63,881 nt of DNA, taken from contig JAHJCJ010000052.1 in assembly GCA_018812825.1 (NCBI GenBank), positions 1-63,881 on the forward strand. The letters run 5' to 3'. This DNA comes from Candidatus Omnitrophota bacterium. GTDB taxonomy: Bacteria; Omnitrophota; Gorgyraeia; Gygaellales; Profunditerraquicolaceae. Position numbers and translations under genes: made by a program. Positions within the stretch are counted from its first letter, which is position 1; every line of letters begins with the position of its first letter. The notes beneath the pieces are model-generated. The model was given only the letters and a program-made list of their open reading frames with translations. It ran no database searches and was not told the DNA's origin. Positions 1 through 63,881 of the stretch are shown here, piece after piece.

Positions 1-1
1 A

Positions 2-1126
2 ATAAAACAAGTTAATCCGGTGATCAAGTATATTTACATAATGTCAAAAACAGATATTCCGGGTATCTATCAGTTTGTGGTTGATCCTGATGCGCTTGTT
101 GAAAAACCTGACAAATCCAAAGCAACTTCTTTTCCGGGTGATAAATATGATGCCCGACGTTTTCCGGAAATGCTTAAGGCTTTTGATGGCCCAAGCGCTG
201 ATACTAAGCTAGCTGTTGATGAATGGGGTAAGCTGCTTTCGGGCTACGCCCCTATTTTTGATAAGAATAACCTGTCTATTGCCATACTGGGCATAGACAT
301 AGATGCGACCGATGTTTACCTTATCGAGAAAGATTTGCTATATAGGGGGATATTTGTTTTATTGATGGGTGTTGTTTTCTCGCTGCTTCTTGGCTCTATA
401 TTTTCCGCAAGGATTATTTCTCCAATCAAGAAGCTAATTGACGGCACCAAGCATATAGCAGGAGGAGACCTGGAGTATCGGGTGAAAATCCCATCTCAGG
501 ATGAAATTGGCCGGCTTGCTGCATCTTTTAATGATATGGCCGCAAGTTTAGCGGATGCCCGGGAGAAATTGCATGATTATTTTTACCGCATGGTACAGGC
601 TATGGTGCGTAGCCTGGAAGCAAAGGATCCGTATACGCGCGGCCATTCAGATAGGGTTAGCGAACTTTCTTATGAGATTGCAATTAAGATGGGGATTGCT
701 CCTAAGGAAGCGGAATTATTAAAGAAAGCAGCGCAGATGCATGATATAGGTAAGCTCGGTATGCATGATGATATATTGCATAAGAAAAGCGATTTGTCAG
801 AAGGGGAATGGGATATTGTACGCAAACATCCTGAGGTAGGGGAAGAGATATTAAAGCCGGTATTCCTGGATGCGCAGATGCTTTCTGTAATCAGGTCGCA
901 TCATGAGCACTATGACGGCACAGGTTATCCGGATGGACTAAAGGCCGACGATACTACTATTTTTGCCCAGATTGTTTCAGTTGCGGATGTCTATGATGCC
1001 ATGACTTCCGATCGTTCTTATCATGCAGCATCGACTAAAGAAGAGGCGTTGGCTAAAATAAAGGCTGGTTCCGGGACTCAATTTAACCCTGCAGTTGTTC
1101 AGGCATTGATTAAAATATTGGAGTAA
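2..1126 (+). CDS. Sensor HD-GYP domain phosphodiesterase (Cache-like periplasmic fragment, TM, HAMP, HD-GYP); 5' end probably lies outside the window
   Basis: Reading frame is open to the window edge. Motifs HDIGKLG and HHEHYDGTGYP are present. One TM helix (LYRGIFVLLMGVVFSLLLG) is followed by a HAMP-like segment. Confidence 0.85.
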   Translation: MKQVNPVIKYIYIMSKTDIPGIYQFVVDPDALVEKPDKSKATSFPGDKYDARRFPEMLKAFDGPSADTKLAVDEWGKLLSGYAPIFDKNNLSIAILGIDIDATDVYLIEKDLLYRGIFVLLMGVVFSLLLGSIFSARIISPIKKLIDGTKHIAGGDLEYRVKIPSQDEIGRLAASFNDMAASLADAREKLHDYFYRMVQAMVRSLEAKDPYTRGHSDRVSELSYEIAIKMGIAPKEAELLKKAAQMHDIGKLGMHDDILHKKSDLSEGEWDIVRKHPEVGEEILKPVFLDAQMLSVIRSHHEHYDGTGYPDGLKADDTTIFAQIVSVADVYDAMTSDRSYHAASTKEEALAKIKAGSGTQFNPAVVQALIKILE

Positions 1127-1129
1127 ACA

Positions 1130-1522
1130 ATGGGGCTGTTTAGTTTTCCTAAAGATAATCAAGATCTGATTAAACAAACCTCCGGAGATAAAAGGCTTGT
1201 ACCGAGATGGAAGATTTCTGTGCCTGCTAAAATAAAGCTAGAAGGGTTTAATAGTTATCTGGACTGTGAAGTCAGGGATTTGAACTTAAAAGGTTTTTCT
1301 CTGGTTATAGCTAAGAAAATTCTAAAAAAGCGCACAGGTGCCAAGCTGTGTTTTAACAAAAAGTTCTCCTTTAATATAGAAACGTTGGTTCTTTGGAGTA
1401 AAGCAGCAGATAATAAATATGTCTATGGTATGAAATTCACCAGAATCCTTGATGCGGATAGGGAGAGAATCTTGCAAATGATGAATGAAGATTTTCCCGC
1501 CAATGTTTGGAAGAATTTATAA
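1130..1522 (+). CDS. PilZ domain protein (putative c-di-GMP receptor)
   Basis: RLVPR (RxxxR) and DLNLKG (D/NxSxxG-like) motifs at the expected spacing. Starts 3 nt after the HD-GYP stop. Confidence 0.6.
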   Translation: MGLFSFPKDNQDLIKQTSGDKRLVPRWKISVPAKIKLEGFNSYLDCEVRDLNLKGFSLVIAKKILKKRTGAKLCFNKKFSFNIETLVLWSKAADNKYVYGMKFTRILDADRERILQMMNEDFPANVWKNL

Positions 1523-1549
1523 AATTAATACTAATTAAAGGAGTGTATT

Positions 1550-1975
1550 ATGAAGGTCTTGGTTGCAGCTATCGCGGATCATGCCTGGGTTGAAAATGGG
1601 TGCCTGTCTTTATGTAGGACATTTGATAGTATCAATGTTGATAAATTTCCATATGTAATACCGCGCATGAGCGTTGCTTTGCGCTTGCTGATTAATAGGC
1701 TAGAGGTAGGAGAACACAAATTAAGTATTTCTTTGGCTGATGCCGATGGCCATAATTTAATGAATAGCGATATAAAAATAAACTTTCAGCTTCCTCAGAG
1801 TTTAGTCCCCGAAGCCTCTTTCTCGTTTGCGCTTAACGGGCAAAACGTTGTTTTTCAGAAACCCGGTGATTATATGGTTAATATATTGGTTGATGGCAGA
1901 GTTGAAGCCAGTGTGCCGCTTTATGTAAGAGAAGCTAAAGGTGGCAGCCAACTGGATATCCCGGATCGGATTTAA
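1550..1975 (+). CDS. Hypothetical protein, 141 aa
   Basis: Long ORF with SD-like AAAGGAG upstream, in an operon with flanking genes. I could not verify any recognisable motif. Confidence 0.55.
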   Translation: MKVLVAAIADHAWVENGCLSLCRTFDSINVDKFPYVIPRMSVALRLLINRLEVGEHKLSISLADADGHNLMNSDIKINFQLPQSLVPEASFSFALNGQNVVFQKPGDYMVNILVDGRVEASVPLYVREAKGGSQLDIPDRI

Positions 1976-1997
1976 GTTCTAAAGGTATAATGTTTAA

Positions 1998-2252
1998 ATG
2001 GGAAAGATCAAGCTTGACTTACATGATGTTTATAACAATGCTAGGGCGATTGACTCCGAACTTAAGCGGGTAATCGAGGAGGCGGTAAAAAAGAAGATTA
2101 GCGAAATTGAGATTATTCCGGGTAAGGGCAGCGGCCAATTAAAGAAGCATGTGTTGCGTTTTTTAGGGCAACCCGGGGTTAAGCAGCTTTACCATCGTTT
2201 AGAAAAAGACGACAAGAATTTTGGCAGGATTTTTGTGCATTTTAGGCATTAA
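1998..2252 (+). CDS. Stand-alone Smr domain protein
   Basis: DLHD...IEIIPGKGSGQLKKHVLRFL matches the Smr pattern DLHG...IIHGKG.G.L. Confidence 0.7.
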   Translation: MGKIKLDLHDVYNNARAIDSELKRVIEEAVKKKISEIEIIPGKGSGQLKKHVLRFLGQPGVKQLYHRLEKDDKNFGRIFVHFRH

Positions 2253-2270
2253 AAATATTCATATTATTAC

Positions 2271-2298
2271 TGGACAAATGGCCAGAATGTGTTATACT
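2271..2298 (+). promoter_or_regulatory. Sigma70-like promoter of the first csp gene
   Basis: TGGACA (2271-2276), 16-nt spacer, then extended -10 TGtTATACT (TATACT at 2293-2298). Confidence 0.5.
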
Positions 2299-2334
2299 TT
2301 TCAAGTAGTGAATAAGGGATTAGAGGTTTGTAGG

Positions 2335-2371
2335 CCGTGAGGTTTAGAAAGCTAACCTTCGCGGTTTTTTT
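2335..2371 (+). terminator. Terminator-like hairpin plus T7 run inside the csp leader
   Basis: CCGTGAGGTT / AACCTTCGCGG stem followed by TTTTTTT. It lies downstream of the csp promoter and about 120 nt upstream of the csp ATG. Confidence 0.55.
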
Positions 2372-2489
2372 GTCTCGACGCCATTTGCGTCGGGATTACG
2401 CCAGGAAGTTATTCCGGGTTAAAACCCGGGTAGGTGGCTGCATTTCTGCCGTTATTTACTAAAATTTCTAGGGAAGGGGGTAGTAAATA

Positions 2490-2690
2490 ATGGCAAAAGG
2501 TAAAGTAAAGTGGTTTTCAGACCAGAAAGGTTTTGGGTTTATCACGCCTGAATCCGGTAGCGACGTATTTGTACATCACAGCGCAATCCAGGGTGAGGGT
2601 TATAAATCTTTGGCCGAGGGTCAGGAAGTTGAGTTTAACATCGAAAAAGGACCTAAGGGCGAACAGGCTACTAATGTAGTCAAGCTTTAA
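2490..2690 (+). CDS. cspA: Cold-shock protein, CspA family
   Basis: 66 aa. KGFGFI (RNP1) and VFVHH (RNP2) motifs. Strong SD GGAAGGGGG. Confidence 0.93.
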
Positions 2691-2701
2691 TACTGGTAAA
2701 G

Positions 2702-2739
2702 ATAGCCTGGCTTCTAATTTAGAGGCCAGGCTATTTCTT
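2702..2739 (+). terminator. Rho-independent terminator after csp-1
   Basis: ATAGCCTGGC / GCCAGGCTAT 10-bp stem followed by TTCTT. Confidence 0.7.
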
Positions 2740-2754
2740 AAAAAAGGAGTATTA

Positions 2755-2955
2755 ATGAATACAGGGAAAATAAAAAAATTAGTACGGGATAGAGGATTTG
2801 GTTTTATCAGCGATACTGATGGTAGAGAAGTATTCTTTCATCAAAACAGCCTGGTTGAAGCCAAGTTTGATGCCTTGAATGAAGAGCAGGCAGTTTCTTA
2901 TGATATCGAGAAATCCGATAAAGGCCCGCGCGCGGTTAATGTGCGTATTGTCTAA
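2755..2955 (+). CDS. Cold-shock domain protein, divergent second copy
   Basis: 66 aa. RGFGFI and VFFHQ variants of the RNP1/RNP2 motifs. Confidence 0.85.
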   Translation: MNTGKIKKLVRDRGFGFISDTDGREVFFHQNSLVEAKFDALNEEQAVSYDIEKSDKGPRAVNVRIV

Positions 2956-2973
2956 TTAAATAAGCGTAAGTTT

Positions 2974-3007
2974 AAAATCCCAAATACTTAATTGTATTTG
3001 GGATTTT
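2974..3007 (+). terminator. Rho-independent terminator after csp-2
   Basis: AAAATCCCAAATAC / GTATTTGGGATTTT 14-bp stem with a 6-nt loop. Confidence 0.65.
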
Positions 3008-3026
3008 AGGCTAAAGAATGTATAAT
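2998..3026 (+). promoter_or_regulatory. Promoter with its -10 element only 7 nt from the ATG (leaderless candidate)
   Basis: TTGGGA, 17-nt spacer, TATAAT (3021-3026). ATG is at 3034 with no SD between. Confidence 0.4.
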
Positions 3027-3033
3027 ATAGTTT

Positions 3034-3426
3034 ATGAAAAGCGAAAAAAGAACAGATAGGGTTATTGATTGCCTAAAATGTAAGAATCAGGCAGATTGCT
3101 GCCGGCTTGGGGCCTGGATTGATTTGGAGGAGGCCAAGAAGATATTGTCTCTTGGTATAAAAGGGGATTTCTTCCATTTGGAGAAAGATGATGAGTTTCC
3201 CTCTGGATATAAGGTAGGCACTAGCTATGAAGATGAGAAATGTGTTTTTCAGGATCCCGATGGGCTCTGTAGGATACATAAGATTGACTATGCGTATAAG
3301 CCTATAACTTGTAAGGAATTTCCTTATGAAGGCGGTAAAATTGCCCCTATTGCTGATGTTTTGTGCGTTGAGCATAAAACACGCATAAAAAAGTCTAAAG
3401 CCAGAAAGAAAATAAATAATGGATAA
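3034..3426 (+). CDS. YkgJ-family Cys-rich (CxxCxxCC-type) putative zinc/iron-chelating protein
   Basis: CLKCKNQADCC near the N-terminus plus C-terminal Cys residues (CRIH, CKEFP). Confidence 0.6.
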   Translation: MKSEKRTDRVIDCLKCKNQADCCRLGAWIDLEEAKKILSLGIKGDFFHLEKDDEFPSGYKVGTSYEDEKCVFQDPDGLCRIHKIDYAYKPITCKEFPYEGGKIAPIADVLCVEHKTRIKKSKARKKINNG

Positions 3427-3649
3427 TAAGCAGCAGAAAAAATGGTATTTTAGGACATGGGCGTTGGTAGTTTCTTTCTTCTCTGTGGGGCCTTTTATGC
3501 TGCCTTTAGTTTGGGCTAATCCTAATTTTAGCAGAAAGACAAAGATTATCATCAGTGCAGTTATTATTATTCTAAGTTATATGTTGGCCTCGTTTTTTTT
3601 AAGTGCGTTAAAATCCTTAGGTGAATATTATCGGCTTTTGCAAATATGA
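3419..3649 (+). CDS. Small two-TM membrane protein
   Basis: Two hydrophobic helices. 8-nt overlap with the upstream gene and an ATGA overlap with the downstream gene. Confidence 0.55.
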   Translation: MDNKQQKKWYFRTWALVVSFFSVGPFMLPLVWANPNFSRKTKIIISAVIIILSYMLASFFLSALKSLGEYYRLLQI

Positions 3650-4083
3650 AATATACTAAAGGCACAATTGGCAGGGTTTTCCTTATAAAATTTGAAGATC
3701 AGGATATTTTAATTGATAAGCTTAGCCTTTTTGCTAACAAAGAGCGTATTAAGGCAGCGACTATGATCTTTCTCGGGGCGCTTAGAAAAGGAGAACTGGT
3801 TACCGGGCCCAGGAAGCCGGTAATTCCCCCGCAGCCGAATAAAGTAAATTTCAAAGATGGCTGGGAGGTTATGGGTATTGGCACAATTTTTGCAAATTCC
3901 CATGGCCCGCAGATACATATTCATAGCAGCATGGGTAAAAAGAAGAAGGTTTTAACCGGTTGCCTGCGCGGTAAGTCAAGGGTATTTTTGGTTATTGAGG
4001 CAGTAGTCCTGGAGTTAAAAGGAATCAAGGCCGGCAAGGAGATTGACCCTCAAACTGGGATTAATTTATTAAAAATTATCTAA
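3646..4083 (+). CDS. PPC (DUF296) domain protein
   Basis: GPQIHIHSSMG and the overall pattern are typical of the DUF296/PCC family. Confidence 0.65.
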   Translation: MKYTKGTIGRVFLIKFEDQDILIDKLSLFANKERIKAATMIFLGALRKGELVTGPRKPVIPPQPNKVNFKDGWEVMGIGTIFANSHGPQIHIHSSMGKKKKVLTGCLRGKSRVFLVIEAVVLELKGIKAGKEIDPQTGINLLKII

Positions 4084-4094
4084 TTGCGCCAGGC

Positions 4095-4123
4095 TTGAAA
4101 ATCAGCACAATATAGTATATACT
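4095..4123 (+). promoter_or_regulatory. Candidate orphan promoter
   Basis: TTGAAA (4095-4100), 17-nt spacer, TATACT (4118-4123). Confidence 0.35.
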
Positions 4124-4140
4124 AATTAATCAAAGTTATG

Positions 4141-4191
4141 CCACGGTAATAAAGGGGCCTTAGGTTTAAACCTTTATAATCGTGGTTTTTT
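4141..4191 (+). terminator. Rho-independent terminator
   Basis: CCACGGTAATAAAGG / CCTTTATAATCGTGG (13 of 15 bp) followed by TTTTTT. Confidence 0.7.
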
Positions 4192-4265
4192 CATTTTAAG
4201 GAGGCCTTTAAAAAACAAGTTTAAATATAATTCAGTTATGTTATAATACAACAAAAGGAGAAGTC

Positions 4266-4607
4266 ATGGATTTTAATTCCCTTAGGAAGCATATGAAGTT
4301 GTTCAATTTCGAAGCCTTACGTACTGATTGCGATAATTTCTTCGAAGGAGTTATTTTCCAGCAGGAGTTGGATAAGCTTACCCTGCAGTTGAAGAATATT
4401 ATGGGGGAGCCGGTTTTTCCTTCAAAAAACAGGCTACCGCATAAGGTGCAGGAGACAGTGAATGGTTTTGGCGGGATCATGCCGGGACAGACGCTATATT
4501 ATAAAGTTTCGGAAACCGATAGCATCCTTGCTATGCTTTGGCCTTGGAAGGATGGTCAGCGTACCACGATTAAAATTATTCAGCAAAATAACCAGCAAAA
4601 TAATTAG
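4266..4607 (+). CDS. Hypothetical protein, 113 aa, Q/N-rich C-terminus
   Basis: SD AAAGGAG lies 6 nt upstream, and an extended -10 TGtTATAAT sits at 4239-4247. No recognisable domain. Confidence 0.55.
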   Translation: MDFNSLRKHMKLFNFEALRTDCDNFFEGVIFQQELDKLTLQLKNIMGEPVFPSKNRLPHKVQETVNGFGGIMPGQTLYYKVSETDSILAMLWPWKDGQRTTIKIIQQNNQQNN

Positions 4608-4610
4608 AAG

Positions 4611-5642
4611 ATGAGCTTTACGTATCTACAGGAAATTCCCACGCCGCTTGAGATCCTTAAGCTTATGCCTATGCCCGCAAAGTTAATCAAGGTAAAAGCA
4701 GTGCGGGATAAGGATATTCTAAATGTTATTAAAGGCAATGATCGCCGCCTGCTTTTAATTATCGGCCCATGTTCGGCTGATGACGAGGATGCGCTTTCAG
4801 AATATGCATCGCGCCTTGCTTTGCTTCAGAGTAAAGTCGAAGATAGATTGGTTTTGATTCCGCGTATTTATACTAATAAGCCCCGCACAACCGGCAAGGG
4901 TTATAAAGGCATGTTGCATCAGCCTAAGGCCTCAGGGGATCCGGATATTTCCCAAGGGATTTTGGCTATCCGGCGCATGCATCTAAGGGTATTAAGTGAA
5001 TCCGGCTTAACTGCCGCCGATGAGATGCTTTATCCGGGCAATTACCCTTATTTAGAAGACATCTTAAGCTATGTAACAATCGGGGCGCGTTCCGTGGAGA
5101 ATCAGGAGCACCGTTTGACAGTAAGCGGCTTGGATATTCCCGTGGGTATGAAAAATCCCACTAGCGGAGATCTGAACGTTTTGTTAAATTCCGTAGAAGC
5201 CGCGCAGATCGGACACACCTTTATTTATAACGGCTGGGAGGTCAAGACTAATGGCAATCGCCTGGCGCACTGCATCCTTCGCGGAGCAATTAATCGCCAG
5301 GGCCAAAGCATTCCGAATTATCATTATGAAGATTTAATACATTTTACCCAGCTTTATTTAAAGCGTAATCTTGCCAGCCCGGCACTTATTGTTGATACTA
5401 ATCACTCAAATTCCGATAAAGATTTTACCCATCAGCCTCGGATAGCAGAAGAGGTAATGAATAGTTTAGCCCAGTCTAAAGACTTAAGGAAAATGGTTAA
5501 AGGGCTTATGGTGGAAAGCTATCTGAAGGAAGGATCGCAGAGAGTTGGAGGCAAGGTATTCGGCCAGTCAATTACTGACCCTTGTTTAGGCTGGCACGAT
5601 ACCAAAGAGTTAATTTTAAGGTTAGCAGAAAAGAATAACTAG
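4611..5642 (+). CDS. aroG: 3-deoxy-7-phosphoheptulonate (DAHP) synthase, class I-alpha
   Basis: 343 aa, colinear with E. coli AroG/F/H. Motifs IIGPCS, KPRTT, GARSVENQ, GMKN and VMVES. Confidence 0.9.
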   Translation: MSFTYLQEIPTPLEILKLMPMPAKLIKVKAVRDKDILNVIKGNDRRLLLIIGPCSADDEDALSEYASRLALLQSKVEDRLVLIPRIYTNKPRTTGKGYKGMLHQPKASGDPDISQGILAIRRMHLRVLSESGLTAADEMLYPGNYPYLEDILSYVTIGARSVENQEHRLTVSGLDIPVGMKNPTSGDLNVLLNSVEAAQIGHTFIYNGWEVKTNGNRLAHCILRGAINRQGQSIPNYHYEDLIHFTQLYLKRNLASPALIVDTNHSNSDKDFTHQPRIAEEVMNSLAQSKDLRKMVKGLMVESYLKEGSQRVGGKVFGQSITDPCLGWHDTKELILRLAEKNN

Positions 5643-5651
5643 GAGTCCTAT

Positions 5652-7118
5652 ATGAGCCTAAAATTTGATTTTAATAACATGTTTCGTTCCAGTGTTGGCG
5701 ACCATGGTGTAAGCCAAGAGGATGTTAACGAAATACTTCCTGATGCGCAAAAGGCAGCCAGCCACTTAAAAAAGATTATTTCTAATCCTAAGGCACGCGT
5801 TAAATTAAACCTGGAATGGGCAAAATTACCGGAGCAGAGTAAGGCGGATATTGAGCAGATCCAGAAGCTCGGCCAGGGGATTTCTAAAAAATACGAGAAT
5901 GTAATCTTCTTAGGTATTGGCGGCTCATATCTTGGCTTAAAAGCTGCGCAGGATGCCTTATGCCTGCCTTATTATAATGAATTTCAATCTTTAAGAAAAA
6001 AATCACCGCGGATTTATTTTGAAGGCAACAACCTGGACCCGGATACTCTTAAAACCCTGCTCAAAAATATCAATCCTAGAAAGACATTTGTTGTGGTTAT
6101 TTCTAAGTCGGGTGAGACTACCGAGACCAAGGCAGCATTGATGCTCGTTGAGGCCTGGCTTAAGGCAGGCGTAGGCGTAAAATACGGCAGGCAAATTTTA
6201 GCCATAACTGATGCGGAGTCTGGGTCTTTGCATAAGAGAGTTGCCGCCGAGCAGCAAAAAGACGCTTTAAGCTTCCGGTCATTTCCTTTATTAAAAGGCG
6301 TAGGCGGAAGGTTCTCAGAGTTTAACATGGGGCTTTTGCACTTGGCAATCGTAGGCGTAAATATCAGTGATTTGTTTGCTGGTGCAAAAGAAATGTTTGC
6401 CCGATGCAGCCAGGATGATATTTTAAAGAATCCTGCATATATGTACGCATTATTGCATGTTATCTTGTATCGTAAGAAAGCGAAATCATTGGCAATATTA
6501 ATGCCGTTTTCCCAGGGCCTTAAATCTACCGCAGATTGGTATGTTCAGCTTTTAGCCGAAAGTATAGGCAAAAAATATCATCGTAAAGTTCTGGCAAGCG
6601 CAGATGGCGGCGAAGACTGGTTAAGTGATAAGGATTATTTATTTGCTAAAGGCAGGACGCCGATTTCGGCGGCAGGCACTAATGATTTGCATTCTATCCA
6701 GCAAAACAACATTGAAGGTGAAAATAACAAAGTAGTTACATTTATCCGGGTAGAGAAGTTTAAAACAGATTTAAAAATCCCCGGCAAGAATGATCTTTTG
6801 TCCGGCAAGAGCTTTAGCCAGCTGATGCAGTTAGCCCAGGAAGCTACGGAATGGGCGCTGGTAAGAGAGAGCCGGCCTAATTGCACTATTATAATGCCCG
6901 AAGTAGACGCGTTTAACTGGGGCGCTTTATTATTTTTCTTTGAGATGGCCACTGCTTTTGAGGGTGAGCTGCAAAATGTAAACGCGTTTGATCAGCCCGG
7001 TGTGGAAGGGTATAAGAATTATATGTATTACAAGCTGGGAAAGCCTGGAATCTCTCAAGCTGTAGCTGAATCCATAAAGAACAATCCTCTGGTTAAAAAT
7101 CCCGAATATATTCTTTAA
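5652..7118 (+). CDS. pgi: Glucose-6-phosphate isomerase
   Basis: GIGGSYLG and ISKSGETTET sugar-isomerase motifs. 488 aa. Confidence 0.9.
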   Translation: MSLKFDFNNMFRSSVGDHGVSQEDVNEILPDAQKAASHLKKIISNPKARVKLNLEWAKLPEQSKADIEQIQKLGQGISKKYENVIFLGIGGSYLGLKAAQDALCLPYYNEFQSLRKKSPRIYFEGNNLDPDTLKTLLKNINPRKTFVVVISKSGETTETKAALMLVEAWLKAGVGVKYGRQILAITDAESGSLHKRVAAEQQKDALSFRSFPLLKGVGGRFSEFNMGLLHLAIVGVNISDLFAGAKEMFARCSQDDILKNPAYMYALLHVILYRKKAKSLAILMPFSQGLKSTADWYVQLLAESIGKKYHRKVLASADGGEDWLSDKDYLFAKGRTPISAAGTNDLHSIQQNNIEGENNKVVTFIRVEKFKTDLKIPGKNDLLSGKSFSQLMQLAQEATEWALVRESRPNCTIIMPEVDAFNWGALLFFFEMATAFEGELQNVNAFDQPGVEGYKNYMYYKLGKPGISQAVAESIKNNPLVKNPEYIL

Positions 7119-7121
7119 AGG

Positions 7122-7152
7122 GTAGACAGTCTACGTAACTCACTGTAAGTAG
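7122..7152 (+). promoter_or_regulatory. 31-nt promoter-like repeat, copy 1 (contains the TAGACAGTCTA palindrome)
   Basis: GTAGACAGTCTACGTAACTCACTGTAAGTAG. About 27 of 31 nt identical to 10820-10850. Fits TAGACA-N17-TAAGTA. Confidence 0.45.
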
Positions 7153-7187
7153 AATTGTTACGTAACAAATATCACGGAGCCTGCGTC

Positions 7188-9203
7188 ATGAAATGCCCAA
7201 ATTGCAAAGACAAAGAACTGTCTCCCGTTATGACCCAGCAGGGAGTAGAGGTTGACTTTTGCCCTCAATGTGAGGGCATCTGGTTAGATAAAAATGAGAT
7301 CTATCTTTTTACCCGCGTTCCCACCTACTTAAAAGCAAAAATCGACGCAGCAATCAAGTCCAAGAAAAACTCAATTCGCCTGTCGCCAATATTCTCCAGG
7401 CCAATGGCAGAGCTGCCTATTTTAGAAGGACAGATAAATATTGATTATTGTCCTGAGTCAGAAGGCTTCTGGCTGGATAAAGATGAAATTAATATGCTGC
7501 CGGCAATAAAAACAAAACTCCAAATAGATAAAGCTATGTTTGAGGATAATAAACCAAGTTTTGTTAAGACATTGCTTCCTTTGTCCAATCTTGCCCTGCG
7601 TTCCGCAATGGTATTGTTCGGATTGTATGCCCTGCTTAGCCTATTCTTGATTATATTCGTGGAATTGGGGAAGATCTCCGCTTCATCTGCTTTAATAGTC
7701 GGAATAGCAGTTGCTGCATTGCAGTTTATACTCGGCCCTTTATTAATGGATTTCTCCTTGAGGATGCTATACAAAATGAGCTGGTTAAATCCTGAAGATT
7801 TACCGCAGCACTTAAGGATCTTTATCAGTAAAATATGCCAGGATAAAGGAGTTAATTTTCCGCGCATGGGAATTATTTTAGACGGTTCACCGAATGCCTT
7901 CACTTATGGCCACCATCCGAATAACGCCCGGATTGTAATTACCCAGGGCCTGCTTGACCTTCTAAGCGAAGAAGAAACAGAAGCGGTCGTGGCTCATGAG
8001 ATGGGCCATGTCCTCCACTGGGATATGTTAATTATGACTTTAGCGCAGCTTGTGCCGTTGGTTCTTTATTATATCTATAGGACATTGATCAGGCTAAGAA
8101 TTAAGGGGAAGGATAAAACAGCTCCATTTCGCATATTAATAGCCGTTTCTGCCTATGTGTTATATACAATAAGTGAGTTTATTGTTCTGTGGTTTTCCAG
8201 ATTAAGAGAATATTTCGCGGATAGGTTTTCCGGCGAAGTTACCGGTAACCCCAATGCCTTGGCCTCTGCTTTAGTTAAGATCGGCTATGGATTGGCCGGA
8301 GATGATAGTGGTAAAGGATCAATTAAGTATAAAGAAAGACAAGATACATTAAATTCGCTGGGGCCTATGGGAATATTTGATTCCAAAACAGCGAATATTC
8401 TGGCGGTGAGTGGTTATTCAGGCCCGCGTAGTATGGGAGGAGAGGTTGATAAGGAGAAACTAAGAGGCGCGGCGAAATGGGATCTTTGGAATCCCTGGGC
8501 TGCATATTATGAATTACAGTCAACGCATCCATTGATCGCCAAAAGGCTAAGGTTCCTAAGTAACCAGTCCAGGGTATTAGGAAAAGATCCTTATGTAGAG
8601 TTTAATCAGCGCAGGCCGGAATCGTATTGGGATGATTTCCTGCTTGATTTGTCAATTAAGGCCTTCCCTTTTATTGCCTTTGTTGCGAGTATTACCTTGT
8701 TTATAGTAAAAAAGGAGGCGTTCTTTTTATGGTTCGGAGCATTTGTTTTTGGCTCTGCCTATTTAATACACACTCTATTTTCTTATCCTGACTCCGATTT
8801 TCCTGTATTGAATATTAAAAACCTGTTGAGTAAGATTAAAGTTTCCGCGATCCGGCCAGTACCTTGCCTGATAAGAGGCAAGATTATCGGAAGGGGAGTT
8901 CCCGGGCTTATTTTCTCAGAAGATTTTGTGATGCAGGATGAAACCGGGATTATTTTCCTGGATTACCGCCAGCCGCTGGGAATATTTAATTTTCTCTTTG
9001 GCCTCTTAAGGGCAGCTAGGTATATAAATGAAGAAGTAGAGGTTGTTGGTTGGTATAGGCGCGCGCCCGTGCCTTACATTGAAATCAAGAAATTAAAGAT
9101 CGCGCATAAAGAATCCACCTGTTTTGTTTATAATACTAAGCTTATCTTTTCTATAGCCCTCATTATTCTGGGATTTGCTAAGGTGCTATCAATAATTAGA
9201 TAA
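7188..9203 (+). CDS. M48-family (HtpX-like) zinc metallopeptidase with N-terminal zinc-ribbon modules and a long C-terminal membrane extension
   Basis: CPNCKD...CPQCEGIWLDKNE zinc ribbon plus a degenerate second copy, then multiple TM helices and HEMGH. ATG 7188 is preferred over TTG 7155 because GGAG lies 8 nt upstream. Confidence 0.8.
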   Translation: MKCPNCKDKELSPVMTQQGVEVDFCPQCEGIWLDKNEIYLFTRVPTYLKAKIDAAIKSKKNSIRLSPIFSRPMAELPILEGQINIDYCPESEGFWLDKDEINMLPAIKTKLQIDKAMFEDNKPSFVKTLLPLSNLALRSAMVLFGLYALLSLFLIIFVELGKISASSALIVGIAVAALQFILGPLLMDFSLRMLYKMSWLNPEDLPQHLRIFISKICQDKGVNFPRMGIILDGSPNAFTYGHHPNNARIVITQGLLDLLSEEETEAVVAHEMGHVLHWDMLIMTLAQLVPLVLYYIYRTLIRLRIKGKDKTAPFRILIAVSAYVLYTISEFIVLWFSRLREYFADRFSGEVTGNPNALASALVKIGYGLAGDDSGKGSIKYKERQDTLNSLGPMGIFDSKTANILAVSGYSGPRSMGGEVDKEKLRGAAKWDLWNPWAAYYELQSTHPLIAKRLRFLSNQSRVLGKDPYVEFNQRRPESYWDDFLLDLSIKAFPFIAFVASITLFIVKKEAFFLWFGAFVFGSAYLIHTLFSYPDSDFPVLNIKNLLSKIKVSAIRPVPCLIRGKIIGRGVPGLIFSEDFVMQDETGIIFLDYRQPLGIFNFLFGLLRAARYINEEVEVVGWYRRAPVPYIEIKKLKIAHKESTCFVYNTKLIFSIALIILGFAKVLSIIR

Positions 9204-9221
9204 ATATCAGATTTATTATCT

Positions 9222-10214
9222 ATGCTTAAAATCAGTAACTTAAAACTAAAATCAAATTTAATCCTGGCGCCGATGGCCGGGATTACTGATCTGCCATTTC
9301 GCATGCTCTGCCGTAAATTTGGCGCGGAGCTGGCTTTTGTAGAGATGATTAATTGCCGCTCAATCTCGCACAAGAGCAGAAAGACCCGTCATATGCTTTC
9401 TACTTTGGCCGAGGATAAACCTCTTGGTGTCCAGATATTAGGATGCGAGGAGAAGTATATTTTAAAGGCTTTGGATGTCTTGAGAACTTACGAATTTGAT
9501 ATTATGGATTTTAACGCCGCATGTCCGGCAAAAAAAGTAGTTCGTAGAGGCGAAGGGGCAGCCCTGCTAAAAGAGCCTAAGAAACTTAATAAATTACTTA
9601 AGTTAGTGGTAAGGAATTCTAAAATCCCGGTAACCGTAAAGATGCGCCTGGGCTGGGATAAAGATAGTATTAATGCTAGGGAAGTAGCGCTTTATGCTCA
9701 GGATGCCGGAGTCAGCGGCGTATTTATCCATGGAAGGACCAAGATTCAGGAATATGGCGGCAACGTGGATTATGAATTAATCGCAAAGGTAAAGAAGGCA
9801 TTAAGTATCCCGGTTATTGCCAGCGGTGATGTATTCTCAGCCAAGTTAGCCAAAAAGATGCTTAGCGAAACAAATTGCGATGCATTGGTTATTGCCCGCG
9901 GTTCATTCGGAAATCCGTGGATATTTAAAGAAATCAAGGAATTCTTAAAAACCGGTAAGGTTATCGCAAGGCCCGCAAGAGCCAAGGTAATCAAAATAAT
10001 GCTAGAGCATTTAGACGCTTCAATAGCTTTTTATGAAGAAAGAAATGGAGTAATTTTATTTCGCAAATTCTTTGGTTGGTATACTAAGGGGATACGTAAT
10101 ATTCGTCCTTTAAGGGAGAAGTCATCTCGTGCGAAGACGAGAGAAGAGATGGTGGGGCTTATTGAGTTATTGCGAGGTAATCTTAATAAATGGATAAGAA
10201 ACAACCAACAATAA
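9222..10214 (+). CDS. dusB: tRNA-dihydrouridine synthase
   Basis: LILAPMAGITDLPFR plus Dus TIM-barrel colinearity. 330 aa. Confidence 0.9.
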   Translation: MLKISNLKLKSNLILAPMAGITDLPFRMLCRKFGAELAFVEMINCRSISHKSRKTRHMLSTLAEDKPLGVQILGCEEKYILKALDVLRTYEFDIMDFNAACPAKKVVRRGEGAALLKEPKKLNKLLKLVVRNSKIPVTVKMRLGWDKDSINAREVALYAQDAGVSGVFIHGRTKIQEYGGNVDYELIAKVKKALSIPVIASGDVFSAKLAKKMLSETNCDALVIARGSFGNPWIFKEIKEFLKTGKVIARPARAKVIKIMLEHLDASIAFYEERNGVILFRKFFGWYTKGIRNIRPLREKSSRAKTREEMVGLIELLRGNLNKWIRNNQQ

Positions 10215-10624
10215 CTTTAGTAATCTTACTTCATTTTTCTATTTTTGCTCATGCCGGAATTATCTATTCAAATTCAAAGGTTCACCATAAAGAAAAACCC
10301 GGTGAATTTGCATCTCTAAGCGGGGTATTTAATTTCAAACTTGGTATCACTACTGATGGAGAGTTTACTACCCAAAGATTATTTTCCAGTAAAACGATCC
10401 TTAAAAATGTAAATTCTGGAGAGTTTAGGAGTCCCACCGGTATTTTTAACCAGGGCAGTAATGAATTCATGAGTTCAGGCTCAATCTTTGAGGCACCTAA
10501 AAATGAATTTAGCGCAGATAGATTAATTTCAAGTGTAGAACAGCTAAGGTCTGGAAAAAAGTCATTCAAGTCTTCGGATCAAGGTGAGTTTAAGTTTTCT
10601 TTGCCTAGAGAAAAGGACAGATAA
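10190..10624 (+). CDS. Secreted repeat protein (six short G-E-F...F repeats)
   Basis: N-terminal signal-like helix. Repeats are GEFASLSGVF, GEFTTQRLF, GEFRSPTGIF, NEFMSSGSIF, NEFSADRLI and GEFKFSL. Confidence 0.5.
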   Translation: MDKKQPTITLVILLHFSIFAHAGIIYSNSKVHHKEKPGEFASLSGVFNFKLGITTDGEFTTQRLFSSKTILKNVNSGEFRSPTGIFNQGSNEFMSSGSIFEAPKNEFSADRLISSVEQLRSGKKSFKSSDQGEFKFSLPREKDR

Positions 10625-10694
10625 AATAGATAAGACGTTTTATGTGATATCTGGCGAAGTGTAAAACTACAATCAATTATTAAGAAAGGCAGGC

Positions 10695-10823
10695 GTGGAG
10701 ATAGTTAGGAATCGGAAGCTTTCTGATGCGACAAAGGCAGAACTTGAGAAGCCGCTTATCCCGTATGATGCATGTATAGAAGAGGTGAATAAAAGTTGGG
10801 ATGATGATTTGGAGAAACTGTAG
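10695..10823 (+). CDS. Possible 42-aa small ORF or gene remnant
   Basis: The frame is open from 10665 with no ATG. A GTG at 10695 follows GAAAGG. The stop TAG is part of repeat copy 2. Confidence 0.2.
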   Translation: MEIVRNRKLSDATKAELEKPLIPYDACIEEVNKSWDDDLEKL

Positions 10824-10850
10824 ACAGTCTATATAACTCGCTGTAAATAA
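10820..10850 (+). promoter_or_regulatory. 31-nt promoter-like repeat, copy 2
   Basis: GTAGACAGTCTATATAACTCGCTGTAAATAA. Fits TAGACA-N17-TAAATA. Confidence 0.45.
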
Positions 10851-10979
10851 TACCGAATTAAATATACATAAGTGCTTAATCAGCGATATAATGCCGGTAA
10901 GCGGCCAAGATTGCGGTTTTTGTAAGTATGTCGAAGGAAGAAAAAGTGTTGAGTAGGGTAAAATAAAGGAGGGCTTCAG

Positions 10980-11324
10980 ATGACGCAATTCTTAGTAAGA
11001 TGGGGAATCAGCTCGCTTTCACTTTTTATTGTCGCGCACATTGTAAGGGGCATAGAGGTTTCAAGCACTGCCACTGTCCTGGCGATTGCCTTGGTGCTGG
11101 GGATCATCAACGCCTTCTTGAGGCCTTTGATTATCCTGATCACATTACCGATCAATATCGTTACCTTAGGGGTATTTACCCTTTTTATCAACGGAGCGCT
11201 TTTTCTTCTTGCCTCCAAGATTGTCAAGGGCTTCGTGATTACGGGTTTTTGGCCGGCTTTCTGGGGTTATATTCTTTTTAGCTTCATTAGTTTTCTGCTA
11301 AGCCTTTTAGTAATTTCTGCTTAG
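10980..11324 (+). CDS. Four-TM membrane protein of the phage-holin superfamily IV (YvlD/DUF360-like)
   Basis: 114 aa, four hydrophobic helices, pattern GIINAFLRPLI...LPINIVTLG. Strong SD AAGGAGGG. Confidence 0.7.
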   Translation: MTQFLVRWGISSLSLFIVAHIVRGIEVSSTATVLAIALVLGIINAFLRPLIILITLPINIVTLGVFTLFINGALFLLASKIVKGFVITGFWPAFWGYILFSFISFLLSLLVISA

Positions 11325-11372
11325 AAACATTTATGGGCAGATCAATACTTAATTTGGAGAGTTTAGAAAAAG

Positions 11373-11891
11373 TTGCCTTTGAATATAAGCGCGATTAAAA
11401 TATTGCGTAGCAAAAAGAGAAGGCGCAGCGTAAGCGCGCGGTTGGTAAAGTATATTCTCGTTGTCAGGGCTCCGGAAAACATGCCTGAAGTCCGTTTGCA
11501 GGAAGTTATTGCCGGGCTTAAAGCGAGGATAGAGCGAAAACACCTAAAAGAAGAATTGAATAAAAGTGAAAATCTTACCTCTAGGGCAGAAGAATTTAAT
11601 AGGCGGTATTTTGAAAATAAGCTTAAGGTTAATTCCATTAAATACGTCACTGGCCAGGAATCCAAGTTCGGCTGCTGTAATTTTCGCACCGGCTCTATCC
11701 GTATATCCCACCGCATAAGTAGTATGCCGCAGTGGGTAAGAGATTATGTTATTATCCACGAGCTGGCGCATTTAGTAACCCCTGATCATAGCCAGGTATT
11801 CTGGGGTATTGTAAACCGTTATAAGCTAGCGGAGAGAGCAAAAGGGTATCTTATCGCTGTAGGCAGCTTTGGGGATTTGGCTGAAGCATAG
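11373..11891 (+). CDS. YgjP-like (DUF45) zinc metallopeptidase
   Basis: HELAHL...H..FW motif near the C-terminus. TTG start. Confidence 0.7.
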   Translation: MPLNISAIKILRSKKRRRSVSARLVKYILVVRAPENMPEVRLQEVIAGLKARIERKHLKEELNKSENLTSRAEEFNRRYFENKLKVNSIKYVTGQESKFGCCNFRTGSIRISHRISSMPQWVRDYVIIHELAHLVTPDHSQVFWGIVNRYKLAERAKGYLIAVGSFGDLAEA

Positions 11892-11958
11892 TTGAGATAG
11901 GGAATAAAGGGGATAGTTCAATTTATCCGTATAAAGGCAGGTCCTGTCCTAAACATAA

Positions 11959-12720
11959 ATGAATAACAATTCCGAAGCTATTGCCAAAACCGTCAAGTTA
12001 TTAAGAAACTGCAAGAGTGTTTTGTTTATTACGGGGGCCGGGCTTTCCGCGGATTCTGGTTTACCAACATATCGGGGTATCGGCGGGCTGTATAATGATA
12101 AGTTGACCGAAGATGGTATCTCTGTAGAAAAGGCCTTGGCAGGAGAAACCTTGTGTAGGCAGCCGGCAGTAACCTGGAAATACCTTTCACAGATAGAGAG
12201 GAATTGCCGCAATGCCAAATTTAACCGTGGCCATGAAGTAATTGCGGAAATGGAAAAGCACCTTGATCGGGTCTGGGTGTTGACACAGAACATTGATGGA
12301 TTCCATCGCGCCGCCGGCTCGCACAATATAATTGATATCCATGGTGATATACATAAATTAGCCTGCAGGAGATGCGGGTGGCAAGGCGTAGTCAAAGATT
12401 ATAGCGGGATAGAGATACCACCAAAATGCTCAAATTGTACGGGCATAGTCAGGCCGGAGGTGGTTTTTTTCGGAGAAATGTTGCCGGAAGATAAGCTAAA
12501 TGTGCTTGACAGTGAGCTGGCGCGGGGATTTGATATTTATTTTTCAATCGGCACGAGCAGCGTTTTTCCGTATATAAAGCAGCCGATGGTAGCGGCAAAT
12601 CATCTTGGCCGGCCTACGGTTGAAATCAACCTTGAAGATACTGAGGTTTCTGATTTAGTGGATATTAAGCTGCGTATGCGTGCGGCTGATGCGTTGGATG
12701 CGATATGGAAAGAGTATTGA
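11959..12720 (+). CDS. cobB: NAD-dependent protein deacylase (sirtuin)
   Basis: GAGLSADSGLPTYRG, QNIDGFH, a catalytic HG, and a CRRC...CSNC zinc module. Confidence 0.88.
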   Translation: MNNNSEAIAKTVKLLRNCKSVLFITGAGLSADSGLPTYRGIGGLYNDKLTEDGISVEKALAGETLCRQPAVTWKYLSQIERNCRNAKFNRGHEVIAEMEKHLDRVWVLTQNIDGFHRAAGSHNIIDIHGDIHKLACRRCGWQGVVKDYSGIEIPPKCSNCTGIVRPEVVFFGEMLPEDKLNVLDSELARGFDIYFSIGTSSVFPYIKQPMVAANHLGRPTVEINLEDTEVSDLVDIKLRMRAADALDAIWKEY

Positions 12721-12772
12721 AGAGGATGATAGATGGCAAAGCATAAAGCCCAGCATAAAGCCGCAAGTCTCC

Positions 12773-12800
12773 TTGACATTCAATGAAAAGGCGCTATTAT
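12773..12800 (+). promoter_or_regulatory. Candidate promoter of a short leader or sRNA
   Basis: TTGACA (12773-12778), 16-nt spacer, TATTAT (12795-12800). Confidence 0.45.
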
Positions 12801-12859
12801 ATAAGAAATAGGTATCGTCCCGCGTTTGAAGGGGGAAGTCCCGGACGTTAAAAAAGTAA

Positions 12860-12899
12860 AACCTTCGCTACAGGCAAGTATGCCGAGCGAAGGTTTTTT
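12860..12899 (+). terminator. Rho-independent terminator
   Basis: AACCTTCGCT / AGCGAAGGTT stem with an inner GGCA/TGCC stem, followed by TTTTTT. Confidence 0.75.
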
Positions 12900-12936
12900 G
12901 TTTGTCAGGGGTAGTTAGGGTATTGAGGGAAAACAA

Positions 12937-14862
12937 ATGAAGAAATTGATCGCACTTATAGGAATAATCAGTCTTTGTCTTGGATTAGCTTTTGCCGAAG
13001 AGAAGATACAAAGCTTTGAAGAAAAACACCAGGACAAGGATTTTATATTTCTTGAAGATAGGGAAACGATCAAGGTCAATGAAGATTGGTCATATAGGAA
13101 AGAAGAATATAGGAAGCTAGAAATCCTTAAAGAAGAAGCCCGTTCTATGGGGGAAATACCGATTTGGTATGACAAGGAGAAGGATAGAATAATAGAATTT
13201 TCTGCTTATACAACAACCCCTGATGGCAAGAAGCACAAATACACAAAGACTAATGATGTCAGTTTGTATGAGTCTTATCCTATTTATTCGAATGCCATGG
13301 TTAAGATGGTTACGATGCCCGAGGTTAATGTTGGATCAGTCATTGAATATAAAGTCGTAATTGAATCCAAGGGATCACAAATTAAGAATGCCTTCTGGAA
13401 AGTAATTTATTTCACACCGAATAATCCTACTAAGCTTTTTAAAACAGCCATTATCCTGCCAAAGAAACTAAATATCAAATATAAAGAATTTAATCTTACT
13501 TATAAGCCAAAGATCACCCAAAATCATGCTACCATAACATATTCTTGGGAGATACCAGATGTTTACGATGAGCGCAAAGATGAAGATTATGTCCCCCCGC
13601 CGCAGTTAAAAGACATCCCAGAAGTGGTTGAGTTTTCGTCTATTAAGAGCTGGAAAGATATGTCTAATTGGTACTATGATTTAGTGCAAAAGAACATAAA
13701 GATTACTCCAGACATAAAAGCTGCGGCACAAAAGGCTATTACAGGAAAGCTTATTCTCAAAGATAAGGTGAGGGCCATTTTAGAGTATATCCAGGATAAT
13801 TTTCGGTATGTTTCCATGTCTCTAGGTGAATATTCATTTAAGCCTCATTCAACGGATCAGGTTTTTAAAAATAAATATGGCGATTGCAAAGATCTTGCTC
13901 TACTTTGTGTAGCTATGTTTAAAGTCGCAGGAACTGAATCAAATGTAGCTTTATTCATGGATGAGTTTTCTATCACCGATCCCCAATACGATCTACCTAT
14001 CCCCACATTATTTAATCATGTGGTTGTGAGGATTAAAGATGAAGCGGGTAAGAATTTCTATGTAGATCCTCAGCTTAAAGGGTACGATATTGGAGAATAT
14101 CCTTTTCCCTATCAGAATGCCTATACTTTTATTATTACGCAAGATGGCGGGGAGTTTGGAAGGTTACCGATATTTGCCGAAGGGAGGGGCTATACCAGAA
14201 AAGATGAAAATATTGTAATTAATGCTGATGGTTCAGCTTTGACTGAAATAACATCTCTTTGGCCACTGAGTACTTCTATTGATTTAAGAGAAAAGATAAA
14301 AAGTCTCAACAATACACAGAAAGAAGACTTTTTTAAGGATTTGAATGCGATGCTAGCTGATGGCGGAGAGGTTTTAGAACGTCGATGGGGTAATTTCGAT
14401 AATCGATACGGGCGGATAAAAAGCTATGTCAAAATAAAGCAACGGGCTGCATATATTGTCAGTGATGGAATGATAATTATTGATGTATCCGGATACCGAA
14501 GAAACATTGAGCTTACAAAAGAGAAGCGAGAAAACCCGATTTTTTTCCCTGTTAATGATTGCGATGAAGAGACAGCAATTTATCAGATCCCCAAAGGATT
14601 CCGGGCTCTTTCGATACCAAGCAATATAGATAAAGATATTGGTTTTCTTAGTTTGAAAAGAGAATACAAGCGGGATAAGGACAAGGTAATAATTCGAGAA
14701 GTAGTCAAGCATAAACGTATTGAGACTCCTAAAGAACAATATCCAAAAGTTAAGGAGTTTTTCGATAAATTGTCAAGCCAGACACAGCAGCGCATTGTTT
14801 TGAAGAAGTCGAAATCCTGGCAGCAGAAACTCAAAGAGATTTGGGATATAATAAGGCAATAG
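12937..14862 (+). CDS. Secreted DUF3857-type N-domain plus transglutaminase-like cysteine protease domain protein
   Basis: Signal peptide ending AFA-EE. YGDCKDLALL transglutaminase-core Cys motif. 641 aa. Confidence 0.75.
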   Translation: MKKLIALIGIISLCLGLAFAEEKIQSFEEKHQDKDFIFLEDRETIKVNEDWSYRKEEYRKLEILKEEARSMGEIPIWYDKEKDRIIEFSAYTTTPDGKKHKYTKTNDVSLYESYPIYSNAMVKMVTMPEVNVGSVIEYKVVIESKGSQIKNAFWKVIYFTPNNPTKLFKTAIILPKKLNIKYKEFNLTYKPKITQNHATITYSWEIPDVYDERKDEDYVPPPQLKDIPEVVEFSSIKSWKDMSNWYYDLVQKNIKITPDIKAAAQKAITGKLILKDKVRAILEYIQDNFRYVSMSLGEYSFKPHSTDQVFKNKYGDCKDLALLCVAMFKVAGTESNVALFMDEFSITDPQYDLPIPTLFNHVVVRIKDEAGKNFYVDPQLKGYDIGEYPFPYQNAYTFIITQDGGEFGRLPIFAEGRGYTRKDENIVINADGSALTEITSLWPLSTSIDLREKIKSLNNTQKEDFFKDLNAMLADGGEVLERRWGNFDNRYGRIKSYVKIKQRAAYIVSDGMIIIDVSGYRRNIELTKEKRENPIFFPVNDCDEETAIYQIPKGFRALSIPSNIDKDIGFLSLKREYKRDKDKVIIREVVKHKRIETPKEQYPKVKEFFDKLSSQTQQRIVLKKSKSWQQKLKEIWDIIRQ

Positions 14863-14907
14863 TTTTGATATATTGATCTGCCTCTTTTCCTATTAAATAT
14901 ATAAAGA

Positions 14908-14936
14908 TAGACAATTAGATTTGTTTTCTGTATACT
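14908..14936 (+). promoter_or_regulatory. Promoter with its -10 element 10 nt from the ATG
   Basis: TAGACA, 17-nt spacer, TATACT. No SD before the ATG at 14947. Confidence 0.45.
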
Positions 14937-14946
14937 TTACCTAATT

Positions 14947-16296
14947 ATGCATGAAATCAGGATTTTAACCCCTAATGGTTCAATTGGAAGCGGTTTCCCT
15001 GAAGTATTGTTTGAAGAGGGCATGAAGCGCAATCCCCACGCTATTGCAGTTGATGCGGGCTCAACTGATCCTGGCCCGTATTTTCTTGGCAAGGGACGGT
15101 CAATTTCCAATAAAATGATGATAAAAAGGGATCTTGAGATATTGTTACTAGCGCGGGATAAAAATAATATCCCTTTATTAGTGGGTTCGGCCTGTGGCCC
15201 CGGTACTAAATCTACTCTGGAGTGGACCATTAATATTGTAAAAGAAATTGCCAAAGAGAAAAATCTCCATTTTAAATTAGCTACTATTACCGGGGATATC
15301 GCTAAAGATTTTTTAAAAAATGCGGTTAAACAAGGTAAGGTGCGCACTTTTGAGTCCGGTAAAGCTTTAACTGTAGAAGAAGTGGATAGAGCCACTAATA
15401 TTGTAGCCCAAATGGGAGTTGAGCCTTTTATCGAAGCGCTAAAATTAAAGCCGGATGTAATTATTGCCGGACGAGCTTATGATCCAGCTATGATGGCGGC
15501 ACTTCCCATTATGGATGGTTTTGATGAGGCTTTGGCTGAGCATATGGGAAAAATACTTGAATGTGGTTCTATGGCGGCAGAGCCTTCTTCCGGCTTTGAG
15601 CCGATTTTAGGCACAATTAGAAAAGGATATTTCTTAGTAGAGCCGATGAACCCCAGAAGCAAATGTACTCCTAAATCCGTAGCGGACCATTCTCTTTATG
15701 AAGAATGTAATCCTATTAAAGCCGGGCTTCCCGGAGGGGCGCTGGATTTAAGCCAGACGGTATTCGAACAAACCGGCCGTATGACCAAGGTGAGTGGGAC
15801 TAAATTTATTAAAGATACATATACAGTAAAGGTTGAAGGCGCGGCTAAGGTAGGGTATCGAACGGTTTTTATTGCCGGGGTTAGGGACCCAATTATGATT
15901 AGCCAGATAGATTATTTAATTGATGGAGTGATGAAAAACACTAAGGATTTTTTCCATGACGTGGCTGATGACTTTCAGATTTTGTTCCATGTCTATGGTA
16001 AAAATGGAGTTTTGGGAAAAGTCGAATACATAAAAGATACCCGGCCTTTTGAACTGGGGTTTGTTGGTGAGGTGGTGGCTAAAACACAAGAGCTGGCTAG
16101 CACAATTTGCGGATACCTTTCGCATTTAAGTATGCATTTTGATTATCCGGGATGCAAGGCAACCGCCGGAAACTTAGCCATGCTTTATTCGCCGGAAAAT
16201 ATTGACGTGGGAGAAGTTTTTGAGTTTAATATCTATCATTTGGTAGAAGTTGACAGCCCGACCGCGTTATTTCCCATAAGTCTTGAGGAGATATAA
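14947..16296 (+). CDS. AtuA-like (DUF1446) family protein
   Basis: 449 aa. N-terminal pattern ...GSIGSGF...AIAVDAGSTDPGPYFLG, paired with a DUF4387-like partner immediately downstream. Confidence 0.7.
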   Translation: MHEIRILTPNGSIGSGFPEVLFEEGMKRNPHAIAVDAGSTDPGPYFLGKGRSISNKMMIKRDLEILLLARDKNNIPLLVGSACGPGTKSTLEWTINIVKEIAKEKNLHFKLATITGDIAKDFLKNAVKQGKVRTFESGKALTVEEVDRATNIVAQMGVEPFIEALKLKPDVIIAGRAYDPAMMAALPIMDGFDEALAEHMGKILECGSMAAEPSSGFEPILGTIRKGYFLVEPMNPRSKCTPKSVADHSLYEECNPIKAGLPGGALDLSQTVFEQTGRMTKVSGTKFIKDTYTVKVEGAAKVGYRTVFIAGVRDPIMISQIDYLIDGVMKNTKDFFHDVADDFQILFHVYGKNGVLGKVEYIKDTRPFELGFVGEVVAKTQELASTICGYLSHLSMHFDYPGCKATAGNLAMLYSPENIDVGEVFEFNIYHLVEVDSPTALFPISLEEI

Positions 16297-16619
16297 TGGT
16301 TAAGTTGGTTAATATTGCTGATATAGCCACGATTATCCGGAGTAAAAATGCCAAGCCTTTCTTATTTACCATGGATATCTTCTTTGATAATTTAGTGTAC
16401 TACGAAAAAACCGTAAAGTCCGGTGTTATAAATAAGAAGCTCATCGCCAAGATGTATCGGTTAGAAAATGAGGATAAGGCTGAAATTTATAATTTTGCTC
16501 AAGCCTGGGCAATTAAGATCACTATTCCCAGAACTGTGGCTTCGGGTGGAATAGGAGATACCGATATTTATGGCGCTCAGCAACATGCGCCTTTATATTC
16601 CATAAAAATTCCTATTTGA
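16296..16619 (+). CDS. DUF4387-like small partner of the AtuA-like protein
   Basis: 107 aa. Its start shares one nucleotide with the upstream stop (TAATG). Motif IRSKNA.PF..T.D. Confidence 0.6.
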   Translation: MVKLVNIADIATIIRSKNAKPFLFTMDIFFDNLVYYEKTVKSGVINKKLIAKMYRLENEDKAEIYNFAQAWAIKITIPRTVASGGIGDTDIYGAQQHAPLYSIKIPI

Positions 16620-16850
16620 AAATAATTAGTTGGCGTTTCATTCCTGGATGCTTAAGCGCGTAATTTTTACTATGGGCTTTTTTGTTTCTTCTTTAGTCTG
16701 AATATAGAGAAGTCGACCCTTTGTGTAATATTGCTGTTTGTCCTGAATGGAATACCTTTTTACATTAAGTTAAGTTTAGAGTAAAATTATTTGTAACTCT
16801 AATTCATATTAAAGGAGAGCAAGATCAGGAGCCGCTTTGCAATTTAAATT

Positions 16851-17057
16851 ATGGAATTTAAACTAAAGACTGAATTTGTTGAGCTGGATAATATACTAAA
16901 AGTTTTGGAGTTTGTTGTAAGCGGCGCTGAAGCTAAGCAGCAGATCCAGGCAGGTTTGGTTAAGGTCAATGGAGTTGTTGAATCACGTATTCGCCGGAAG
17001 CTTCGCTTAGGAGATTGCGTGGAGTTTAGCGGGAAGAAGATTGATATTGTGGTGTAA
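16851..17057 (+). CDS. RNA-binding S4 domain protein (YbcJ-like)
   Basis: 68 aa. GAEAKQQIQAGLVKVNGVVESRIRRKLRLGD is S4-like. Confidence 0.75.
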   Translation: MEFKLKTEFVELDNILKVLEFVVSGAEAKQQIQAGLVKVNGVVESRIRRKLRLGDCVEFSGKKIDIVV

Positions 17058-17198
17058 GAAATTTGACAACTACCAGTTGACAAATGTTGCGAAAAATCGC
17101 TGCCCCCACGATGGTTTAAAATATGCAAAACCTTTTGCCTTGGTACTCCTGGAGAACATTTCTATACAAAGATACCTGTAGCAAAGCGCTATACGGAA

Positions 17199-17510
17199 AG
17201 ATCCTTGCGTCTAGACGTTTCTCAAGATCCTTAGCCTGCGAAGAAGATTTCTTCGCCAATGTTTTAAATAGGCAATATCCTTGCGCCTAAACGCCTCGAA
17301 AATTAGAAACGAATTTTCTCGCAGCCGCAAGGATTAATTCGCGGATACTGCATTCGCAAAGATCCTGCACCTAAACACTCGAAAATTCTCTGGAATTTTC
17401 TCGTAGGTGCAGGATTAGTTCGGGCAGATAACTTACGTTGCGCTTTCAGCGCTTCCGTAAGTTATGCCCTCACTAACAAAAATCCCCGGGGTGTTTCTCC
17501 GGGGTTTCTT
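17199..17510 (+). ncRNA. Candidate structured RNA: tandem hairpin modules ending in an intrinsic terminator
   Basis: Hairpins at 17277-17334 and 17362-17415 are homologous and carry compensatory stem changes. A third hairpin lies at 17428-17465. No family recognised. Confidence 0.3.
17484..17510 (+). terminator. Rho-independent terminator
   Basis: CCCCGG / CCGGGG stem followed by TTTCTT. Confidence 0.55.
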
Positions 17511-17672
17511 GTAGGTGATAGGCCTAATAGCTTTCGCTATCGTTACTATCCTCCTCGTTGCATGCTCCGTTTCTAATACATAATAAGTATGCCACATTAA
17601 CATCTGATTTTCAAGTACCCCGAAAATATATTTTTGGAGCGGTTTTTGTTATTTTTATAGTATAATAAATCC

Positions 17673-19754
17673 ATGGCACAAAATACATCCATTCAATATC
17701 TAAAGGGGATCGGGCCAAAGCGGGCGAAAAGCTTTGCTCTCAGGGGCATAAATACGATTGAAGAGTTGTTGTATTATTTCCCCCGCCGCTATGAAGACCG
17801 CACAAATTTTTCAAATATTTCTGAGCTTAAGGAAGGAGATTTCTATACTATAAAAACAGAAGTTTTATCCGGAGGCCAGCGTAACTCCTGGCGCAGGCGC
17901 GCATTTAGCATAACTGAAGCGGCCTTAGCGGATAAGACAGGGAAAATTAACTGTGTTTGGTTTAATCAGCCGTACTTAAAGGAATATCTTGAAACCGGGG
18001 CTTCTTTAATCCTTTACGGCAAGGTCGAGATGTATAACGGCAGGATGCAGATGAATAACCCGGAGTTTGAATTTATTGATTGCGAAGATGATGATTCATT
18101 AAACATCGGCCGGATTGTCCCGATTTATACCTTGCCTCAAGGATTCAGCCAGCGCAGCATGCGCCAACTGATCAAGAATGCCATCGATGAGTTTTTGCCA
18201 AAGATTAAAGATTACCTGCCATTTGATTTACGCAGCCGCAATAACCTGCTTAATTTAGCGCAGAGTTTGTTAAACATCCATTTTCCACAAGAGCTTACTC
18301 TGCAGAAACAGGCGTTGATGCGATTAAGCTTTGAGGAGTTTTTTATTTTTCAACTACCCCTTGTTTTAAGAAAATTAAGGCGTAAAGAAAAAAAAGGAAT
18401 AAGGCATGCTATTGATGGCAAATTAATCGATGATTTTATTTCCGGGCTCCCTTTTAAGCTAACTTCTGCGCAGCAGAAGGTATTAGAGGAGATAAAAACA
18501 GATATGGCATCTGGTCAAGCCATGCAGCGGCTCTTGCAAGGAGATGTTGGGTCAGGCAAGACCGTGGTCGCTACCCTGGCTTGCTTGATTGCGATCCAAA
18601 GCGGATATCAGGCAGCTTTTATGGTGCCGACAGAGATTCTTGCTCGGCAGCACTATACAAAGATAACTGCTCAGTTAGCAGGATTAGTTTTTAGCGGGTG
18701 TAAAATACGTGTGGGTTTATTAACCGGCCAGGATAAAGAGAAGGAGAAAATATACCAAGAGGTTAAAGAGGGAGAAATTAATCTGGTCATCGGCACGCAC
18801 GCCCTTTTGCAGGAAGAACTAAGGTTTAAGGCTTTGAGTTTTACCGTGATTGATGAACAACACAAATTTGGGGTGGGGCAAAGGGCGCTATTACCTAAGA
18901 AGGGTAACAATCCTGATGTATTAATCCTGACTGCTACGCCAATCCCGCGCACCTTGGCGATTACTCTCTATGGCGACCTAGATATCTCGGTAATTAATCA
19001 GCTGCCTGCAGGTAGAATTCCGGTAAAGACACTGCATTTTAGCCAGCAGGGCAGGGAAAAGGGTTTTACGATTGCCAAGGAAGAGCTCAACTATGGCCGC
19101 CAGGCTTATATTATTTATCCGGTAATTGAAGAATCTTATGCTTTAGATATTGCCGGTGCTAAAAAGATGTTTGTGGAGTTAAGGGAAGGCGAGTTTAAGG
19201 GTTTTCGGCTCGGGCTTATTCATGGAAAGCTTAAGGCAAAAGAGCAGCAAGAGATTATGCTTAAGTTTAGGAATAAAGAGCTGGATCTTTTGGTCTCGAC
19301 TACTATTCTGGAAGTAGGTATTGACATCCCCAATGCTACTTGTATGATTGTTGCTTATGCTGAACGTTTTGGCTTAAGCCAGCTGCACCAGTTACGCGGA
19401 AGAATCGGCAGGGGTAACCTGCAGTCATTTTGCATCCTTATTTCTGATGCGCAGACTGAGGAGTCGAGGGCAAGATTGCAGGCGATGGTTTCTTCAAGCG
19501 ATGGCTTTCGTATTTCGGAAGAGGATTTAAAAATCAGGGGTCCGGGAGAGTTTTTCGGCAACCGGCAGCATGGTTTGGCAGAGCTCAAGCTTGCCAATTC
19601 GCTTACCCAGATGCAGTTGCTTAAAGCAGCTCGCCAGGAGGCTATAAAGCTTCTTAGTCAGGATGCCCGCTTAGAAGAGCGGCCGCATCAGCTATTAAAA
19701 GAAAAGCTTCTACAGAGATTCCCGGAGTATGAGAAATTAATGCTTGTGGGTTAA
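17673..19754 (+). CDS. recG: ATP-dependent DNA helicase RecG
   Basis: 693 aa. GDVGSGKT Walker A, DEQHKFG, QLHQLRGRIGRG. Confidence 0.95.
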   Translation: MAQNTSIQYLKGIGPKRAKSFALRGINTIEELLYYFPRRYEDRTNFSNISELKEGDFYTIKTEVLSGGQRNSWRRRAFSITEAALADKTGKINCVWFNQPYLKEYLETGASLILYGKVEMYNGRMQMNNPEFEFIDCEDDDSLNIGRIVPIYTLPQGFSQRSMRQLIKNAIDEFLPKIKDYLPFDLRSRNNLLNLAQSLLNIHFPQELTLQKQALMRLSFEEFFIFQLPLVLRKLRRKEKKGIRHAIDGKLIDDFISGLPFKLTSAQQKVLEEIKTDMASGQAMQRLLQGDVGSGKTVVATLACLIAIQSGYQAAFMVPTEILARQHYTKITAQLAGLVFSGCKIRVGLLTGQDKEKEKIYQEVKEGEINLVIGTHALLQEELRFKALSFTVIDEQHKFGVGQRALLPKKGNNPDVLILTATPIPRTLAITLYGDLDISVINQLPAGRIPVKTLHFSQQGREKGFTIAKEELNYGRQAYIIYPVIEESYALDIAGAKKMFVELREGEFKGFRLGLIHGKLKAKEQQEIMLKFRNKELDLLVSTTILEVGIDIPNATCMIVAYAERFGLSQLHQLRGRIGRGNLQSFCILISDAQTEESRARLQAMVSSSDGFRISEEDLKIRGPGEFFGNRQHGLAELKLANSLTQMQLLKAARQEAIKLLSQDARLEERPHQLLKEKLLQRFPEYEKLMLVG

Positions 19755-19755
19755 T

Positions 19756-20298
19756 ATGCGTATAACTACAGGAAAATACCGTAATCGTAAATTATTTATG
19801 CCCAGGGGTATCCGTCCAACCCAAGATAAGGTGCGTAAGGCAGCCTTTGATATATTGGGAGATGTGGAGGGATTGTCGTTCTTAGAGCTATATGCCGGTT
19901 CAGGGGCAGTGGGGTTTGAGGCGCTTTCCCGCGGCATTAGGGAGCTGACTATGGTTGAGTGCAATCATAACTCCGTATTGGCGATAAAGAAGAACATATC
20001 TCTTCTTAGGGCCCCTAACTGTAACCTGTATTATCTGGATGCAGAGAAAGCAATTAAGCTGCTGGCTCAAGATAAAAAGAGTTTTGATATTATATTCCTT
20101 GATCCGCCGTATCATGAGGGTATGGCAAAAAAAATCTTGCATACCCTGGAGGGTTATGATATATTAACGCCCAATGGTTTGATAATCGTGCAGCATCTTA
20201 AGACAGAACTACTGCCTGAACCTAGCCTAAATTTTAGTTTAATTAAAGAAGCCAAGTACGGAGATACCTGGCTTTCTATTTTCAGGAAGAAAGGTTAG
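19756..20298 (+). CDS. rsmD: 16S rRNA (guanine966-N2)-methyltransferase
   Basis: MRITTGKYRNRKL...RPTQDKVR...FLDPPY. ATG 19756 follows the recG stop by 1 nt. Confidence 0.88.
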   Translation: MRITTGKYRNRKLFMPRGIRPTQDKVRKAAFDILGDVEGLSFLELYAGSGAVGFEALSRGIRELTMVECNHNSVLAIKKNISLLRAPNCNLYYLDAEKAIKLLAQDKKSFDIIFLDPPYHEGMAKKILHTLEGYDILTPNGLIIVQHLKTELLPEPSLNFSLIKEAKYGDTWLSIFRKKG

Positions 20299-20300
20299 CG

Positions 20301-20786
20301 ATGTGTCAGATTGCTTTATATCCAGGAACATTTGACCCGGTAACTAACGGGCATATTGATTTGATTTGCCGTGCGCATGAGATTTTTCATGACGTAATCG
20401 TGGCGGTGGCGCATAATCCCCATAAAAAGCCGATCTTTAGCGTTGCCGATAGAGTAGCGATGCTTAAAAAAGCTACCGCCGGAATGGATGGAGTAACGGT
20501 TACGCATTTTGACGGCTTGGTCGTAGATTTTGCCCATAAAATGAAGGCCAAGGTTTTGGTGCGCGGAGTGCGCATGCTTTCGGATTTTGAGTATGAATTT
20601 CAGATGGCCTTGACTAACCGCAAGCTATCCAGTGATATTGAAACGATTTTTCTTATGCCGCATGAATCTTATAGTTATCTTTCGGCAAGGTTGATTAAAG
20701 AAGTGGCTAATTTGGGAGCGGACCTTTCAAGCTTTGTACCGGATTTTGTGGCTAAGGCATTACAGAAAAGATTACGTAGAAAATAG
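20301..20786 (+). CDS. coaD: Phosphopantetheine adenylyltransferase
   Basis: YPGTFDPVTNGHIDLI motif. 161 aa. Confidence 0.93.
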   Translation: MCQIALYPGTFDPVTNGHIDLICRAHEIFHDVIVAVAHNPHKKPIFSVADRVAMLKKATAGMDGVTVTHFDGLVVDFAHKMKAKVLVRGVRMLSDFEYEFQMALTNRKLSSDIETIFLMPHESYSYLSARLIKEVANLGADLSSFVPDFVAKALQKRLRRK

Positions 20787-21202
20787 TGAAGATATTAATT
20801 AACCAGGTTGTGACTTTAGAGGGCCTGTTTTTAGAAGAAGAGATTAACCCGGCAGAGCTTGAGCTTGAGACCGAGTTGATAAAGTTTCATTCCAATTTGA
20901 AAATAAAGGCGCAGGTTTCCCGGGTGATCAATGCGCTGATCGTAGATTTGAATATTTACGCGGTTCTTGCTGCCGCTTGTTCCCGCTGCCTTGAGGAATT
21001 TGAGTGGCAGTTTAATAAAAATGCGCAGCTCAGTTACCCGATTGATAACAGCGCCACCTCTATTGATTTAACTCCCGAAATAAGGGAAGAGGTAATATTA
21101 GATTACCCCATAAAGCCTTTATGTAATCTAAACTGTAAAGGGCTTTGTGTAAAATGCGGTAAAAACAAAAACGAAGGAGGATGTAACTGTGGCTCTACCT
21201 AA
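20786..21202 (+). CDS. yceD: YceD/DUF177 family protein
   Basis: C-terminal Cys cluster CKGLCVKCGKNKN..GCNC. Conserved position upstream of rpmF. Confidence 0.8.
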   Translation: MKILINQVVTLEGLFLEEEINPAELELETELIKFHSNLKIKAQVSRVINALIVDLNIYAVLAAACSRCLEEFEWQFNKNAQLSYPIDNSATSIDLTPEIREEVILDYPIKPLCNLNCKGLCVKCGKNKNEGGCNCGST

Positions 21203-21389
21203 AAGAAAACATTCAGCACAACGCGGCCGAAAGCGTCGTACGCACTGGAAGATTAAAAAAACAAATTTAATGCCTTGCCCGCAATGCAAACAGCTAAAAC
21301 TTTCCCATCGCGTTTGCCTGGTCTGCGGTTATTATGATGGCCGTCAGGTCATGGAAATCAAAGTAAAAGAGAAAAAGAAGAAAAAATGA
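21189..21389 (+). CDS. rpmF: 50S ribosomal protein L32
   Basis: ALPKRKHS...CPQC...CLVCGYY zinc-ribbon form. GTG start. Confidence 0.9.
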   Translation: MALPKRKHSAQRGRKRRTHWKIKKTNLMPCPQCKQLKLSHRVCLVCGYYDGRQVMEIKVKEKKKKK

Positions 21390-21495
21390 GTACCTTAAAG
21401 TTTTGATTTAGTGAAACCCTGTCGAGTTTACGAGACAGGGTAAGCACCTCCGAGCTTTGATAGGCGGGAAGAAGTAGGTATATTAGGAGAAAAGA

Positions 21496-22440
21496 ATGAA
21501 AATAGTTGTTGATGCTATGGGCGGCGATCATGCCCCTGGCGTAGTTATTGAAGGAAGCCTGCTGGCGGTAAAAGAATATGATCTGGAAGTTGTGCTTGTG
21601 GGAGACCAGCCGAAAATTGAAGCCTTTTTAAAGAAGGCTAAATATACGGGTAGTAAAATTAGCGTGCAGCATGCCTCTGAGGTAATTGAGATGTGCGAAT
21701 CTGCTGCGACCAGCGTCAGAAGGAAGAGGAACTCTTCTATTGTTCTTGGTGTTAACCTGGTAAAAGAGGGCAAGGCAGACGCATTTTTTAGCGCCGGCAA
21801 TACGGGTGCCGTGGTTTGCGCAGGGACTTTAGGGCTAGGGCTTCTTCCGGGTATTGAGCGTCCGGGGATCGGTATTATTACTCCTACCTTAAAGGGTAAT
21901 TCTTTGATTATTGATGTCGGTGCTAACATCGACCCTAAGCCTACCCAGTTGTTGCAATATGGGATTATGGCGGATGCCTATTGCAAGAATATTTTAAATA
22001 AGGCTAATCCTACCGTAGGGTTGTTGAATATTGGAGAAGAAGAGAAAAAAGGCACGGAATTTATCCGGGAAGCTTATGAACTTTTAGAAAAGAGCAAACT
22101 TAATTTTATCGGCAATGTAGAAGGCAGGGATCTCTTTACCGGTAAGTGTGATATTATTATCTGCGATGGTTTTGTAGGTAATGTGGCTTTAAAGGTTTCG
22201 GAGAGCGCCGCAGAAGCAATGCAGACATTTTTGAAGCGGCATCTTTTAAGCAGTATTTGGGGTAAGATCGGTTTGATCTTTATGATACCTAGCCTTAAAC
22301 GTTTTAAAAAAGAAATTGATTATGCTGAGTATGGCGGAGCGCTCTTGTTGGGAGTTAACGGCGTGGTGATTATCGGCCATGGCCGTTCAAACAAGAGAGC
22401 GATTAAGAATGCCGTCAGGGTTGCCAAGGAAGAGATTTAG
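21496..22440 (+). CDS. plsX: Phosphate acyltransferase PlsX
   Basis: VDAMGGDHAP...GNTGA...DGFVGNVALK. Confidence 0.93.
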   Translation: MKIVVDAMGGDHAPGVVIEGSLLAVKEYDLEVVLVGDQPKIEAFLKKAKYTGSKISVQHASEVIEMCESAATSVRRKRNSSIVLGVNLVKEGKADAFFSAGNTGAVVCAGTLGLGLLPGIERPGIGIITPTLKGNSLIIDVGANIDPKPTQLLQYGIMADAYCKNILNKANPTVGLLNIGEEEKKGTEFIREAYELLEKSKLNFIGNVEGRDLFTGKCDIIICDGFVGNVALKVSESAAEAMQTFLKRHLLSSIWGKIGLIFMIPSLKRFKKEIDYAEYGGALLLGVNGVVIIGHGRSNKRAIKNAVRVAKEEI

Positions 22441-22490
22441 CGTCAGGTTAATGCCAAGATCCTTGAAGCATTAAGATAGAGAGGTTTGAT

Positions 22491-23468
22491 TTGAAGAAAG
22501 TTGGGATTATCGGGGTAGGCGAATACCTGCCAGAGAGAATATTGACTAATATTGACCTTGAAAAAATGGTCGATACTTCTGATGAGTGGATTACTACGCG
22601 TACCGGTATAAAACAAAGGCATTTGGCAGCAAAAGGCCAAGCCGCCTCGGATTTAGCTTTTAAGGCTGCTGAGCAGGCATTAAAAAACGCTAAACTTAAA
22701 CCTGAAGATTTGGACCTTATTGTTGTGGCGACAATTACCGGTGATATGCCTTTTCCTTCGGTAGCTGCTATTCTACAAAATAAGCTCGCTGCTAAAGGCG
22801 CCGCATGTTTTGATATTTCTGCTGCCTGCGCAGGTTTTGTATATGGGCTTTCTGTGGCGCAACAGTTTATTGCCTGCTCTACTTATAAAAATGCGCTGGT
22901 CGTTGGTGTTGAGGTTTTATCTTCTATCACAGATTGGCAGGATCGCAATACCTGTGTTTTGTTCGGAGACGGTGCCGGAGCAGTAGTTTTGTCAGAAGTA
23001 AAAAGCAGGGGGATTATTTCTACTTATCTGGGTTGTGATGGTTCAAAAGTGGGGATACTAAATTTGCCTGCCGGAGGCTCAGCGAACCCGACAACTACTG
23101 AGACCGTAAGAAATCGCCAGCATTACTTAAAAATGCAGGGGAATGAGTTATTTAAGATCGCGGTTAATACTATGACTAAAGCCGCGGAAATTGTTTTGAA
23201 ACAGGCAGGCATGAGTTTTGCTGATGTGGACCTGATTATTCCGCATCAGGCAAACGCGCGTATCATTATGGCTGTAGCCAAAAAATTGGGTATTCCTGAA
23301 GAACGGGTTTATCTAAATATAGAAAGATGCGGGAACATGTCCAGCGCTTCCACGGTTACTGCACTCTGTGAAGCAGTGCAGGAGGGTAAGGTTAAAAAAG
23401 GGGATATTATTCTCCTGGATGCATTTGGAGCAGGTTTAGTCTGGGGCGCCTGTGTCATTGAGTGGTAG
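22491..23468 (+). CDS. fabH: 3-oxoacyl-ACP synthase III
   Basis: 325 aa. Active-site context SAACAGF, HQAN, GNMSSAS. TTG start. Confidence 0.93.
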   Translation: MKKVGIIGVGEYLPERILTNIDLEKMVDTSDEWITTRTGIKQRHLAAKGQAASDLAFKAAEQALKNAKLKPEDLDLIVVATITGDMPFPSVAAILQNKLAAKGAACFDISAACAGFVYGLSVAQQFIACSTYKNALVVGVEVLSSITDWQDRNTCVLFGDGAGAVVLSEVKSRGIISTYLGCDGSKVGILNLPAGGSANPTTTETVRNRQHYLKMQGNELFKIAVNTMTKAAEIVLKQAGMSFADVDLIIPHQANARIIMAVAKKLGIPEERVYLNIERCGNMSSASTVTALCEAVQEGKVKKGDIILLDAFGAGLVWGACVIEW

Positions 23469-24376
23469 GTTATCTTTTTGCCGGCCAGGGTAGCCAATAT
23501 GTAGGTATGGGTAAAGATTTGTATGAGTCTTTCCCTGAAGCAGCCAAGGTATTTGATAGGGCAGAGGAGTTGCTGGGTTTTGAATTAAAAAAGGCTTGTT
23601 TTGATGGCCCCGAAGAGAAACTAAAATCAACTGATGTTTCTCAGCCGGCGATCGTAACTGTGAGTATCGCAGCCTTTGAGGTTTTTAAGGCTAGGTCAAA
23701 TCTGGTTCCTTCTTTTGTTGCGGGCCTAAGCTTAGGGGAGTATTCCGCTTTAATTGCCGCAGGCGCATTGACTTTTGATAATGGCATCCGTTTAATAAGA
23801 AGAAGAGGCCAGTTAATGGAAGAGGCTTCCAGAAAACACCCCGGAAGAATGGCCGCGGTTTTAGAATTACACGTAGAAGAAATAAAAGAAATTTGCCTGA
23901 AATCTGGTGCTGAGATTGCTAATCTAAACTGTCCAGGCCAGATAGTTATCACGGGAAAAGCAGAAGCAGTAAGTCAGGCTATGGAGTTGTGCAGTCAGGC
24001 AGGGGCAAAAAAGGTGATTCCTCTTGAAGTGAGCGGTGGCTTTCATTCAACCTTAATGTTTGAAGCTTCAGTAGAATTAAAGCTTGTTTTGGATAATATA
24101 TCGATTTCTGAGCCCAAGGTACCCGTGGTCAGTAATTATACTGCGCAGCCGCAATATAAAGTTAGTCAAATAATAGAAAACCTGGTTTATCAGATAAGGT
24201 CTTCAGTAAGATGGGAAGATTCGATGAGATTCATGTTGTCTAATGGGGTAATGAGTTTTATTGAATTTGGTCCGGGAAAGATTTTAAAGGGCCTGATGCG
24301 CCGCATTGACAGTAATGCTAAAGTTACAAATATAGAGGTAAGCGCCGATATTGAGCAGGCGATTGTAGGAGGATAA
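23462..24376 (+). CDS. fabD: Malonyl-CoA-ACP transacylase
   Basis: [12 protein letters not shown] and [10 protein letters not shown] motifs. Confidence 0.92.
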
Positions 24377-24377
24377 G

Positions 24378-25121
24378 ATGAGGTTAAAGGATAAGGTAGC
24401 TTTGATCACAGGTGGAGCAAGAGGAATAGGCCAGGCCATTGCCCTGACTTTTGCCAGAGAGGGAGCGGATATTGTTGTGGCTGATGTTAACTTAGAAATA
24501 GCCCAGAAAACTGCTCTTGAAATTCAAGATTTAGGCCGTAAGGTATTGGCTTTGGAGATGGATGTGACTAACTACGAAAAGGTGGAAGAAGGGGTAAATA
24601 AAATTCTTGACAAAATGGGAAAGGTTGATATATTAGTTAACAACGCTGGGATTACTAAAGACAATCTTTTACTCAGAATGTCTCAGGCAGATTGGGATGC
24701 AGTGATTAATGTTAACCTTAAGGGTACATTTAACTGCATCAAGGCCGTATCCAGGCCGATGATGAAACAAAGAAGCGGACGGATAATCAGTATCGCTTCG
24801 ATAATCGGTTTGATGGGGAACCCCGGCCAGGCAAATTATGCTGCTTCAAAAGCAGGGATAATCGCTCTTACAAAAACAGTAGCTAAAGAATTAGCCAGCC
24901 GTAATATTAATGCCAATGCTGTAGCTCCGGGATTTATCCAAACAGAGATGACCGCCAAGCTCCCTGAGGATATAAAAAAGAAGATGCTGGAGGCAATACC
25001 TTTAGCTAAGCTTGGGACACCTCAGGATGTAGCAAACATCTGTTTGTTTTTAGCTTCTGCTGAGTCAAGTTATATAACCGGGCAGGTAATCACGATTGAT
25101 GGCGGCATGGTCATGGCGTAA
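24378..25121 (+). CDS. fabG: 3-oxoacyl-ACP reductase
   Basis: [13 protein letters not shown], and YAASKAG (SDR catalytic YxxxK). Confidence 0.93.
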
Positions 25122-25153
25122 GGTATGAGTTTCTACACAATGAGGAAAAAAGA

Positions 25154-25390
25154 ATGGCAGTACAAGAGAAAGTAAAATCTATTATAGCAGAACAGTTAGG
25201 TGTAAAACCCGAAGAGGTAACTCCTGAGGCATCATTTGTCGATGACTTAGGCGCGGATTCACTTGACACTGTAGAGCTGGTTATGGCCCTAGAAGAAGAG
25301 TTTGGCATTGAAATTCCTGATGAGGACGCTGAAAAGATTACTACTGTTGGCGATGCCATGAAGTATATTGATGAGAAAAGCGCCAAATAA
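25154..25390 (+). CDS. acpP: Acyl carrier protein
   Basis: [12 protein letters not shown] phosphopantetheine attachment motif. 78 aa. Confidence 0.95.
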
Positions 25391-25416
25391 TAATTTTAGA
25401 TAGCATTAAATAAACA

Positions 25417-25454
25417 ATTTACCCCGCATTTTAGTTTTTGCGGGGTAAATTTTG
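25417..25454 (+). terminator. Rho-independent terminator after acpP
   Basis: ATTTACCCCGCA / TGCGGGGTAAAT 12-bp stem followed by TTTG. Confidence 0.8.
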
Positions 25455-25558
25455 AGTTATGAAATTATTCAGAGTATGCTCTCGCCTCAGAAACCATGCC
25501 AAAATCAGCGAAGACGATTTTGGCATATTCGGCGGGTTTCGTACAATAAGAAGTGTTC

Positions 25559-25584
25559 ATCCTACCTCGTGAATTCGGTAGGAT
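25559..25584 (+). repeat. ATCCTACC...GGTAGGAT hairpin upstream of fabF
   Basis: 8-bp stem with a 10-nt loop. Its 5' arm CCTACCTCG is the reverse complement of CGAGGTAGG at 26910-26918. Confidence 0.55.
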
Positions 25585-25616
25585 TTCGCTAGATAAAAGC
25601 TTAAGGTGCTTATTTA

Positions 25617-26870
25617 ATGAAAAAGAGAGTAGTAATTACAGGCTTAGGCACAATTACTCCGGTAGGCAATGATGTATCTGGATTTTGGCAATCTTTGAAA
25701 GATGGCAAAAGCGGGGTTGGGCCGATTACCAGCTTTGATGCAACAGCTTTTGATTCTCGCATTTCCGCAGAAGTAAAGAATTTTGACCCGATCATTTATG
25801 GGATTTCCCTGAAAGATATTAAAAGAACGGCGGGGTTTGTGCAGTTTGCTGTAGCTGCGGCTAAGCAGGCAATAGAATCTTCCGGTTTGGATTTGAATAA
25901 AGAAGATAGAACTCGCATAGGGGTAATTATTGGCTCAGGTATCGGCAGTTTGCATACTATCGAAGAGGAACATAAAATTTTGCTTAATAAGGGGCCTTCC
26001 AGGCTGTCTCCATTCCTTATTCCTATGCTTATTGTTAACGAGGCAAGCGGTTTGGTCGCTATTATTCATGGATTAAAAGGCCCGAACTCTTGCGTGGCTA
26101 CTGCCTGTGCTTCGGGTTCGCATGCCATAGGCGAGGCGTACAGGACGATCCTTTATGGAGATGCGGATGTAATGTTAACCGGAGGCACGGAAAGCTGTAT
26201 TGTGCCTACCGCAGTTGGTGGTTTTTGTGCGTTAAAGGCACTTTCTACTAGGAATAATGACCCCCAGAAGGCCAGTCGTCCATTTGACCGCGACCGCGAT
26301 GGTTTTGTAATGGCTGAGGGAAGCGGTCTGGTTGTTTTAGAGAGTTTAGAACATGCGCAAAAAAGAAATGCCAATATTATCGCTGAAATTGTTGGCTATG
26401 GTATGAGCTGTGATGCTTATCATATAACTGCACCTGATCCAGATGGATCCGGGGCTGCCCAGGCAATGGTTATGGCGTTAAAAGACGCGCAGATGAATCC
26501 TGCTGAAATATCTTATATAAATGCGCATGGAACATCAACTAAGTTAAATGATAAGATTGAGACTTTATCTATGAAGAAGGTTTTTGGTGAGTATAGTAAG
26601 AAGGTAATGGTTTCTTCTACAAAATCTGTAACCGGCCATCTTTTGGGCGCAGCAGGCGGGGTGGAGTTTGTGGTCTGCTGTTTGGCAATTAGAGACGGAG
26701 TTGTTCCTCCTACGATTAATTATGAACATCCTGATCCGGAGTGCGACCTGGATTACGTGCCTAATATAGCGCGTAAAACAAATGTAGTAGCCTGCATGTC
26801 TAATTCTTTAGGATTCGGTGGGCACAATGCTTCTCTTATAGTAAAGAAGTTTAAATTAAGCACTTTATAG
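25617..26870 (+). CDS. fabF: 3-oxoacyl-ACP synthase II
   Basis: 417 aa. ATACASG active-site Cys, the NAHGTST and GHLLGAAG motifs. Confidence 0.94.
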   Translation: MKKRVVITGLGTITPVGNDVSGFWQSLKDGKSGVGPITSFDATAFDSRISAEVKNFDPIIYGISLKDIKRTAGFVQFAVAAAKQAIESSGLDLNKEDRTRIGVIIGSGIGSLHTIEEEHKILLNKGPSRLSPFLIPMLIVNEASGLVAIIHGLKGPNSCVATACASGSHAIGEAYRTILYGDADVMLTGGTESCIVPTAVGGFCALKALSTRNNDPQKASRPFDRDRDGFVMAEGSGLVVLESLEHAQKRNANIIAEIVGYGMSCDAYHITAPDPDGSGAAQAMVMALKDAQMNPAEISYINAHGTSTKLNDKIETLSMKKVFGEYSKKVMVSSTKSVTGHLLGAAGGVEFVVCCLAIRDGVVPPTINYEHPDPECDLDYVPNIARKTNVVACMSNSLGFGGHNASLIVKKFKLSTL

Positions 26871-26894
26871 ATTTAGTCTAGTGCCATCCTACCG

Positions 26895-26919
26895 AGATTG
26901 GCGAGGTAGGAACAACACC
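26895..26919 (+). repeat. TCCTACC...GGTAGGA hairpin downstream of fabF
   Basis: 7-bp stem with an 11-nt loop. Same arm sequence as the hairpin at 25559-25584. Confidence 0.55.
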
Positions 26920-26957
26920 CAATAATTAAATGATAATTTAATATCTCAAAGTTTGTT

Positions 26958-28214
26958 ATGCCTTATACAATAGCAGAGAAAATCTTATTAAAGCATTCAG
27001 GGCAAAAGTCAATTAAGCCTGGTGAATTTATCCAGGCTAAAGTTGATGTTGCTTTGGCTAATGATATTACTGCTCCTTTAGCTATCTCGGAGTTTAAAAA
27101 ATCCGGTTTTAAACATGTTTTTAGTAAAAATAAGATTGTATTAGTTCCAGATCATTTTGCCCCGGCTAAAGATTTAAAAAGCGCTAACCAATGTAAGGTT
27201 TTGGCTGATTTTGCCAAAGAGCATGGGATAAAGAACTATTTTGAAATTGGACGTATGGGGATTGAGCATGCGCTGCTTCCTGAAAAAGGGATTGTTTTGC
27301 CCGGCGACCTGGTTATTGGCTCGGATTCACATACTTGTACTTATGGCGCGCTGGGTATTTATGCCACCGGTATGGGGTCAACGGATTTGGCCCGTGCTTA
27401 TATTGATGGGAAATGCTGGTTAAAGGTTCCGGCTTCTATAAAGTTTATATATAAAGGGAAGTTAAGGAAATGGGTTTCAGGCAAAGACCTGATTCTTTAC
27501 ACCATAGGCCAGATTGGTGTAGATGGGGCTTTATATAAGATAATGGAGTTTTGCGGCCCGGTAATCCGGAAATTAGGTATGGATGACAGATTTGCTATAT
27601 GTAATATGGCTATTGAAGCTGGAGCAAGGGCAGGCTTAATTGAGCCGGATAATAAGACTAAGAAATTTGTCGCAGGTTTTAAGCGCAAGCCTAAATTTTA
27701 TTATTCTGACGCGGACGCCAATTATGAGCAGATATACGAATGGGATGTTACGAAACTTGAGCCGCAAGTCAGCTGTCCGCATTTGCCTAGTAATGTTAAG
27801 CCAGTCAGTAGCTTGAAAAATGTAAAGATTGATCAGTCGGTTATTGGCTCATGTACCAATGGCCGGATTTCAGATTTGCGGATCGCGGCTTCTTTGCTTA
27901 AAGGTAAAACTGTGGCAAGGCGAGTGAAGTTAATAGTCTTTCCGGCAACGCAAAAGATTTATTTGCAAGCAGTAAAAGAGGGGCTGGCAGAGATTTTTGT
28001 TAAGGCCGGTGGCGTATTTTCGACCCCGACTTGCGGGCCATGCTTAGGCGGACATATGGGGATTCTAGCTGATGGCGAGATAGCTATTGCTACTACCAAT
28101 AGGAACTTCTTGGGGAGAATGGGTAGCCCTAAATCATTTGTGTATCTTTCTAACCCAGCAGTAGCTGCAGCTTCGGCAATAACCGGCAGGATTACACATC
28201 CTGCGGCTCTCTAG
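26958..28214 (+). CDS. leuC: 3-isopropylmalate (or homo-)aconitase-type dehydratase, large subunit
   Basis: 418 aa, short archaeal-type LeuC/HacA. DSHTCTYGALG and CGPCLGG Fe-S ligand motifs. Confidence 0.85.
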   Translation: MPYTIAEKILLKHSGQKSIKPGEFIQAKVDVALANDITAPLAISEFKKSGFKHVFSKNKIVLVPDHFAPAKDLKSANQCKVLADFAKEHGIKNYFEIGRMGIEHALLPEKGIVLPGDLVIGSDSHTCTYGALGIYATGMGSTDLARAYIDGKCWLKVPASIKFIYKGKLRKWVSGKDLILYTIGQIGVDGALYKIMEFCGPVIRKLGMDDRFAICNMAIEAGARAGLIEPDNKTKKFVAGFKRKPKFYYSDADANYEQIYEWDVTKLEPQVSCPHLPSNVKPVSSLKNVKIDQSVIGSCTNGRISDLRIAASLLKGKTVARRVKLIVFPATQKIYLQAVKEGLAEIFVKAGGVFSTPTCGPCLGGHMGILADGEIAIATTNRNFLGRMGSPKSFVYLSNPAVAAASAITGRITHPAAL

Positions 28215-28248
28215 CGTTGCCAGCAGGGGATGTTCCGCGATAAGTATT
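28214..28248 (+). repeat. Conserved intercistronic element, copy R1
   Basis: GCGTTGCCAGCAGGGGATGTTCCGCGATAAGTATTA, starting at the leuC stop codon. Confidence 0.6.
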
Positions 28249-28265
28249 ACTTGGGAGATTAGTGT

Positions 28266-28781
28266 ATGCCTTTAAAAGGCAGGGTTCATAAGTTCAGCGA
28301 TGATATAAATACCGATGATATTATTGCGGCTAAATACCTGGTTTCAGCTGATGCTCAGGAATTAGGCAAGCACTGTATGGAAACCATAAGAGTTGATTTC
28401 TCCCGGGCTGTCAGCCCGGGAGATATAATTGTTGCTGGGAGTAACTTTGGCTGCGGCTCAAGCCGTGAGCATGCTCCTTTAGCGATTAAGGGGTGTGGGG
28501 TTTCTGCGGTGATTGCCAAGAGTTTTGCTGCTATTTTTTTCAGAAATGCCATAAATATTGGTTTGCCGTTTTTAGAGTCCGCAGATGTAGATAAGATTAA
28601 TGATGGGGATGTTGTTGAAATAGACTTAGCAACAGGTGTGATTAATAATATAACGCAGAATAAACTATATAAAACACAGGCTTTTCCACCATTTTTGGAG
28701 GGGATAGTTAAGGTGGGGGGGTTAATGAATTATTTAAAGCGTTGCCAGCAGGGTGTCCCGCAACAAGATAAGCATAGATAG
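28266..28781 (+). CDS. leuD: 3-isopropylmalate dehydratase small subunit (C-terminal 14 codons read through repeat R2)
   Basis: GSNFGCGSSREHA motif. The tail RCQQGVPQQDKHR is encoded by the repeat element. Confidence 0.85.
   Translation: MPLKGRVHKFSDDINTDDIIAAKYLVSADAQELGKHCMETIRVDFSRAVSPGDIIVAGSNFGCGSSREHAPLAIKGCGVSAVIAKSFAAIFFRNAINIGLPFLESADVDKINDGDVVEIDLATGVINNITQNKLYKTQAFPPFLEGIVKVGGLMNYLKRCQQGVPQQDKHR
28739..28775 (+). repeat. Conserved intercistronic element, copy R2 (inside the leuD 3' end)
   Basis: GCGTTGCCAGCAGGGTGTCCCGCAACAAGATAAGCAT. The preceding codon is AAG where R1 has the TAG stop. Confidence 0.6.
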
Positions 28782-28792
28782 GGAGATGAAAA

Positions 28793-29845
28793 ATGTATAA
28801 AATAGCGGTTATTCCGGGAGATGGGACAGGTCCAGAAGTAGCTCGTGAAGGGCTGAAGGTTTTAGAACAAGCCAGCAAGAAATTTGGATTTAAATATGAG
28901 ACAAAAGTTTTTGATTTTGGAGGACAGCGGTATTTAAATACTGGAAAGGTCCTAGAAGATAGCGATATCGTAGAATTGAAAAAATACTCTGCGATTTTCC
29001 TTGGTGCAATCGGTCATCCTGATGTTAAGCCTGGAATTTTGGAAACAGGTATCCTTTTAAAATTAAGATTCGCGTTCGATCAGTATATTAATTTACGTCC
29101 GGTAAAACTTTATAATGCTAAATTTTGCCCTCTTAGGGATAAAAAACCGGAAGATATTGATTTTGTGGTAGTGCGTGAAAATTCCGAAGGTTTATATAAG
29201 GGGATGGGGGAGTTTAAGAGTAAAGGCAGTAGTGACGAGGTGGCTATCCAGATTTCCTATAATACCCGTAAAGGAGTGGAACGTTGTATCCGTTATGCCT
29301 TTGAGTATACGCGCAAGCGTAATAATAAAAAGAAATTGACTCTTTGCGGCAAGACCAATGTTTTGACTTATGCCTGGGATCTTTGGCAGCGCACATTTAA
29401 TGAGGTCGCTGGCGAGTATCCGGATGTAACTACTGATTATGCTCATGTGGATGCTACCACCATGTGGTTTGTGAAGAATCCGGAATGGTTCGATGTAATT
29501 GTTACAGACAATATGTTCGGCGATATTATCACGGATTTAGGGGCGATGATTCAGGGTGGTATGGGTATTGCTGCCGGTGGCAATATTAATCCTCAAGGTG
29601 TATCCATGTTTGAGCCTATTGGAGGAAGCGCTCCAAAGTATACCGGTAAAAATGTAATTAATCCCTTGGCTGCGATTTGCGCTGTTGGTATGATGCTTGA
29701 AAATCTGGGTGAGGCAGAAGCTGCCAAAGCTATTGAGCAGGTGGTAATCGGGATTGTAAATAAGGATTTAAAATCGCTGGCTGCCGGTAAAATGGGCTAT
29801 TCTACTAGTCAAGTAGGTGATTTAGTAATAAAACGCCTAGAATAG
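28793..29845 (+). CDS. leuB: 3-isopropylmalate dehydrogenase family (beta-decarboxylating dehydrogenase)
   Basis: [29 protein letters not shown]. Confidence 0.82.
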
Positions 29846-29846
29846 T

Positions 29847-29902
29847 TTTGTTAGCAGGGATTGTCCCCGAAGGGGACTGTCCCGCGACAAGGTAAGTATT
29901 AA
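29847..29902 (+). repeat. Conserved intercistronic element, copy R3, with an inserted hairpin
   Basis: TTTGTTAGCAGGGATTGTCCCCGAAGGGGACTGTCCCGCGACAAGGTAAGTATTAA. Confidence 0.6.
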
Positions 29903-29913
29903 TTGCGGGAGAT

Positions 29914-31071
29914 ATGGAAAAAATGAAAAAATCAAAATATAATGTGGCGGTTATCGGTGCAGGTGTTGTAGGTCTAGAGATGTTGCGGGTTTTAAAGCAG
30001 CGTAACTTTCCGGTTAACCAATTAAAGGTCTTTGCGCGTTCAGCTCGGGATATAAATGTTGATGGCCAGATCTATTCCGTTGAGTCGATCACGCCTGATG
30101 GTTTTAACGGGATTGATATCGCCTTATTTGCTGGTACCGAAGGTGAAAAAGGAGCCGCAGTAACTTTTGCTGCTGAAGCAGTTAAAAGAGGAGCCGTGGT
30201 TATTGATAACGGAGCGGATTTTCGTATGGACCCCAAGGTGCCATTAGTAGTCCCGGAGGTTAATGCCAGGGATTTGAACCTTATTAGAAATTGGCTACTT
30301 GTAAAAAAACACAGGCCAGAAGGCCGTGGTTTGGCTTCTGGTAGCCAAAGCCATAAGGGCATTATTGCCAACCCTAATTGTTCCACCATCCAGATGGTTG
30401 TAGCGCTTAACCCAATACATAAAAAATTCCGCATTAAAAGAATTATTGTTACTACTTTGCAGGCTTCCAGCGGTGCAGGTAAAGGTGCTGTTGAACAATT
30501 AAATAATGAGATTACTCAGATTGCTCAAGGTATGTTCAACAGCGTGCAGGTTAATGTTGCTAATAGATCTATGCCGCAGCAGCTAGCCTATAATTGTTTT
30601 CCGCATATCGGAAGTTTTGCGGAAGGAGACTATACCGATGAAGAGTGGAAGTTAGTTAAAGAAACTCACAAGATTATGCATGCCCCAAAGATCAAGATCT
30701 CGGCTACCACGGTCCGGGTCCCGGTAAGGATAGGGCATTCGGAATCAATTTATATCGAGACTGAGAAAGCGGCCACTCCTTATGAGGCGAGAAAAATTCT
30801 CGCTAATTCTGCCGGCATAATTGTTATTGATGAGCCGAAGAAGAATCTGTATCCTATGCCTAAAGACGTAGAAGGCAAGGATGAGACTTTTGTCGGCCGC
30901 ATCCGTCAGGATGTCTTTAACAAAAAAGGTTTATGGTTATGGGTTGTAGCGGATAACTTGCGCAAGGGGGCTGCTACTAACGCCGTGCAGATAGCTGAAT
31001 GTTTAATTTCAAGCTCGAAATTGAATACGACGGTACGCATTATCATGGCTGGCAGGTGCAAAACAACATAA
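29914..31071 (+). CDS. asd: Aspartate-semialdehyde dehydrogenase, with an internal ~22-aa insertion and a C-terminal extension overlapping truA
   Basis: VVPEVN, IIANPNCSTIQ (catalytic Cys), LRKGAATNAVQIAE. 385 aa, against my recollection of 330-345 aa as typical for the family. Confidence 0.92.
   Translation: MEKMKKSKYNVAVIGAGVVGLEMLRVLKQRNFPVNQLKVFARSARDINVDGQIYSVESITPDGFNGIDIALFAGTEGEKGAAVTFAAEAVKRGAVVIDNGADFRMDPKVPLVVPEVNARDLNLIRNWLLVKKHRPEGRGLASGSQSHKGIIANPNCSTIQMVVALNPIHKKFRIKRIIVTTLQASSGAGKGAVEQLNNEITQIAQGMFNSVQVNVANRSMPQQLAYNCFPHIGSFAEGDYTDEEWKLVKETHKIMHAPKIKISATTVRVPVRIGHSESIYIETEKAATPYEARKILANSAGIIVIDEPKKNLYPMPKDVEGKDETFVGRIRQDVFNKKGLWLWVVADNLRKGAATNAVQIAECLISSSKLNTTVRIIMAGRCKTT
30314..30357 (+). 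repeat. 44-nt imperfect palindrome inserted in frame in asd
   Basis: GGCCAGAAGGCCGTGGTTTGGCTTCTGGTAGCCAAAGCCATAAG. 38 of 44 nt identical to 51196-51239 and 35 of 44 to the reverse complement of 52108-52151. Confidence 0.85.
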
Positions 31072-31760
31072 GGGCCAGTGCGCATTACCAGCCTAAAAAG
31101 ACAATTCAGAATGTTTTAGAGCAGGTGCTTAAAAAGGTCCTGCAGGAAGATATCAAGCTTATTGTTGCCGGCCGCACAGATTCAGGAGTGCACGCTTTTT
31201 CCCAGGTAGCTAATTTTAAAAGTTCCTCTAAAATGTCTTTAGAAAGACTCCGTTGGGCCGCCAATTGCCTATTGCCAGAGGATATCAAGGTAATTCGGAT
31301 AAATAAAGTTGGGCCGGATTTTAACAGTCGCTTTTGCGCAAAATCCAAGATTTACCGTTATACAATCTTAAACCGTAAATATTCATCACCTCTATTGGCG
31401 GCTCGGGTTCATTTTTTTTATCATCCTTTAGATGTAAGGTTAATGCGCAGTGAAGCTAAAATTCTTTTGGGTAGACATAACTTCAAATCTTTTCAGGCTG
31501 CTGAGTTGCGACAGAGGAATCCCGTACGTACTATAAAGAGTATTAAGATAACTAAGGATAAGCACCTGTTGCATATTGATATTGAGGCAGACAGTTTTCT
31601 GTATAACATGGTAAGAAATATTGCTGGTACGTTATTAGAGATCGGCAGGGGAAGGTTTCCTAAGGGCAGTATGCGTAGGATTCTAGAATCGTGTAATCGT
31701 AAGCTTGCTGGGCCGACACTTCCGGGAAAAGGATTGTGTTTAGTTAAAGTTAGGTATTAA
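30999..31760 (+). CDS. truA: tRNA pseudouridine(38-40) synthase
   Basis: FKLEIEYDGTHYHGWQVQ and GRTDSGVHA (catalytic Asp). Confidence 0.92.
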   Translation: MFNFKLEIEYDGTHYHGWQVQNNIRASAHYQPKKTIQNVLEQVLKKVLQEDIKLIVAGRTDSGVHAFSQVANFKSSSKMSLERLRWAANCLLPEDIKVIRINKVGPDFNSRFCAKSKIYRYTILNRKYSSPLLAARVHFFYHPLDVRLMRSEAKILLGRHNFKSFQAAELRQRNPVRTIKSIKITKDKHLLHIDIEADSFLYNMVRNIAGTLLEIGRGRFPKGSMRRILESCNRKLAGPTLPGKGLCLVKVRY

Positions 31761-31768
31761 ATAGAGAC

Positions 31769-31802
31769 AGCGACCGTTTTTCTACAAGGGAAAACGGTCG
31801 CT
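31769..31802 (+). repeat. GC-rich palindrome after truA
   Basis: AGCGACCGTTTT / AAAACGGTCGCT 12-bp stem. No T-run follows. Confidence 0.7.
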
Positions 31803-31828
31803 ATCCCTATTTAAATCGAAAAATTTAT

Positions 31829-31856
31829 TTGACTTTATTCATTAATCTGATATAAT
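31829..31856 (+). promoter_or_regulatory. Strong promoter of rplM-rpsI, with its -10 element 9 nt from the ATG
   Basis: TTGACT, 16-nt spacer, TGaTATAAT (TATAAT at 31851-31856). ATG is at 31866 and no SD is present. Confidence 0.55.
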
Positions 31857-31865
31857 ATTTTTTCT

Positions 31866-32297
31866 ATGAAAAGGACCTATACAGCCAGACCAGAAGACAT
31901 CAAGAGAAAGTGGTATATTGCTGATGCCAAGGGGAAGATCCTTGGTAGGTTGGCAGTTAAGATTGCCGCTATCTTAAGGGGCAAGCATAAGCCGATTTTT
32001 ACTCCACACCTTGATACCGGAGATGGAGTGATTGTGATTAATGCCAGCCAGATCAAGGTTACCGGGCGTAAGCTTAAACAAAAGGTCTATCGCAGATATT
32101 CCGGTTATCCCGGAGGTCTGCGTGAGCTAAAATTAGAAGTGCTTTTAGCTAAAAATCCAACCACGGTTATACGTTTAGCAGTACAAAGGATGCTTCCTAT
32201 CGGGCCGTTAGGCAGGGATTTGATTAAGAAATTAAGGATTTATGCGGATGATAAGCATAAACTGACTGGGGTAAAACCGATTGTCTTGGAGGTTTAA
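31866..32297 (+). CDS. rplM: 50S ribosomal protein L13
   Basis: 143 aa. KWYIADAKGKILGRLA...LRGKHKP. Confidence 0.96.
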   Translation: MKRTYTARPEDIKRKWYIADAKGKILGRLAVKIAAILRGKHKPIFTPHLDTGDGVIVINASQIKVTGRKLKQKVYRRYSGYPGGLRELKLEVLLAKNPTTVIRLAVQRMLPIGPLGRDLIKKLRIYADDKHKLTGVKPIVLEV

Positions 32298-32303
32298 AAA
32301 TAA

Positions 32304-32699
32304 ATGACCGAGTCAACTAAGTATATAGCATTGGGCAGGCGCAAGGAATCAACCGCCAGGGTGATTATGCAGCCCGGTAATGGACAGGTTGTAATTAACG
32401 GTCGTCCTTTTGAGAAATATTTTTTGCGCGAAACCGACCGGATTATTGCTAAGCAGCCTTTGGCGATTACGGAAAGTGCGACTAAGTTTAATATTGCAGC
32501 CAGGCTTAACGGCGGGGGATTAACCGGTCAGGCCGGTGCCTTGCGTTTAGGTATTGCCAGGGCGCTTTTAATTGCGGATTCTAACTTTAAAGATATATTT
32601 CGTAAAAATGGATATTTAACGCGAGATCCGCGTATGAAGGAGCGCAAGAAATACGGCTTAAAAGGTGCGCGTAAGCGCTTCCAGTGGACAAAGAGGTAG
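32304..32699 (+). CDS. rpsI: 30S ribosomal protein S9
   Basis: GRRKES.ARV...GGGLTGQAGA...TRDPRMKERKKYG..GARKRFQWTKR. Confidence 0.96.
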   Translation: MTESTKYIALGRRKESTARVIMQPGNGQVVINGRPFEKYFLRETDRIIAKQPLAITESATKFNIAARLNGGGLTGQAGALRLGIARALLIADSNFKDIFRKNGYLTRDPRMKERKKYGLKGARKRFQWTKR

Positions 32700-32742
32700 G
32701 AGGAACAACGCCTTTTATTTAAAAATAATTTTTTACAAATCG

Positions 32743-32766
32743 TCCCGCTGGAAAGCGGGATTTTTT
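32743..32766 (+). terminator. Rho-independent terminator after rpsI
   Basis: TCCCGCT / AGCGGGA stem with a GGAA loop, followed by TTTTTT. Confidence 0.75.
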
Positions 32767-32893
32767 GTTTATATAAAAATAAAGGCCTATAACTTCCAGA
32801 GATTTTTTTGGGGCTTGAGCAGCGGCATGCTGCAAGGGATAAAATTTGGTAGTACCGGTTAAGGAGATATTTGTTATCCGACGAGAAAAATCC

Positions 32894-32922
32894 TTGACGG
32901 AAGATGGATTTTATTCTAATAT
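32894..32922 (+). promoter_or_regulatory. Candidate promoter of the arg operon
   Basis: TTGACG, 17-nt spacer, TAATAT. Confidence 0.5.
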
Positions 32923-32965
32923 GGTCTAACCGAGTGGGATTAAGGTATAAAGTAGGGAGAACTGA

Positions 32966-34000
32966 ATGATTATTAATGTCGGCATAATCGGCGCAACCGG
33001 GCATACGGGGGAGGTGCTTATTGAGCTCTTACTTAAGCATCCTCATGTCAGGATAAGGCATCTTTTTAATTCCGGAAAAAGCGGCCAAGGCGCTCAAGCT
33101 ATCTCCGATGTGTTTCCAAAATTTAAGCATCGGCTCGAGCTGGTTTGTACAAAACCGGATTGGCTTAAAATTAAGAAAGATTGCGATTTGGTTTTTTTGA
33201 CTTTGCCGCATACCGTATCCATGAAATTTGTGCCAAAGCTTTTAAGTTTGGGTAAAAAGATTATAGACCTAAGCGCTGATTACAGGATCATTAATCCGTC
33301 GGTTTATGAGAAATTTTACAAAGTAATCCATGGGGATAAGGCTAATTTAAAAAATGCGGTTTATGGGTTACCTGAGCTCTATCGGGCAAAAATTAAGACT
33401 GCAAAACTGTTGGCGAATCCAGGATGTTATCCTACTTCAGTAATTTTAGGGGTGGCTCCCTTGCTTGCTGTAAACCTGGTGGACTTAAGCTCTATAATTA
33501 TTGATGCTAAATCGGGTGTAAGTGGCGCAGGCAAGAAGGCGGGGAAAGAATTCTTGTTTTCTGAGATACAGGGAGATTTTCGGGCTTATAAAGTCAATGT
33601 GCATCAGCATTCTCCTGAGATAAACCAGGTGCTCTCAAAACTGTCCGCTAAAAAAGTAAATGTGGTATTTGTGCCGCATCTCTTGCCCATTGAACGGGGA
33701 ATTCTCTCAACTATTTATCTTAAGAAGGCTACTGGAGTCAAACTTAAGGTTAAAAGTATTGCAGATTTATTTAAGAAATTTTACAAGCACGAGCCTTTTA
33801 TTAGGATTAAGCCGGATGGTGTTTTCCCCAGGATCAAGGATGTGGCAAAGACTAACTTTTGTGATATCGGGGTCAAGGATTTTGGCCGCACGATTATTGT
33901 TATTAGTGCGATTGATAATTTATTAAAAGGTGCTTCTAGCCAGGCAGTGCAGAATATGAACATCATGTATAAATTTCCGGAGACTACAGGATTATTATGA
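32966..34000 (+). CDS. argC: N-acetyl-gamma-glutamyl-phosphate reductase
   Basis: GATGHTGEVLIELL, NPGCYPTS (catalytic Cys), DNLLKGASSQAVQNMN. Confidence 0.94.
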   Translation: MIINVGIIGATGHTGEVLIELLLKHPHVRIRHLFNSGKSGQGAQAISDVFPKFKHRLELVCTKPDWLKIKKDCDLVFLTLPHTVSMKFVPKLLSLGKKIIDLSADYRIINPSVYEKFYKVIHGDKANLKNAVYGLPELYRAKIKTAKLLANPGCYPTSVILGVAPLLAVNLVDLSSIIIDAKSGVSGAGKKAGKEFLFSEIQGDFRAYKVNVHQHSPEINQVLSKLSAKKVNVVFVPHLLPIERGILSTIYLKKATGVKLKVKSIADLFKKFYKHEPFIRIKPDGVFPRIKDVAKTNFCDIGVKDFGRTIIVISAIDNLLKGASSQAVQNMNIMYKFPETTGLL

Positions 34001-35133
34001 AGAAAACTTTAAAAGCAATTTTACCGGTAGGATTTAAGGCTAATGGCGTTGTTTGCGGATTAAAGAAATCCGGAAAACTGGATTTAGCTTTATTGTATTC
34101 TGAAATTCCTGCACTGGCCAGCGCAAAATTTACTACTAATAGTATTATCGCCGCTCCGCTTATCGTCTCTAAAAAGCATCTTGAGTCTGCAAAAGAAATT
34201 CAGGCTGTATTGGTCAATAGCGGTAATGCAAATTGTTTTACAGGAAAGGCAGGTATTAAAGATGCTGAAGCAACAGCCAGCTATGTTGCTCAGGCATTAA
34301 AGATTGCTAAGAATAGCGTATTGGTAAATTCAACCGGGATTATTGGTAAGAAACTGGATATAGCAAAGATTAAGCAAGGGATTCCTGAGTTGGTTTCTGG
34401 ATTATCCGGCCCGGGTATACATAAAGCTAAGAAAGCGATTATGACTACAGATACCCTTGCTAAAGAGGTAAGCGTGAGTTTAAAAATTGGCGTAAAATCA
34501 GTGCATATCTGCGGGATTGCTAAAGGCGCGGGTATGATTGCTCCGGATATGGCAACCTTGCTTTGCTTTATTATGACTGATGCTAAGATTACTAAGCAAG
34601 CCTTGGATCAGGCTTTGGACGCTGCCGTGAATAAATCTTTTAATTGTATTTCTGTTGATGGTTGTATGAGTACTAATGATACGGTCTTAGTTCTCGCTAA
34701 TGCAACCGCGGGTAATAGCGTTATTTCCGGCGGTAAAGATTTGCGGGATTTTTCAGAGGCATTAGAGTGCGTTTGTTTGGATTTGGCTAAAATGGTAATT
34801 AGGGACGCAGAAGGAGCCACTAAGTTCATTCAGATTGATGTTTGCCGGGCAAAGAATTATCAGGAGGCAAGAAAGATCGCTTTAAACATCGCAAACTCTG
34901 CGCTTTTTAAGACTGCTGTTTTTGGCGAAAACCCAAACCTTGGCCGGGTAGCGGCAGCTGTGGGCGCCTGCGGGCTTAAGATTAAAGCAAATGGGTTAAA
35001 AATAAGATTAGGTTCATTAAAACAGAAACGGGTAAAGTTAGCTGTGAGTTTATCCCGGGGAAAGGCTAGTGCAACTGTTTATACTGCGGACCTTAGCCCG
35101 GAGTACATAAAGATAAACGCACAGTATAACTAG
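33997..35133 (+). CDS. argJ: Bifunctional ornithine acetyltransferase / N-acetylglutamate synthase
   Basis: KGAGMIAPDMATLLCFIMTDA (self-cleavage site region). 378 aa. Confidence 0.9.
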   Translation: MKKTLKAILPVGFKANGVVCGLKKSGKLDLALLYSEIPALASAKFTTNSIIAAPLIVSKKHLESAKEIQAVLVNSGNANCFTGKAGIKDAEATASYVAQALKIAKNSVLVNSTGIIGKKLDIAKIKQGIPELVSGLSGPGIHKAKKAIMTTDTLAKEVSVSLKIGVKSVHICGIAKGAGMIAPDMATLLCFIMTDAKITKQALDQALDAAVNKSFNCISVDGCMSTNDTVLVLANATAGNSVISGGKDLRDFSEALECVCLDLAKMVIRDAEGATKFIQIDVCRAKNYQEARKIALNIANSALFKTAVFGENPNLGRVAAAVGACGLKIKANGLKIRLGSLKQKRVKLAVSLSRGKASATVYTADLSPEYIKINAQYN

Positions 35134-35142
35134 AGAGGAATA

Positions 35143-35997
35143 ATGGAAGAGGCGATTAGGAAAGCAGATGTTTTGATTGAAGCGTTACCTTACATAAAGA
35201 AGTTTCACAAAAAGGTAATTGTTATTAAATACGGCGGAAGCATTATGGGTGATGAGAAGATCCGCAACGGAGTTTTGGAGGATATTGTTTTCTTGAATTT
35301 TATGGGGTTACGCACGATCCTTGTGCATGGCGGCGGTCCGAATATCAGCGAACGCATGCGCGCTTCAGGCAAGAAGACAGAGTTTGTTGAAGGTATGCGC
35401 GTCACCGATGAGGAAACTTTGCAGTTGGTTGAGGAGGAGTTATTGGTATTAAATGAGATGATTGTAAAAGAGATCAATGATCTGGGGGCAAAGGCGGTTG
35501 GATTAAACGGTAAGAATGATGAATTGATTCAGGTTGAGAAGAAAAAGGCCAAGATAGATATTGGTTTGGTAGGTAATATTAAGGGAATTAATACAGAATT
35601 ATTAAATAATGAGCTTAAGAAGGATAGGGTAGTTGTAGTTTTGCCTATGGGGAAAGGAAAAGATAGGAAAATTTACAATGTAAACGCAGATGAGGCAGCT
35701 GCCAGTATTGCCGCAAGCCTTGCAGCAGAAAAGTTTGTTTTAATGACTAACGTCAAAGGGATTATGCGTAATTCAGAAGATAAGAATTCATTTATTTCTA
35801 CTTTAACGGTTGAAGAAGTAAGCGGATTGATTGAGAATAAAATTATCCAGCAAGGGATGATCCCTAAGGTTAATGCTTGTGTGGTGGCATTAAATGGAGG
35901 AGTAAAGAAAACGCATATTATTGACGCGCGCACCCCGCATGGTTTGCTTTTGGAAATTTTTACTGACCAGGGTATTGGGACTGAGATTATAAGATGA
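35143..35997 (+). CDS. argB: Acetylglutamate kinase
   Basis: VIKYGGS, LVHGGGPNI, NVNADEAA. Confidence 0.94.
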   Translation: MEEAIRKADVLIEALPYIKKFHKKVIVIKYGGSIMGDEKIRNGVLEDIVFLNFMGLRTILVHGGGPNISERMRASGKKTEFVEGMRVTDEETLQLVEEELLVLNEMIVKEINDLGAKAVGLNGKNDELIQVEKKKAKIDIGLVGNIKGINTELLNNELKKDRVVVVLPMGKGKDRKIYNVNADEAAASIAASLAAEKFVLMTNVKGIMRNSEDKNSFISTLTVEEVSGLIENKIIQQGMIPKVNACVVALNGGVKKTHIIDARTPHGLLLEIFTDQGIGTEIIR

Positions 35998-37196
35998 GAG
36001 TAAAAGAGATATTCCAAGTTTATAAAGAAAACATAATGCCCACTTATAATAAGGTGCCGCTTATTTTTGTTAAAGGTAAGGGATCGCGGCTCTGGGATAT
36101 TAAAGGCAAGGTTTATCTTGATTTCTTCCCGGGTTGGGGCGTAGGTAATTTAGGGCATTGTCATCCTAAGGTTATGCAGGGCCTGCGGGATCAGGTTAGC
36201 AAGCTGATCTTTATACCGAATAATTATTACCATCCTTTTCAGGCAAAGCTGGCCAAGGAGTTAATTTATTGGAGTTTTCCGGGTAAGGTTTTTTTTGCTA
36301 ATTCCGGGGCAGAGGCTAATGAAGGGGCAATCAAATTAGCCAGAAAGTTTGGCGATTCCTCTGCTTCTGAAGCAAGTCAGGGTAGATATGAAATAATTAC
36401 TTTTGAGAATGCCTTTCATGGTAGAACCTTGGCTACACTGGCGGCTACAGGACAAAAGAAATATCAGAAGGGGTTTTGCCCTATGCCGGAAGGTTTTAAG
36501 CAGGTTAAACTTAATGATATTGTTGCTTTTAAACAAGCGATTACTGATAAAACTGTTGCCGTTATACTTGAGCTTATTCAGGGTGAAGGCGGGATAAATA
36601 TCGCTGAGCGTGATTTTGTCTTGGCGCTCAGGAAAATATGCGACGAAAAGAGATTGCTTTTAATTATTGATGAGGTGCAAACCGGAATCGGCAGGACAGG
36701 AAAAATGTTTTGTTACCAACATTACGGTATAACTCCTGATGTGATGACGTTGGCTAAAGCTTTAGGCGGAGGCATGCCCATCGGGGTTATGATAGTTAAA
36801 AATGAATTCAGTGATCTTCTAACGCCCGGTATGCACGCTTCTACATTTGGCGGCGGTCCGGTAATCTGTAAGGCAGCCTTGGGGGTGTTTAAGGCAATAC
36901 AGAAGGATAAACTGCTTAAGAATTGCCAAAATATGGGAGAGTACCTTTTGAAGAAATTGAATCTCCTAAAGACAGCTTATCCAATAGTCAAGGATGTCCG
37001 GGGAATGGGGTTGATGTTTGGCATGGAGTTAAACATTAACGGAAAACAAGTCGTGGATAAGTGTATAGAGCGAGGTTTATTAATTAATTGCACACACGAA
37101 AAAGTTTTAAGGCTGATGCCGGCGTTAAATATCAGCAAAAATGAGATTGATAAAGGAGTAAAAATATTAGAAGAAGTCCTTAAGGGGTGCGCATAA
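35994..37196 (+). CDS. argD: Acetylornithine aminotransferase
   Basis: NSGAEANEGAIKLARK, DEVQTGIGRTGK, and TLAKALGGG (PLP Lys). Confidence 0.93.
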   Translation: MRVKEIFQVYKENIMPTYNKVPLIFVKGKGSRLWDIKGKVYLDFFPGWGVGNLGHCHPKVMQGLRDQVSKLIFIPNNYYHPFQAKLAKELIYWSFPGKVFFANSGAEANEGAIKLARKFGDSSASEASQGRYEIITFENAFHGRTLATLAATGQKKYQKGFCPMPEGFKQVKLNDIVAFKQAITDKTVAVILELIQGEGGINIAERDFVLALRKICDEKRLLLIIDEVQTGIGRTGKMFCYQHYGITPDVMTLAKALGGGMPIGVMIVKNEFSDLLTPGMHASTFGGGPVICKAALGVFKAIQKDKLLKNCQNMGEYLLKKLNLLKTAYPIVKDVRGMGLMFGMELNINGKQVVDKCIERGLLINCTHEKVLRLMPALNISKNEIDKGVKILEEVLKGCA

Positions 37197-38116
37197 TGAA
37201 AAAAGATTTGCTTTCGATTGGAGATTTGACTTTAGCAGAGATTAATTCTATTTTTAAGCTTACTGAACAGCTTAAGAAAGATAAAAAAAAGTTTGCTAAA
37301 TCCCTGCCTGGAAAGACCCTGGCTTTAATTTTTCAAAAACCATCGAACAGGACGCGGGTTTCTTTTGAAGTGGGTATGTATCAATTGGGCGGTAATTCTC
37401 TTTATCTGTCGCCTCAGGAAATTAATCTGGGGGTTAGGGAGACCATTGGGGATGCGGCAAAAACCATTTCTCGCTATGTCGACGGAGTTGTCTTGAGAAC
37501 CTTTGAGCATAAAAACTGTTTGGATATGGCTGAAGCTGCGACTATTCCGGTGATAAATGGCTTATCGGATTTTTCACATCCCTGCCAGGCGCTGGCGGAT
37601 CTTTTTACGATTCAAGAAAAGCTAAAAGGGCTAAATAAAGTTACGCTAGCATATGTCGGCGACGGTAATAACGTTTGTAATTCTTTGCTTTTTGCTGCGG
37701 CTAAAACCGGAATGAATATTTCTGTGGCTACTCCTAAAGGATATGCTCCCGCAGAAGAAGTTGTAAAGCAGGCGCAAGCAACCGCCGAAGAGACAGGCAG
37801 CCAGATAGTGATTACCGAGGATCCCTTTAGTGCGGTTAAGTCTGCTCAGGTAGTTTATACTGATGTCTGGGCGAGTATGGGGCAGGAGGATGAGATTAAT
37901 AAGAGAAAAATTATCTTTAGGGATTATCAGATTAATGCTAAACTTTTAGCTAATGCAGGGCAGAAGATCCTGGTGATGCATTGCCTGCCTGCGCATAGAA
38001 GTGAAGAGATAACTGATGAAGTTATGGATAGCGAGAATTCAATTGTTTTTGACCAGGCAGAAAATAGAATGCATGTGCAGAAAGCAATTTTAATTAAATT
38101 ACTAGGCGATAATTAG
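37196..38116 (+). CDS. argF: Ornithine carbamoyltransferase
   Basis: SNRTRVSFE, HPCQALAD, HCLPAHR. ATG 37196 overlaps the argD stop (TAATG). Confidence 0.93.
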   Translation: MKKDLLSIGDLTLAEINSIFKLTEQLKKDKKKFAKSLPGKTLALIFQKPSNRTRVSFEVGMYQLGGNSLYLSPQEINLGVRETIGDAAKTISRYVDGVVLRTFEHKNCLDMAEAATIPVINGLSDFSHPCQALADLFTIQEKLKGLNKVTLAYVGDGNNVCNSLLFAAAKTGMNISVATPKGYAPAEEVVKQAQATAEETGSQIVITEDPFSAVKSAQVVYTDVWASMGQEDEINKRKIIFRDYQINAKLLANAGQKILVMHCLPAHRSEEITDEVMDSENSIVFDQAENRMHVQKAILIKLLGDN

Positions 38117-38183
38117 CGGGTCCTGGCTTGAACTGTTTTTCGGCGCACACCGCGCCTCAAATCCAGTTCAAGCCACCCGCTAA
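38113..38183 (+). repeat. 71-nt GC-rich palindrome filling the argF-argG gap
   Basis: TTAGCGGGTCCTGGCTTGAACTG ... CAGTTCAAGCCACCCGCTAA (about 20 bp with a 3-nt bulge). Inner stem GGCGC/GCGCC. It starts within the argF stop codon. Confidence 0.75.
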
Positions 38184-38217
38184 TAATTAAATAATTTCAT
38201 TTAAATCGGGAGTTAAG

Positions 38218-39399
38218 ATGAAGAAGGTAGTGTTAGCGTATTCAGGTGGGTTGGATACCTCTTGCATAGTCAGATGGTTAAAAGAAAGAGGCTATGAAGT
38301 AATCTGTTTTGTGGCTGATTTGGGCCAGGGTTTGGGTCAGGGTGAAAATTTTGAGGCAATCGAAGCCCGGGCACTGGCTGCTGGTGCAACTAAAATTTAT
38401 ATCCGCGACCTCCAGGATGAATTCATCAAAGATTTTATTATTCCTGCTTTAAAGGCTAATGCTGTTTATGAGGGTAAGTATCTTTTAGCAACAGCATTAG
38501 GCCGTCCATTGATCGCCAAGTATTTGGTGCAGATTGCGCATAAAGAAAAAGCTGCGGCAGTTGCGCATGGCTGTACTGGAAAAGGGAATGATCAGGTGAG
38601 GCTTGAGGTTGCCGTAGGTATACTTGACTCAAGGTTAGAAATTATTGCTCCTGTGCGGGATTGGGAGTTTAAGTCACGGGAAGAAGAAATTGATTATGCC
38701 GTAAAACATAATATTCCCATTGACGTGACTAAAAAGAAACCTTATAGTGTTGACCGCAATATCTGGGGCATAAGCATTGAAGCAGGTGTTCTGGAAAATT
38801 TGGAACAGGAGCCTCCGGAAGATGCTTATTTGATTACCAAAAGCCCAACACATACCTCAAGTTATCCGAGATATATTGAGGTGACTTTTTCAAGGGGCGT
38901 ACCTACTAAAATTGATGGCAAGGTATTAAAATTAAAGAATCTTATCAACTATCTAAACGAAGTAGGTGGTCAATTTGGAGTGGGTAGAAGCGATATGGTG
39001 GAGAACAGGCTAGTGGGGATTAAATCCCGGGAGATTTATGAAGCGCCGGCAGGCGCTATCCTTTATGCTGCGCACAAGGAATTAGAGGCCCTGGTCCTTG
39101 ATAGAGAGCTATCACATTTCAAAGAGATAATTAGTCTTAAGTACGCGGAACTGGTTTATTATGGTTTGTGGTTTTCTGCTTTAAAGGATGCGTTGGATGG
39201 CTTTGTGGAGAAGACGCAAAAACTAGTTAGCGGTACAATCAGATTAAGATTATCAAAAGGTAATTGTGTTGTTGTGGGGAGAAAGTCCGCAAATTCACTT
39301 TATAAAAAGGAATTAAGTACTTACGGTAAAGAAGATAAGTTTGACCAGAAATTAGCTGAAGGTTTTATCAAGCTTTGGGGCATGCCTTACAAAAGATAA
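38218..39399 (+). CDS. argG: Argininosuccinate synthase
   Basis: AYSGGLDTS, HGCTGKGNDQVR. Contains a 12-nt tandem duplication (GQGLGQG). Confidence 0.95.
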   Translation: MKKVVLAYSGGLDTSCIVRWLKERGYEVICFVADLGQGLGQGENFEAIEARALAAGATKIYIRDLQDEFIKDFIIPALKANAVYEGKYLLATALGRPLIAKYLVQIAHKEKAAAVAHGCTGKGNDQVRLEVAVGILDSRLEIIAPVRDWEFKSREEEIDYAVKHNIPIDVTKKKPYSVDRNIWGISIEAGVLENLEQEPPEDAYLITKSPTHTSSYPRYIEVTFSRGVPTKIDGKVLKLKNLINYLNEVGGQFGVGRSDMVENRLVGIKSREIYEAPAGAILYAAHKELEALVLDRELSHFKEIISLKYAELVYYGLWFSALKDALDGFVEKTQKLVSGTIRLRLSKGNCVVVGRKSANSLYKKELSTYGKEDKFDQKLAEGFIKLWGMPYKR

Positions 39400-39400
39400 A

Positions 39401-39480
39401 TTAGGGACGGTTCTCAAACCAAAGGAAAACTGTCCCCTTAGAAGGGGGCACTTTAGCTTTGAGTTGAGAACCGTCCCTAA
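39401..39480 (+). repeat. 80-nt palindrome filling the argG-argH gap
   Basis: Perfect 17-bp arms TTAGGGACGGTTCTCAA / TTGAGAACCGTCCCTAA. Inner stem TGTCCCC/GGGGGCA. Confidence 0.8.
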
Positions 39481-39495
39481 AAGAGGAGTAAGATA

Positions 39496-40872
39496 ATGGC
39501 TAAGAAGCTTTGGGGAACAAGATTTAATAAGAAGACACATGCCTTGACGGATAAATTTACTTCATCAATAGCTTTTGACCAGAGATTGGCTAAGTATGAT
39601 ATCTTAGGGAGTATTGCCCATGTTAAGATGTTGGCCCGACAGAAGATTATCACCCGGAAGGATGGCCAGCAGATTGTCAGGGGTTTGAGTTCGATACTTA
39701 AGGATGTAATTAACGGTAAATTTAAGTTTGATCCGGCTGCGGAAGATATTCATTCCAATATCCAGGAGCTTTTGAATAAAAGAATCGGCGCTCCGGCGCA
39801 TAAGCTGCATACTGCCAGGTCAAGAAATGACCAGATTGCTTTGGATATCAGGATGTATTTAAAAAACGAGATTGATAATTTAGCCGAGTTTACCGCGCAG
39901 TTGCAGAAGGCAATACTAAAATTCGCGGTTAGTAATTCTAAAATAGTTATCCCGGGTTATACGCATATGCAGATTGCTCAATGTGTGCTTTTGGCGCACC
40001 ACTTGTTGGCATATGTAGAGGCGTTGGAAAGAGATAAACAGAGATTATGTGATGCCAAGAAAAGAATTGATTCTATGCCGCTGGGATCTTGCGCGTTTTC
40101 CGGCACGGGGTTAAGCATTGACCGGGAATTTGTGAAAAATGAGCTTAAGTTTTCCAGCCTCACTGCTAATAGTATTGATTCGGTCAGCGACCGGGACTAT
40201 ATAATTGAGGTACTGGCGGATTTAGCCATACTTTCCGTACATTTATCCCGGATAGCCGAGGATCTGATTCTTTGGTCAACAAAAGAATTTAATTTCATTG
40301 ATATTGATTTTTCGTTTTGCACCGGTTCTAGTATTATGCCGCATAAAAAAAACCCGGATATATTAGAGCTGATTCGCGGTTCAGTGGGGAAGGTCCAGGG
40401 GGATCTTTCCAGCGTCATAATGCTCATGAAGGGGTTGCCTACCTCTTACAACCGGGATATGCAGTTAGATAAACCTCCGCTTTTTGATGCCATAGATGCG
40501 GTTAAGGATATCCTGGAGATTTTTATGGCGCTTTTTGCGAATATTGTGATTGAGAAAGAAGCAATTGCTGCCAAGGTTAAAGATGAATCATTATTTTCGG
40601 TGGATATCGTGGAGTACCTGATTAAAAAAGGTGTTTCTTATCGGCAGGCGCATGACATTGTAGGCAGGATGGTCAGGGATTGTCTGGACAAGGACAAGGA
40701 AATATCATCTTTAAATGAAAAAGAGCTAAAGAGGTATTCTACAAAGCTTAAAAAAGATATAAGAGGCATACTTAATGCATGGGCATCGGTCAACTTAAAA
40801 AAATCTTTTGGCAGCACAAATCCTAAATTGGTTAAGCATCAGTTAGCTGCTTGGAACAGGAAGTTAAGATAA
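39496..40872 (+). CDS. argH: Argininosuccinate lyase
   Basis: TARSRNDQ, GYTHMQIAQ, GSSIMPHKKNPD. Confidence 0.95.
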   Translation: MAKKLWGTRFNKKTHALTDKFTSSIAFDQRLAKYDILGSIAHVKMLARQKIITRKDGQQIVRGLSSILKDVINGKFKFDPAAEDIHSNIQELLNKRIGAPAHKLHTARSRNDQIALDIRMYLKNEIDNLAEFTAQLQKAILKFAVSNSKIVIPGYTHMQIAQCVLLAHHLLAYVEALERDKQRLCDAKKRIDSMPLGSCAFSGTGLSIDREFVKNELKFSSLTANSIDSVSDRDYIIEVLADLAILSVHLSRIAEDLILWSTKEFNFIDIDFSFCTGSSIMPHKKNPDILELIRGSVGKVQGDLSSVIMLMKGLPTSYNRDMQLDKPPLFDAIDAVKDILEIFMALFANIVIEKEAIAAKVKDESLFSVDIVEYLIKKGVSYRQAHDIVGRMVRDCLDKDKEISSLNEKELKRYSTKLKKDIRGILNAWASVNLKKSFGSTNPKLVKHQLAAWNRKLR

Positions 40873-40987
40873 AATAGCTAAAAGGTGATATTGTGCGGGT
40901 GGCTGCCAGGACGAAGTCTTTGCAGTACGTATCGAAAAGTGAGCATTAGCAAGGCTAATTGGTAGAGGTCCCACAAAAATATTTAAA

Positions 40988-42238
40988 ATGCACGATTTTG
41001 TTTATAAAAATAAAAATCTATTTTGCGAAAACATAAAAGTCCAGGATTTGGCCGCGCGTTTCGGCACTCCGTTGCATATCTATAGCTATAACACTCTCAT
41101 GGATCATTTTATTAAACTGCGTAAAGCTTTCTCAGCGATCCAAGCGCTTATATGCTATTCTGTAAAAGCCAATTCAAATCTTGCTATTCTTAAGGTTTTA
41201 GTTAATCTGGGAGCGGGTTTAGACATTGTTTCAGGCGGGGAGCTTTTCCGTGCCTTAAAAGTTGGTTGTCCGGCTAATAAAATTGTTTATGCCTCAGTGG
41301 GTAAAACGGAAGCGGAGATTGCCACGGCGATTACCGAGGGGATACTTTTTTTTAACGTAGAGTCGCTTCCGGAGTTAATGAGCATTGACCGTATCGCTTG
41401 CCAGCTTGGTAAAATTACCCGTGTAGCTATCCGTATTAATCCTGATGTTGAAGCCAAAACTCATAAATTTATCACTACTGGTAAAATCACTAATAAGTTC
41501 GGTATTGATTTAAATAATGCTTACAAGATTTTGCTCTTGCGCAATAAATTCAGAAACGTGAAAATCTGCGGTTTGCATATCCACATTGGTTCACAGATTA
41601 CCGAGAGCGCTCCTTTCGTGGCAGCGATTAAGAAGGTAGCGGATTTCATTAGAAAATTAGAATCAAAAGGAATTAGCCTTGAATACCTGAATATCGGAGG
41701 GGGCTTAGGGATTATTTATGCTAATGAAGCTCCCCAGACTGCCCAGGTTTATGCCAATGAAGTAGTTCCTCTTTTAAAAAGTACAGGTTTAAAGATAATC
41801 ATGGAGCCGGGACGGTTTATTGTTGGCAATGCCGGGATATTGGTCACGAAAGTGCTATATATTAAAAATACCCCTAAGAAGAAGTTTGTTATTGTAGATG
41901 GCGGGATGAATGATTTGATCCGTCCGGCGCTTTATGGGGCTTATCATAATATTCTACCTCTGCGCAAGATATCTAAAACTGAAAAAGCGGATGTGGTTGG
42001 CCCGATTTGCGAAAGCGGAGATTTTCTGGCAAAAGAGCGTTTAATCGCTAACGTCAAGGAAGGTGATTATCTGGCGGTGATGAGCGCAGGGGCTTATGGG
42101 TTCAGTATGTCCAGTAACTATAATTCGCGCCTTAGGGCGGCTGAAGTTATGGTATCTAAAAATAAGGTTTGCGTAATCAGAAAAAGAGAAACTTACGCGG
42201 ATCTGGTACGTAATGAGCTGTTATTTAAGGCTAAATAA
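40988..42238 (+). CDS. lysA: Diaminopimelate decarboxylase
   Basis: YSVKAN (PLP Lys), HIHIGSQ, EPGR, CESGD. Confidence 0.93.
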   Translation: MHDFVYKNKNLFCENIKVQDLAARFGTPLHIYSYNTLMDHFIKLRKAFSAIQALICYSVKANSNLAILKVLVNLGAGLDIVSGGELFRALKVGCPANKIVYASVGKTEAEIATAITEGILFFNVESLPELMSIDRIACQLGKITRVAIRINPDVEAKTHKFITTGKITNKFGIDLNNAYKILLLRNKFRNVKICGLHIHIGSQITESAPFVAAIKKVADFIRKLESKGISLEYLNIGGGLGIIYANEAPQTAQVYANEVVPLLKSTGLKIIMEPGRFIVGNAGILVTKVLYIKNTPKKKFVIVDGGMNDLIRPALYGAYHNILPLRKISKTEKADVVGPICESGDFLAKERLIANVKEGDYLAVMSAGAYGFSMSSNYNSRLRAAEVMVSKNKVCVIRKRETYADLVRNELLFKAK

Positions 42239-42239
42239 T

Positions 42240-43025
42240 ATGAAGAGAATTGATTTTACTAAAATGGTTGCTTCGGGTAATGATTTTATCGTTATTGACA
42301 AGAAGCCAGGCAATAATTTCTGTGCATTAGCCAGGGCATTATGCGATAGAAAGTTCGGTATAGGTGCTGATGGACTGCTGTTAATCGGAAAAACTAAGAA
42401 TGCAGATTTGCATATGCGTATTTTTAATGCCGATGGCTCAGAAGCAGAGATGTGCGGTAATGGGGCGCGCTGCGCTGCTTTATTTAACGGCAAGAAAAAA
42501 GCTAAAATGCTTACCATGGCCGGAGTAATTAACGCCCAGGTTTATGATAGCCAGGTGAAAATTCAGCTCACTGATCCTAAAAAGATTAGATTAGATATTC
42601 CTTTGAAGGTAAATGGCCGGTTGATTAAGGTAAGCTTTATTAATACCGGCGTTCCCCACGTCGTAGTTCTTGTGGAAGGGCTAGATAAAATTGATATCGC
42701 GGGTATTGGCCGGGCAATAAGGTGGCATGTTAAATTTTCTCCGGCCGGGACAAATGTCAATTTTGTGGAAGTAAAGGATAATAATCTTATTCGCATCCGT
42801 ACTTATGAAAGAGGAGTGGAAGCAGAAACCCTGGCTTGCGGCACAGGCAGCACAGCTGCTGCGCTTGTCTTTGCCTTGAAGAACAACCTGGATAATTTAG
42901 TTAAAGTGCAGACGCAGAGCGCAGAGACCTTAAAGGTTTATTTTAGTAATCAAGAAGGTAAATTTAAGGATGTTTGGTTAGAGGGCAGCGCAAAGATAGT
43001 CTACAAAGGAGAGTATTATGTTTAA
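42240..43025 (+). CDS. dapF: Diaminopimelate epimerase
   Basis: ASGNDFIVID, EMCGNGARC, ACGTGS. ATG 42240 chosen, 1 nt after the lysA stop. Confidence 0.92.
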   Translation: MKRIDFTKMVASGNDFIVIDKKPGNNFCALARALCDRKFGIGADGLLLIGKTKNADLHMRIFNADGSEAEMCGNGARCAALFNGKKKAKMLTMAGVINAQVYDSQVKIQLTDPKKIRLDIPLKVNGRLIKVSFINTGVPHVVVLVEGLDKIDIAGIGRAIRWHVKFSPAGTNVNFVEVKDNNLIRIRTYERGVEAETLACGTGSTAAALVFALKNNLDNLVKVQTQSAETLKVYFSNQEGKFKDVWLEGSAKIVYKGEYYV

Positions 43026-43896
43026 GGGCTCGATTGTAGCCATAGTTACGCCTTTTCGTAACGGTAAAGTTGATGAAATGAAATTAAGGGAATTGATCGA
43101 TTTTCAAATTAAAAACGGGACTCGGGGTATTGTGCCTTGTGGCACGACCGGAGAATCAGCAACCTTGACTTTTGATGAACATGAAAAAGTAATTGAGGTT
43201 ACGATCGAACAGGTTAATAAAAGGGTTCCGGTAATTGCCGGCACAGGTTCAAACTCTACCGAAGAAGCGATAATGCTTACTAAGCAGGCAGCCAGCGCCG
43301 GGGCAGATGCTTCTTTACAGGTTTCACCATATTACAATCGTCCGACTCAAGGAGGGCTATATAGGCATTTTAAAGCTATTGCCCAGTCAGTAAAGATTCC
43401 GATTATCCTTTATAATATTGCCGGCCGCACCGGTGTAAATATTGAGCCGGAGACAATCGCCCGTTTGGCCAAAGATTGCAAGAATATTGTGGCAGTAAAA
43501 GAGGCCTCCGGAAACTTGGATCAGATGTCGCGCATTAAAGCGCTTTGTGCGCCGGATTTTCAGCTGATATCCGGAGATGATTCTCTTACCTTGCCTGTTT
43601 TAAGTATAGGGGGCATAGGGATTATTTCTGTAGTGGCTAATATTGTTCCGGCTGATGTCGCGAATTTAGTCAGTGCTTTTGAAAAAGGCAAGATTAAGAA
43701 AGCCCAAAGCTTGCATTATAAGTTACTACCATTAATTAAGGCGGCTTTTATTGAGACTAACCCTATTCCTATTAAGACCGCAATGGGTTTATTAGGGATG
43801 TGCGAGCCGGGTCTGCGTCTGCCGATGTGCGAGATGTCAGCGGATAATTTAGGGAAACTTAGAAAAGTACTCAAAGACTACGGTTTACTTGAGTAA
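43018..43896 (+). CDS. dapA: 4-hydroxy-tetrahydrodipicolinate synthase
   Basis: GTTGESATL, YYNRPTQ, and VKEASG (Schiff-base Lys). Confidence 0.94.
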   Translation: MFKGSIVAIVTPFRNGKVDEMKLRELIDFQIKNGTRGIVPCGTTGESATLTFDEHEKVIEVTIEQVNKRVPVIAGTGSNSTEEAIMLTKQAASAGADASLQVSPYYNRPTQGGLYRHFKAIAQSVKIPIILYNIAGRTGVNIEPETIARLAKDCKNIVAVKEASGNLDQMSRIKALCAPDFQLISGDDSLTLPVLSIGGIGIISVVANIVPADVANLVSAFEKGKIKKAQSLHYKLLPLIKAAFIETNPIPIKTAMGLLGMCEPGLRLPMCEMSADNLGKLRKVLKDYGLLE

Positions 43897-43906
43897 AGGA
43901 GTTGGG

Positions 43907-44620
43907 ATGATAAAATTAGGAATTGCTGGCGTCTGTGGAAAAATGGGCAGGCGGATTCTTGAACTTGCCGCCCTTGACAGAGACTTGGAGGTAGCCTTGG
44001 CCCTGGAAAAGAAAGGTACGCCTTTAATTGGAAAAGAGCTGGGTAAATTAAAAGTTTCTTCAAATCTGGACGGTTTATTCTTGGTTGATGTTTTAGTAGA
44101 TTTTACTTTACCTGAGGCAGTTGATGAGCATTTAGATTATGTTGCTAAATATAGGAAGGCCCTTGTGTTGGGTACTACGGGTTTAAGCGATGCGCAAAAA
44201 AACAAAATTGAGGAGATTGCTAAAATAGTGCCGATAATTTTTTCTCCGAATATGTCTATAGGAGTAAATGTTTTGTTTTCAATTCTTCCTGAGATAGCTA
44301 ATAATCTTGGCCCGGATTATAATGTAGAAATCGTAGAAGCGCATCACAAAGCCAAAAAAGATGCTCCCAGCGGGACAGCAAAGAAAATAGCTGAGATTAT
44401 TGCACAAACTACTAAAAAGAATATTCCTACACATTCCATACGTTTAGGAGATATCTTTGGTGATCATACTATAGTTTTTTGTGGAAATTCCGAGCGTATT
44501 GAGATTAAACACCAGGCGCATTCGCGCGACCTGTTTGCCGTAGGCGCATTAAAAGCGGCTAAATGGATTTCTCAAAAACCAGCGGGGCTTTATTCAATGC
44601 AGGATGTTTTAAAAGGATAA
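43907..44620 (+). CDS. dapB: 4-hydroxy-tetrahydrodipicolinate reductase
   Basis: IAGVCGKMG, EAHHKAKKDAPSGTA. ATG 43907 lies 5 nt after AAGGAG. Confidence 0.92.
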   Translation: MIKLGIAGVCGKMGRRILELAALDRDLEVALALEKKGTPLIGKELGKLKVSSNLDGLFLVDVLVDFTLPEAVDEHLDYVAKYRKALVLGTTGLSDAQKNKIEEIAKIVPIIFSPNMSIGVNVLFSILPEIANNLGPDYNVEIVEAHHKAKKDAPSGTAKKIAEIIAQTTKKNIPTHSIRLGDIFGDHTIVFCGNSERIEIKHQAHSRDLFAVGALKAAKWISQKPAGLYSMQDVLKG

Positions 44621-44622
44621 AC

Positions 44623-45783
44623 ATGTTTAAGTTATCAAAAAAAGTCCAGGCATTACCGCCGTATCTCTTTTTGGAGATCGATAAAGCCAAACGCCAGGCG
44701 CGCCATGAGGGCAGGGATATTATTGATTTGGGAATCGGTGACCCGGATCAGCCTACTGCGAAATTTATTATTGAAGCTTTGTATCGGGCGAGTCAGGATT
44801 CAGCTAACCACCGTTATGCCCTGGATCAGGGTATGCCTGTCTTGCGCCGGGCAATACAGGGATGGTATAAGCGCAGGTTTAATGTTGATTTAAACTCGGA
44901 TACGGAAATATTGCCGTTAATTGGTTCAAAAGAAGGTATTGCGCATTTTCCGCTGGCTTTTTTAAACCACGGGGATATTTCCCTTGTTCCTGATCCATGC
45001 TATCCTCCGTATAAAGGTGGTACGATATTAGCCGCAGGCCGGCCTTATATCATGCCCTTATTGGAATCAAATCATTTTCTTCCTGATTTAGAAAAGGTTA
45101 CCCTGTCAGCGCGCAAAAAAGCAAAAGTTATTTTTATCAATTATCCTAATAATCCCACTAGTGCCTGCGCGAGTGATGATTTTTATCGGCAACTTATTGA
45201 ATTCTCCGTCAGGAATAAAATTATAATTATTTCGGATTTAGCTTATTCTGAAATGGCTTATGATGGTTATAAGCCGCGCAGCCTTTTGGAGTTTTCGGGA
45301 GCAAGAGAGATAGTAGTTGAGTTTCACTCCTTGTCAAAGACTTATAATATGACTGGTTGGCGTATTGGTTGGGCAAGCGGGAACAGCCAATTAATCTCTG
45401 CTTTGGCTAAGGTAAAATCTAATATTGATTCAGGAATATTTTCTGCAATTCAGCTGGCAGGGGTTGCGGCTATTGATGGGCCTCAGGATTATTTAAAATC
45501 GATGTGCGAGATTTATCAGGAGAGGCGGGATATTTTGGTTGATGGTCTTTGCGCCTTAGGCTGGAACGCCATAAGGTCAAAAGCTACCTTTTATGTTTGG
45601 ATAAAGATTCCTACTAAATCAGATTCTATAAAATTTGCCGCAAGGCTGCTTAAGGAGTCTGATATCGTAGTTACTCCCGGAGTAGGCTTTGGTAAATATG
45701 GCGAAGGTTATATTCGTATGGCGCTTACGGTATCAAAAGAGCGGATAAAAGAGGCCCTGGAACGTATAAAGAAAATATTTTAA
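44623..45783 (+). CDS. dapL: LL-diaminopimelate aminotransferase
   Basis: ALPPYLF..ID, NYPNNPT, and SLSKTYNMTGWR (PLP Lys). ATG 44623 chosen. Confidence 0.85.
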   Translation: MFKLSKKVQALPPYLFLEIDKAKRQARHEGRDIIDLGIGDPDQPTAKFIIEALYRASQDSANHRYALDQGMPVLRRAIQGWYKRRFNVDLNSDTEILPLIGSKEGIAHFPLAFLNHGDISLVPDPCYPPYKGGTILAAGRPYIMPLLESNHFLPDLEKVTLSARKKAKVIFINYPNNPTSACASDDFYRQLIEFSVRNKIIIISDLAYSEMAYDGYKPRSLLEFSGAREIVVEFHSLSKTYNMTGWRIGWASGNSQLISALAKVKSNIDSGIFSAIQLAGVAAIDGPQDYLKSMCEIYQERRDILVDGLCALGWNAIRSKATFYVWIKIPTKSDSIKFAARLLKESDIVVTPGVGFGKYGEGYIRMALTVSKERIKEALERIKKIF

Positions 45784-46184
45784 TGATGATTTGCTATCTC
45801 GGGATAGGTTCAAACTTGGGCAATCGTAAAAAGAATATCAAATTGGCTACTAAAAAGATTAACGCATTAGAAAATACCCGGGTGCTCAAAAAATCTAAGG
45901 TTATGGAGAGTCTGCCTGTGGGTGGTCCGGGCGGACAGCATAATTTTTTAAATACCGCATTAAAAATAGATACTAAATTATCTGCTTTAATCTTGCTCAA
46001 GAAGTTAAAAGAAATTGAAAATCAATTGGGCAGGAAGAAAACTGTGCGCTTCGGACCCAGGGTAATTGATTTGGATATTCTGCTTTATGCAGACCAGGTT
46101 AAAAGCAGCAAAGCATTGAATATACCGCATCCGCGCATGTTTGTGCGGGATTTTGTAATTAAGCCATTAATGGAGGTCTTATGA
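45783..46184 (+). CDS. folK: 2-amino-4-hydroxy-6-hydroxymethyldihydropteridine diphosphokinase
   Basis: LGIGSNLG, GPRVIDLDILLY, PHPRM. Confidence 0.9.
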   Translation: MMICYLGIGSNLGNRKKNIKLATKKINALENTRVLKKSKVMESLPVGGPGGQHNFLNTALKIDTKLSALILLKKLKEIENQLGRKKTVRFGPRVIDLDILLYADQVKSSKALNIPHPRMFVRDFVIKPLMEVL

Positions 46185-47029
46185 AATTTATCCCTGATCT
46201 TGCGAAATTAAGCCTAATAACAGAAAAAATCAGGCAGCTTAAAAAGCGCATAGGTTTTGTGCCTACGATGGGGGCTTTACACGCTGGGCATTTTAGCTTG
46301 ATTAACCAGGCGCGTAAAGAAAATGATGTAGTAGTGGTGAGTATTTTTGTTAATCCGGCGCAATTTACGCCGGGAGAAGATTTTAAGAAATATCCCCGCT
46401 ATCTTAAGAGGGATATTGGTTTCTGTCGCAAGTTGGGGGTAGATTTTTTATTCCTGCCGGATAAAAGTGATATTTATCCCCCGGGGTATTCTACTTTTGT
46501 TAATGTGGAAGTTTTGAGTGATGTTCTTTGTGGGGCCAGCCGGCCTGGGCATTTCCGCGGCGTGGCAACTATTGTGGCTAAGCTGCTGAATATCATCCAG
46601 CCGGACACGCTTTATCTGGGCCAAAAAGATGTCCAGCAGGCAATTATTATTTCCCGGATGGTTAAAGATTTAAATTTTCCGGTTAAAGTAAAAGTCGTAC
46701 CTACTGTACGTCAAGAAGATGGATTGGCGTTAAGTTCACGTAACGCCAATTTAAGTAAGAACGAAAGGTCTGGTGCGGTAGTTTTATTCAAGGCCTTGCG
46801 GCTTGCAGAGACCTTGGTTAGTAATGGCCAGCGTAATGCCAGCAGAATAATAAGCAGGATGAAACAACTTATTGAAAAGAATAAACAGGTTAAGATTGAT
46901 TACATTGCGATTGTTGACCAAGAGAGGCTTAGGCGGTTAAAGAAAGTTAAGCCAAGAAGTTTAATTGTTTTGGCTGCTAAGATCGGCAAGACCAGGCTTA
47001 TTGATAACACGATTATTGATTATTCCTAA
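46181..47029 (+). CDS. panC: Pantoate-beta-alanine ligase
   Basis: PTMGALHAGHFSLI, GQKDVQQ. Confidence 0.94.
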   Translation: MKFIPDLAKLSLITEKIRQLKKRIGFVPTMGALHAGHFSLINQARKENDVVVVSIFVNPAQFTPGEDFKKYPRYLKRDIGFCRKLGVDFLFLPDKSDIYPPGYSTFVNVEVLSDVLCGASRPGHFRGVATIVAKLLNIIQPDTLYLGQKDVQQAIIISRMVKDLNFPVKVKVVPTVRQEDGLALSSRNANLSKNERSGAVVLFKALRLAETLVSNGQRNASRIISRMKQLIEKNKQVKIDYIAIVDQERLRRLKKVKPRSLIVLAAKIGKTRLIDNTIIDYS

Positions 47030-47030
47030 A

Positions 47031-47858
47031 ATGAATCGGAGAGCGCGGCTTAAAATCGGTATTGTTGGTTGCGGGGCAATTGGCAGCTCCTTAGCGAAGG
47101 AGATAGTTATGGGTTTGCGTAAAGACGCCTGTCTAGTAGCTCTGTATGATATAAGGTTAGAAAAGGCTCAATCGCTTTCCAAAAAGTTAACCGGGGATGT
47201 GAAGTTGTGTGTGGTTAATTTAAAAGTTTTAATCAGGCGCTCAGATTTAGTAATTGAGGCATCTTCCGCAAAGGCGTCTTGGGGTATTGCATCACAATCT
47301 TTATCTGGGGGATGCAAGGTTATGGTTATGAGCGTAGGAGGAATGGTCGGGCATCTAGATCAGGTATACTTATTATGCAAAAAGAATAACGGGATGGTTT
47401 ATTTTCCCAGCGGAGCTATCTCGGGGGTAGATGCCTTAAAGGCGGCAAATATAGCAGGAGTGCAGAAGGTAACTTTAACTACGCGCAAAAACCCAAATGC
47501 ATTTAGCGGCGTGGAATATGTGGCAAAGCATTTTAAACTTGCGGGTTTAAAACATGATAAACTCTTGTTTAATGGCAGTGCTGCTCAAGCAGTAAAATAT
47601 TTCCCGCAGAATGTTAATGTTGCGGCAGTGCTGGGGTTAGCCGGCATAGGTACACGCAAAACCCGGGTGCGCATAATCGCTAGCCCACGGGTTAAGAAGA
47701 ATATCCATGAAATCGAGATTGAATCTAAGGCAGCTAAAATCTTTACGCGCACCGAGAATATTCTCCACCCGCAGAATCCTAAGACCAGCTTTTTGGCGGT
47801 GCTCTCGGCAATCGCGACTTTAAAGCAGATTTTACAGCCGATAAAGATCGGCACGTAA
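47031..47858 (+). CDS. nadX: L-aspartate dehydrogenase
   Basis: IGIVGCGAIG Rossmann motif, colinear with NadX. ATG 47031 chosen, 1 nt after the panC stop. Confidence 0.8.
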   Translation: MNRRARLKIGIVGCGAIGSSLAKEIVMGLRKDACLVALYDIRLEKAQSLSKKLTGDVKLCVVNLKVLIRRSDLVIEASSAKASWGIASQSLSGGCKVMVMSVGGMVGHLDQVYLLCKKNNGMVYFPSGAISGVDALKAANIAGVQKVTLTTRKNPNAFSGVEYVAKHFKLAGLKHDKLLFNGSAAQAVKYFPQNVNVAAVLGLAGIGTRKTRVRIIASPRVKKNIHEIEIESKAAKIFTRTENILHPQNPKTSFLAVLSAIATLKQILQPIKIGT

Positions 47859-48017
47859 TTTAAGGTGATGCCCCGCCGTATTCTTGCATTCTGCTGGAAT
47901 ACAAGAGGCGGGATTTCGTTAAATAAGAGCATAAGGTGTTCAAATTCACACATTGATTTACTCATACGGATGTATTCGTAAATCAAGTGTTCATTAAGAA
48001 AGGGGGTGAATCAGAAA

Positions 48018-48257
48018 ATGGCAGATAAAGTACTGAAAGTGGGAGTAAAGAGGGAGAAAGGTTATCTCTATTATATTGACAAGCAGGGTGATGTCTCTTG
48101 TGCGAAGATGGCCAGAGGCTCTAAAAAAGGAGGTAGCCCTAAGAAGGTAGCCAAATGTGGTATCAAAAGAAAAGTAGGCTATCTTTATTTCTTAGATAAG
48201 AAGGGTGATGTCTCTTGTGCTAAAATGAAAAGAGGCGGAAAGAAGAAAAAGAAGTAA
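48018..48257 (+). CDS. Small, highly basic protein made of two ~35-aa tandem repeats
   Basis: K.G.KR..GYLY(Y/F).DK.GDVSCAKM.RG.KK occurs twice. SD AAGGGGG precedes ATG 48018. Confidence 0.65.
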   Translation: MADKVLKVGVKREKGYLYYIDKQGDVSCAKMARGSKKGGSPKKVAKCGIKRKVGYLYFLDKKGDVSCAKMKRGGKKKKK

Positions 48258-48272
48258 ATTTCCGGCTTTTGA

Positions 48273-48427
48273 AAAAGTATAGCCCCTGTATAATAAAATT
48301 CCTCGGACTAAAGTCGAGGCCCAAAAAGATGGATACTTGAGCGGCCATTGTAAAATTGCCAAAAGGCCAAAGATTTAGGCTGCAAAAGTATGAATTAATC
48401 TTTCTAAATTTACAGGGGCTTACTTTT
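48273..48427 (+). other. 155-nt element closed by a 17-bp long-range stem and followed by a T-run
   Basis: AAAAGTATAGCCCCTGTA (48273-48290) pairs with TACAGGGGCTTACTTTT (48411-48427), leaving a 1-nt bulge. Confidence 0.4.
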
Positions 48428-48429
48428 TA

Positions 48430-48438
48430 TGCTATAAT
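48430..48438 (+). promoter_or_regulatory. Extended -10 element of the glycosyltransferase/uvrA/TPR operon
   Basis: TGcTATAAT. Confidence 0.4.
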
Positions 48439-48483
48439 TTAGCCAATGTTTTAGAATACCTACCGGCCAGCAGGGGATTAATA

Positions 48484-50115
48484 ATGAATAAAGTCTTTGT
48501 AGTAATTCTATCATTTATTTGCCTGGTTATCTATGCTGGCTACCTGGATAACGGGTTTGTTTTTGATGATAAGATCTTGGTTGAGGAAAACCCGTTGATT
48601 AAATCTGCGCACCTTCTGCCAAATATTTTTAGAACCGGAATATATGACTATTGGGCCGGAATGCAGCCTTATGACCGGATGTATCGGCCGATGCAGATGC
48701 TTTCATATTATCTGGATTATAATCTTTGGGGGCTTAACCCTGCGGGCTTTAGGTTTAGCAATATACTATTACATTTGTTTAATTCCATCCTGGTATTTTA
48801 TCTACTTATTTTAGTTTTTAACTATAAATTACTTGCTGCTGCAAGTAGTATTTTGTTTTTGGCGCATCCAGTGCATATCTCTACGGTGGCGTATATTTCG
48901 GCCCGGGGTGACCTGTTAAGTGCATTTTTTATTTTGGCCTGCTGTGTCTTATTTCTAAAATTTCTGGGTTCAAAAAACTATGCATTCTATTTCTTGAGCA
49001 TCTTTGCAGCAGCTCTTGCGTTTTTAAGCCGGGAGAATGCGTTACTTATAATATTCTTTTTAACACTTATCATTTTATTTTTAGTTAAAAACGGGGCTAG
49101 ATTTAAATACTTATCCGGTTTTTTTGTTTTGTCATTAGTTTATCTAGCGGTAAGATTTATTATTTTTGGCCCGAGCGGGCTGGCAGCTCATACGGATTAT
49201 ATTAAAGGGGCACTTTTACTATTCAATTTTTTTAATATAATCTGTCATTATATCTTATTGTTGCTTTGGCCGGTTAATTTACGCATGTTTAACTCTACTG
49301 TTTTTATTAGCCAATTAAGCATTCCGGCCCTGCTCTTATCCATAGTAGGATTAATTTTGATATTAGCCGTAATATTAAAATGTCAGAAAATTAAACAGCC
49401 TTCTGCGGTGCTTAGTTTTGGTTTATTCTGGTTTTTGCTGGGAATTATACCGGTTTATTTTTATTTTGATGCATATCCGGCTTTAGGAAGGGCGCTTATG
49501 GCAGAAAGCTGGCTTTATTTACCCAGCATTGGATTCTGCGCGGGTTTCGCGTATTTATGTTTATTAAATAAAAGAGGCAAATTAATCATAGTTGCTTGTG
49601 TAGCGATTTTGGGAAGTTTGGTGGCGGTTAATAGGGGTTATTGGCGTAATGATGTAACTTTCTATGAGAGGGCGTTACAGTTTTTACCGCAAGATAGTAT
49701 TATTTTGAGAAATCTGACTACTGCGTATATAGAATCCGGAGATTTTCCAAAGGCTTATGAGGCAATCAAAGAACTTGAGAAATATTACGCGGATACTCCG
49801 GTTATAAATTTGGCTTGGGGCCAATATTATTTTGCCCGGGGTCAGGCAAAAGAAGCGTTAAGCTATTATCAGCGGATATTGAGTAAAAGTTTTTCTAGTA
49901 ACTATTCCATAAGTTTATGTTATGCTAAATTAGGTGATCTTGATAAGGCTATTGCATTTAGCCGGGTGAGTTTTACCCAGAATCCGTTTTTCCAGAAGAA
50001 TATTATACAATTAGCCAGGCTTTATAATAAAACCGGGCAACTAGAGCAGGCAAATAAATATTTACTTTTAGCTAAACAGCTTGACCCAAAGGGTAGGTAC
50101 GTTTTACTTAAATGA
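48484..50115 (+). CDS. Polytopic PMT/ArnT-like glycosyltransferase with C-terminal TPR repeats
   Basis: About 11 hydrophobic helices followed by TPR-like repeats (AYEAIKELEKYY..., ALSYYQRIL...). Confidence 0.65.
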   Translation: MNKVFVVILSFICLVIYAGYLDNGFVFDDKILVEENPLIKSAHLLPNIFRTGIYDYWAGMQPYDRMYRPMQMLSYYLDYNLWGLNPAGFRFSNILLHLFNSILVFYLLILVFNYKLLAAASSILFLAHPVHISTVAYISARGDLLSAFFILACCVLFLKFLGSKNYAFYFLSIFAAALAFLSRENALLIIFFLTLIILFLVKNGARFKYLSGFFVLSLVYLAVRFIIFGPSGLAAHTDYIKGALLLFNFFNIICHYILLLLWPVNLRMFNSTVFISQLSIPALLLSIVGLILILAVILKCQKIKQPSAVLSFGLFWFLLGIIPVYFYFDAYPALGRALMAESWLYLPSIGFCAGFAYLCLLNKRGKLIIVACVAILGSLVAVNRGYWRNDVTFYERALQFLPQDSIILRNLTTAYIESGDFPKAYEAIKELEKYYADTPVINLAWGQYYFARGQAKEALSYYQRILSKSFSSNYSISLCYAKLGDLDKAIAFSRVSFTQNPFFQKNIIQLARLYNKTGQLEQANKYLLLAKQLDPKGRYVLLK

Positions 50116-52994
50116 AAAGCGAAAATATCATTATCCGTGGAGCCAGGGAGCATAATCTTAAGAGCATCAACCTGGATTTGCCGCGCAATAAACTGATTGT
50201 TATAACCGGTTTATCAGGGTCCGGAAAGTCCAGCCTTGCGTTTGATACGATTTATGCCGAAGGCCAGCGCAGGTTTGTAGAGAGCCTCTCCAGCTATGCC
50301 CGGCAGTTCCTAGAGCAGCTGCAGAAACCGGATGTGGATTATATCTCTGGTTTATCCCCGGCGATTGCCATTGAGCAACGTTCTGCCGGAGGCAATCCCC
50401 GTTCAACCGTTGCTACACAAACAGAAATTTATGATTACTTAAGGTTGTTATTTGCCAGGATGGGAAGAGTCCATTGTTATAAATGTGGCCAGTTGATTCA
50501 AAGTCAAAGCGCGCAGGAGATAGTGGAATCAATTATGAGTACCCAGGCAAATAACGATGTGCAGATCCTTGCCGGTTTAATCCAGGGTAAAAAAGGAGTA
50601 CATAAAGATATATTTTTGCAAATTCAAAAATCTGGATTTGTGCGTGCCAGGGTCGATGGTAAAATCTATGAACTGCCCGCAGAGATAAAATTAGCTAGAT
50701 ATAAACTCCACAATATAGAAGTAGTGGTTGATCGTTTGAATGTCAAGCCGGATGTTTTGAAAAGGCTTACGGATTCCGTAGAGACTGCCCTTAAAGTAGG
50801 CAAGGGCACGGTTATTATTGCTAAAGCAGGTGCATACCGGGACTCAATTTTTAGCGAAAAATATGCCTGCGTTAATTGCGGAATAAACTATGCAGAAATT
50901 AACCCGCGAAATTTTTCCTTTAATTCTCCTTATGGAGCTTGTCCTGGATGCAATGGTTTAGGTACTAAACTTGAGTTTGACCCGGATTTAATTATTCCGG
51001 ATAAAAATAAAAGTATTAATGCCGGAGCCCTTGAGCCGTGGAAGCGCGGCGGCAGAGGCTATATTCTTTATTATCGCTGGTTGATACGGGAGTTAAGCCA
51101 CCGCCTGAATTTTTCTTTAGATGAGCCTTTTAAGAAATTACCCAAGTCTGTGCAGAAGGCAATCCTTTATGGCGCAGATGAGTTGATTGGCAATTGGCCA
51201 GAGGGCCATGGTTTAGCTTCCTCTAGCCAAAGCCATAAGCCATTTGAAGGGGTTATCCCGCATTTAGAAAGGCTGTTTCATCAGACAGACAGCGATTATT
51301 TGAAAGAGGAGATCAGCAGGTTCATGTCCAGCCTCCCCTGTCCAGCATGTAAAGGCGCCAGGCTTAAGCCGGAAAGTTTATCCGTGAGGATTAACCAAAA
51401 GAATATTTGGGAGATTACCCGTATGCCCATAAAAGAAGCGATAAATTTCTTTTCCGGCCTGAAATTAACGCAAAAAGAAAAATTAGTGAGTTATCAGGCA
51501 TTAAAAGAAATAACCCAGAAATTGAAGTTTTGCGTTGATGTTGGTCTGGATTATTTAACTTTGGATCGTAAAAGCTCTACTTTGTCCGGTGGAGAGGCAC
51601 AAAGAATACACTTAGCTACGCAGGTTGGTTCTGGGCTGGTGGGAGTTTTATATGTTTTGGATGAACCGAGTATTGGTTTACATCAGCGGGACAATGCAAA
51701 GTTGCTGACTACTTTAAAGGCATTGCGGGATTTAGGCAATACCTTGGTGGTGGTTGAACATGACCAATCTACTATTTTAAGCGCGGATCATATTGTGGAT
51801 TTAGGCCCCGGGGCAGGCAGGCATGGAGGTAAGGTTATTTTTTCCGGCGATAAAGAGGGGCTTCTAAGAAGTAAAGATTCTTTAACTGCAAAATATATCC
51901 GCAAGGATCTTTCGATTCAACCTCCTGCAAATAGGCGCCCCTGGCGGGATAAGAAATATATTGAGATAAAAGGAGCTTCTGAGCATAATCTTAAGAATAT
52001 TGATTTGCGTTTTCCTTTAGGTACTCTTATTTGTGTGACTGGCGTATCAGGTTCAGGTAAATCTACTTTAATTACGGATATACTTTATCCAGCATTGGTT
52101 CAGAAGATTTGTGGTTTTGGCAATCGGAAGCCAAACCATGGCCTCCTGGCCTATCGGTCTAAGGTAAAACCCGGGGCATTTAAAGCCATAAACGGAACGC
52201 AGGAGATTGACCAGGTAATTGTGGTTGACCAGCAGCCAATCGGCAGGACCCCGCGTTCAAACCCGGCAACTTACACCGGGGTATTTGCTCATATAAGAGA
52301 TTTATTCGTCCAGCTTCCGGAGGCGCGCCAGCGGGGTTATAAGCCGGGGAGATTTTCGTTTAATGTTAAAGGCGGCCGATGTGAGTCCTGCGGAGGCGAC
52401 GGAATAAAGAAGATCGAGATGCACTTTTTACCTGATGTATATGTAAAGTGCGAGTTGTGCAAGGGGCTAAGGTTTAATAATGCGACCTTAGAGGTAAAAT
52501 ATAAAGGTAAATCTATAGCAGATGTTTTAGAGATGACTGTTGAGGAGGGTTTGGAGTTGTTCAGTAATATCCCGAGAATAAAAAACACTTTTGGATATTT
52601 AAATGATGTGGGATTAGGCTATATTCAATTGGGCCAGAGTGCCACTACTCTTTCCGGAGGAGAGGCTCAAAGGATAAAACTTTCTTCGGAATTATGCAAA
52701 CGCTCAACCGGAAAAACCCTCTATCTCCTGGATGAGCCAACTACCGGTTTACATTTTGCCGACGTAGCCAGATTAATATCTGTGTTACAGAAATTAGTTG
52801 AACGTAGCAATACTGTTGTGGTGGTTGAGCATAATTTAGAGGTAATCAAATGCGCGGATTATATTATTGACCTGGGCCCTGAGGGCGGGGATAAGGGTGG
52901 AGAGCTTGTCGCTTCCTGTAGCCCGGAAGAGTTGATTAAAATAAACAAATCTTTTACTGCCAAGTTTCTCAGGGAAGCTTTAATAAAAACATGA
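50112..52994 (+). CDS. uvrA: Excinuclease ABC subunit A
   Basis: [50 protein letters not shown] (twice). 960 aa. Confidence 0.96.
51196..51239 (+). repeat. 44-nt palindromic element, in-frame copy in uvrA (forward)
   Basis: GGCCAGAGGGCCATGGTTTAGCTTCCTCTAGCCAAAGCCATAAG, encoding [14 protein letters not shown]. Confidence 0.85.
52108..52151 (-). repeat. 44-nt palindromic element, in-frame copy in uvrA (reverse orientation)
   Basis: The + strand reads TTTGTGGTTTTGGCAATCGGAAGCCAAACCATGGCCTCCTGGCC, encoding [14 protein letters not shown]. Confidence 0.8.
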
Positions 52995-55459
52995 AAAGGG
53001 GAATAACTGGCACGTTAATTTTAACCTTATTTTTAACTTCCTTCTGTTTTGCTCAAGAAAGCCCAAGGGAAGCAGAGCTGCTTTTTATGACCAAGAAAGC
53101 CTATGAGGACGGTTTTTATGAAGTTGCCTTGGGGATGATTGAGAAGTTTCAAAAGGATTTTCCGGATTCCGTTAAAATAAGCGAAGCACGCCTGTTAATG
53201 GGGCAAAGCTATTTTCATCAGGGCCGTTACCTAGAGGCATTAAATACGCTTGAGGCCTTATTGGTTGATCTAAAAGCCGCGAATCTTAAAGATGCCCTTT
53301 ATTTCTGGATCGCGGAGCTGCATTTTAAAGGCAATAATTTTGAAAAAGCCGTTATTTTTTATCAGAAGTTAATCAATGATTTTCCGCAGTCATCTTATGT
53401 TCCGGCAGCATATTATTCATTAGGGTGGTCATTTTCGCAGATGGGTAAATATAGCCAAGCTTTACAAAGCTTAAAGAGTTTGTTGGAGAGGTTCCCTAGT
53501 GAGCCACAGAGTAAAGATGCTGCCTTTAAATTGATCGAGTGTTTATATAATCTCAAAGAGTATTCTGAATTAAAGAATAAGATTAAATCTGTGCTTAAGC
53601 TTTATGCCAATGATACATTGCGCCTGCCGTATCTGTATTTTTATCTGGCGGAGTCCGAATATTATCTGGATTATCTTAATGAAGCAGCTAAAGATTATCT
53701 TAAATCAGCGCAAGCCTTTAAAGATGAAAAGGCTCAAGGCTTGGCAAAGTTAGGATTGAGCTGGTCTTACCTTAAGCTTAAGAGATATGAAGAAGCTGCA
53801 GAGATGTTTGCTGATATTAGGCAAAGCAGCCTGGATAAGAAAAGCCTGGATATTCTTATATTGGGGCAGGCAGTATTAATGTCACAGTCTAACCGGATTT
53901 ATGAAGCAAAAAAGTTATACCAACAACTTATTGATGTTAGCGGCGATCCTTTGATACGCCTTCAGGCGTATATAGGTAAAGCTGATGCGTTTTATAATTT
54001 AGCCGATTATGCCCAGGCGGTTAAGGTATATGAAGAGGGCTTGGAGGATATAGCTAAAACGGACCATCAATCCAGCCAGACAGATGAATTGATTGATAAG
54101 TTGCGTTACAATTTAGGCCTGGCTTATATAAAACAGGGAGCGGTTAAATCTGGGATAGCCGTATTTGAGGATATCGTTGGTAAAAGCGTTGATCCGGCTG
54201 TAAAGGTTGGGGCGCTTTGCCAGATAGGCGATACTTATCAGGATGCGGGAGAATACTTGAAAGCAGAAGAGGTTTACGCAAAGATTCTGAAGCAATTCCC
54301 TGATTCATCTTTCGCGGATTATGCGTTGTATCAAACCGGACTTTCCCAACTAAAAAGATCTGATTACATATCTGCAGTTGTTTCATTTAAGCTCTTGCCA
54401 AAGAATTATCCGCAATCAAAATTTCTTGAGGATGCAATTTATTCTTTAGGGGTATCTTACTTCTATGAGCAGGATTATGGCTTAAGCTGTGAAATTTTAA
54501 CTAAGTTTCAAAATGAGCTTAAAGGCAGCCGGTTGTCTGGACAGGCCATTTTTATGTTGGGGTTAACCTTACTTAATTTAGGTAAAATTGATGAAGCGCT
54601 CAATATTTTTAAGGATATTCTTAGGCAGCATCCTCAAGACAGCGAATTACTGCAGAAGGCGGAATATGAAATTGCCGATTGTTATTATAAGCTGGGTCAG
54701 AAAAAAGAGGCGCTCAGGCGTTTTAAACTCCTGCGAGTTAAATACCCTGATTCGAAGCTTACTCCGGAGATTATGTGGTGGCTGGGTCAATATTATTACC
54801 GTTTGAATGATTTAAACCTCGCGCGTAGGTATTTTAGCTCCTTGGCAAAAGATTTTCCGCATAACAGCCTATCTGGGGATGCATTATATGCTTTAGGTTT
54901 AGTTTTTAGAGATGAGAATAAGCTTGAACTGGCGGTTGATAATCTGAAGATGGCGATTAAATTTAAAGAAGGAGAGTTAAAGACTGAAGCCGCATTAGCC
55001 GTGGCAGATATTTATTTCCAGCAAGGAAGATTTGAAGAAGCCCTTACTGAATATACGCAGATTCTTAAAAATCATCTTGATTTAGGTTTTTTGGTTTTTC
55101 CCAGGATAGCTAAATGTTATTACAAGACGCAAAATTATGAGCAGGCGAAGCTATTTTATCAAAAAGCTTTGGAGTTGATTGATATTAAGGAAGCCAGCGA
55201 TATTCGGTTTAGTTTAGCTGAGGTGTATGAGATTCAAGATGAATTGGATACTGCGATTGCTATGTATCTTAAATTAGCGGGCGATTATAGTGATAATACG
55301 CAGTTATCAATTCGCGCGTTTTTACGCGCTGCAAGGATCTATGAAGACAAAGATGATTTTAAAAGTGCTTTGGGTATATACGAAAGAATTGCACAGAACA
55401 AGGTTGAAGAATCCAAGTTTGCCCAGGAGCGGATTGAGTGGATTAAGGAGATTAAATAA
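52991..55459 (+). CDS. Large secreted TPR-repeat protein (YbgF-like repeats)
   Basis: Signal peptide, then roughly 20 TPR-like units. 4-nt overlap with the uvrA stop. Confidence 0.7.
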   Translation: MKRGITGTLILTLFLTSFCFAQESPREAELLFMTKKAYEDGFYEVALGMIEKFQKDFPDSVKISEARLLMGQSYFHQGRYLEALNTLEALLVDLKAANLKDALYFWIAELHFKGNNFEKAVIFYQKLINDFPQSSYVPAAYYSLGWSFSQMGKYSQALQSLKSLLERFPSEPQSKDAAFKLIECLYNLKEYSELKNKIKSVLKLYANDTLRLPYLYFYLAESEYYLDYLNEAAKDYLKSAQAFKDEKAQGLAKLGLSWSYLKLKRYEEAAEMFADIRQSSLDKKSLDILILGQAVLMSQSNRIYEAKKLYQQLIDVSGDPLIRLQAYIGKADAFYNLADYAQAVKVYEEGLEDIAKTDHQSSQTDELIDKLRYNLGLAYIKQGAVKSGIAVFEDIVGKSVDPAVKVGALCQIGDTYQDAGEYLKAEEVYAKILKQFPDSSFADYALYQTGLSQLKRSDYISAVVSFKLLPKNYPQSKFLEDAIYSLGVSYFYEQDYGLSCEILTKFQNELKGSRLSGQAIFMLGLTLLNLGKIDEALNIFKDILRQHPQDSELLQKAEYEIADCYYKLGQKKEALRRFKLLRVKYPDSKLTPEIMWWLGQYYYRLNDLNLARRYFSSLAKDFPHNSLSGDALYALGLVFRDENKLELAVDNLKMAIKFKEGELKTEAALAVADIYFQQGRFEEALTEYTQILKNHLDLGFLVFPRIAKCYYKTQNYEQAKLFYQKALELIDIKEASDIRFSLAEVYEIQDELDTAIAMYLKLAGDYSDNTQLSIRAFLRAARIYEDKDDFKSALGIYERIAQNKVEESKFAQERIEWIKEIK

Positions 55460-55537
55460 AGTAGTTGACTTATCTCAGTTTATTTATAAAATACATGCAT
55501 AGCCTACCAGCCGGTAGAAGTGGAGGAAGGAGAAAAA

Positions 55538-55744
55538 ATGATCATTGAAATCGGTATCGTTGCAGGTGAAATTTGGCATTACTTGGATCAGTACGGAGAG
55601 GTCAGCCTTTCTGTTTTAGTTAAGGAGATTGAACGCTCCCCTGATAATGTGTTGATGAGTTTAGGCTGGCTTGCCCGCGAAGGACATGTAATTTTAGTTA
55701 AAATTAATAACGATTATCAGATTTCTTTAAGGAAAGATGCCTGA
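55538..55744 (+). CDS. Small winged-helix protein (DUF2582-like)
   Basis: GEIWHYL...LSLGWLAREG pattern. ATG 55538 follows GGAGGAAGGAG. Confidence 0.55.
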   Translation: MIIEIGIVAGEIWHYLDQYGEVSLSVLVKEIERSPDNVLMSLGWLAREGHVILVKINNDYQISLRKDA

Positions 55745-56132
55745 TAGCGATAGAAAAGGAGTGCTTCTTTTTATTGTTTTAGGGACCATAATTGTGGTCG
55801 CTACCTTGAGCACTGTTATACTAAGAATCATACTTAGCCAAACACGTTTGACCCACCATCAAGTAAGCCGGATTCAAAGCCAATATGCTGCGAAGGCGGG
55901 GATAAATTATGCATTAGATAAGCTGCGCAGAAATGATGATGGTAACTGGCTTGCTACAGGAGAATACACAAGGACTATGTATAGGAGTGGCGCAAGTGTA
56001 GCTGGAGATTTTAATGAACCTAACCTTCCGGGCTCTGTTGATAAAGTGGAAATTACTGTGTATGTGCCAGGTTCAGGTATTTCTGGCACGCGTAAAATAA
56101 GCGCTAAAGCTATATACACCTACACTCCGTAA
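55737..56132 (+). CDS. PilX-N-like minor pseudopilin-like protein
   Basis: An N-terminal hydrophobic helix is followed by ...QSQYAAKAGINYAL, resembling the PilX N-terminal domain. No canonical G/F cleavage site. Confidence 0.45.
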   Translation: MPDSDRKGVLLFIVLGTIIVVATLSTVILRIILSQTRLTHHQVSRIQSQYAAKAGINYALDKLRRNDDGNWLATGEYTRTMYRSGASVAGDFNEPNLPGSVDKVEITVYVPGSGISGTRKISAKAIYTYTP

Positions 56133-56399
56133 TTCAACTCACAATTCATCGCGTAAATCTATTATAATCTAAGTAAGTCTATTATAGTTAAGTGGCCATT
56201 ATTTTTATATTTCTACCAGTTTACCCAAGGTAGTTAGTATAGGTAAATTTGCATCAAAAGACAAAATATTGGTCACTAAACTATTTCGTCATAGCTTTAT
56301 TTAGCCGGCTCAATACTAATAGTTTTTTTGTTCCTCCTCGCTTATCTTCGGTAAATCTCTAAACTAAGTAAGTTTGAGTAAGTTTATATAAAAAAACAC

Positions 56400-56428
56400 T
56401 TGACAAAATATGTGTATTATGTTTTAAT
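56400..56428 (+). promoter_or_regulatory. Candidate promoter of the pilus/secretion operon
   Basis: TTGACA (56400-56405), 17-nt spacer, TGtTTTAAT. Confidence 0.4.
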
Positions 56429-56467
56429 TAAATCCACAGTAATTTATAACTAAAGGAAGTAAGGCTT

Positions 56468-56665
56468 ATGTCAAGACTAATAGATATTGATGAGTTAGCG
56501 GAATACCTAAAATTAAAGAAGCAGACTATATATAACTGGTTAAATCAAGGCAAGATTTCTGGAATGAAGGTGGGAGGAGTTTGGAGATTTGACCGCGCTG
56601 ATATTGATATTTGGTTAAAGAGTAAAAAACGGACCTTCCCTTCAAGGGAAACTTCAGGAGAATAG
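56468..56665 (+). CDS. Excisionase-family (MerR-like) helix-turn-helix protein
   Basis: ELAEYLKLKKQTIYNWLNQGKISGMKVGGVWRF. Ends 2 nt before the pilM-like gene. Confidence 0.7.
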   Translation: MSRLIDIDELAEYLKLKKQTIYNWLNQGKISGMKVGGVWRFDRADIDIWLKSKKRTFPSRETSGE

Positions 56666-56667
56666 TT

Positions 56668-58245
56668 ATGAGCTCTTTAGGGGTATATTTTGGGACTAAT
56701 TCTATTGGACTGGCAGAGGTAAATAAAAAAAAGCTGGTAAATAACGTAGTGATTCAGCAGGCAAGTATGTTTTCCGGTGATTTTGAGGAAAAGGTTCCTA
56801 CAGACGTAAAGATAATTGCCCTAATCAAGGATGCTTTGCGTACCAACCATATAAATGTCGACCATGGGTCTATCTGTATTTCCGGACAGGACCTTATTAT
56901 CCGCACTTTTGAAATTCCTAAGTTGCCGAGTAATGAGTTGCAAAGTGCGATTAATTTTGAAGCTAAGAAATACATCCCTTTTAAGCTGGAAGATTTAGTT
57001 TTTAATTTTCAAGTTGAGTTTGATCAAAAGAATAAGTTAAATACCGTATTGTTTGTTGGTATAAAAAAAGAGATACTGGAAAAATATATTTCTATATCCA
57101 AGCAGTTAAATATCAAAATTAACGCTATTGAGTATTCCGCTTTTAGCCTTTTACGTTTTTTAAGGTTGTGCGGAGCAAAAGATAGCGGGGTTGTTGCCAG
57201 TCTTTGTTTTGACCTGAATAATGAGGATGAAATAAATTTCATGGTTTCTGAAAACGGTTTTCCATTTTTTAGCCGGGATATAGTACTTACTTCTGGTCTT
57301 AACGATTTAGACGCTTCTGCCGTTAACGATCAAGTGAAAAAATATGATAAGCTAAAGAACGAAATACGCGTTTCCCAGGATTATTACCGCCGTAAGTTTC
57401 CAGATAAAGGAATTAAGACCCTTTATGTACTTTCTGGTCAGGATATGCGCGAGGACCTTTCTAATTTTTTTGCTGGTTCTGGTATCTTAGCAAAGTTTGT
57501 TGATACCAGCAAGATTTTAGGTAAAGGCGCAACTTACTCTTCAATTTTGGCTAAAAGCGTCGGGGCCGTACTTTTTAAGGAGTTACCTTTAAAAATAAAA
57601 ATCAACCTTTATAATACCCGGCTAAAGGCAGATAGTGTTAAAGGTAAAGAAGATATTTTCGCCTTTATGGAAGGCGTAAAGATTGATTTCAGGGTTATTT
57701 TCTTGGCTATTTTAATATGCGCAGCTACTTTTGGTTATGGTATATACAGGATTCAGCCGGTGCGCGAAGAATTAAACTCTATAAAAGATAAAAGGCCAAA
57801 GGTCGCCTCTGCCTCTGCGGGAGAAGATTATGCGGTTTTAGCTGCCCGGGATAAAAATCTTAAAAAGAAGCTGAATAACTTAGATAATTTGATTAAAAAC
57901 CAGCTTTACGCTACTTACTTTTTGGATATTCTACCACGTGCTTTGCCGGAAGGCGCCTGGCTTACTAAGTTTACTTCTATGAGCAAGGAAGATGGCCGGC
58001 CTGAAGTTATCCTTGAAGGGGAGGCTTATTTAGGCGATAGCGACAAAGAATTTGAAGCAGTAAGCACATTTTTATCCAACCTTAAGGGCAATCAGTTTTT
58101 TTCCAAGAACTTTAAGGAAATAACCATTACTTCTGTTGATCGTAAGACGATCTGGAATAAGAGCGTGGCTATTTTTAGTATTGCTTGTAGAAATTATCCG
58201 GAGAAAAAAAGAGATGATAACGATAGATTTCTTCAGCAAGAATAA
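56668..58245 (+). CDS. pilM: PilM-PilN fusion (GspL-like architecture): actin-like ATPase domain, TM helix, periplasmic domain
   Basis: 525 aa. The N-terminal ~330 aa are PilM-like, a TM helix (VIFLAILICAATFGYGIY) sits near residue 350, and the C-terminal ~170 aa are PilN-like. Confidence 0.65.
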   Translation: MSSLGVYFGTNSIGLAEVNKKKLVNNVVIQQASMFSGDFEEKVPTDVKIIALIKDALRTNHINVDHGSICISGQDLIIRTFEIPKLPSNELQSAINFEAKKYIPFKLEDLVFNFQVEFDQKNKLNTVLFVGIKKEILEKYISISKQLNIKINAIEYSAFSLLRFLRLCGAKDSGVVASLCFDLNNEDEINFMVSENGFPFFSRDIVLTSGLNDLDASAVNDQVKKYDKLKNEIRVSQDYYRRKFPDKGIKTLYVLSGQDMREDLSNFFAGSGILAKFVDTSKILGKGATYSSILAKSVGAVLFKELPLKIKINLYNTRLKADSVKGKEDIFAFMEGVKIDFRVIFLAILICAATFGYGIYRIQPVREELNSIKDKRPKVASASAGEDYAVLAARDKNLKKKLNNLDNLIKNQLYATYFLDILPRALPEGAWLTKFTSMSKEDGRPEVILEGEAYLGDSDKEFEAVSTFLSNLKGNQFFSKNFKEITITSVDRKTIWNKSVAIFSIACRNYPEKKRDDNDRFLQQE

Positions 58246-58744
58246 AAGCAAGATTATAAATGCTGGAATTATATTACTGGCTATATTTGTGGCTCTTTAT
58301 CTGTATAGCATGCAAGGCCAGCAGCTTGTTTCTTTAGAGGAAAGTAAGGATGAGGAAGCAAAAAAGAGCGAGGTAATCGAAAGCTTAAACCGGGTGGAGA
58401 AAAGAATTAACAGCTATAAATCAACTTTTGACAGGAAAGACTTGGGTTCAGTTATTAGTGCAATGACTGATATCGCAAAGGATACCAGGGTCAAGGTAAT
58501 CTCAGTTAAGCCTGGAGTTGAAAAGCAATATGCGGAGTATACAAAGACTTCTTTTTTAATTGTGGTTAGAGTAGCGGACTATCATGCTTTGGGACAGTTT
58601 ATCGGCAAAGTTGAGAATTACAAAGATTTGTTTATTGTGGAAGACGTTAATATTACTATAGATGAAAGCGGTATTAAGACTGATAAAAGGGCAGGAAGAG
58701 ACCTGGATATCAGTTTGAAGATAAGCACAATAACTTGTCTATAA
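58214..58744 (+). CDS. pilO: PilO/GspM-like inner-membrane assembly protein
   Basis: TM helix, coiled coil, then a ferredoxin-like C-domain (ADYHALGQFIGKVEN). ATG 58214 chosen. Confidence 0.6.
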   Translation: MITIDFFSKNKSKIINAGIILLAIFVALYLYSMQGQQLVSLEESKDEEAKKSEVIESLNRVEKRINSYKSTFDRKDLGSVISAMTDIAKDTRVKVISVKPGVEKQYAEYTKTSFLIVVRVADYHALGQFIGKVENYKDLFIVEDVNITIDESGIKTDKRAGRDLDISLKISTITCL

Positions 58745-58745
58745 T

Positions 58746-59219
58746 ATGAGAAGAGCAGGAAAACTTTTAGGGTTTGTGCTTAGTTCAGTGCTACTGGTGA
58801 ATTTTGCGAATATCGTTTTTGCGGATAGCAATAACGATGGGGTAATTTTGCGTCCTGTAATTGAGTATAGCTCTGGGGATTTACGCGATCCATTCAGCGA
58901 CCTATTGCAGTTAGCTATTGAAAAAGAACAAAAAGAAAAAGAGGGGCAATATATCGAGGCGCCACAAGAAAATACTGATCTACAGAGACCTATACTTAGC
59001 TTGAAGAAATTTAAAGTGCAGGGTGTAATTTGGGGAGGCAAGCTTCCACAGGCAATCATTAATAATAAGATATTAGGGGTTGGGGATTCAATTGATGGTG
59101 CTGAAATAGTAAGCATAGAGAAAAAAGGGATTACTTTAAATTTTGCCGGAAGGATGGCTAATCTGGCTACTCCCGGTAATGCCCCTGTTTTAGAAGAAGG
59201 GGATAAGGAGGAAAAATGA
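58746..59219 (+). CDS. PilP/GspC-like periplasmic protein
   Basis: Signal/TM segment, then KVQGVIWGG..PQAIINNKILGVGDSIDGAEIVSI. Confidence 0.5.
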   Translation: MRRAGKLLGFVLSSVLLVNFANIVFADSNNDGVILRPVIEYSSGDLRDPFSDLLQLAIEKEQKEKEGQYIEAPQENTDLQRPILSLKKFKVQGVIWGGKLPQAIINNKILGVGDSIDGAEIVSIEKKGITLNFAGRMANLATPGNAPVLEEGDKEEK

Positions 59220-60751
59220 AAAAGGCTTTCTTGATTTTTGTTTTTATTTTTTCAATCGTATGTGTATTTTTTATCCCGCATCTAAATGCGCAGGCGCAAG
59301 AGCCTCCTATTGGATCTGAGCCAATCATCTCTATGGATTTTCAGGATGTCAGTATAAAGGATGTACTTAAGATGCTTTCTATGCAGTCAGGGATGAATTT
59401 TATTGCCTCTGAGGCAGTGGCTGACAGAAAGGTAACCCTTTATCTCGATAAAGTACCTTTAACCCAGGCAATGGATAAAATCTTTAGCGCAAATAACCTT
59501 TCTTATGAGTTGGACAGCAAGGCCAATATTTTTGTAGTTAAGGATTGGGGGAAAATGGAGATTGAAACAATTACCAAAGTATTTTATTTAAAGCATGCCA
59601 GTGTTTCATCTTCTTCTTTGATGGCAGAAGCTTCAACTAATACAGGTTCCAGTTCTTCCAGTTCTTCCAGTTCTTCTTCTAGTTCTTCATCTGGTTCTTC
59701 AAGCGGCAAATGGAAGTCAGAAAGTGAGTCTGGGATTACCTATTCTGTAAAGAAATTACTTTCTTCTACTGGTTCATTGGTTGAAGATTTTCGCACCAAT
59801 AGCCTGATTGTTACGGATACGCCTGCGCGTATGAAGGTAATTGCCCAGGTAATTACCTCTCTTGATATTGAAATTCCTCAAATTATGCTCGAAGTAGAAA
59901 TGCTTGATGTAAGCAAGAATTCAATAGATAAACTGGGGGTCAAGTTTGGCCAAACGCCTTTTACGGCGGTTATTTATGGTGCTGCTGCAAGTATGGGATT
60001 TCCTTATGGCAGTTGGGGTAAGATCCTTAATCCTGCCAAAGGAAGTATAAATATTAATCCGGGCTCAATTGATAGTGAAGGCACAGCTACAGGCAATCCT
60101 TACCAGGTTCAAATGGATTTTCTAAAAACACAATCTGATACTAAGGTTTTAGCCAGGCCAAGGATTATGACTCTGAATAATGAAACCGCGGAGATTAAGA
60201 TTACTACTGATGAAGCGGTTGGTGAAATTACTGATACTCAAGGCCAGGGCACAGCTTCATCAACTACTACCAGCGCTGAAAGAGTAGAGACTGGTGTGTT
60301 GCTTAGGGTAACTCCTCAAATAAATTCCGATAATGGAGATATCACCATGTTTGTTTATCCTAGCGTAAAAGATGCTACTGCCAGTACTTTTAACACTTCG
60401 TATAAGGATCCTGAAGAGCGTTCTACTAAATCAACAGTAAGAATTAAAGATGGGGAGACTGTGGTTATTGGAGGACTGATCCGTTATGATAGGTCTGAAA
60501 CTTTGACCAAGTTGCCTATCTTAGGGGATATTCCTATAATCGGAGCTATGTTTAGGCATAAAAATAAAGATAAAGACAGGGAAAGAGAGCTTTTGGTATT
60601 TATTACCCCTCATATCGTTAAGAGTGGCCAGGTAAAGTTAGAGCAAATGCAAAGATTTAGCCTGCCTATCCGCGAACAGAGTGCAGTTACTCACGTTAAC
60701 CGTGATTATTTGATTAACTCCAGCTTGAATAATTTCGATAAAAAGCGATAA
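59216..60751 (+). CDS. pilQ: Secretin (PilQ/GspD family) with a poly-Ser linker
   Basis: N0-like domain, then the secretin core VLARPRIMTLNNETAEI...LPILGDIPIIGAMFRHK...LLVFITPHIV. Confidence 0.85.
   Translation: MKKAFLIFVFIFSIVCVFFIPHLNAQAQEPPIGSEPIISMDFQDVSIKDVLKMLSMQSGMNFIASEAVADRKVTLYLDKVPLTQAMDKIFSANNLSYELDSKANIFVVKDWGKMEIETITKVFYLKHASVSSSSLMAEASTNTGSSSSSSSSSSSSSSSGSSSGKWKSESESGITYSVKKLLSSTGSLVEDFRTNSLIVTDTPARMKVIAQVITSLDIEIPQIMLEVEMLDVSKNSIDKLGVKFGQTPFTAVIYGAAASMGFPYGSWGKILNPAKGSININPGSIDSEGTATGNPYQVQMDFLKTQSDTKVLARPRIMTLNNETAEIKITTDEAVGEITDTQGQGTASSTTTSAERVETGVLLRVTPQINSDNGDITMFVYPSVKDATASTFNTSYKDPEERSTKSTVRIKDGETVVIGGLIRYDRSETLTKLPILGDIPIIGAMFRHKNKDKDRERELLVFITPHIVKSGQVKLEQMQRFSLPIREQSAVTHVNRDYLINSSLNNFDKKR
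59646..59706 (+). repeat. Serine-codon microsatellite (AGTTCTTCC-type 9-nt units) in the secretin gene
   Basis: GTTCCAGTTCTTCCAGTTCTTCCAGTTCTTCTTCTAGTTCTTCATCTGGTTCTTCAAGC, encoding GSSSSSSSSSSSSSSSGSSSG. Confidence 0.85.
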
Positions 60752-60753
60752 GA

Positions 60754-62469
60754 ATGCAAAGAGATAAGTATTTAAGATTAGGTGAACTTCTCATAAGAGA
60801 AGGCTTAATTACACCTAGCCAATTAGAAAAGGCGATTAGTGTTCAAAGGCAGGAGTCCGGCCGGTTGGGTGAGATATTAATCAAGTTGGATATGGTAAAA
60901 GAGGACCAGATTGTAGCTGCGCTGGGAAAGCAGCTGAATGTTCCTTTTTTTACTCTTGGTACGGGCATGCTTAAACCAGTGGCTGGCCAAGGGCTAGAGC
61001 ATTTAATCTTGCAGGAGTTTGCGTTTAAGAATTACGTATTGCCTTTATCGCGTACACTCAGGTCACTTACAGTGGCCATGTTCGATCCGCTTGATTTTAT
61101 TCTTATAGATAATTTAAAAAAACTTACGGGTTGTGAAATTAACCCGGTTATTGCCACGCGTTCGGATATAAAGAAGGCAATTGAGGAATTCTACGGGAAG
61201 TCTGCGATGTTGCGGGATGCTGTTGAGTCTAGCTATAATATTGATACAACAACGCAAGAGATGGGAGATGATTTAGGCCAGGAGTTAAGCCTGGACAAGC
61301 TAATTGCACGTGCCGAAGAAGCGCCAGTTGTCAAGATAGTAGATTTGATTATCCGGCAGGCAATTGAAGAAGGTGCCTCGGACATACACATTGAGCCTTT
61401 TAAGGAGAGGACTTCTTTAAGGTACCGAATTGACGGGAAGCTTTGTGAAATACCTCCTCCGGCAAAGCATCTGCATTTGCCGATTGTTTCGCGCGTAAAA
61501 ATTTTAGCAAAAATGGATATTGCGGAGAAACGCCTTCCGCAGGACGGAGCGATTTTAGTGCGTATTAATGACCGGCCGATTGATATCCGAGTTTCGGTTA
61601 TTCCGACTATTTATGGTGAAAAAGCGGTAATGAGGATACTAGATCGTGGCAACAAGGTTTTGGATTTAAGTTCCGCTGGCTTTGATGTCAAGCAGATGGA
61701 GTATGTGCGTAAGGCAATTAATCAGCCGTATGGGTTAGTTTTTGTTACCGGCCCCACCGGAAGCGGAAAATCGACTACTCTTTATGCTATTTTAAGCGAG
61801 ATTAGGAACCCTTCGAAGAATATTGTTACTGTTGAAGACCCCGTAGAATATAAAATGGATGGGATCAATCAGGTTCAGATTAAGCCTGAAGTTGGGCTTA
61901 CATTTGCTGCTGCATTGCGGAGTTTCTTGCGTCAGGATCCGGATATTATGATGGTGGGAGAAGTCCGAGATTTGGAAACAGCCCAAATCTGCATTCGCTC
62001 AGCGCTCACCGGGCATTTGGTTTTAAGTACCCTGCACACTAATGATGCGCCTTCTGCAGCAAATCGTCTTATGGATATTGGTGTTGAGCCGTATATGTTA
62101 GCCCCTTCTTTACTTGTTGTTATTGCTCAGAGATTGATTAGAAAATTATGCCTAGAATGTAAAGAGGCATATGAACCTACTCCTGAACAATTAAGGGGGT
62201 CAAATGTTAAAGTTGAGTTGATTTATCGGCATAAAGGATGCGCTAAATGCAATAACACCGGGTATAGAGGCAGGACTAATATTTGCGAGGTCATGCCTTG
62301 TACCATAGAAATACAGGATTTGATTAATCAAAGGGCTTCTTATCAAAAGATACGGGAGGTAGCTCGGGCGGCAGGGATGCAGACGCTTTATGAATCAGGA
62401 ATTAAGAAGGTTGAGAGCGGGATAACTTCTTTAGAGGAAGTTTTTTCCGTTACATTAGGAGTAGAGTAA
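60754..62469 (+). CDS. pilB: Type IV pilus / T2SS assembly ATPase (PilB/GspE)
   Basis: N-terminal MshEN-like domain, GPTGSGKST Walker A, and the tetra-Cys motif CLEC...CAKC. Confidence 0.9.
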   Translation: MQRDKYLRLGELLIREGLITPSQLEKAISVQRQESGRLGEILIKLDMVKEDQIVAALGKQLNVPFFTLGTGMLKPVAGQGLEHLILQEFAFKNYVLPLSRTLRSLTVAMFDPLDFILIDNLKKLTGCEINPVIATRSDIKKAIEEFYGKSAMLRDAVESSYNIDTTTQEMGDDLGQELSLDKLIARAEEAPVVKIVDLIIRQAIEEGASDIHIEPFKERTSLRYRIDGKLCEIPPPAKHLHLPIVSRVKILAKMDIAEKRLPQDGAILVRINDRPIDIRVSVIPTIYGEKAVMRILDRGNKVLDLSSAGFDVKQMEYVRKAINQPYGLVFVTGPTGSGKSTTLYAILSEIRNPSKNIVTVEDPVEYKMDGINQVQIKPEVGLTFAAALRSFLRQDPDIMMVGEVRDLETAQICIRSALTGHLVLSTLHTNDAPSAANRLMDIGVEPYMLAPSLLVVIAQRLIRKLCLECKEAYEPTPEQLRGSNVKVELIYRHKGCAKCNNTGYRGRTNICEVMPCTIEIQDLINQRASYQKIREVARAAGMQTLYESGIKKVESGITSLEEVFSVTLGVE

Positions 62470-63707
62470 TGCTGAAATTTTATTATATAGCCAGGAATAA
62501 TCTGGGGGCAAAGGAAACTGGGGTAGAAGAAGGGCTGAATCAGGAAGAGGTGGTTAGCAAAATTCAATCCCGGGGATTAATTGTGATCAGTGTTATTCCT
62601 GAGAATACCGAAGCCTTTAACAGTAAAGAAATTAATCCTAACGTTAAAGTTAAATTCAAACAGAAGCGCGATCGGATTACTGGAGCTGATCTTACTCTTT
62701 TCTGCCGGCAGTTATCAACTTTGCTTGGTGCAGGAGTTACTATTCTTAAAAGCCTGGATATAATTTCTAAGCAGGTAGTCAGTAGAAAATTTTATGCGGT
62801 TGTTGTGAATTTGCAGAAAAATATGGAGGCGGGATTAAGTTTTCATGAGGCAATGGTCAAGCATCCAAAAGTTTTTTCGGATCTTTGGGTAAATCTTGTG
62901 GAAAGCGGGGAGGCTAGCGGGAATCTGGCAGTAGTATTAAGCCGTCTTGCCACATACTTAGAAAGGGATGCGGAATTTAGGGGCAAGGTTATCTCGGCCT
63001 TAATTTATCCAGGAATTCTGCTGTTTGCAGGATTAGGTGCATTATTCTTAATGGCAGTAAAAATTGTGCCTACCTTTGCAGAAATATTCAAAGGTTTTAA
63101 TATTACCCTGCCTTTGCTTACTCGGATATTGTTAATGGTGAGCGATTTTCTAAGGTTTAATACGATTGCGATATTCTTAGTTATTGGAGGGATAGTTTTT
63201 ACTTTCAAGAGCTACCTTAAGACTAAGACAGGCAGAAGGAATTTTGAGAGTTTTAAGTTTAAAATGCCTGTATTTGGCGAGTTCTTTATGGCTTTAAATG
63301 TAGAAAGATTTTCTTCTGAAATGTCTACACTTTTGGAATCGGGAGTCCCTATTCTTTATTCTTTGGAAATATCAGAACGCAGTGTGGGGAATTTGGTTAT
63401 GGCGGATATCATTCGTAAGATTAAAGATGATGTGCGCGAGGGTAAGTCTTTACGTGAACCTTTAGAGAAAAGCGCTTTTTTTGACCCTATGTTTATCCAA
63501 ATGGTCAGTATTGGTGAAGAGATCGGAGAGCTTCCGCAGATGTTTAAAAAAATCAATAATTTTTATCAGGATTATTGCGGTGTATTTCTTACGCGTTTTG
63601 TTTCTATGTTTGAGCCTTTTGTTTTGGTTTTTATTGGTGGGATTATAGGGCTTATGATTACAGGTATCTTTTTGCCAATATTTGAGATTTCAAAAATCGG
63701 AGGATAG
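62469..63707 (+). CDS. pilC: Type IV pilus / T2SS platform protein (PilC/GspF)
   Basis: 412 aa, duplicated GspF domains, three TM segments. Confidence 0.88.
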   Translation: MLKFYYIARNNLGAKETGVEEGLNQEEVVSKIQSRGLIVISVIPENTEAFNSKEINPNVKVKFKQKRDRITGADLTLFCRQLSTLLGAGVTILKSLDIISKQVVSRKFYAVVVNLQKNMEAGLSFHEAMVKHPKVFSDLWVNLVESGEASGNLAVVLSRLATYLERDAEFRGKVISALIYPGILLFAGLGALFLMAVKIVPTFAEIFKGFNITLPLLTRILLMVSDFLRFNTIAIFLVIGGIVFTFKSYLKTKTGRRNFESFKFKMPVFGEFFMALNVERFSSEMSTLLESGVPILYSLEISERSVGNLVMADIIRKIKDDVREGKSLREPLEKSAFFDPMFIQMVSIGEEIGELPQMFKKINNFYQDYCGVFLTRFVSMFEPFVLVFIGGIIGLMITGIFLPIFEISKIGG

Positions 63708-63710
63708 TTA

Positions 63711-63739
63711 TTGACAATTTTGAGAAGCGGCTGTAAAAT
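63711..63739 (+). promoter_or_regulatory. Promoter of the pilin gene
   Basis: TTGACA, 17-nt spacer, TAAAAT, then SD AAAGGAGGAG. Confidence 0.55.
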
Positions 63740-63770
63740 ACTTCACAGAACAGTAAAAAGGAGGAGTAAA

Positions 63771-63881
63771 ATGAGAAAAGGTTTTACGCTTATCGAATTA
63801 ATTGTGGTTATCATTATCGTTGGTATCTTGGCGTCTGTAGGTATGACGCAGTATACTAAAGTAGTGGAGAAAGGCCGTGCT
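63771..63881 (+). CDS. Type IV pilin / pseudopilin, N-terminal fragment (runs off the window)
   Basis: MRKGFTLIELIVVIIIVGILASV is a prepilin cleavage/methylation motif. Not in the ORF track because it is truncated. Confidence 0.85.
   Translation, partial: MRKGFTLIELIVVIIIVGILASVGMTQYTKVVEKGRA

Follow-up and report, generated by a model that had tools for sequence, protein, structure and literature searches.

A 42-nt palindromic repeat lying in frame in asd and uvrA of an Omnitrophota bacterium, a probable copy of a very small mobile element

The asd gene of a Candidatus Omnitrophota bacterium (contig JAHJCJ010000052.1; the window, that is, the whole stretch of DNA analysed, comprises 63,881 nt) encodes extra residues near the NPNCST motif, which raises the question of where this segment came from and why a palindrome within it recurs in the unrelated gene uvrA. 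The alignment of the window Asd with PDB 2gyy (S. pneumoniae Asd) was broken between L116 and D117, a few residues before NPNCST, which an earlier note on this DNA had named as the catalytic-Cys motif, and the window Asd was longer by 23 residues, as it also was in comparison with 341-aa Omnitrophota Asd orthologues. The insert of about 22 residues proposed in that note is real, but it amounts to 23 residues, of which only 14 come from the repeat. A comparison with orthologues, which the note had suggested as a check, showed that the segment is absent in both distant and close orthologues of Asd and also of UvrA.

Just upstream of the repeat, Asd carries a specific extension, NLIRNWLLV, which was present whenever the element was present in the Asd orthologues compared. 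The 27-nt DNA encoding it was considered as a part of the repeat and rejected, because it recurs only in asd genes. In an AlphaFold2 model, the extension was predicted to form a helix spanning residues 114–129 (mean pLDDT 66), and the pLDDT of the insert was below 50; since the confidence of the model is only moderate, it supports no more than an unstructured loop for the insert. An example of the junction peptides between host and insert is ...KKHRPEGRGLASGSQSHKGIIANPN....

Table 1. Positions of the host genes, the repeat copies and their parts in the window.
Feature	Position	Strand	Description
asd (aspartate-semialdehyde dehydrogenase)	29914-31071	+	NCBIfam PRK14874, E 1e-118
Asd-specific extension NLIRNWLLV	30277-30303	+	9 residues, just upstream of KKH and the element
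Element copy 1	30312-30355	+	in asd; covariance model 67.8 bits
Copy 1, parts	5' CA 30312-30313; 40-nt core 30314-30353; 3' TA 30354-30355	+	
Copy 1, hairpin 1	30314-30325	+	GGCC-AGAA-GGCC; 4-bp stem, 4-nt loop
Copy 1, hairpin 2	30326-30354	+	G-TGG-TTTGGCT / loop TCTGGT / AGCCAAA-(G bulge)-CCA-T
Copy 1, peptide (Asd R134-H147)	30313-30354		RPEGRGLASGSQSH
uvrA (excinuclease ABC subunit A)	50112-52994	+	NCBIfam PRK00349, 1426 bits; two copies
Element copy 2	51194-51237	+	uvrA site A; covariance model 63.6 bits
Copy 2, parts	5' TT (mutated TA) 51194-51195; core 51196-51235; 3' TA 51236-51237	+	
Element copy 3	52110-52153	-	uvrA site B; covariance model 60.6 bits
Copy 3, parts	5' TA 52153-52152; core 52151-52112; 3' CA (mutated TA) 52111-52110	-	

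The 44-mer palindrome described previously was confirmed at 30314-30357, in frame within the ORF at 29914-31071, where it reads PEVNARDLNLIRNWLLVKKHRPEGRGLASGSQSHKGIIANPNCST, and the asd copy was open in two of three forward frames and in all three reverse frames, as had been stated. The forward copy in uvrA (51196-51239) was also found as described, in the same frame and with 38 of 44 positions identical to the asd 44-mer; the reverse-complement copy (52108-52151) is likewise present, but with an identity of 36/44 instead of the reported 35/44. The two uvrA copies account for 14 residues each, copy 3 being read on the uvrA strand. No fourth copy was detected in the window by an nhmmer profile or an unfiltered covariance-model scan, in which the next match scored 14.5 bits, and shuffling the window by dinucleotides never produced a match to the 44-mer with 3 mismatches or fewer.

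The comparison of filled and empty alleles placed the boundaries of the repeat differently from the 44 nt assumed at first. In uvrA, filled alleles read A-TA-(core)-TA-A and empty ones A-TA-A; in asd, the corresponding junctions are ACA-CA-(core)-YA-A and ACA-CA-A. The repeated unit measures 42 nt and comprises the 40-nt core and one YA dinucleotide (TA or CA); a YA is present at each side of the core in filled alleles and is single in empty alleles, so that each insertion adds exactly 42 nt. The hexamer AATTGG, which had been noticed before both forward copies, turned out to be a coincidence and was rejected as a part of the element by comparing the flanks of asd and orthologous uvrA copies: its position in asd is 19 nt upstream of the core, and in uvrA it consists of a host Asn codon, TT as the mutated form of TA, and the G with which the core begins, the orthologous uvrA copies having AAT-AGG or AAT-AAG at this position.

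The core has the form GGCC-NNNN-GGCC R TGGTTTGGCT-N6-AGCCAAAGCCA, and the pooled consensus is YA GGCCAGAAGGCC RTGGTTTGGCT TCCGAT AGCCAAAGCCA YA. It is predicted to fold into two stacked hairpins, the second with 11 pairs, a one-base bulge and a 6-nt loop. The calculated folding energy of copy 1 was −11.6 kcal/mol as DNA (z −3.7) and −21 kcal/mol as RNA, and that of the consensus was −13.3 kcal/mol as DNA (z −5.9) and −23 kcal/mol as RNA (z −5.3). The stem pairs of hairpin 1 were kept in 53–61 of 62 copies, and a subfamily with compensatory stem changes in hairpin 2, in which TGC/GCA replaces TTT/AAA, was represented at L011 3175-3221 and L025 5552-5593. There was no terminal inverted repeat beyond 3 bp, as the 3' end, reverse-complemented to TGGCTTTGGCTA, has only GGC in common with the 5' end GGCCAGAAGGCC.

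To what extent the repeat comes and goes was most clearly seen in UvrA, where close orthologues without a given insert are exactly 14 residues (42 nt) shorter at that site. All four combinations of presence and absence at sites A and B were observed: site A was filled in the orthologues L047, L061, L062 and L063 and site B in L013, L061 and L063, and the empty uvrA alleles L055 and L056 lacked exactly 42 nt at site A, empty alleles lacking exactly 42 nt also at site B. Orthologous uvrA DNA with 83–85% identity aligned with clean 42-nt gaps at both sites. In a tree of 119 UvrA proteins, the filled alleles were scattered such that at least 7 changes are needed per site, and at least 4 insertion sites were found in UvrA in addition to nested copies, some of the sites being filled in a single sequence only. 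Furthermore, P0153 and P0168, which differ at 9 of 945 residues (99% identical), are nevertheless two 14-residue inserts apart, one being a nested gain and the other at a second site, and P0123 and P0138 (97.6% identical) are one insert apart. Judged from these alignments, copies are shown to be still gained and lost.

Further copies were sought, as the note had suggested, and were abundant in independent assemblies; together with the lack of the segment in distant orthologues, this excludes both grounds on which the note would have given up its reading. At least 227 copies at a minimum of 144 sites were pooled from 1.29 Mb of sampled DNA from Omnitrophota genomes and metagenomes; among species-representative genomes, at least 50 loci were detected, nearly all of them in entries with Omnitrophota in the title, a metagenome scan gave at least 120 matches, and no viral contig matched the element pattern. 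A search with 42-aa concatenated element peptides against a collection of 5.8 billion proteins gave 3 candidates, too few to be informative. A 922-kb contig had one pattern match among the matches listed, and the copy number per genome appears to be low in some genomes. Nested copies were found inserted at ATAG of the element's own loop, and tandem copies were arranged head-to-tail with a period of 42 nt. Most of the loci were gathered by an exact pattern over core positions 9–40, and the conservation of these positions in the pooled set is therefore biased.

With regard to this distribution, it has to be considered that the element may now be immobile after one or a few insertions, its patchiness being a result of allele exchange and precise deletions between short direct repeats. 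The Asd element is always tied to the non-repeated 9-residue extension, and the window Asd groups with orthologues that lack both, which suggests a recombined Asd segment; the same uvrA sites are also filled in distant branches. Same-site filling in diverged lineages could indeed be due in part to the transfer of filled alleles by homologous recombination. Immobility is, however, unlikely overall, in view of the large number of sites and of unrelated host contexts (at least 73) in such a small DNA sample, the nested copies, the UvrA sites filled in single sequences, and the nested gain and second site that distinguish the 99% identical UvrA pair. Moreover, recombination does not explain the target consensus and the covariation between flank and core that are described next.

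The target resembles (C)(C)A|YA|R(G)(C)(C), which is approximately the element's own ends when joined, GCCA-YA-GGCC. Among 97 independent sites, position −1 and core nucleotide 13 were found in the combinations C:G (50), T:A (38), T:G (3) and C:A (0). In agreement with this, A13 was present in all 10 uvrA copies at TA sites and G13 in all asd copies examined as DNA, which are at a CA site. A subfamily structure was considered as the origin of this linkage and rejected, as the best p value for other positions was 0.013 compared with about 5e-15. Nucleotide 13 also pairs with position 41, where the mismatched combinations were unequal (G:T 18, A:C 2). Rare flanking dinucleotides were matched on both sides (AA/AA 3, CT/CT 3 and TT/TT 2).

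To evaluate at which level the repeat is constrained, synonymous sites were analysed in asd loci that had been picked by protein similarity and not by DNA pattern. The identity at third codon positions was 89% in the element, compared with 50% and 45% in the flanks, and codons for the same amino acid were identical in 90% of cases in the element, compared with 51% and 46% in the flanks. Since synonymous positions are conserved to 89% against 45–50% in the flanks, the constraint is on the DNA and not on the peptide. This nucleotide-level conservation backs the interpretation, offered in the earlier note, of an invading palindrome like the Rickettsia palindromic elements (RPEs).

Such conservation, which is far beyond the neutral expectation, would also be compatible with a functional cis-acting nucleic-acid signal that is selected by the host and spread by recombination, and is not selfish, for example an mRNA hairpin slowing translation or setting stability, or, at the DNA level, a hairpin or a site to which a host protein binds. 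The stable two-hairpin fold and the compensatory subfamily are in line with such a signal, as are the occurrence of copies within RNA elements (three cobalamin riboswitch aptamers) and the excess of G:T over A:C at 13:41, as a forward-strand RNA pair would allow; the G:T excess is, however, also expected from C-to-T mutation pressure in a genome of 41% G+C. We nevertheless regard a cis-acting signal as quite improbable, because the element runs in the same sense as the host gene at about 81 sites and antisense to it at 39 (a ratio of about 2:1, although selection acting on the peptide confounds this figure), lies at unrelated positions in its many gene contexts, nested and in tandem, and is present or absent between genes that are 97.6–99% identical. 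A function would leave the exact 42-nt unit and its duplicated dinucleotide unexplained, and no Rfam family was matched, there being nothing meaningful for the whole window at gathering thresholds or for the asd segment at E values up to 10.

Most of the sites were within genes: 120 of the 144 sites listed (about 83%) were in long open frames, and 16 sites were non-coding. Among the loci of the earlier genome scan, Pfam identified hosts from 19 gene families, including RecQ, RecX, RF1, MnmA, MnmG, FtsK, EtfA, CheW and TolC-like proteins. The coding sites used four of the five open combinations of orientation and frame, with the RPEGRGLAS frame at 64, YGFGxRKPNHG at 23, VALAxGSQTT at 14, GQKAVVWLP at 12 and other open frames at 7, and the stop-containing frame was used at none. 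This prevalence of one frame, RPEGRGLASxSQSH, which accounts for 64/120 coding sites and 37/73 contexts, together with the good conservation of its peptide across Asd orthologues, could be taken to mean that the repeat is a 14-residue protein-level motif recruited repeatedly (as a protease, modification or interaction site, for instance), with the DNA similarity as a by-product. This explanation is highly improbable, given that at least 4 combinations of frame and orientation yield unrelated peptides, two of them in uvrA alone, that copies are also found at non-coding sites and in riboswitches, that synonymous conservation in the asd element (0.89) is close to non-synonymous conservation (0.94), and that the Asd insert is modelled with such a low pLDDT; the frame bias is more simply accounted for by selection for the most hydrophilic, Gly/Ser/Pro-rich translation. 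The least plausible alternative, an assembly or chimera artefact behind the asd/uvrA similarity, can practically be dismissed, as the same insertions were found at the same sites in independent NCBI, JGI, ENA and Logan assemblies, with intact reading frames and with flanks that align cleanly with empty alleles.

Taken together, the repeat is very probably selfish mobile DNA that is tolerated in frame; on this reading, the asd segment is a copy of a very small non-autonomous mobile element specific to Omnitrophota. The element is a new family, RPE-like or intragenic-REP-like, within a known kind of repeat. Because the length of the unit is divisible by three and all but one of the six frames are open, an insertion adds a 14-residue loop and leaves the gene unbroken. 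Selection would remove insertions in the stop-containing frame and at intolerant positions, and the copies that survive would be those placed in a surface loop of a housekeeping protein or in the hairpin loop of a riboswitch. Such in-frame survival is partly shown and partly inferred, and we infer translation of the insert from the frame statistics.

The mobilising activity would be supplied in trans. The lack of terminal inverted repeats, the hairpin architecture and the −1/13 covariation point to an HUH/Y1 enzyme or a recombinase with a 2-nt crossover. A hairpin-recognising, base-pair-guided enzyme of the HUH/Y1 type (IS200/IS605 or RAYT) is tentatively considered, and a site-specific recombinase with a 2-nt crossover may be an alternative; a DDE transposase simply duplicating TA fits the three features less well. 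In the collected genome fragments, no transposase or recombinase could be linked to the element. A crude motif scan for HUH/Y1 among the collected ORFs gave a single true Y1_Tnp gene, at L172 7605-8276, on a contig that carries copies; the repeat on its flanks is another one, an inverted repeat of 17 nt, and not the element. Neither an autonomous parent element nor a parent IS was found in the collected DNA. A more far-reaching reading, which we consider rather doubtful, is that the element is a minimal substrate of guide-directed insertion by an HUH-type or other enzyme acting in trans, nucleotide 13 reading, through base pairing, the first base of the target dinucleotide. The 40-nt two-hairpin DNA would then integrate and excise precisely at the dinucleotide read by nucleotide 13, and would have adapted to a near-exclusive life inside essential Omnitrophota coding sequences.

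The comparison with RPEs made in the earlier note, that of a palindromic repeat invading unrelated essential genes in frame, was borne out by the exact 42-nt insertions in both orientations and several frames. Both are palindromic stem-loop repeats dispersed in frame in many unrelated conserved protein genes, both have structured RNAs among their hosts, and both are seen as selfish DNA whose added surface peptides are tolerated. According to PMC10969869 and PMC2229807, RPE-1 type elements measure 105–146 bp (Ogata et al, 2000, 2002) and RPEs are also present in tmRNA and RNase P RNA genes; their target-site duplication is listed as uncertain in PMC2229807. In contrast, the Omnitrophota unit is 42 bp, its 2-nt flank duplication is clear, its target has a defined consensus, and its presence/absence polymorphism is recent; its genic share of about 83% compares with roughly half in the described RPE families, and RPE hosts are Alphaproteobacteria (Rickettsia and relatives). 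The resemblance is thus an analogy of behaviour, and no homology is claimed between a 42-nt unit and elements of 100–150 nt.

The earlier note had also stated that such an element was not known to be described for this kind of genome. In the literature searched, neither this element family nor a comparable element from Omnitrophota was found to be described, which agrees with that statement, but intragenic palindromes are already known elsewhere. GTAG- and CGTC-tagged palindromes of 20–40 bp were described inside ORFs by Di Nocera et al (2013; PMC3733652), with palindromes at two sites per uvrA gene in Opitutus terrae, assigned by those authors to the PVC group (Planctomycetes, Verrucomicrobia, Chlamydiales), and two sites in Thioalkalivibrio uvrA; RPE-4 and RPE-6 were equated with CGTC REPs, and a Y1/HUH transposase (RAYT) was suggested as the mobiliser of the GTAG class (PMC3733652). 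The Omnitrophota element is similarly a short intragenic imperfect palindrome with a 40-nt core, prominent in DNA repair genes and proposed to be mobile. Its consensus, however, has neither tag (GTAG is confined to some loop variants, and CGTC does not occur), and it has two hairpins instead of one, is largely genic whereas REPs are mostly extragenic and downstream of ORFs, and occurs mostly singly or in head-to-tail tandems whereas REPs often form head-to-head dimers; no element-flanked RAYT gene was found in the Omnitrophota genome fragments.

MITEs with TA termini (Correia/NEMIS, RUP and ERIC) are 100–200 bp long and have terminal inverted repeats matching a parent IS, which is IS630-Spn1 for RUP, and some of them, the 107-bp Correia element and ERIC, are found fused in frame to ORFs (PMC2229807). 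Like them, the Omnitrophota element is small and non-autonomous, lacks coding capacity for a transposase, and has TA ends and a target-site duplication. It differs in the size of its core, in having no terminal inverted repeat beyond 3 bp, in using CA as often as TA, and in the covariation between flank and internal base, which would not be expected if a DDE enzyme simply made a staggered cut. In the IS200/IS605 family, studied by the Chandler and Dyda laboratories, hairpins take the place of inverted repeats, and IS608 reads its cleavage and target sites by pairing with an internal guide beside the hairpin foot, excises precisely and inserts beside a short specific sequence. The known members are several hundred bp or longer, carry tnpA and/or tnpB and cause no apparent duplication. 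The hairpins of the Omnitrophota element, the −1:13 and 13:41 pairings and the end-junction-like target would fit the logic of IS608. The 40-nt core and the duplicated flank set the element apart, and no cognate TnpA was identified in the collected DNA; the relation is an analogy and not a demonstrated membership.

This analysis extends selfish DNA inside protein-coding genes, of which Rickettsia and scattered intragenic REPs had been the best-known examples, to the uncultivated phylum Omnitrophota. The family is favourable for study, as it is tiny and mostly genic, with sharp boundaries and with empty and filled alleles in near-identical genes, and the −1/13 covariation and the end-mimicking target provide a testable handle on the insertion mechanism. 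If the guide-directed reading is true, no active transposable element known would be smaller, and nature would here provide a case of programmable target choice that is set by one base pair. For Omnitrophota bins, gene calling, orthologue alignment and phylogeny are affected, and the same 14-residue peptides or the same DNA in unrelated proteins could pass for homology or chimerism. The element is also a source of loop insertions in enzymes, which in Asd lie a few residues before NPNCST.

The element occurred in exactly three copies in the window when an nhmmer profile built from the three was used, and an unfiltered covariance-model scan gave the same answer. The copies scored 67.8, 63.6 and 60.6 bits and the next-best window match 14.5 bits, and no near match to the 44-mer was found in shuffled versions of the window, the G+C content of which is 41% and which is assigned to Omnitrophota by the names that its Asd and UvrA homologues carry. 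The earlier note had placed a palindromic 44-mer in asd at 30314-30357, where it was indeed located, and the forward copy reported in uvrA at 51196-51239 was identical to it at 38 of the 44 positions, as claimed; the reverse-complement copy at 52108-52151 was also present, with an identity of 36/44 instead of 35/44. The consensus, built from 57-62 distinct aligned copies from the window and public genomes, was YA-GGCC AGAA GGCC R TGG TTTGGCT TCCGAT AGCCAAA G CCA-YA, in which the core is numbered 1-40, the 5' YA -1 and 0, and the 3' YA 41 and 42; the period of tandem copies (public loci L035, L028 and L018) was 42 nt. In single-stranded form, whether DNA or RNA, the unit forms a pair of hairpins stacked directly on each other: hairpin 1 has a GGCC/GGCC stem and a 4-nt loop, and hairpin 2 combines 11 pairs with a one-base bulge and a loop of 6 nt. 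The folding energy of the consensus was -13.3 kcal/mol as DNA (z -5.9) and -23 kcal/mol as RNA (z -5.3). A subfamily with TGC/GCA instead of the stem TTT/AAA represents a compensatory change. There was no inverted repeat at the element ends beyond GGC...GCC, and no Rfam family matched the element. At L052, where four copies are clustered within 450 nt, three were a 44-nt variant with a loop 2 nt longer (TTTCAATATAGCC), the length of which is not divisible by three and which is found largely away from long open frames.

Coordinates of element copies and of other features in the window and in public loci (L numbers)
Feature	Source	Position	Orientation	Remark
asd ORF	window	29914-31071	+	reads ...PEVNARDLNLIRNWLLVKKHRPEGRGLASGSQSHKGIIANPNCST...
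Asd extension	window	30277-30303		NLIRNWLLV, residues 122-130
Element, asd	window	30312-30355
Extended asd 3' end	window	30999-31071		...ECLISSSKLNTTVRIIMAGRCKTT
Element, uvrA site A	window	51194-51237	forward
Element, uvrA site B	window	52110-52153	reverse
TGC/GCA subfamily	L011	3175-3221
TGC/GCA subfamily	L025	5552-5593
Four-copy cluster	L052	3705-4150
Riboswitch with element copy	L021	317-521
Riboswitch with element copy	L038	2061-2303
Riboswitch with element copy	L045	3492-3714
Transposase-borne copy	L009	1132-1178
Y1_Tnp gene	L172	7605-8276
Second family	window	31757-31814		arms GAGACAGCGACCGTTTT / AAAACGGTCGCTATCCC
Second family	L172	7499-7515, 8278-8294
Second family	L067	107-144
Second family	L130	2806-2820
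80-nt palindrome	window	39401-39480
35-nt direct repeat	window	7117-7151, 10815-10849		small palindrome GTAGACAGTCTAC
61-nt segments	window	48059-48119, 48176-48236
GIY-YIG gene	L001 (also in L002)	7531-7824
DUF6812 gene	L001 (also in L002)	8389-8637

Most of the 120 Omnitrophota UvrA proteins compared, which are 77-90% identical to the window UvrA, had no insert and read GN/KPFEGV at site A and QKI/YRSK at site B, and a minority carried an insert at site A (GN-[R/W/K]...) and/or site B, each of exactly 14 residues, with presence and absence at the two sites found in all four combinations. Empty-allele DNA from L055 and L056 (85% and 83% identical to the window uvrA) had clean 42-nt gaps at both sites. 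At site A, filled orthologues read GGNAA-TA-[core]-TA-AGCC and empty ones GGTAA-TA-AGCC, and the site B junction was analogous, with TA on both sides of the core versus a single TA when empty; each uvrA copy in the window has since changed at one flanking base, its TA now reading TT at site A and CA at site B. In a neighbor-joining tree of 119 of the proteins, with the insert columns taken out, the site-A-filled (n = 8) and site-B-filled (n = 8) proteins were scattered, requiring at least seven changes per site. The UvrA proteins P0153 and P0168 match at all but 9 of 945 aligned residues, yet the site B copy is found in only one of them, and in the other a second copy is nested in the site A copy; P0123 and P0138, which are 97.6% identical, differ by the site B copy, and P0185 and P0155 have additional insertion sites, each seen once. 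The insertion point of nested copies was invariably the ATAG of the hairpin 2 loop, and TA was repeated there.

In the ortholog alignment of Asd that the earlier note had suggested, the insert was confined to a subset reading PEVNAxDxxxIRNWxLx-KKH-[RPEGRGLASxSQSH]-KG, and most orthologues, generally of 341 aa, lacked it and read PEVNAADV-KKH-KG. The DNA junction was AAAAAACA-CA-[core]-YA-AGG when filled and AAAAAACA-CA-AAGG when empty. The extra residues, previously put at about 22, numbered 23 and lay between L116 and D117 of the solved S. pneumoniae enzyme (2gyy), with 14 coming from the repeat and the other nine not. The DNA of the nine-residue extension was found nowhere except in asd genes; among Omnitrophota Asd proteins the extension is patchily distributed, and a longer extension of another sequence (YPVRNWLLSGSPDISNGV) occurs in some orthologues that lack the element. 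The window Asd is otherwise closest to orthologues without both element and extension, a sequence grouping that suggests recombination within asd, and, because the element in Asd is always linked to the extension, allelic recombination probably contributes alongside insertion. An AlphaFold2 model from a 53-sequence alignment (mean pLDDT 66) was helical at residues 114-129, with the extension predicted to lengthen a helix, and residues 134-146, within the insert R134-H147, had a pLDDT below 50 and no secondary structure. Read alongside the 2gyy alignment, the model agrees, if weakly, with a loop added a few residues ahead of the NPNCST motif, which, following the earlier note, we take to hold the catalytic Cys. 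Separately, the window asd ORF extends about 20 codons beyond the usual C-terminus and shares 73 nt with the 5' end of truA, the next ORF, giving 385 aa versus 358-394 aa, mostly 361-364 aa, in insert-bearing orthologues; a lost or shifted stop codon is possible.

The flanks at 97 independent non-tandem sites followed (C)(C)A-YA-R(G)(C)(C), with A at -2 in 70, Y at -1 in 91, A at 0 in 76 and R at 43 in 84, and the target thus resembles the element's own ends joined (GCCA-YA-GGCC). Uncommon dinucleotides were matched on both sides (AA/AA at 3 sites, CT/CT at 3 and TT/TT at 2), indicating that the dinucleotide repeat is real. Position -1 and core nucleotide 13 covaried across the 97 sites (C:G 50, T:A 38, T:G 3, C:A 0), and other variable positions had barely any association with nucleotide 13, which argues for a specific pairing and not a subfamily marker. 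A13 was present in 10 of 10 uvrA copies at TA sites, from several lineages, and G13 in every asd copy examined at the DNA level, the asd site being CA. Nucleotide 13 could pair with position -1, closing hairpin 1, or with position 41, closing hairpin 2. In the IS200/IS605 and RAYT systems, the enzyme finds its cleavage sites through base pairing. A hairpin-recognising HUH/Y1 enzyme, for which the cleavage sites would be read by base pairing, or a recombinase with strand exchange at a 2-nt core would fit better than a DDE transposase with a 2-nt stagger at TA, which would account for the dinucleotide duplication but leaves unexplained the missing inverted repeats, the equal use of CA, the link to nucleotide 13 and the end-junction-like target. 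A single Y1_Tnp gene was found on L172, a contig with three element copies; the inverted repeat on either side of this gene is a different one, a perfect 17-mer, and the covariance model detected no element copy adjoining it.

The consensus has TAG in one forward frame and is open in the other five, in agreement with the earlier claim of openness in two of three forward frames and all three reverse ones. The 120 coding sites used the RPEGRGLASxSQSH frame (64), a second frame (23), the VALAxGSQTTALW frame (14), the GQKAVVWLPIAKA frame (12) and other open frames (7), and never the stop frame (0/120), although 23 of them lie within the first 30 codons and may precede the true start codon; counted by host context, the four main frames had 37, 18, 9 and 10. 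Selective filtering of insertions of a translated segment would produce this pattern, which, with translation read here from the frames, would argue against removal of the segment before translation. The synonymous sites were compared in asd genes picked by protein similarity (window, L003, L057-L060), which avoids the ascertainment bias of selection by DNA pattern. The third-codon-position identity was 0.89 in the 14 element codons versus 0.50 in 45 upstream and 0.45 in 45 downstream codons, and codons for the same amino acid were identical in 90%, 51% and 46%, respectively. Thus, the copies are much younger than the host genes, or homogenised, or selected at the nucleotide level, all of which misfit a peptide module, an explanation that is therefore considered very unlikely. 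Judged from these codon comparisons, the constraint acts on the element DNA.

The exact-pattern scan, using one genome per species, found 50 loci, almost all titled Omnitrophota, with several MAGs holding three or four separate loci each, and the metagenome scan found at least 120 matches; there was none in the viral contigs scanned. The wider search that the earlier note had called for thus found abundant further copies, with 227 in the pooled set (184 sources, 1.29 Mb). These form 144 site clusters, defined by flank similarity and protein-context clustering, in which some orthologous sites were possibly counted twice; 120 are in long open frames, 16 non-coding and 8 ambiguous, coding status being assigned by open-frame length, with Pfam confirming 19 of 20 hosts tested. 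Because most loci were fetched by an exact pattern over core 9-40, conservation there is inflated in the pooled set, and positions -8 to 8, positions 41-48 and the asd synonymous-site test are free of this bias. The host contexts numbered 73 after clustering of the flanking protein context. Pfam hosts among the earlier genome-scan loci were TolC-like OEP, Wzy_C, an IS4-type transposase, a START-like protein, CheW, RecQ, a PstS-like binding protein, RecX, a PyrK-like protein, EtfA, FtsK, an HD hydrolase, an integrase, a RumA-type methyltransferase, MnmA, MnmG, RF1, an RRM protein and a histidine phosphatase. Cobalamin riboswitch aptamers (Rfam RF00174, 72-83 bits) harbour three copies, of which those in L021 and L038 occupy a hairpin loop of the aptamer. 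The copy in L009 is in frame in the C-terminal part of an IS4-type DDE transposase ORF (PF01609), indicating that the element also invades other mobile elements, as likewise reported for RUP and Correia elements.

Other repeats were also observed. A second palindromic family, unrelated in sequence to the asd/uvrA element, forms a hairpin with 24-nt arms just after truA; its 17-mer makes up the perfect inverted repeats around the IS200-like Y1_Tnp gene of L172, and it looks like a RAYT/TIRYT-type transposase gene with its cognate repeat. A near-perfect 80-nt palindrome (39-nt arms, 85% complementary, 2 nt apart), far exceeding an ordinary terminator in length, lies between ORFs 38218-39399 and 39496-40872, which are argG and argH by L001/L003 synteny. 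Another short dispersed element may be represented by a direct repeat of 35 nt, the two copies of which are 83% identical; copy 1 begins at the last bases of an ORF ending at 7118, with the next ORF starting at 7155, and copy 2 is in a 102-aa reverse-strand ORF (10680-10988) located where the forward-strand ORFs leave a gap, one ending at 10624 and the next starting at 10980. A stretch without any ORF of at least 100 aa contains a pair of 61-nt segments, separated by 117 nt and sharing 79% identity, which may reflect duplication of a small gene or of a motif. In L001 and L002, a 97-aa GIY-YIG gene sits between two aconitase-family genes (leuC/leuD-like) and a DUF6812 gene precedes the gene just before asd; both are absent there in L003 and L004, the comparison being limited to L001-L004, and they may be homing-endonuclease-type insertions.

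The earlier RPE-like reading was borne out in behaviour, the element being an in-frame palindromic invader of conserved genes and, like RPEs, of structured RNAs (PMC10969869, PMC2229807), and its riboswitch copies parallel RPEs in tmRNA and RNase P RNA. However, RPEs are 100-150 bp and rickettsial, and the element is neither. By size, it is nearest to intragenic REPs, which are GTAG- or CGTC-tagged palindromes of 20-40 bp inside ORFs and have hosts that include DNA repair genes, with two sites per uvrA gene in Opitutus terrae (Di Nocera et al., PMC3733652); both tags are missing from the element, which, in contrast to REPs, does not occur mainly outside genes, and it lacks the terminal inverted repeats of MITEs. 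A full-text literature search for Omnitrophota palindromic repeats, the core DNA and the encoded peptides gave no relevant description. We regard the element as representing a new family within an already known kind, set apart from RPEs, REPs and MITEs by their described features.

Follow-up and report, generated by a model that had tools for sequence, protein, structure and literature searches.

A short palindromic repeat family of Candidatus Omnitrophota with copies inserted in frame in uvrA and asd

Introduction

Palindromic repeats inserted in frame into unrelated functional genes are known from Rickettsia, where they are called RPEs (Ogata et al. 2000, Science 290:347, summarised in PMC10969869 and PMC3733652). 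Intragenic REPs have also been reported; in Opitutus terrae and Thioalkalivibrio, for example, uvrA has been hit twice (Di Nocera et al. 2013, PMC3733652). PARCELs are palindromic coding repeats that can be read in both orientations and yield similar peptides (PMC2996958). A working model for the movement of such sequences is offered by the REP/RAYT systems (REPtron, TIRtron) and by IS200/IS605, in which hairpins are recognised as single-stranded DNA by a once-per-genome HUH tyrosine transposase. IS608 recognises its cleavage and target sites through base pairing to a guide within the element. The GC-cluster or 'byp' hairpins of yeast mitochondria are short mobile elements in coding regions that are skipped by the ribosome.

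Here we analyse a window of 63,881 nucleotides (the whole stretch of DNA under study) from a Candidatus Omnitrophota bacterium, a member of the same PVC superphylum as O. terrae. In this window, uvrA had been proposed to carry the same palindromic element twice, in opposite orientations, and three insertions of the element had been counted in two genes.

Results

Three copies of the element in uvrA and asd

The uvrA coding sequence (50112-52994, plus strand, 960 aa in the ORF listing) matches the UvrA structures 9gxk and 2r6f over its full length (E=0), while that of asd, encoding aspartate-semialdehyde dehydrogenase (29914-31071, plus strand), matches the PDB entries 2gyy and 8juo. When the window was searched with an 18-mer (<=3 mismatches) and with a 27-mer, three copies were found each time, compared with 0.14 and 0.02 expected, respectively, and a repeat finder also recovered these three (D10, I1, and I2). 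The matches bear out the presence of one element in both orientations in uvrA, and the peptides that the original prediction quoted for the two copies agree with the ORF translation. The first-pass coordinates were 30314-30357 (plus strand) in asd and 51196-51239 (plus strand) and 52108-52151 (minus strand) in uvrA. All three copies were retained, but the length of 44 nt was not, as the unit is 42 nt and the conserved span was refined to 46 nt. Likewise, the three insertions (two in uvrA, one in asd) hold, though the description of both host genes as essential does not, since uvrA is a repair gene that is not strictly essential.

The first uvrA copy, at site B (51193-51238), is forward and in frame same/0; the 42 nt missing from empty alleles are 51195-51236, with the two hairpins, SL1 and SL2, at 51209-51235 for SL2 and 51196-51207 for SL1. 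The second, at site C (52109-52154, minus strand), is reverse and in frame opp/0, and here the 42 nt missing from empty alleles are 52110-52151, with SL1 at 52140-52151 and SL2 at 52112-52138. The asd copy (30311-30356, forward, frame same/0) comprises a 42-nt insert (30313-30354; SL1 30314-30325, SL2 30327-30353) that encodes the peptide RPEGRGLASGSQSH and lies between KKH and KGIIANPNC. Because AYA is found at both ends, the register of the inserts is uncertain by 2-3 nt. Compared with the solved UvrA structures, the site C copy is a clean 14-aa insertion (a 14-aa gap against 9gxk), and it has no counterpart in about 110 of the 120 closest UvrA orthologues. The site B copy seems length-neutral against distant UvrAs, whereas comparison with close orthologues from Omnitrophota shows a clean insertion of 14 aa. 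The site B copy also folds weakly (z = -0.8, compared with -3.3 for the site C copy) because of an A.C mismatch in SL2. A search of the whole window against Rfam 15 gave no match at the gathering score. An AlphaFold2 model of the window's UvrA, built on a 53-sequence alignment, was poor (mean pLDDT 58.7) and unusable for judging surface exposure; both inserts are in coil with pLDDT <50, as are many other segments.

Unit sequence and hairpin structure

Information in the aligned copies extends from position -13 to +32. The unit consists of 42 nt, i.e. 14 codons, and is composed of AYA, a short hairpin GGCC-N4-GGCC, and a 10-bp hairpin TGGTTTGGCT...AGCCAAAGCCA; its consensus is 5'-AYA GGCC-AGAA-GGCC RTGGTTTGGCT-TCCNAT-AGCCAAAGCC-3', with another AYA usually next. 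Either strand folds into SL1 (4-6 bp) and SL2 (a 10-bp bulged hairpin), the consensus having a fold z of -4.8 and -4.5 on the two strands. Across the copies, 96% of cells are paired and seven pairs show compensatory changes, and none of 500 shuffles matched the observed values. Such changes occur in both stems, and those of SL2 were seen also in the unbiased sample, which was collected with a pattern leaving SL2 free. In addition, position -12 covaries with +2 (C-G 40, T-A 33, other 8), and the internal RT (+2, +3) covaries with AY at both -13/-12 and +29/+30. Among about 81 copies, positions -13 to -10 read ACAG in 24, ATAG in 14, ATTG in 6, GTAG in 5, and GCAG in 4, the first base being A in 52 and G in 14. 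G.T and A.C mismatches, whose asymmetry would bear on strand-specific folding, are few among the copies.

Copies are either single or arranged in head-to-tail arrays of 2-5 units with an exact 42-nt period, the units abutting without spacers; partial units occur as well, and a partial extra SL1 follows about 15-20 of the 121 solo copies. AYA is present on both sides of the copies, with the same Y in 50 of 81, while empty sites carry RYA once. As AYA is shared by both ends, a 3-nt target duplication is indistinguishable from insertion beside AYA. Two familiar types of repeat were rejected, namely a MITE, for want of IS-derived terminal inverted repeats of about 15-30 bp (the ends GGCCAGAAGG... 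and ...AGCCAAAGCC share only inverted GGC/GCC), and a CRISPR array, because there are no spacers and most copies are solitary within genes. The lack of terminal inverted repeats is also a feature that counts against a mobile repeat.

Distribution of the element in Omnitrophota

An exact 29-nt pattern gave 82 matches at 75 loci in 48 species-level assemblies, against about 0.03 expected by calculation, and 65 of these 75 loci carry an Omnitrophota label. The independent pattern in which SL2 was left free gave 74 matches in 71 metagenome contigs, SL2 being present in all of them, and nhmmer found 214 element matches in the 1.09 Mb of DNA examined. No copy was found in the viral contigs searched, and a search of full-text literature (PubMed Central, bioRxiv) retrieved no description of such a repeat in Omnitrophota or Omnitrophica. 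The three sequences of the window are members of a short palindromic repeat family specific to Candidatus Omnitrophota. The phylum-wide census agrees with the original prediction that the family is numerous, while its portrayal as highly active draws solely on the patchy distribution presented below. That the repeat arose in assembly, through contamination, or from an adapter is a negligible possibility. Nothing specific points that way, though the window and most loci come from metagenome assemblies; on the other hand, the same codons carry the same in-frame insertions in independent assemblies from different projects, the copies vary in sequence and do so with compensatory changes, and the sequence is confined to one phylum.

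Filled and empty alleles

In the alignment of orthologues, the peptides encoded by the window's uvrA copies occur neither in the UvrAs of the PDB nor in the majority of close relatives. The lengths of the 120 closest UvrA orthologues vary in 14-aa steps (931, 945, 959, 973, and 1017 aa), and four sites (A, B, C, and D) are filled patchily, most orthologues being empty; proteins that differ by 14 aa at the four sites share 77-92% identity. At the DNA level, a filled allele is longer than an empty one by exactly 42 nt, the sites being of the AYA type, as seen in alignments for site B (loci L013, L076, and L155), for site C (L076 and L068), and for short and long alleles of asd (empty allele, L153). 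Presence/absence polymorphism was thus observed at exactly the sites where it had been anticipated. On a crude UPGMA distance tree the UvrA carriers are scattered, with 6, 7, and 8 parsimony changes for 6, 8, and 8 carriers. This patchiness could come from recombination or repeated loss instead of repeated insertion.

The junctions of the filled sites bear on the possibility, in our view an unlikely one, that the element spreads without a dedicated transposase, by microhomology-mediated template switching or short-patch gene conversion, with other copies (above all arrays) as donors and native sequences resembling its 5' end as recipients; replication slippage would then resize the arrays. In L154, the filled UvrA site A has a flanking direct repeat of 11-12 nt (TAAGCCGCAAG) and site B is flanked by ATAAGCC, while site D in L155 is flanked by a repeat of about 11 nt; native targets similar to AYAGGCCAGAAG, the partial extra SL1 sequences, and the exact 42-nt period of the head-to-tail arrays also fit this route. 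However, site C is without a long repeat, and AYA(R) is all that most solo copies share with their 3' flank. Furthermore, microhomology alone leaves the conservation of two hairpins and the -12/+2 covariation unexplained, and a unit of 42 nt is short for homologous recombination to act on.

Most Asd orthologues lack the element, and the copy is nearly fixed within the long-allele clade. Using a set of sequences retrieved by protein and not by element pattern, we found that codon differences at synonymous sites amount to 12% in the element versus 53% in the rest of asd, with an amino-acid identity of 81% and 80%, respectively. Identity of the element at orthologous sites of pattern-selected loci was dropped as a proof of conservation, owing to ascertainment bias. 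The synonymous conservation in asd is unexpected for inert selfish remnants, hence turnover, gene conversion, or function is needed. It counts against a mobile repeat, and homogenisation of synonymous sites is the expected product of the gene conversion considered above.

The same result is what would be expected of a host-selected signal, that is, a structured DNA or RNA site for a conserved Omnitrophota factor (e.g. in nucleoid organisation, repair/recombination, or mRNA processing) held by purifying selection wherever it is located. The near fixation within the long-allele clade, the compensatory changes that maintain base pairing, and a near-identical sequence across 48 species-level genomes agree with such a signal as well. 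We nevertheless regard it as improbable, because (i) carriage of the element is patchy even where orthologues share about 90% identity, and the majority of UvrA and Asd orthologues do without it, (ii) its positions are scattered over unrelated genes, and it forms 2-5-unit arrays and partial units, and (iii) the window's own site B copy has a mismatched, weakly folding SL2.

Location of copies in genes

In three sets, 64 of 92, 50 of 74, and 139 of 197 copies (68-71%) are located well within ORFs of 150 aa or more, compared with 79% of random windows, and about 30% of copies are extragenic. Of the six reading frames, five are used; the sixth carries TAG and is essentially missing from genes (one doubtful case in 195). 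Length variants that are not multiples of three make up 6 of the 52 copies that are extragenic or at a gene's edge, versus none of the 139 inside genes (p = 3e-4). The census therefore bears out the expectation that coding copies are of 3n length and free of stops, apart from the doubtful case. Of the proposed selection for frame-neutral insertion, the part that is visible is selection against stop-frame and indel variants, whereas the 42-nt length is intrinsic: coding and non-coding copies share it, which makes frame neutrality a property of the family. As stop-frame and non-3n copies are absent from genes, the element appears to be translated, unlike the byps, which it resembles as a short hairpin element invading protein-coding sequence, and ribosomal bypass was rejected on the same grounds.

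The element runs with the host gene about as often as against it (18 and 23 copies, respectively), which argues against a role at the mRNA level. The host genes are real and functionally unrelated, and include those of UvrA (four sites), Asd, RecX, RecQ, IF-2, ribonucleotide reductase, ETF-alpha, CheW, and others, with insertions mostly outside the Pfam domain envelopes of the host proteins. The five open frames are used unevenly (14/4/9/2/12, p = 0.012), and the two commonest give similar hydrophilic cores, G-L-A-S-x-S-Q-S in same/0 and A-L-A-I-G-S-Q-T in opp/2, because SL2 is palindromic. Both the uneven usage and the similar cores could be taken as signs of a protein-level module, i.e. a selected 14-residue peptide loop gained repeatedly by different proteins. 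Such a module is very improbable, and the five-frame census led us to reject it: five frames and two orientations yield unrelated peptides, the nucleotides are conserved beyond what the amino acids require, the host proteins have no function in common, and a substantial share of copies is extragenic.

Search for a cognate transposase

No transposase adjoins the 42-nt element, and in about 1.1 Mb of DNA the sole Y1 transposase family has an unrelated flanking repeat. Y1/RAYT probes found nothing in the first 1423 ORFs, and one RAYT-like gene was found in a later search. This gene is single-copy and conserved in Omnitrophota. Genes of this kind, with Y1_Tnp, at L118 (7605-8276), L156, and L157-L166 are flanked by an AAATAG-GGACAGCGACC repeat, which is extragenic (0 of 8 in ORFs) and shares with the 42-nt element just an ATAG-G motif at the 5' end. 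Within 4 kb of the RAYT-like genes, in three distinct genomic contexts, the 42-nt element is absent. These searches yielded no cognate transposase for the 42-nt element.

Discussion

In its behaviour, though not as a matter of family membership, the Omnitrophota element is close to the RPEs, which are likewise lineage-specific palindromes found in frame in many unrelated genes without destroying the protein, some genes being hit twice. RPE-1 is longer (about 100-150 bp, with a longer peptide) than the 42 nt and 14 aa found here, and roughly half or less of RPEs are reported to be intragenic (PMC10969869), compared with about 70% in the present family. The two also differ in host phylum and in the use of five reading frames by the Omnitrophota element. 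PARCELs are intragenic tandem repeats in surface proteins of Mollicutes and protists, and not dispersed single inserts in housekeeping enzymes (PMC2996958); the likeness lies in the similar peptides from both orientations, here ..GLASxSQS.. and ..ALAIGSQT...

The resemblance to GTAG/CGTC REPs includes short stem-loops, sub-families defined by compensatory stem changes, and an arrangement as singletons, dimers, and clusters (PMC3733652). REPs are many-copy stem-loops of 20-40 bp, and the present many-copy element, at 42 nt, is slightly above the usual range. Both occur within DNA repair genes, REPs in uvrA (twice), recBCD, uvrD, and polA (PMC3733652), and the Omnitrophota element in those of UvrA, RecX, and RecQ. 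Most members of the GTAG superfamily carry an unpaired GTAG tag, or a GYAG or GTRG variant of it, at one end. In contrast, the 5' tag is AYAG here, with GTAG or GCAG in 9 of about 81 copies, there are two hairpins instead of one, head-to-tail arrays are a rare type among REPs, and genes hold most of the copies, while the usual location of REPs is extragenic (PMC3733652). A REP of the CGTC superfamily (CGTC tag, 8-9-bp stem, 4-5-nt loop) was rejected, as the column profile has no CGTC at either end. With REP/RAYT systems the phylum shares a conserved RAYT-like gene, but no genomic link to the 42-nt element was found, and unlike in a REPtron, the element does not flank that gene. The covariation of the internal RT with the flanking AY recalls the guide of IS608.

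Taken together, we favour, with a probability of roughly 65%, a mobile palindromic repeat of the REP/RPE type that coding loops tolerate; the family is new, the kind of phenomenon known. The element would be selfish, non-autonomous mobile DNA, whose copies are added and probably lost again via slippage between the flanking AYA repeats. The copying machinery would recognise the hairpins, which would explain why pairing is kept by compensatory changes; by precedent, the mobiliser may be an HUH tyrosine transposase of the RAYT/IS200 type that works on hairpins in single-stranded DNA. Since the unit is 14 codons long and open in five frames, most intragenic insertions would leave the protein untruncated. 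Selection would then remove copies that bring in a stop or shift the frame, as well as those inserted where the structure does not tolerate them, and the surviving inserts would be extra Gly/Ser/Pro-rich loops in linkers and surface segments. Such a filter might also be the reason why only a few uvrA sites are recurrently filled, two of them in the window's uvrA.

A more elaborate version, which we hold to be doubtful, is that of an orphan hairpin element whose nucleotides are maintained even in core genes. The single-copy RAYT-like HUH enzyme of the phylum, inherited vertically, or another conserved factor would act on it in trans. Sites would be chosen by pairing of the target AY with the internal RT as a guide, and a long-term association of the REP/RAYT type, mainly in coding sequence, would repeatedly produce and remove loops of 14 residues at a small, constant set of positions in proteins of repair and housekeeping.

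Returning to the mobile palindromic repeat, it represents, after the Rickettsia RPEs and scattered intragenic REPs, a second large and clear case of a selfish-looking palindromic repeat living mainly inside genes, here in a poorly known, uncultivated phylum. The simplicity of the family, i.e. one 14-codon unit, five usable frames, and many filled and empty orthologous sites, makes several questions testable, among them how proteins tolerate random loop insertions, whether copying is by HUH enzymes or by recombination, and what causes the nucleotide conservation. In practical terms, alignments and gene calling can suffer from the 14-aa length differences that arise in marker and housekeeping genes (UvrA, Asd, IF-2, RecQ, ribonucleotide reductase), and the element may break metagenome assemblies. 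It is at the same time a compact sequence signature for spotting Omnitrophota contigs.

Three copies of one element in uvrA and asd

The ORF at 50112-52994 encodes a 960-residue UvrA with a full-length match to solved UvrA structures. The original prediction took two stretches of this gene for one sequence in opposite orientations; 18-mer and 27-mer searches and a repeat finder (entries D10, I1 and I2 are the window copies) agreed with it, and the peptides quoted for them read from the ORF exactly so. The forward copy, B, lies at 51193-51238, the reverse copy, C, at 52109-52154, and a third copy was found in asd (29914-31071) at 30311-30356. The 18-mer, with up to three mismatches, occurred at these three places only in the window (0.14 expected), and the 27-mer at the identical three (0.02 expected). 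Against UvrAs in the PDB, copy C appears as a clean 14-residue gap, and copy B occupies a variable segment whose length is similar by happenstance. Predicted folding was good for copy C and the asd copy; for copy B, which has an A.C mismatch, it was no better than for shuffled sequences. Rfam gave no match anywhere in the window.

The window holds further repeats. A long inverted repeat at 39401-39480 (TTAGGGACGGTTCTCAAACC..., 39-nt arms, 85% complementary, 2 nt apart) is unrelated to the 42-nt element. A 35-nt direct repeat at 7117-7151 and 10815-10849 (AAAGGGTAGACAGTCTACGTAACTCACTGTAAGTA, 83% identical), with a short palindrome within, may be another small repeat family, and a 61-nt direct repeat at 48059-48119 and 48176-48236 (79% identical, 117 nt spacing), just upstream of a TPR-type ORF starting at 48484, may be an internal protein repeat. 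A lysine/arginine biosynthesis block lies upstream of uvrA; the region 3' of uvrA (52991-63881) holds the gene for a large TPR protein and a type IV pilus/secretin cluster (pilM/N/O, secretin, T2SSE/F), in the same order in related Omnitrophota contigs (L076, L154).

Distribution and structure of the family

The exact pattern CCRTGGTTTRGCTTCNNNNNGCCAAARCC, scanned against 185,579 species, each represented by a single genome, gave 75 loci in 48 assemblies, where about 0.03 chance matches are expected by our calculation. Sixty-five loci were labelled Candidatus Omnitrophota or Omnitrophica, and several of the remaining 10 carried genes orthologous to Omnitrophota loci. A second pattern, AGGCCAGAAGGCCRTGG-N21-CCAYA, which fixes only the first hairpin and the 3' terminus, matched 71 metagenome contigs 74 times, and the second hairpin was present in all 74. 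Viral contigs scanned for the element gave no match.

In 81 stacked copies, conservation spanned -13 to +32 from the pattern start and was at background level beyond. The unit consists of AYA, a first hairpin (SL1, GGCC-AGAA-GGCC), R and a second hairpin (SL2, TGGTTTGGCT, loop TCCNAT, then AGCCAAA-G-CCA), followed in most copies by YA(R). Tandem units abut with a 42-nt period in head-to-tail arrays of up to five, as at 143-355 of locus L107 (five units) and 4603-4772 of L152 (four). SL1, left free by the search, showed compensatory variants (GGCC/GGCC, GGTT/AACC, GGTC/GACC, GGAC/GTCC and GGCT/AGCC), as did SL2 where it was left free (TA to GC, GC to CG, TA to CG); positions -12 and +2 formed a C-G pair in 40 copies and a T-A pair in 33, with other combinations in 8. 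Across 93 distinct copies 96% of cells were paired and seven pairs had changed on both sides, values reached by 0 of 500 shuffles, and slid registers collapsed. On either strand, the consensus DNA forms both hairpins when folded (-13.3 kcal/mol; z = -4.8 and -4.5). The base pairing of SL1 and SL2 is real. The internal RT (+2, +3) is complementary to AY at -13/-12 and also to AY at +29/+30; since the 5' AY stays constant across orthologous sites and the 3' AY drifts, the constrained unit is probably -13 to +28.

Position in genes and reading frames

Among strong full-length copies from the genome-scan loci and the window, 64 of 92 lay well within ORFs of 150 aa or more (of the others, 12 were close to the end of an ORF and 16 were in a short ORF or none), as did 50 of 74 metagenome-scan matches and 139 of 197 copies from all DNA examined, pooled. 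Because this share is close to the 79% found for random 46-nt windows at the same loci, the element is hardly depleted from coding sequence. Five reading frames are used in genes and the sixth contains TAG: in the orientation of the host gene, frame 0 (peptide RPEGRGLASDSQSH) accounted for 27 copies and frame 2 (GQKAVVWLPIAKA) for 5, and in the opposite orientation, frame 2 (ALAIGSQTTALWP) for 18, frame 0 for 12 and frame 1 (LWLxEAKPRPSG) for 2. By our own estimate, such openness of a GC-rich 42-mer is not improbable by itself (about 0.1). Of 195 copies, a single doubtful one had an in-frame stop flanked by open frame on both sides. Length variants that are not multiples of three made up 6 of the 52 copies that lie outside genes or at their edges, versus 0 of 139 inside (p = 3e-4). 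With orthologues collapsed, frame use was uneven (14/4/9/2/12; p = 0.012) and orientation balanced (18 same, 23 opposite). The hosts belong to 47 unrelated families, among them RecX, RecQ, IF-2, ribonucleotide reductase, ETF-alpha, CheW, a PLD enzyme, an O-antigen ligase, an RRM protein, an outer-membrane efflux protein and a phosphate-binding protein, and the insertions fell mostly between or outside Pfam domain envelopes.

Presence and absence in UvrA

An alignment of the 120 closest UvrA homologues (77-92% identical to the window protein; all named ones from Omnitrophota), the comparison by which the insertions were to be checked, showed patchy inserts at four sites: A, after residue 211 (6 carriers); B, after residue 361 (8 carriers, including window copy B); C, after residue 666 (8 carriers, always reverse, including copy C); and D, after residue 683 (1 carrier). 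Protein lengths clustered at 930-932, 944-946, 959-960, 973 and 1017 aa. Sites A and B can hold two to three units, and the 1017-aa orthologue P0043 has about six over sites A, B and C. Carriers were scattered on a distance tree, with 6, 7 and 8 parsimony changes for A, B and C (UPGMA, indicative only). Presence/absence polymorphism at these sites was also seen in DNA, where filled and syntenic empty uvrA alleles (L076, L013, L068, L155) differ by exactly 42 nt.

In element orientation, empty site B reads ..GGT-AGT|AAGCC.. and empty site C ..CCT-GTA|AATC..; native target sequences resemble the 5' end of the element. We consider a REP/RPE-like mobile palindromic repeat the best-supported reading of the element (probability roughly 0.65), RPE being the Rickettsia palindromic element. 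Copying by microhomology or gene conversion, which is compatible with that reading, seems unlikely; it is favored by the longer direct repeats flanking some filled sites (TAAGCCGCAAG at A, ATAAGCC at B in L154, about 11 nt at D), by the partial extra SL1 found 3' of about 15-20 of 121 solo copies, and by the homogenised synonymous sites of asd described below.

Synonymous conservation in asd

Of the 120 closest Asd homologues, about 75 have a short allele (..DV-KKH-KGIIANPNC) and about 40 a long one (..PIRNWLLxKKH-[RPEGRGLASxSQSH]-KGII..), some with two units; the empty allele reads AAAAAGCAT|AAGGGG. In six long-allele genes, five of them found by protein similarity and not by DNA pattern, pairwise comparisons of codons for the same amino acid showed a difference in 12% of cases within the element versus 53% in the rest of asd, at equal amino-acid identity (81% versus 80%). 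The element's nucleotides are thus held or homogenised beyond the protein requirement, and a purely inert selfish insertion fails to account for this conservation. A structural signal selected by the host, also compatible with a mobile repeat, would fit it and the constancy across the phylum, but the element's patchy presence, its occurrence in arrays and its balanced orientation speak against such a signal, which we regard as still less probable than microhomology copying.

Apart from the element, the long allele of the window has a further stretch of about 8 aa (..NLIRNWLLV..), located between DV and KKH (30272-30312, residues about 120-133) and absent from short alleles; a few orthologues combine it with a different 10-aa filler (SGSPDISNGV) without the element. 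At 30999-31071, the asd ORF extends about 20 codons beyond its usual end and shares 73 nt with the truA-like ORF that follows (about 24 nt in related loci).

A RAYT-like gene and its own repeat

A search for a mobiliser with probe sequences found one ORF resembling a RAYT (REP-associated HUH tyrosine transposase), at 7605-8276 of locus L118 (223 aa; Pfam Y1_Tnp, E = 3e-14; motifs HVH, RYIERNPV and WPWSS); others lie at 6001-6708 of L156 and 4001-4675 of L157. It has at least 120 homologue clusters, the best 120 being 63-88% identical, all named ones from Omnitrophota and most on a single contig, and it follows an ORF of about 1300 aa at the same place in two lineages. This conservation, the single contigs and the shared position suggest a vertically inherited, single-copy gene and not a hopping IS. 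In every context examined, the gene was flanked by an inverted AAATAG-GGACAGCGACC... repeat (arms at L118 7499-7515 and 8278-8294; also in L156 and L157-L166), and the 42-nt element was never found beside it. The flanking repeat was extragenic in 8 of 8 occurrences, an internal contrast to the 42-nt family. The sole common feature of the two, an ATAG-G motif at the 5' end, is a lead and not evidence.

In the window, a near-perfect palindrome at 31757-31814 (TTAAATAGAGACAGCGACCGTTTT-N10-AAAACGGTCGCTATCCCTATTTAA), just after the truA-like ORF, has arms of the RAYT-flanking family.

Comparison with known repeats

In-frame palindromic repeats in genes are already known, since REPs inside genes, often repair genes, were described by Di Nocera et al. 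(PMC3733652), with double insertions in each Opitutus terrae uvrA and in Thioalkalivibrio uvrA, and in-frame RPEs were reported in Rickettsia (Ogata et al., as summarised in PMC10969869 and PMC3733652). Full-text searches of PubMed Central papers and bioRxiv preprints turned up no description of a repeat of this kind from Omnitrophota or Omnitrophica. Unlike the known cases, the present unit comprises two hairpins and 14 codons, forms head-to-tail arrays, is predominantly intragenic, is conserved across a whole phylum and keeps its nucleotides inside a housekeeping gene. As a GTAG or CGTC REP it fails on tag, RAYT flanking and extragenic location; a MITE was ruled out by the lack of terminal inverted repeats, and a CRISPR by tandem units without spacers.

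As a mobile repeat, the element would spread by transposition through a putative mobilising enzyme, and its patchiness may reflect repeated gain, slippage loss between AYA repeats, or recombination. A 14-codon unit open in five frames could survive inside genes, with selection removing copies that read in the stop frame, shift the frame or harm the protein structure; this survival and filter would account for the window's three copies and the recurrent UvrA sites.
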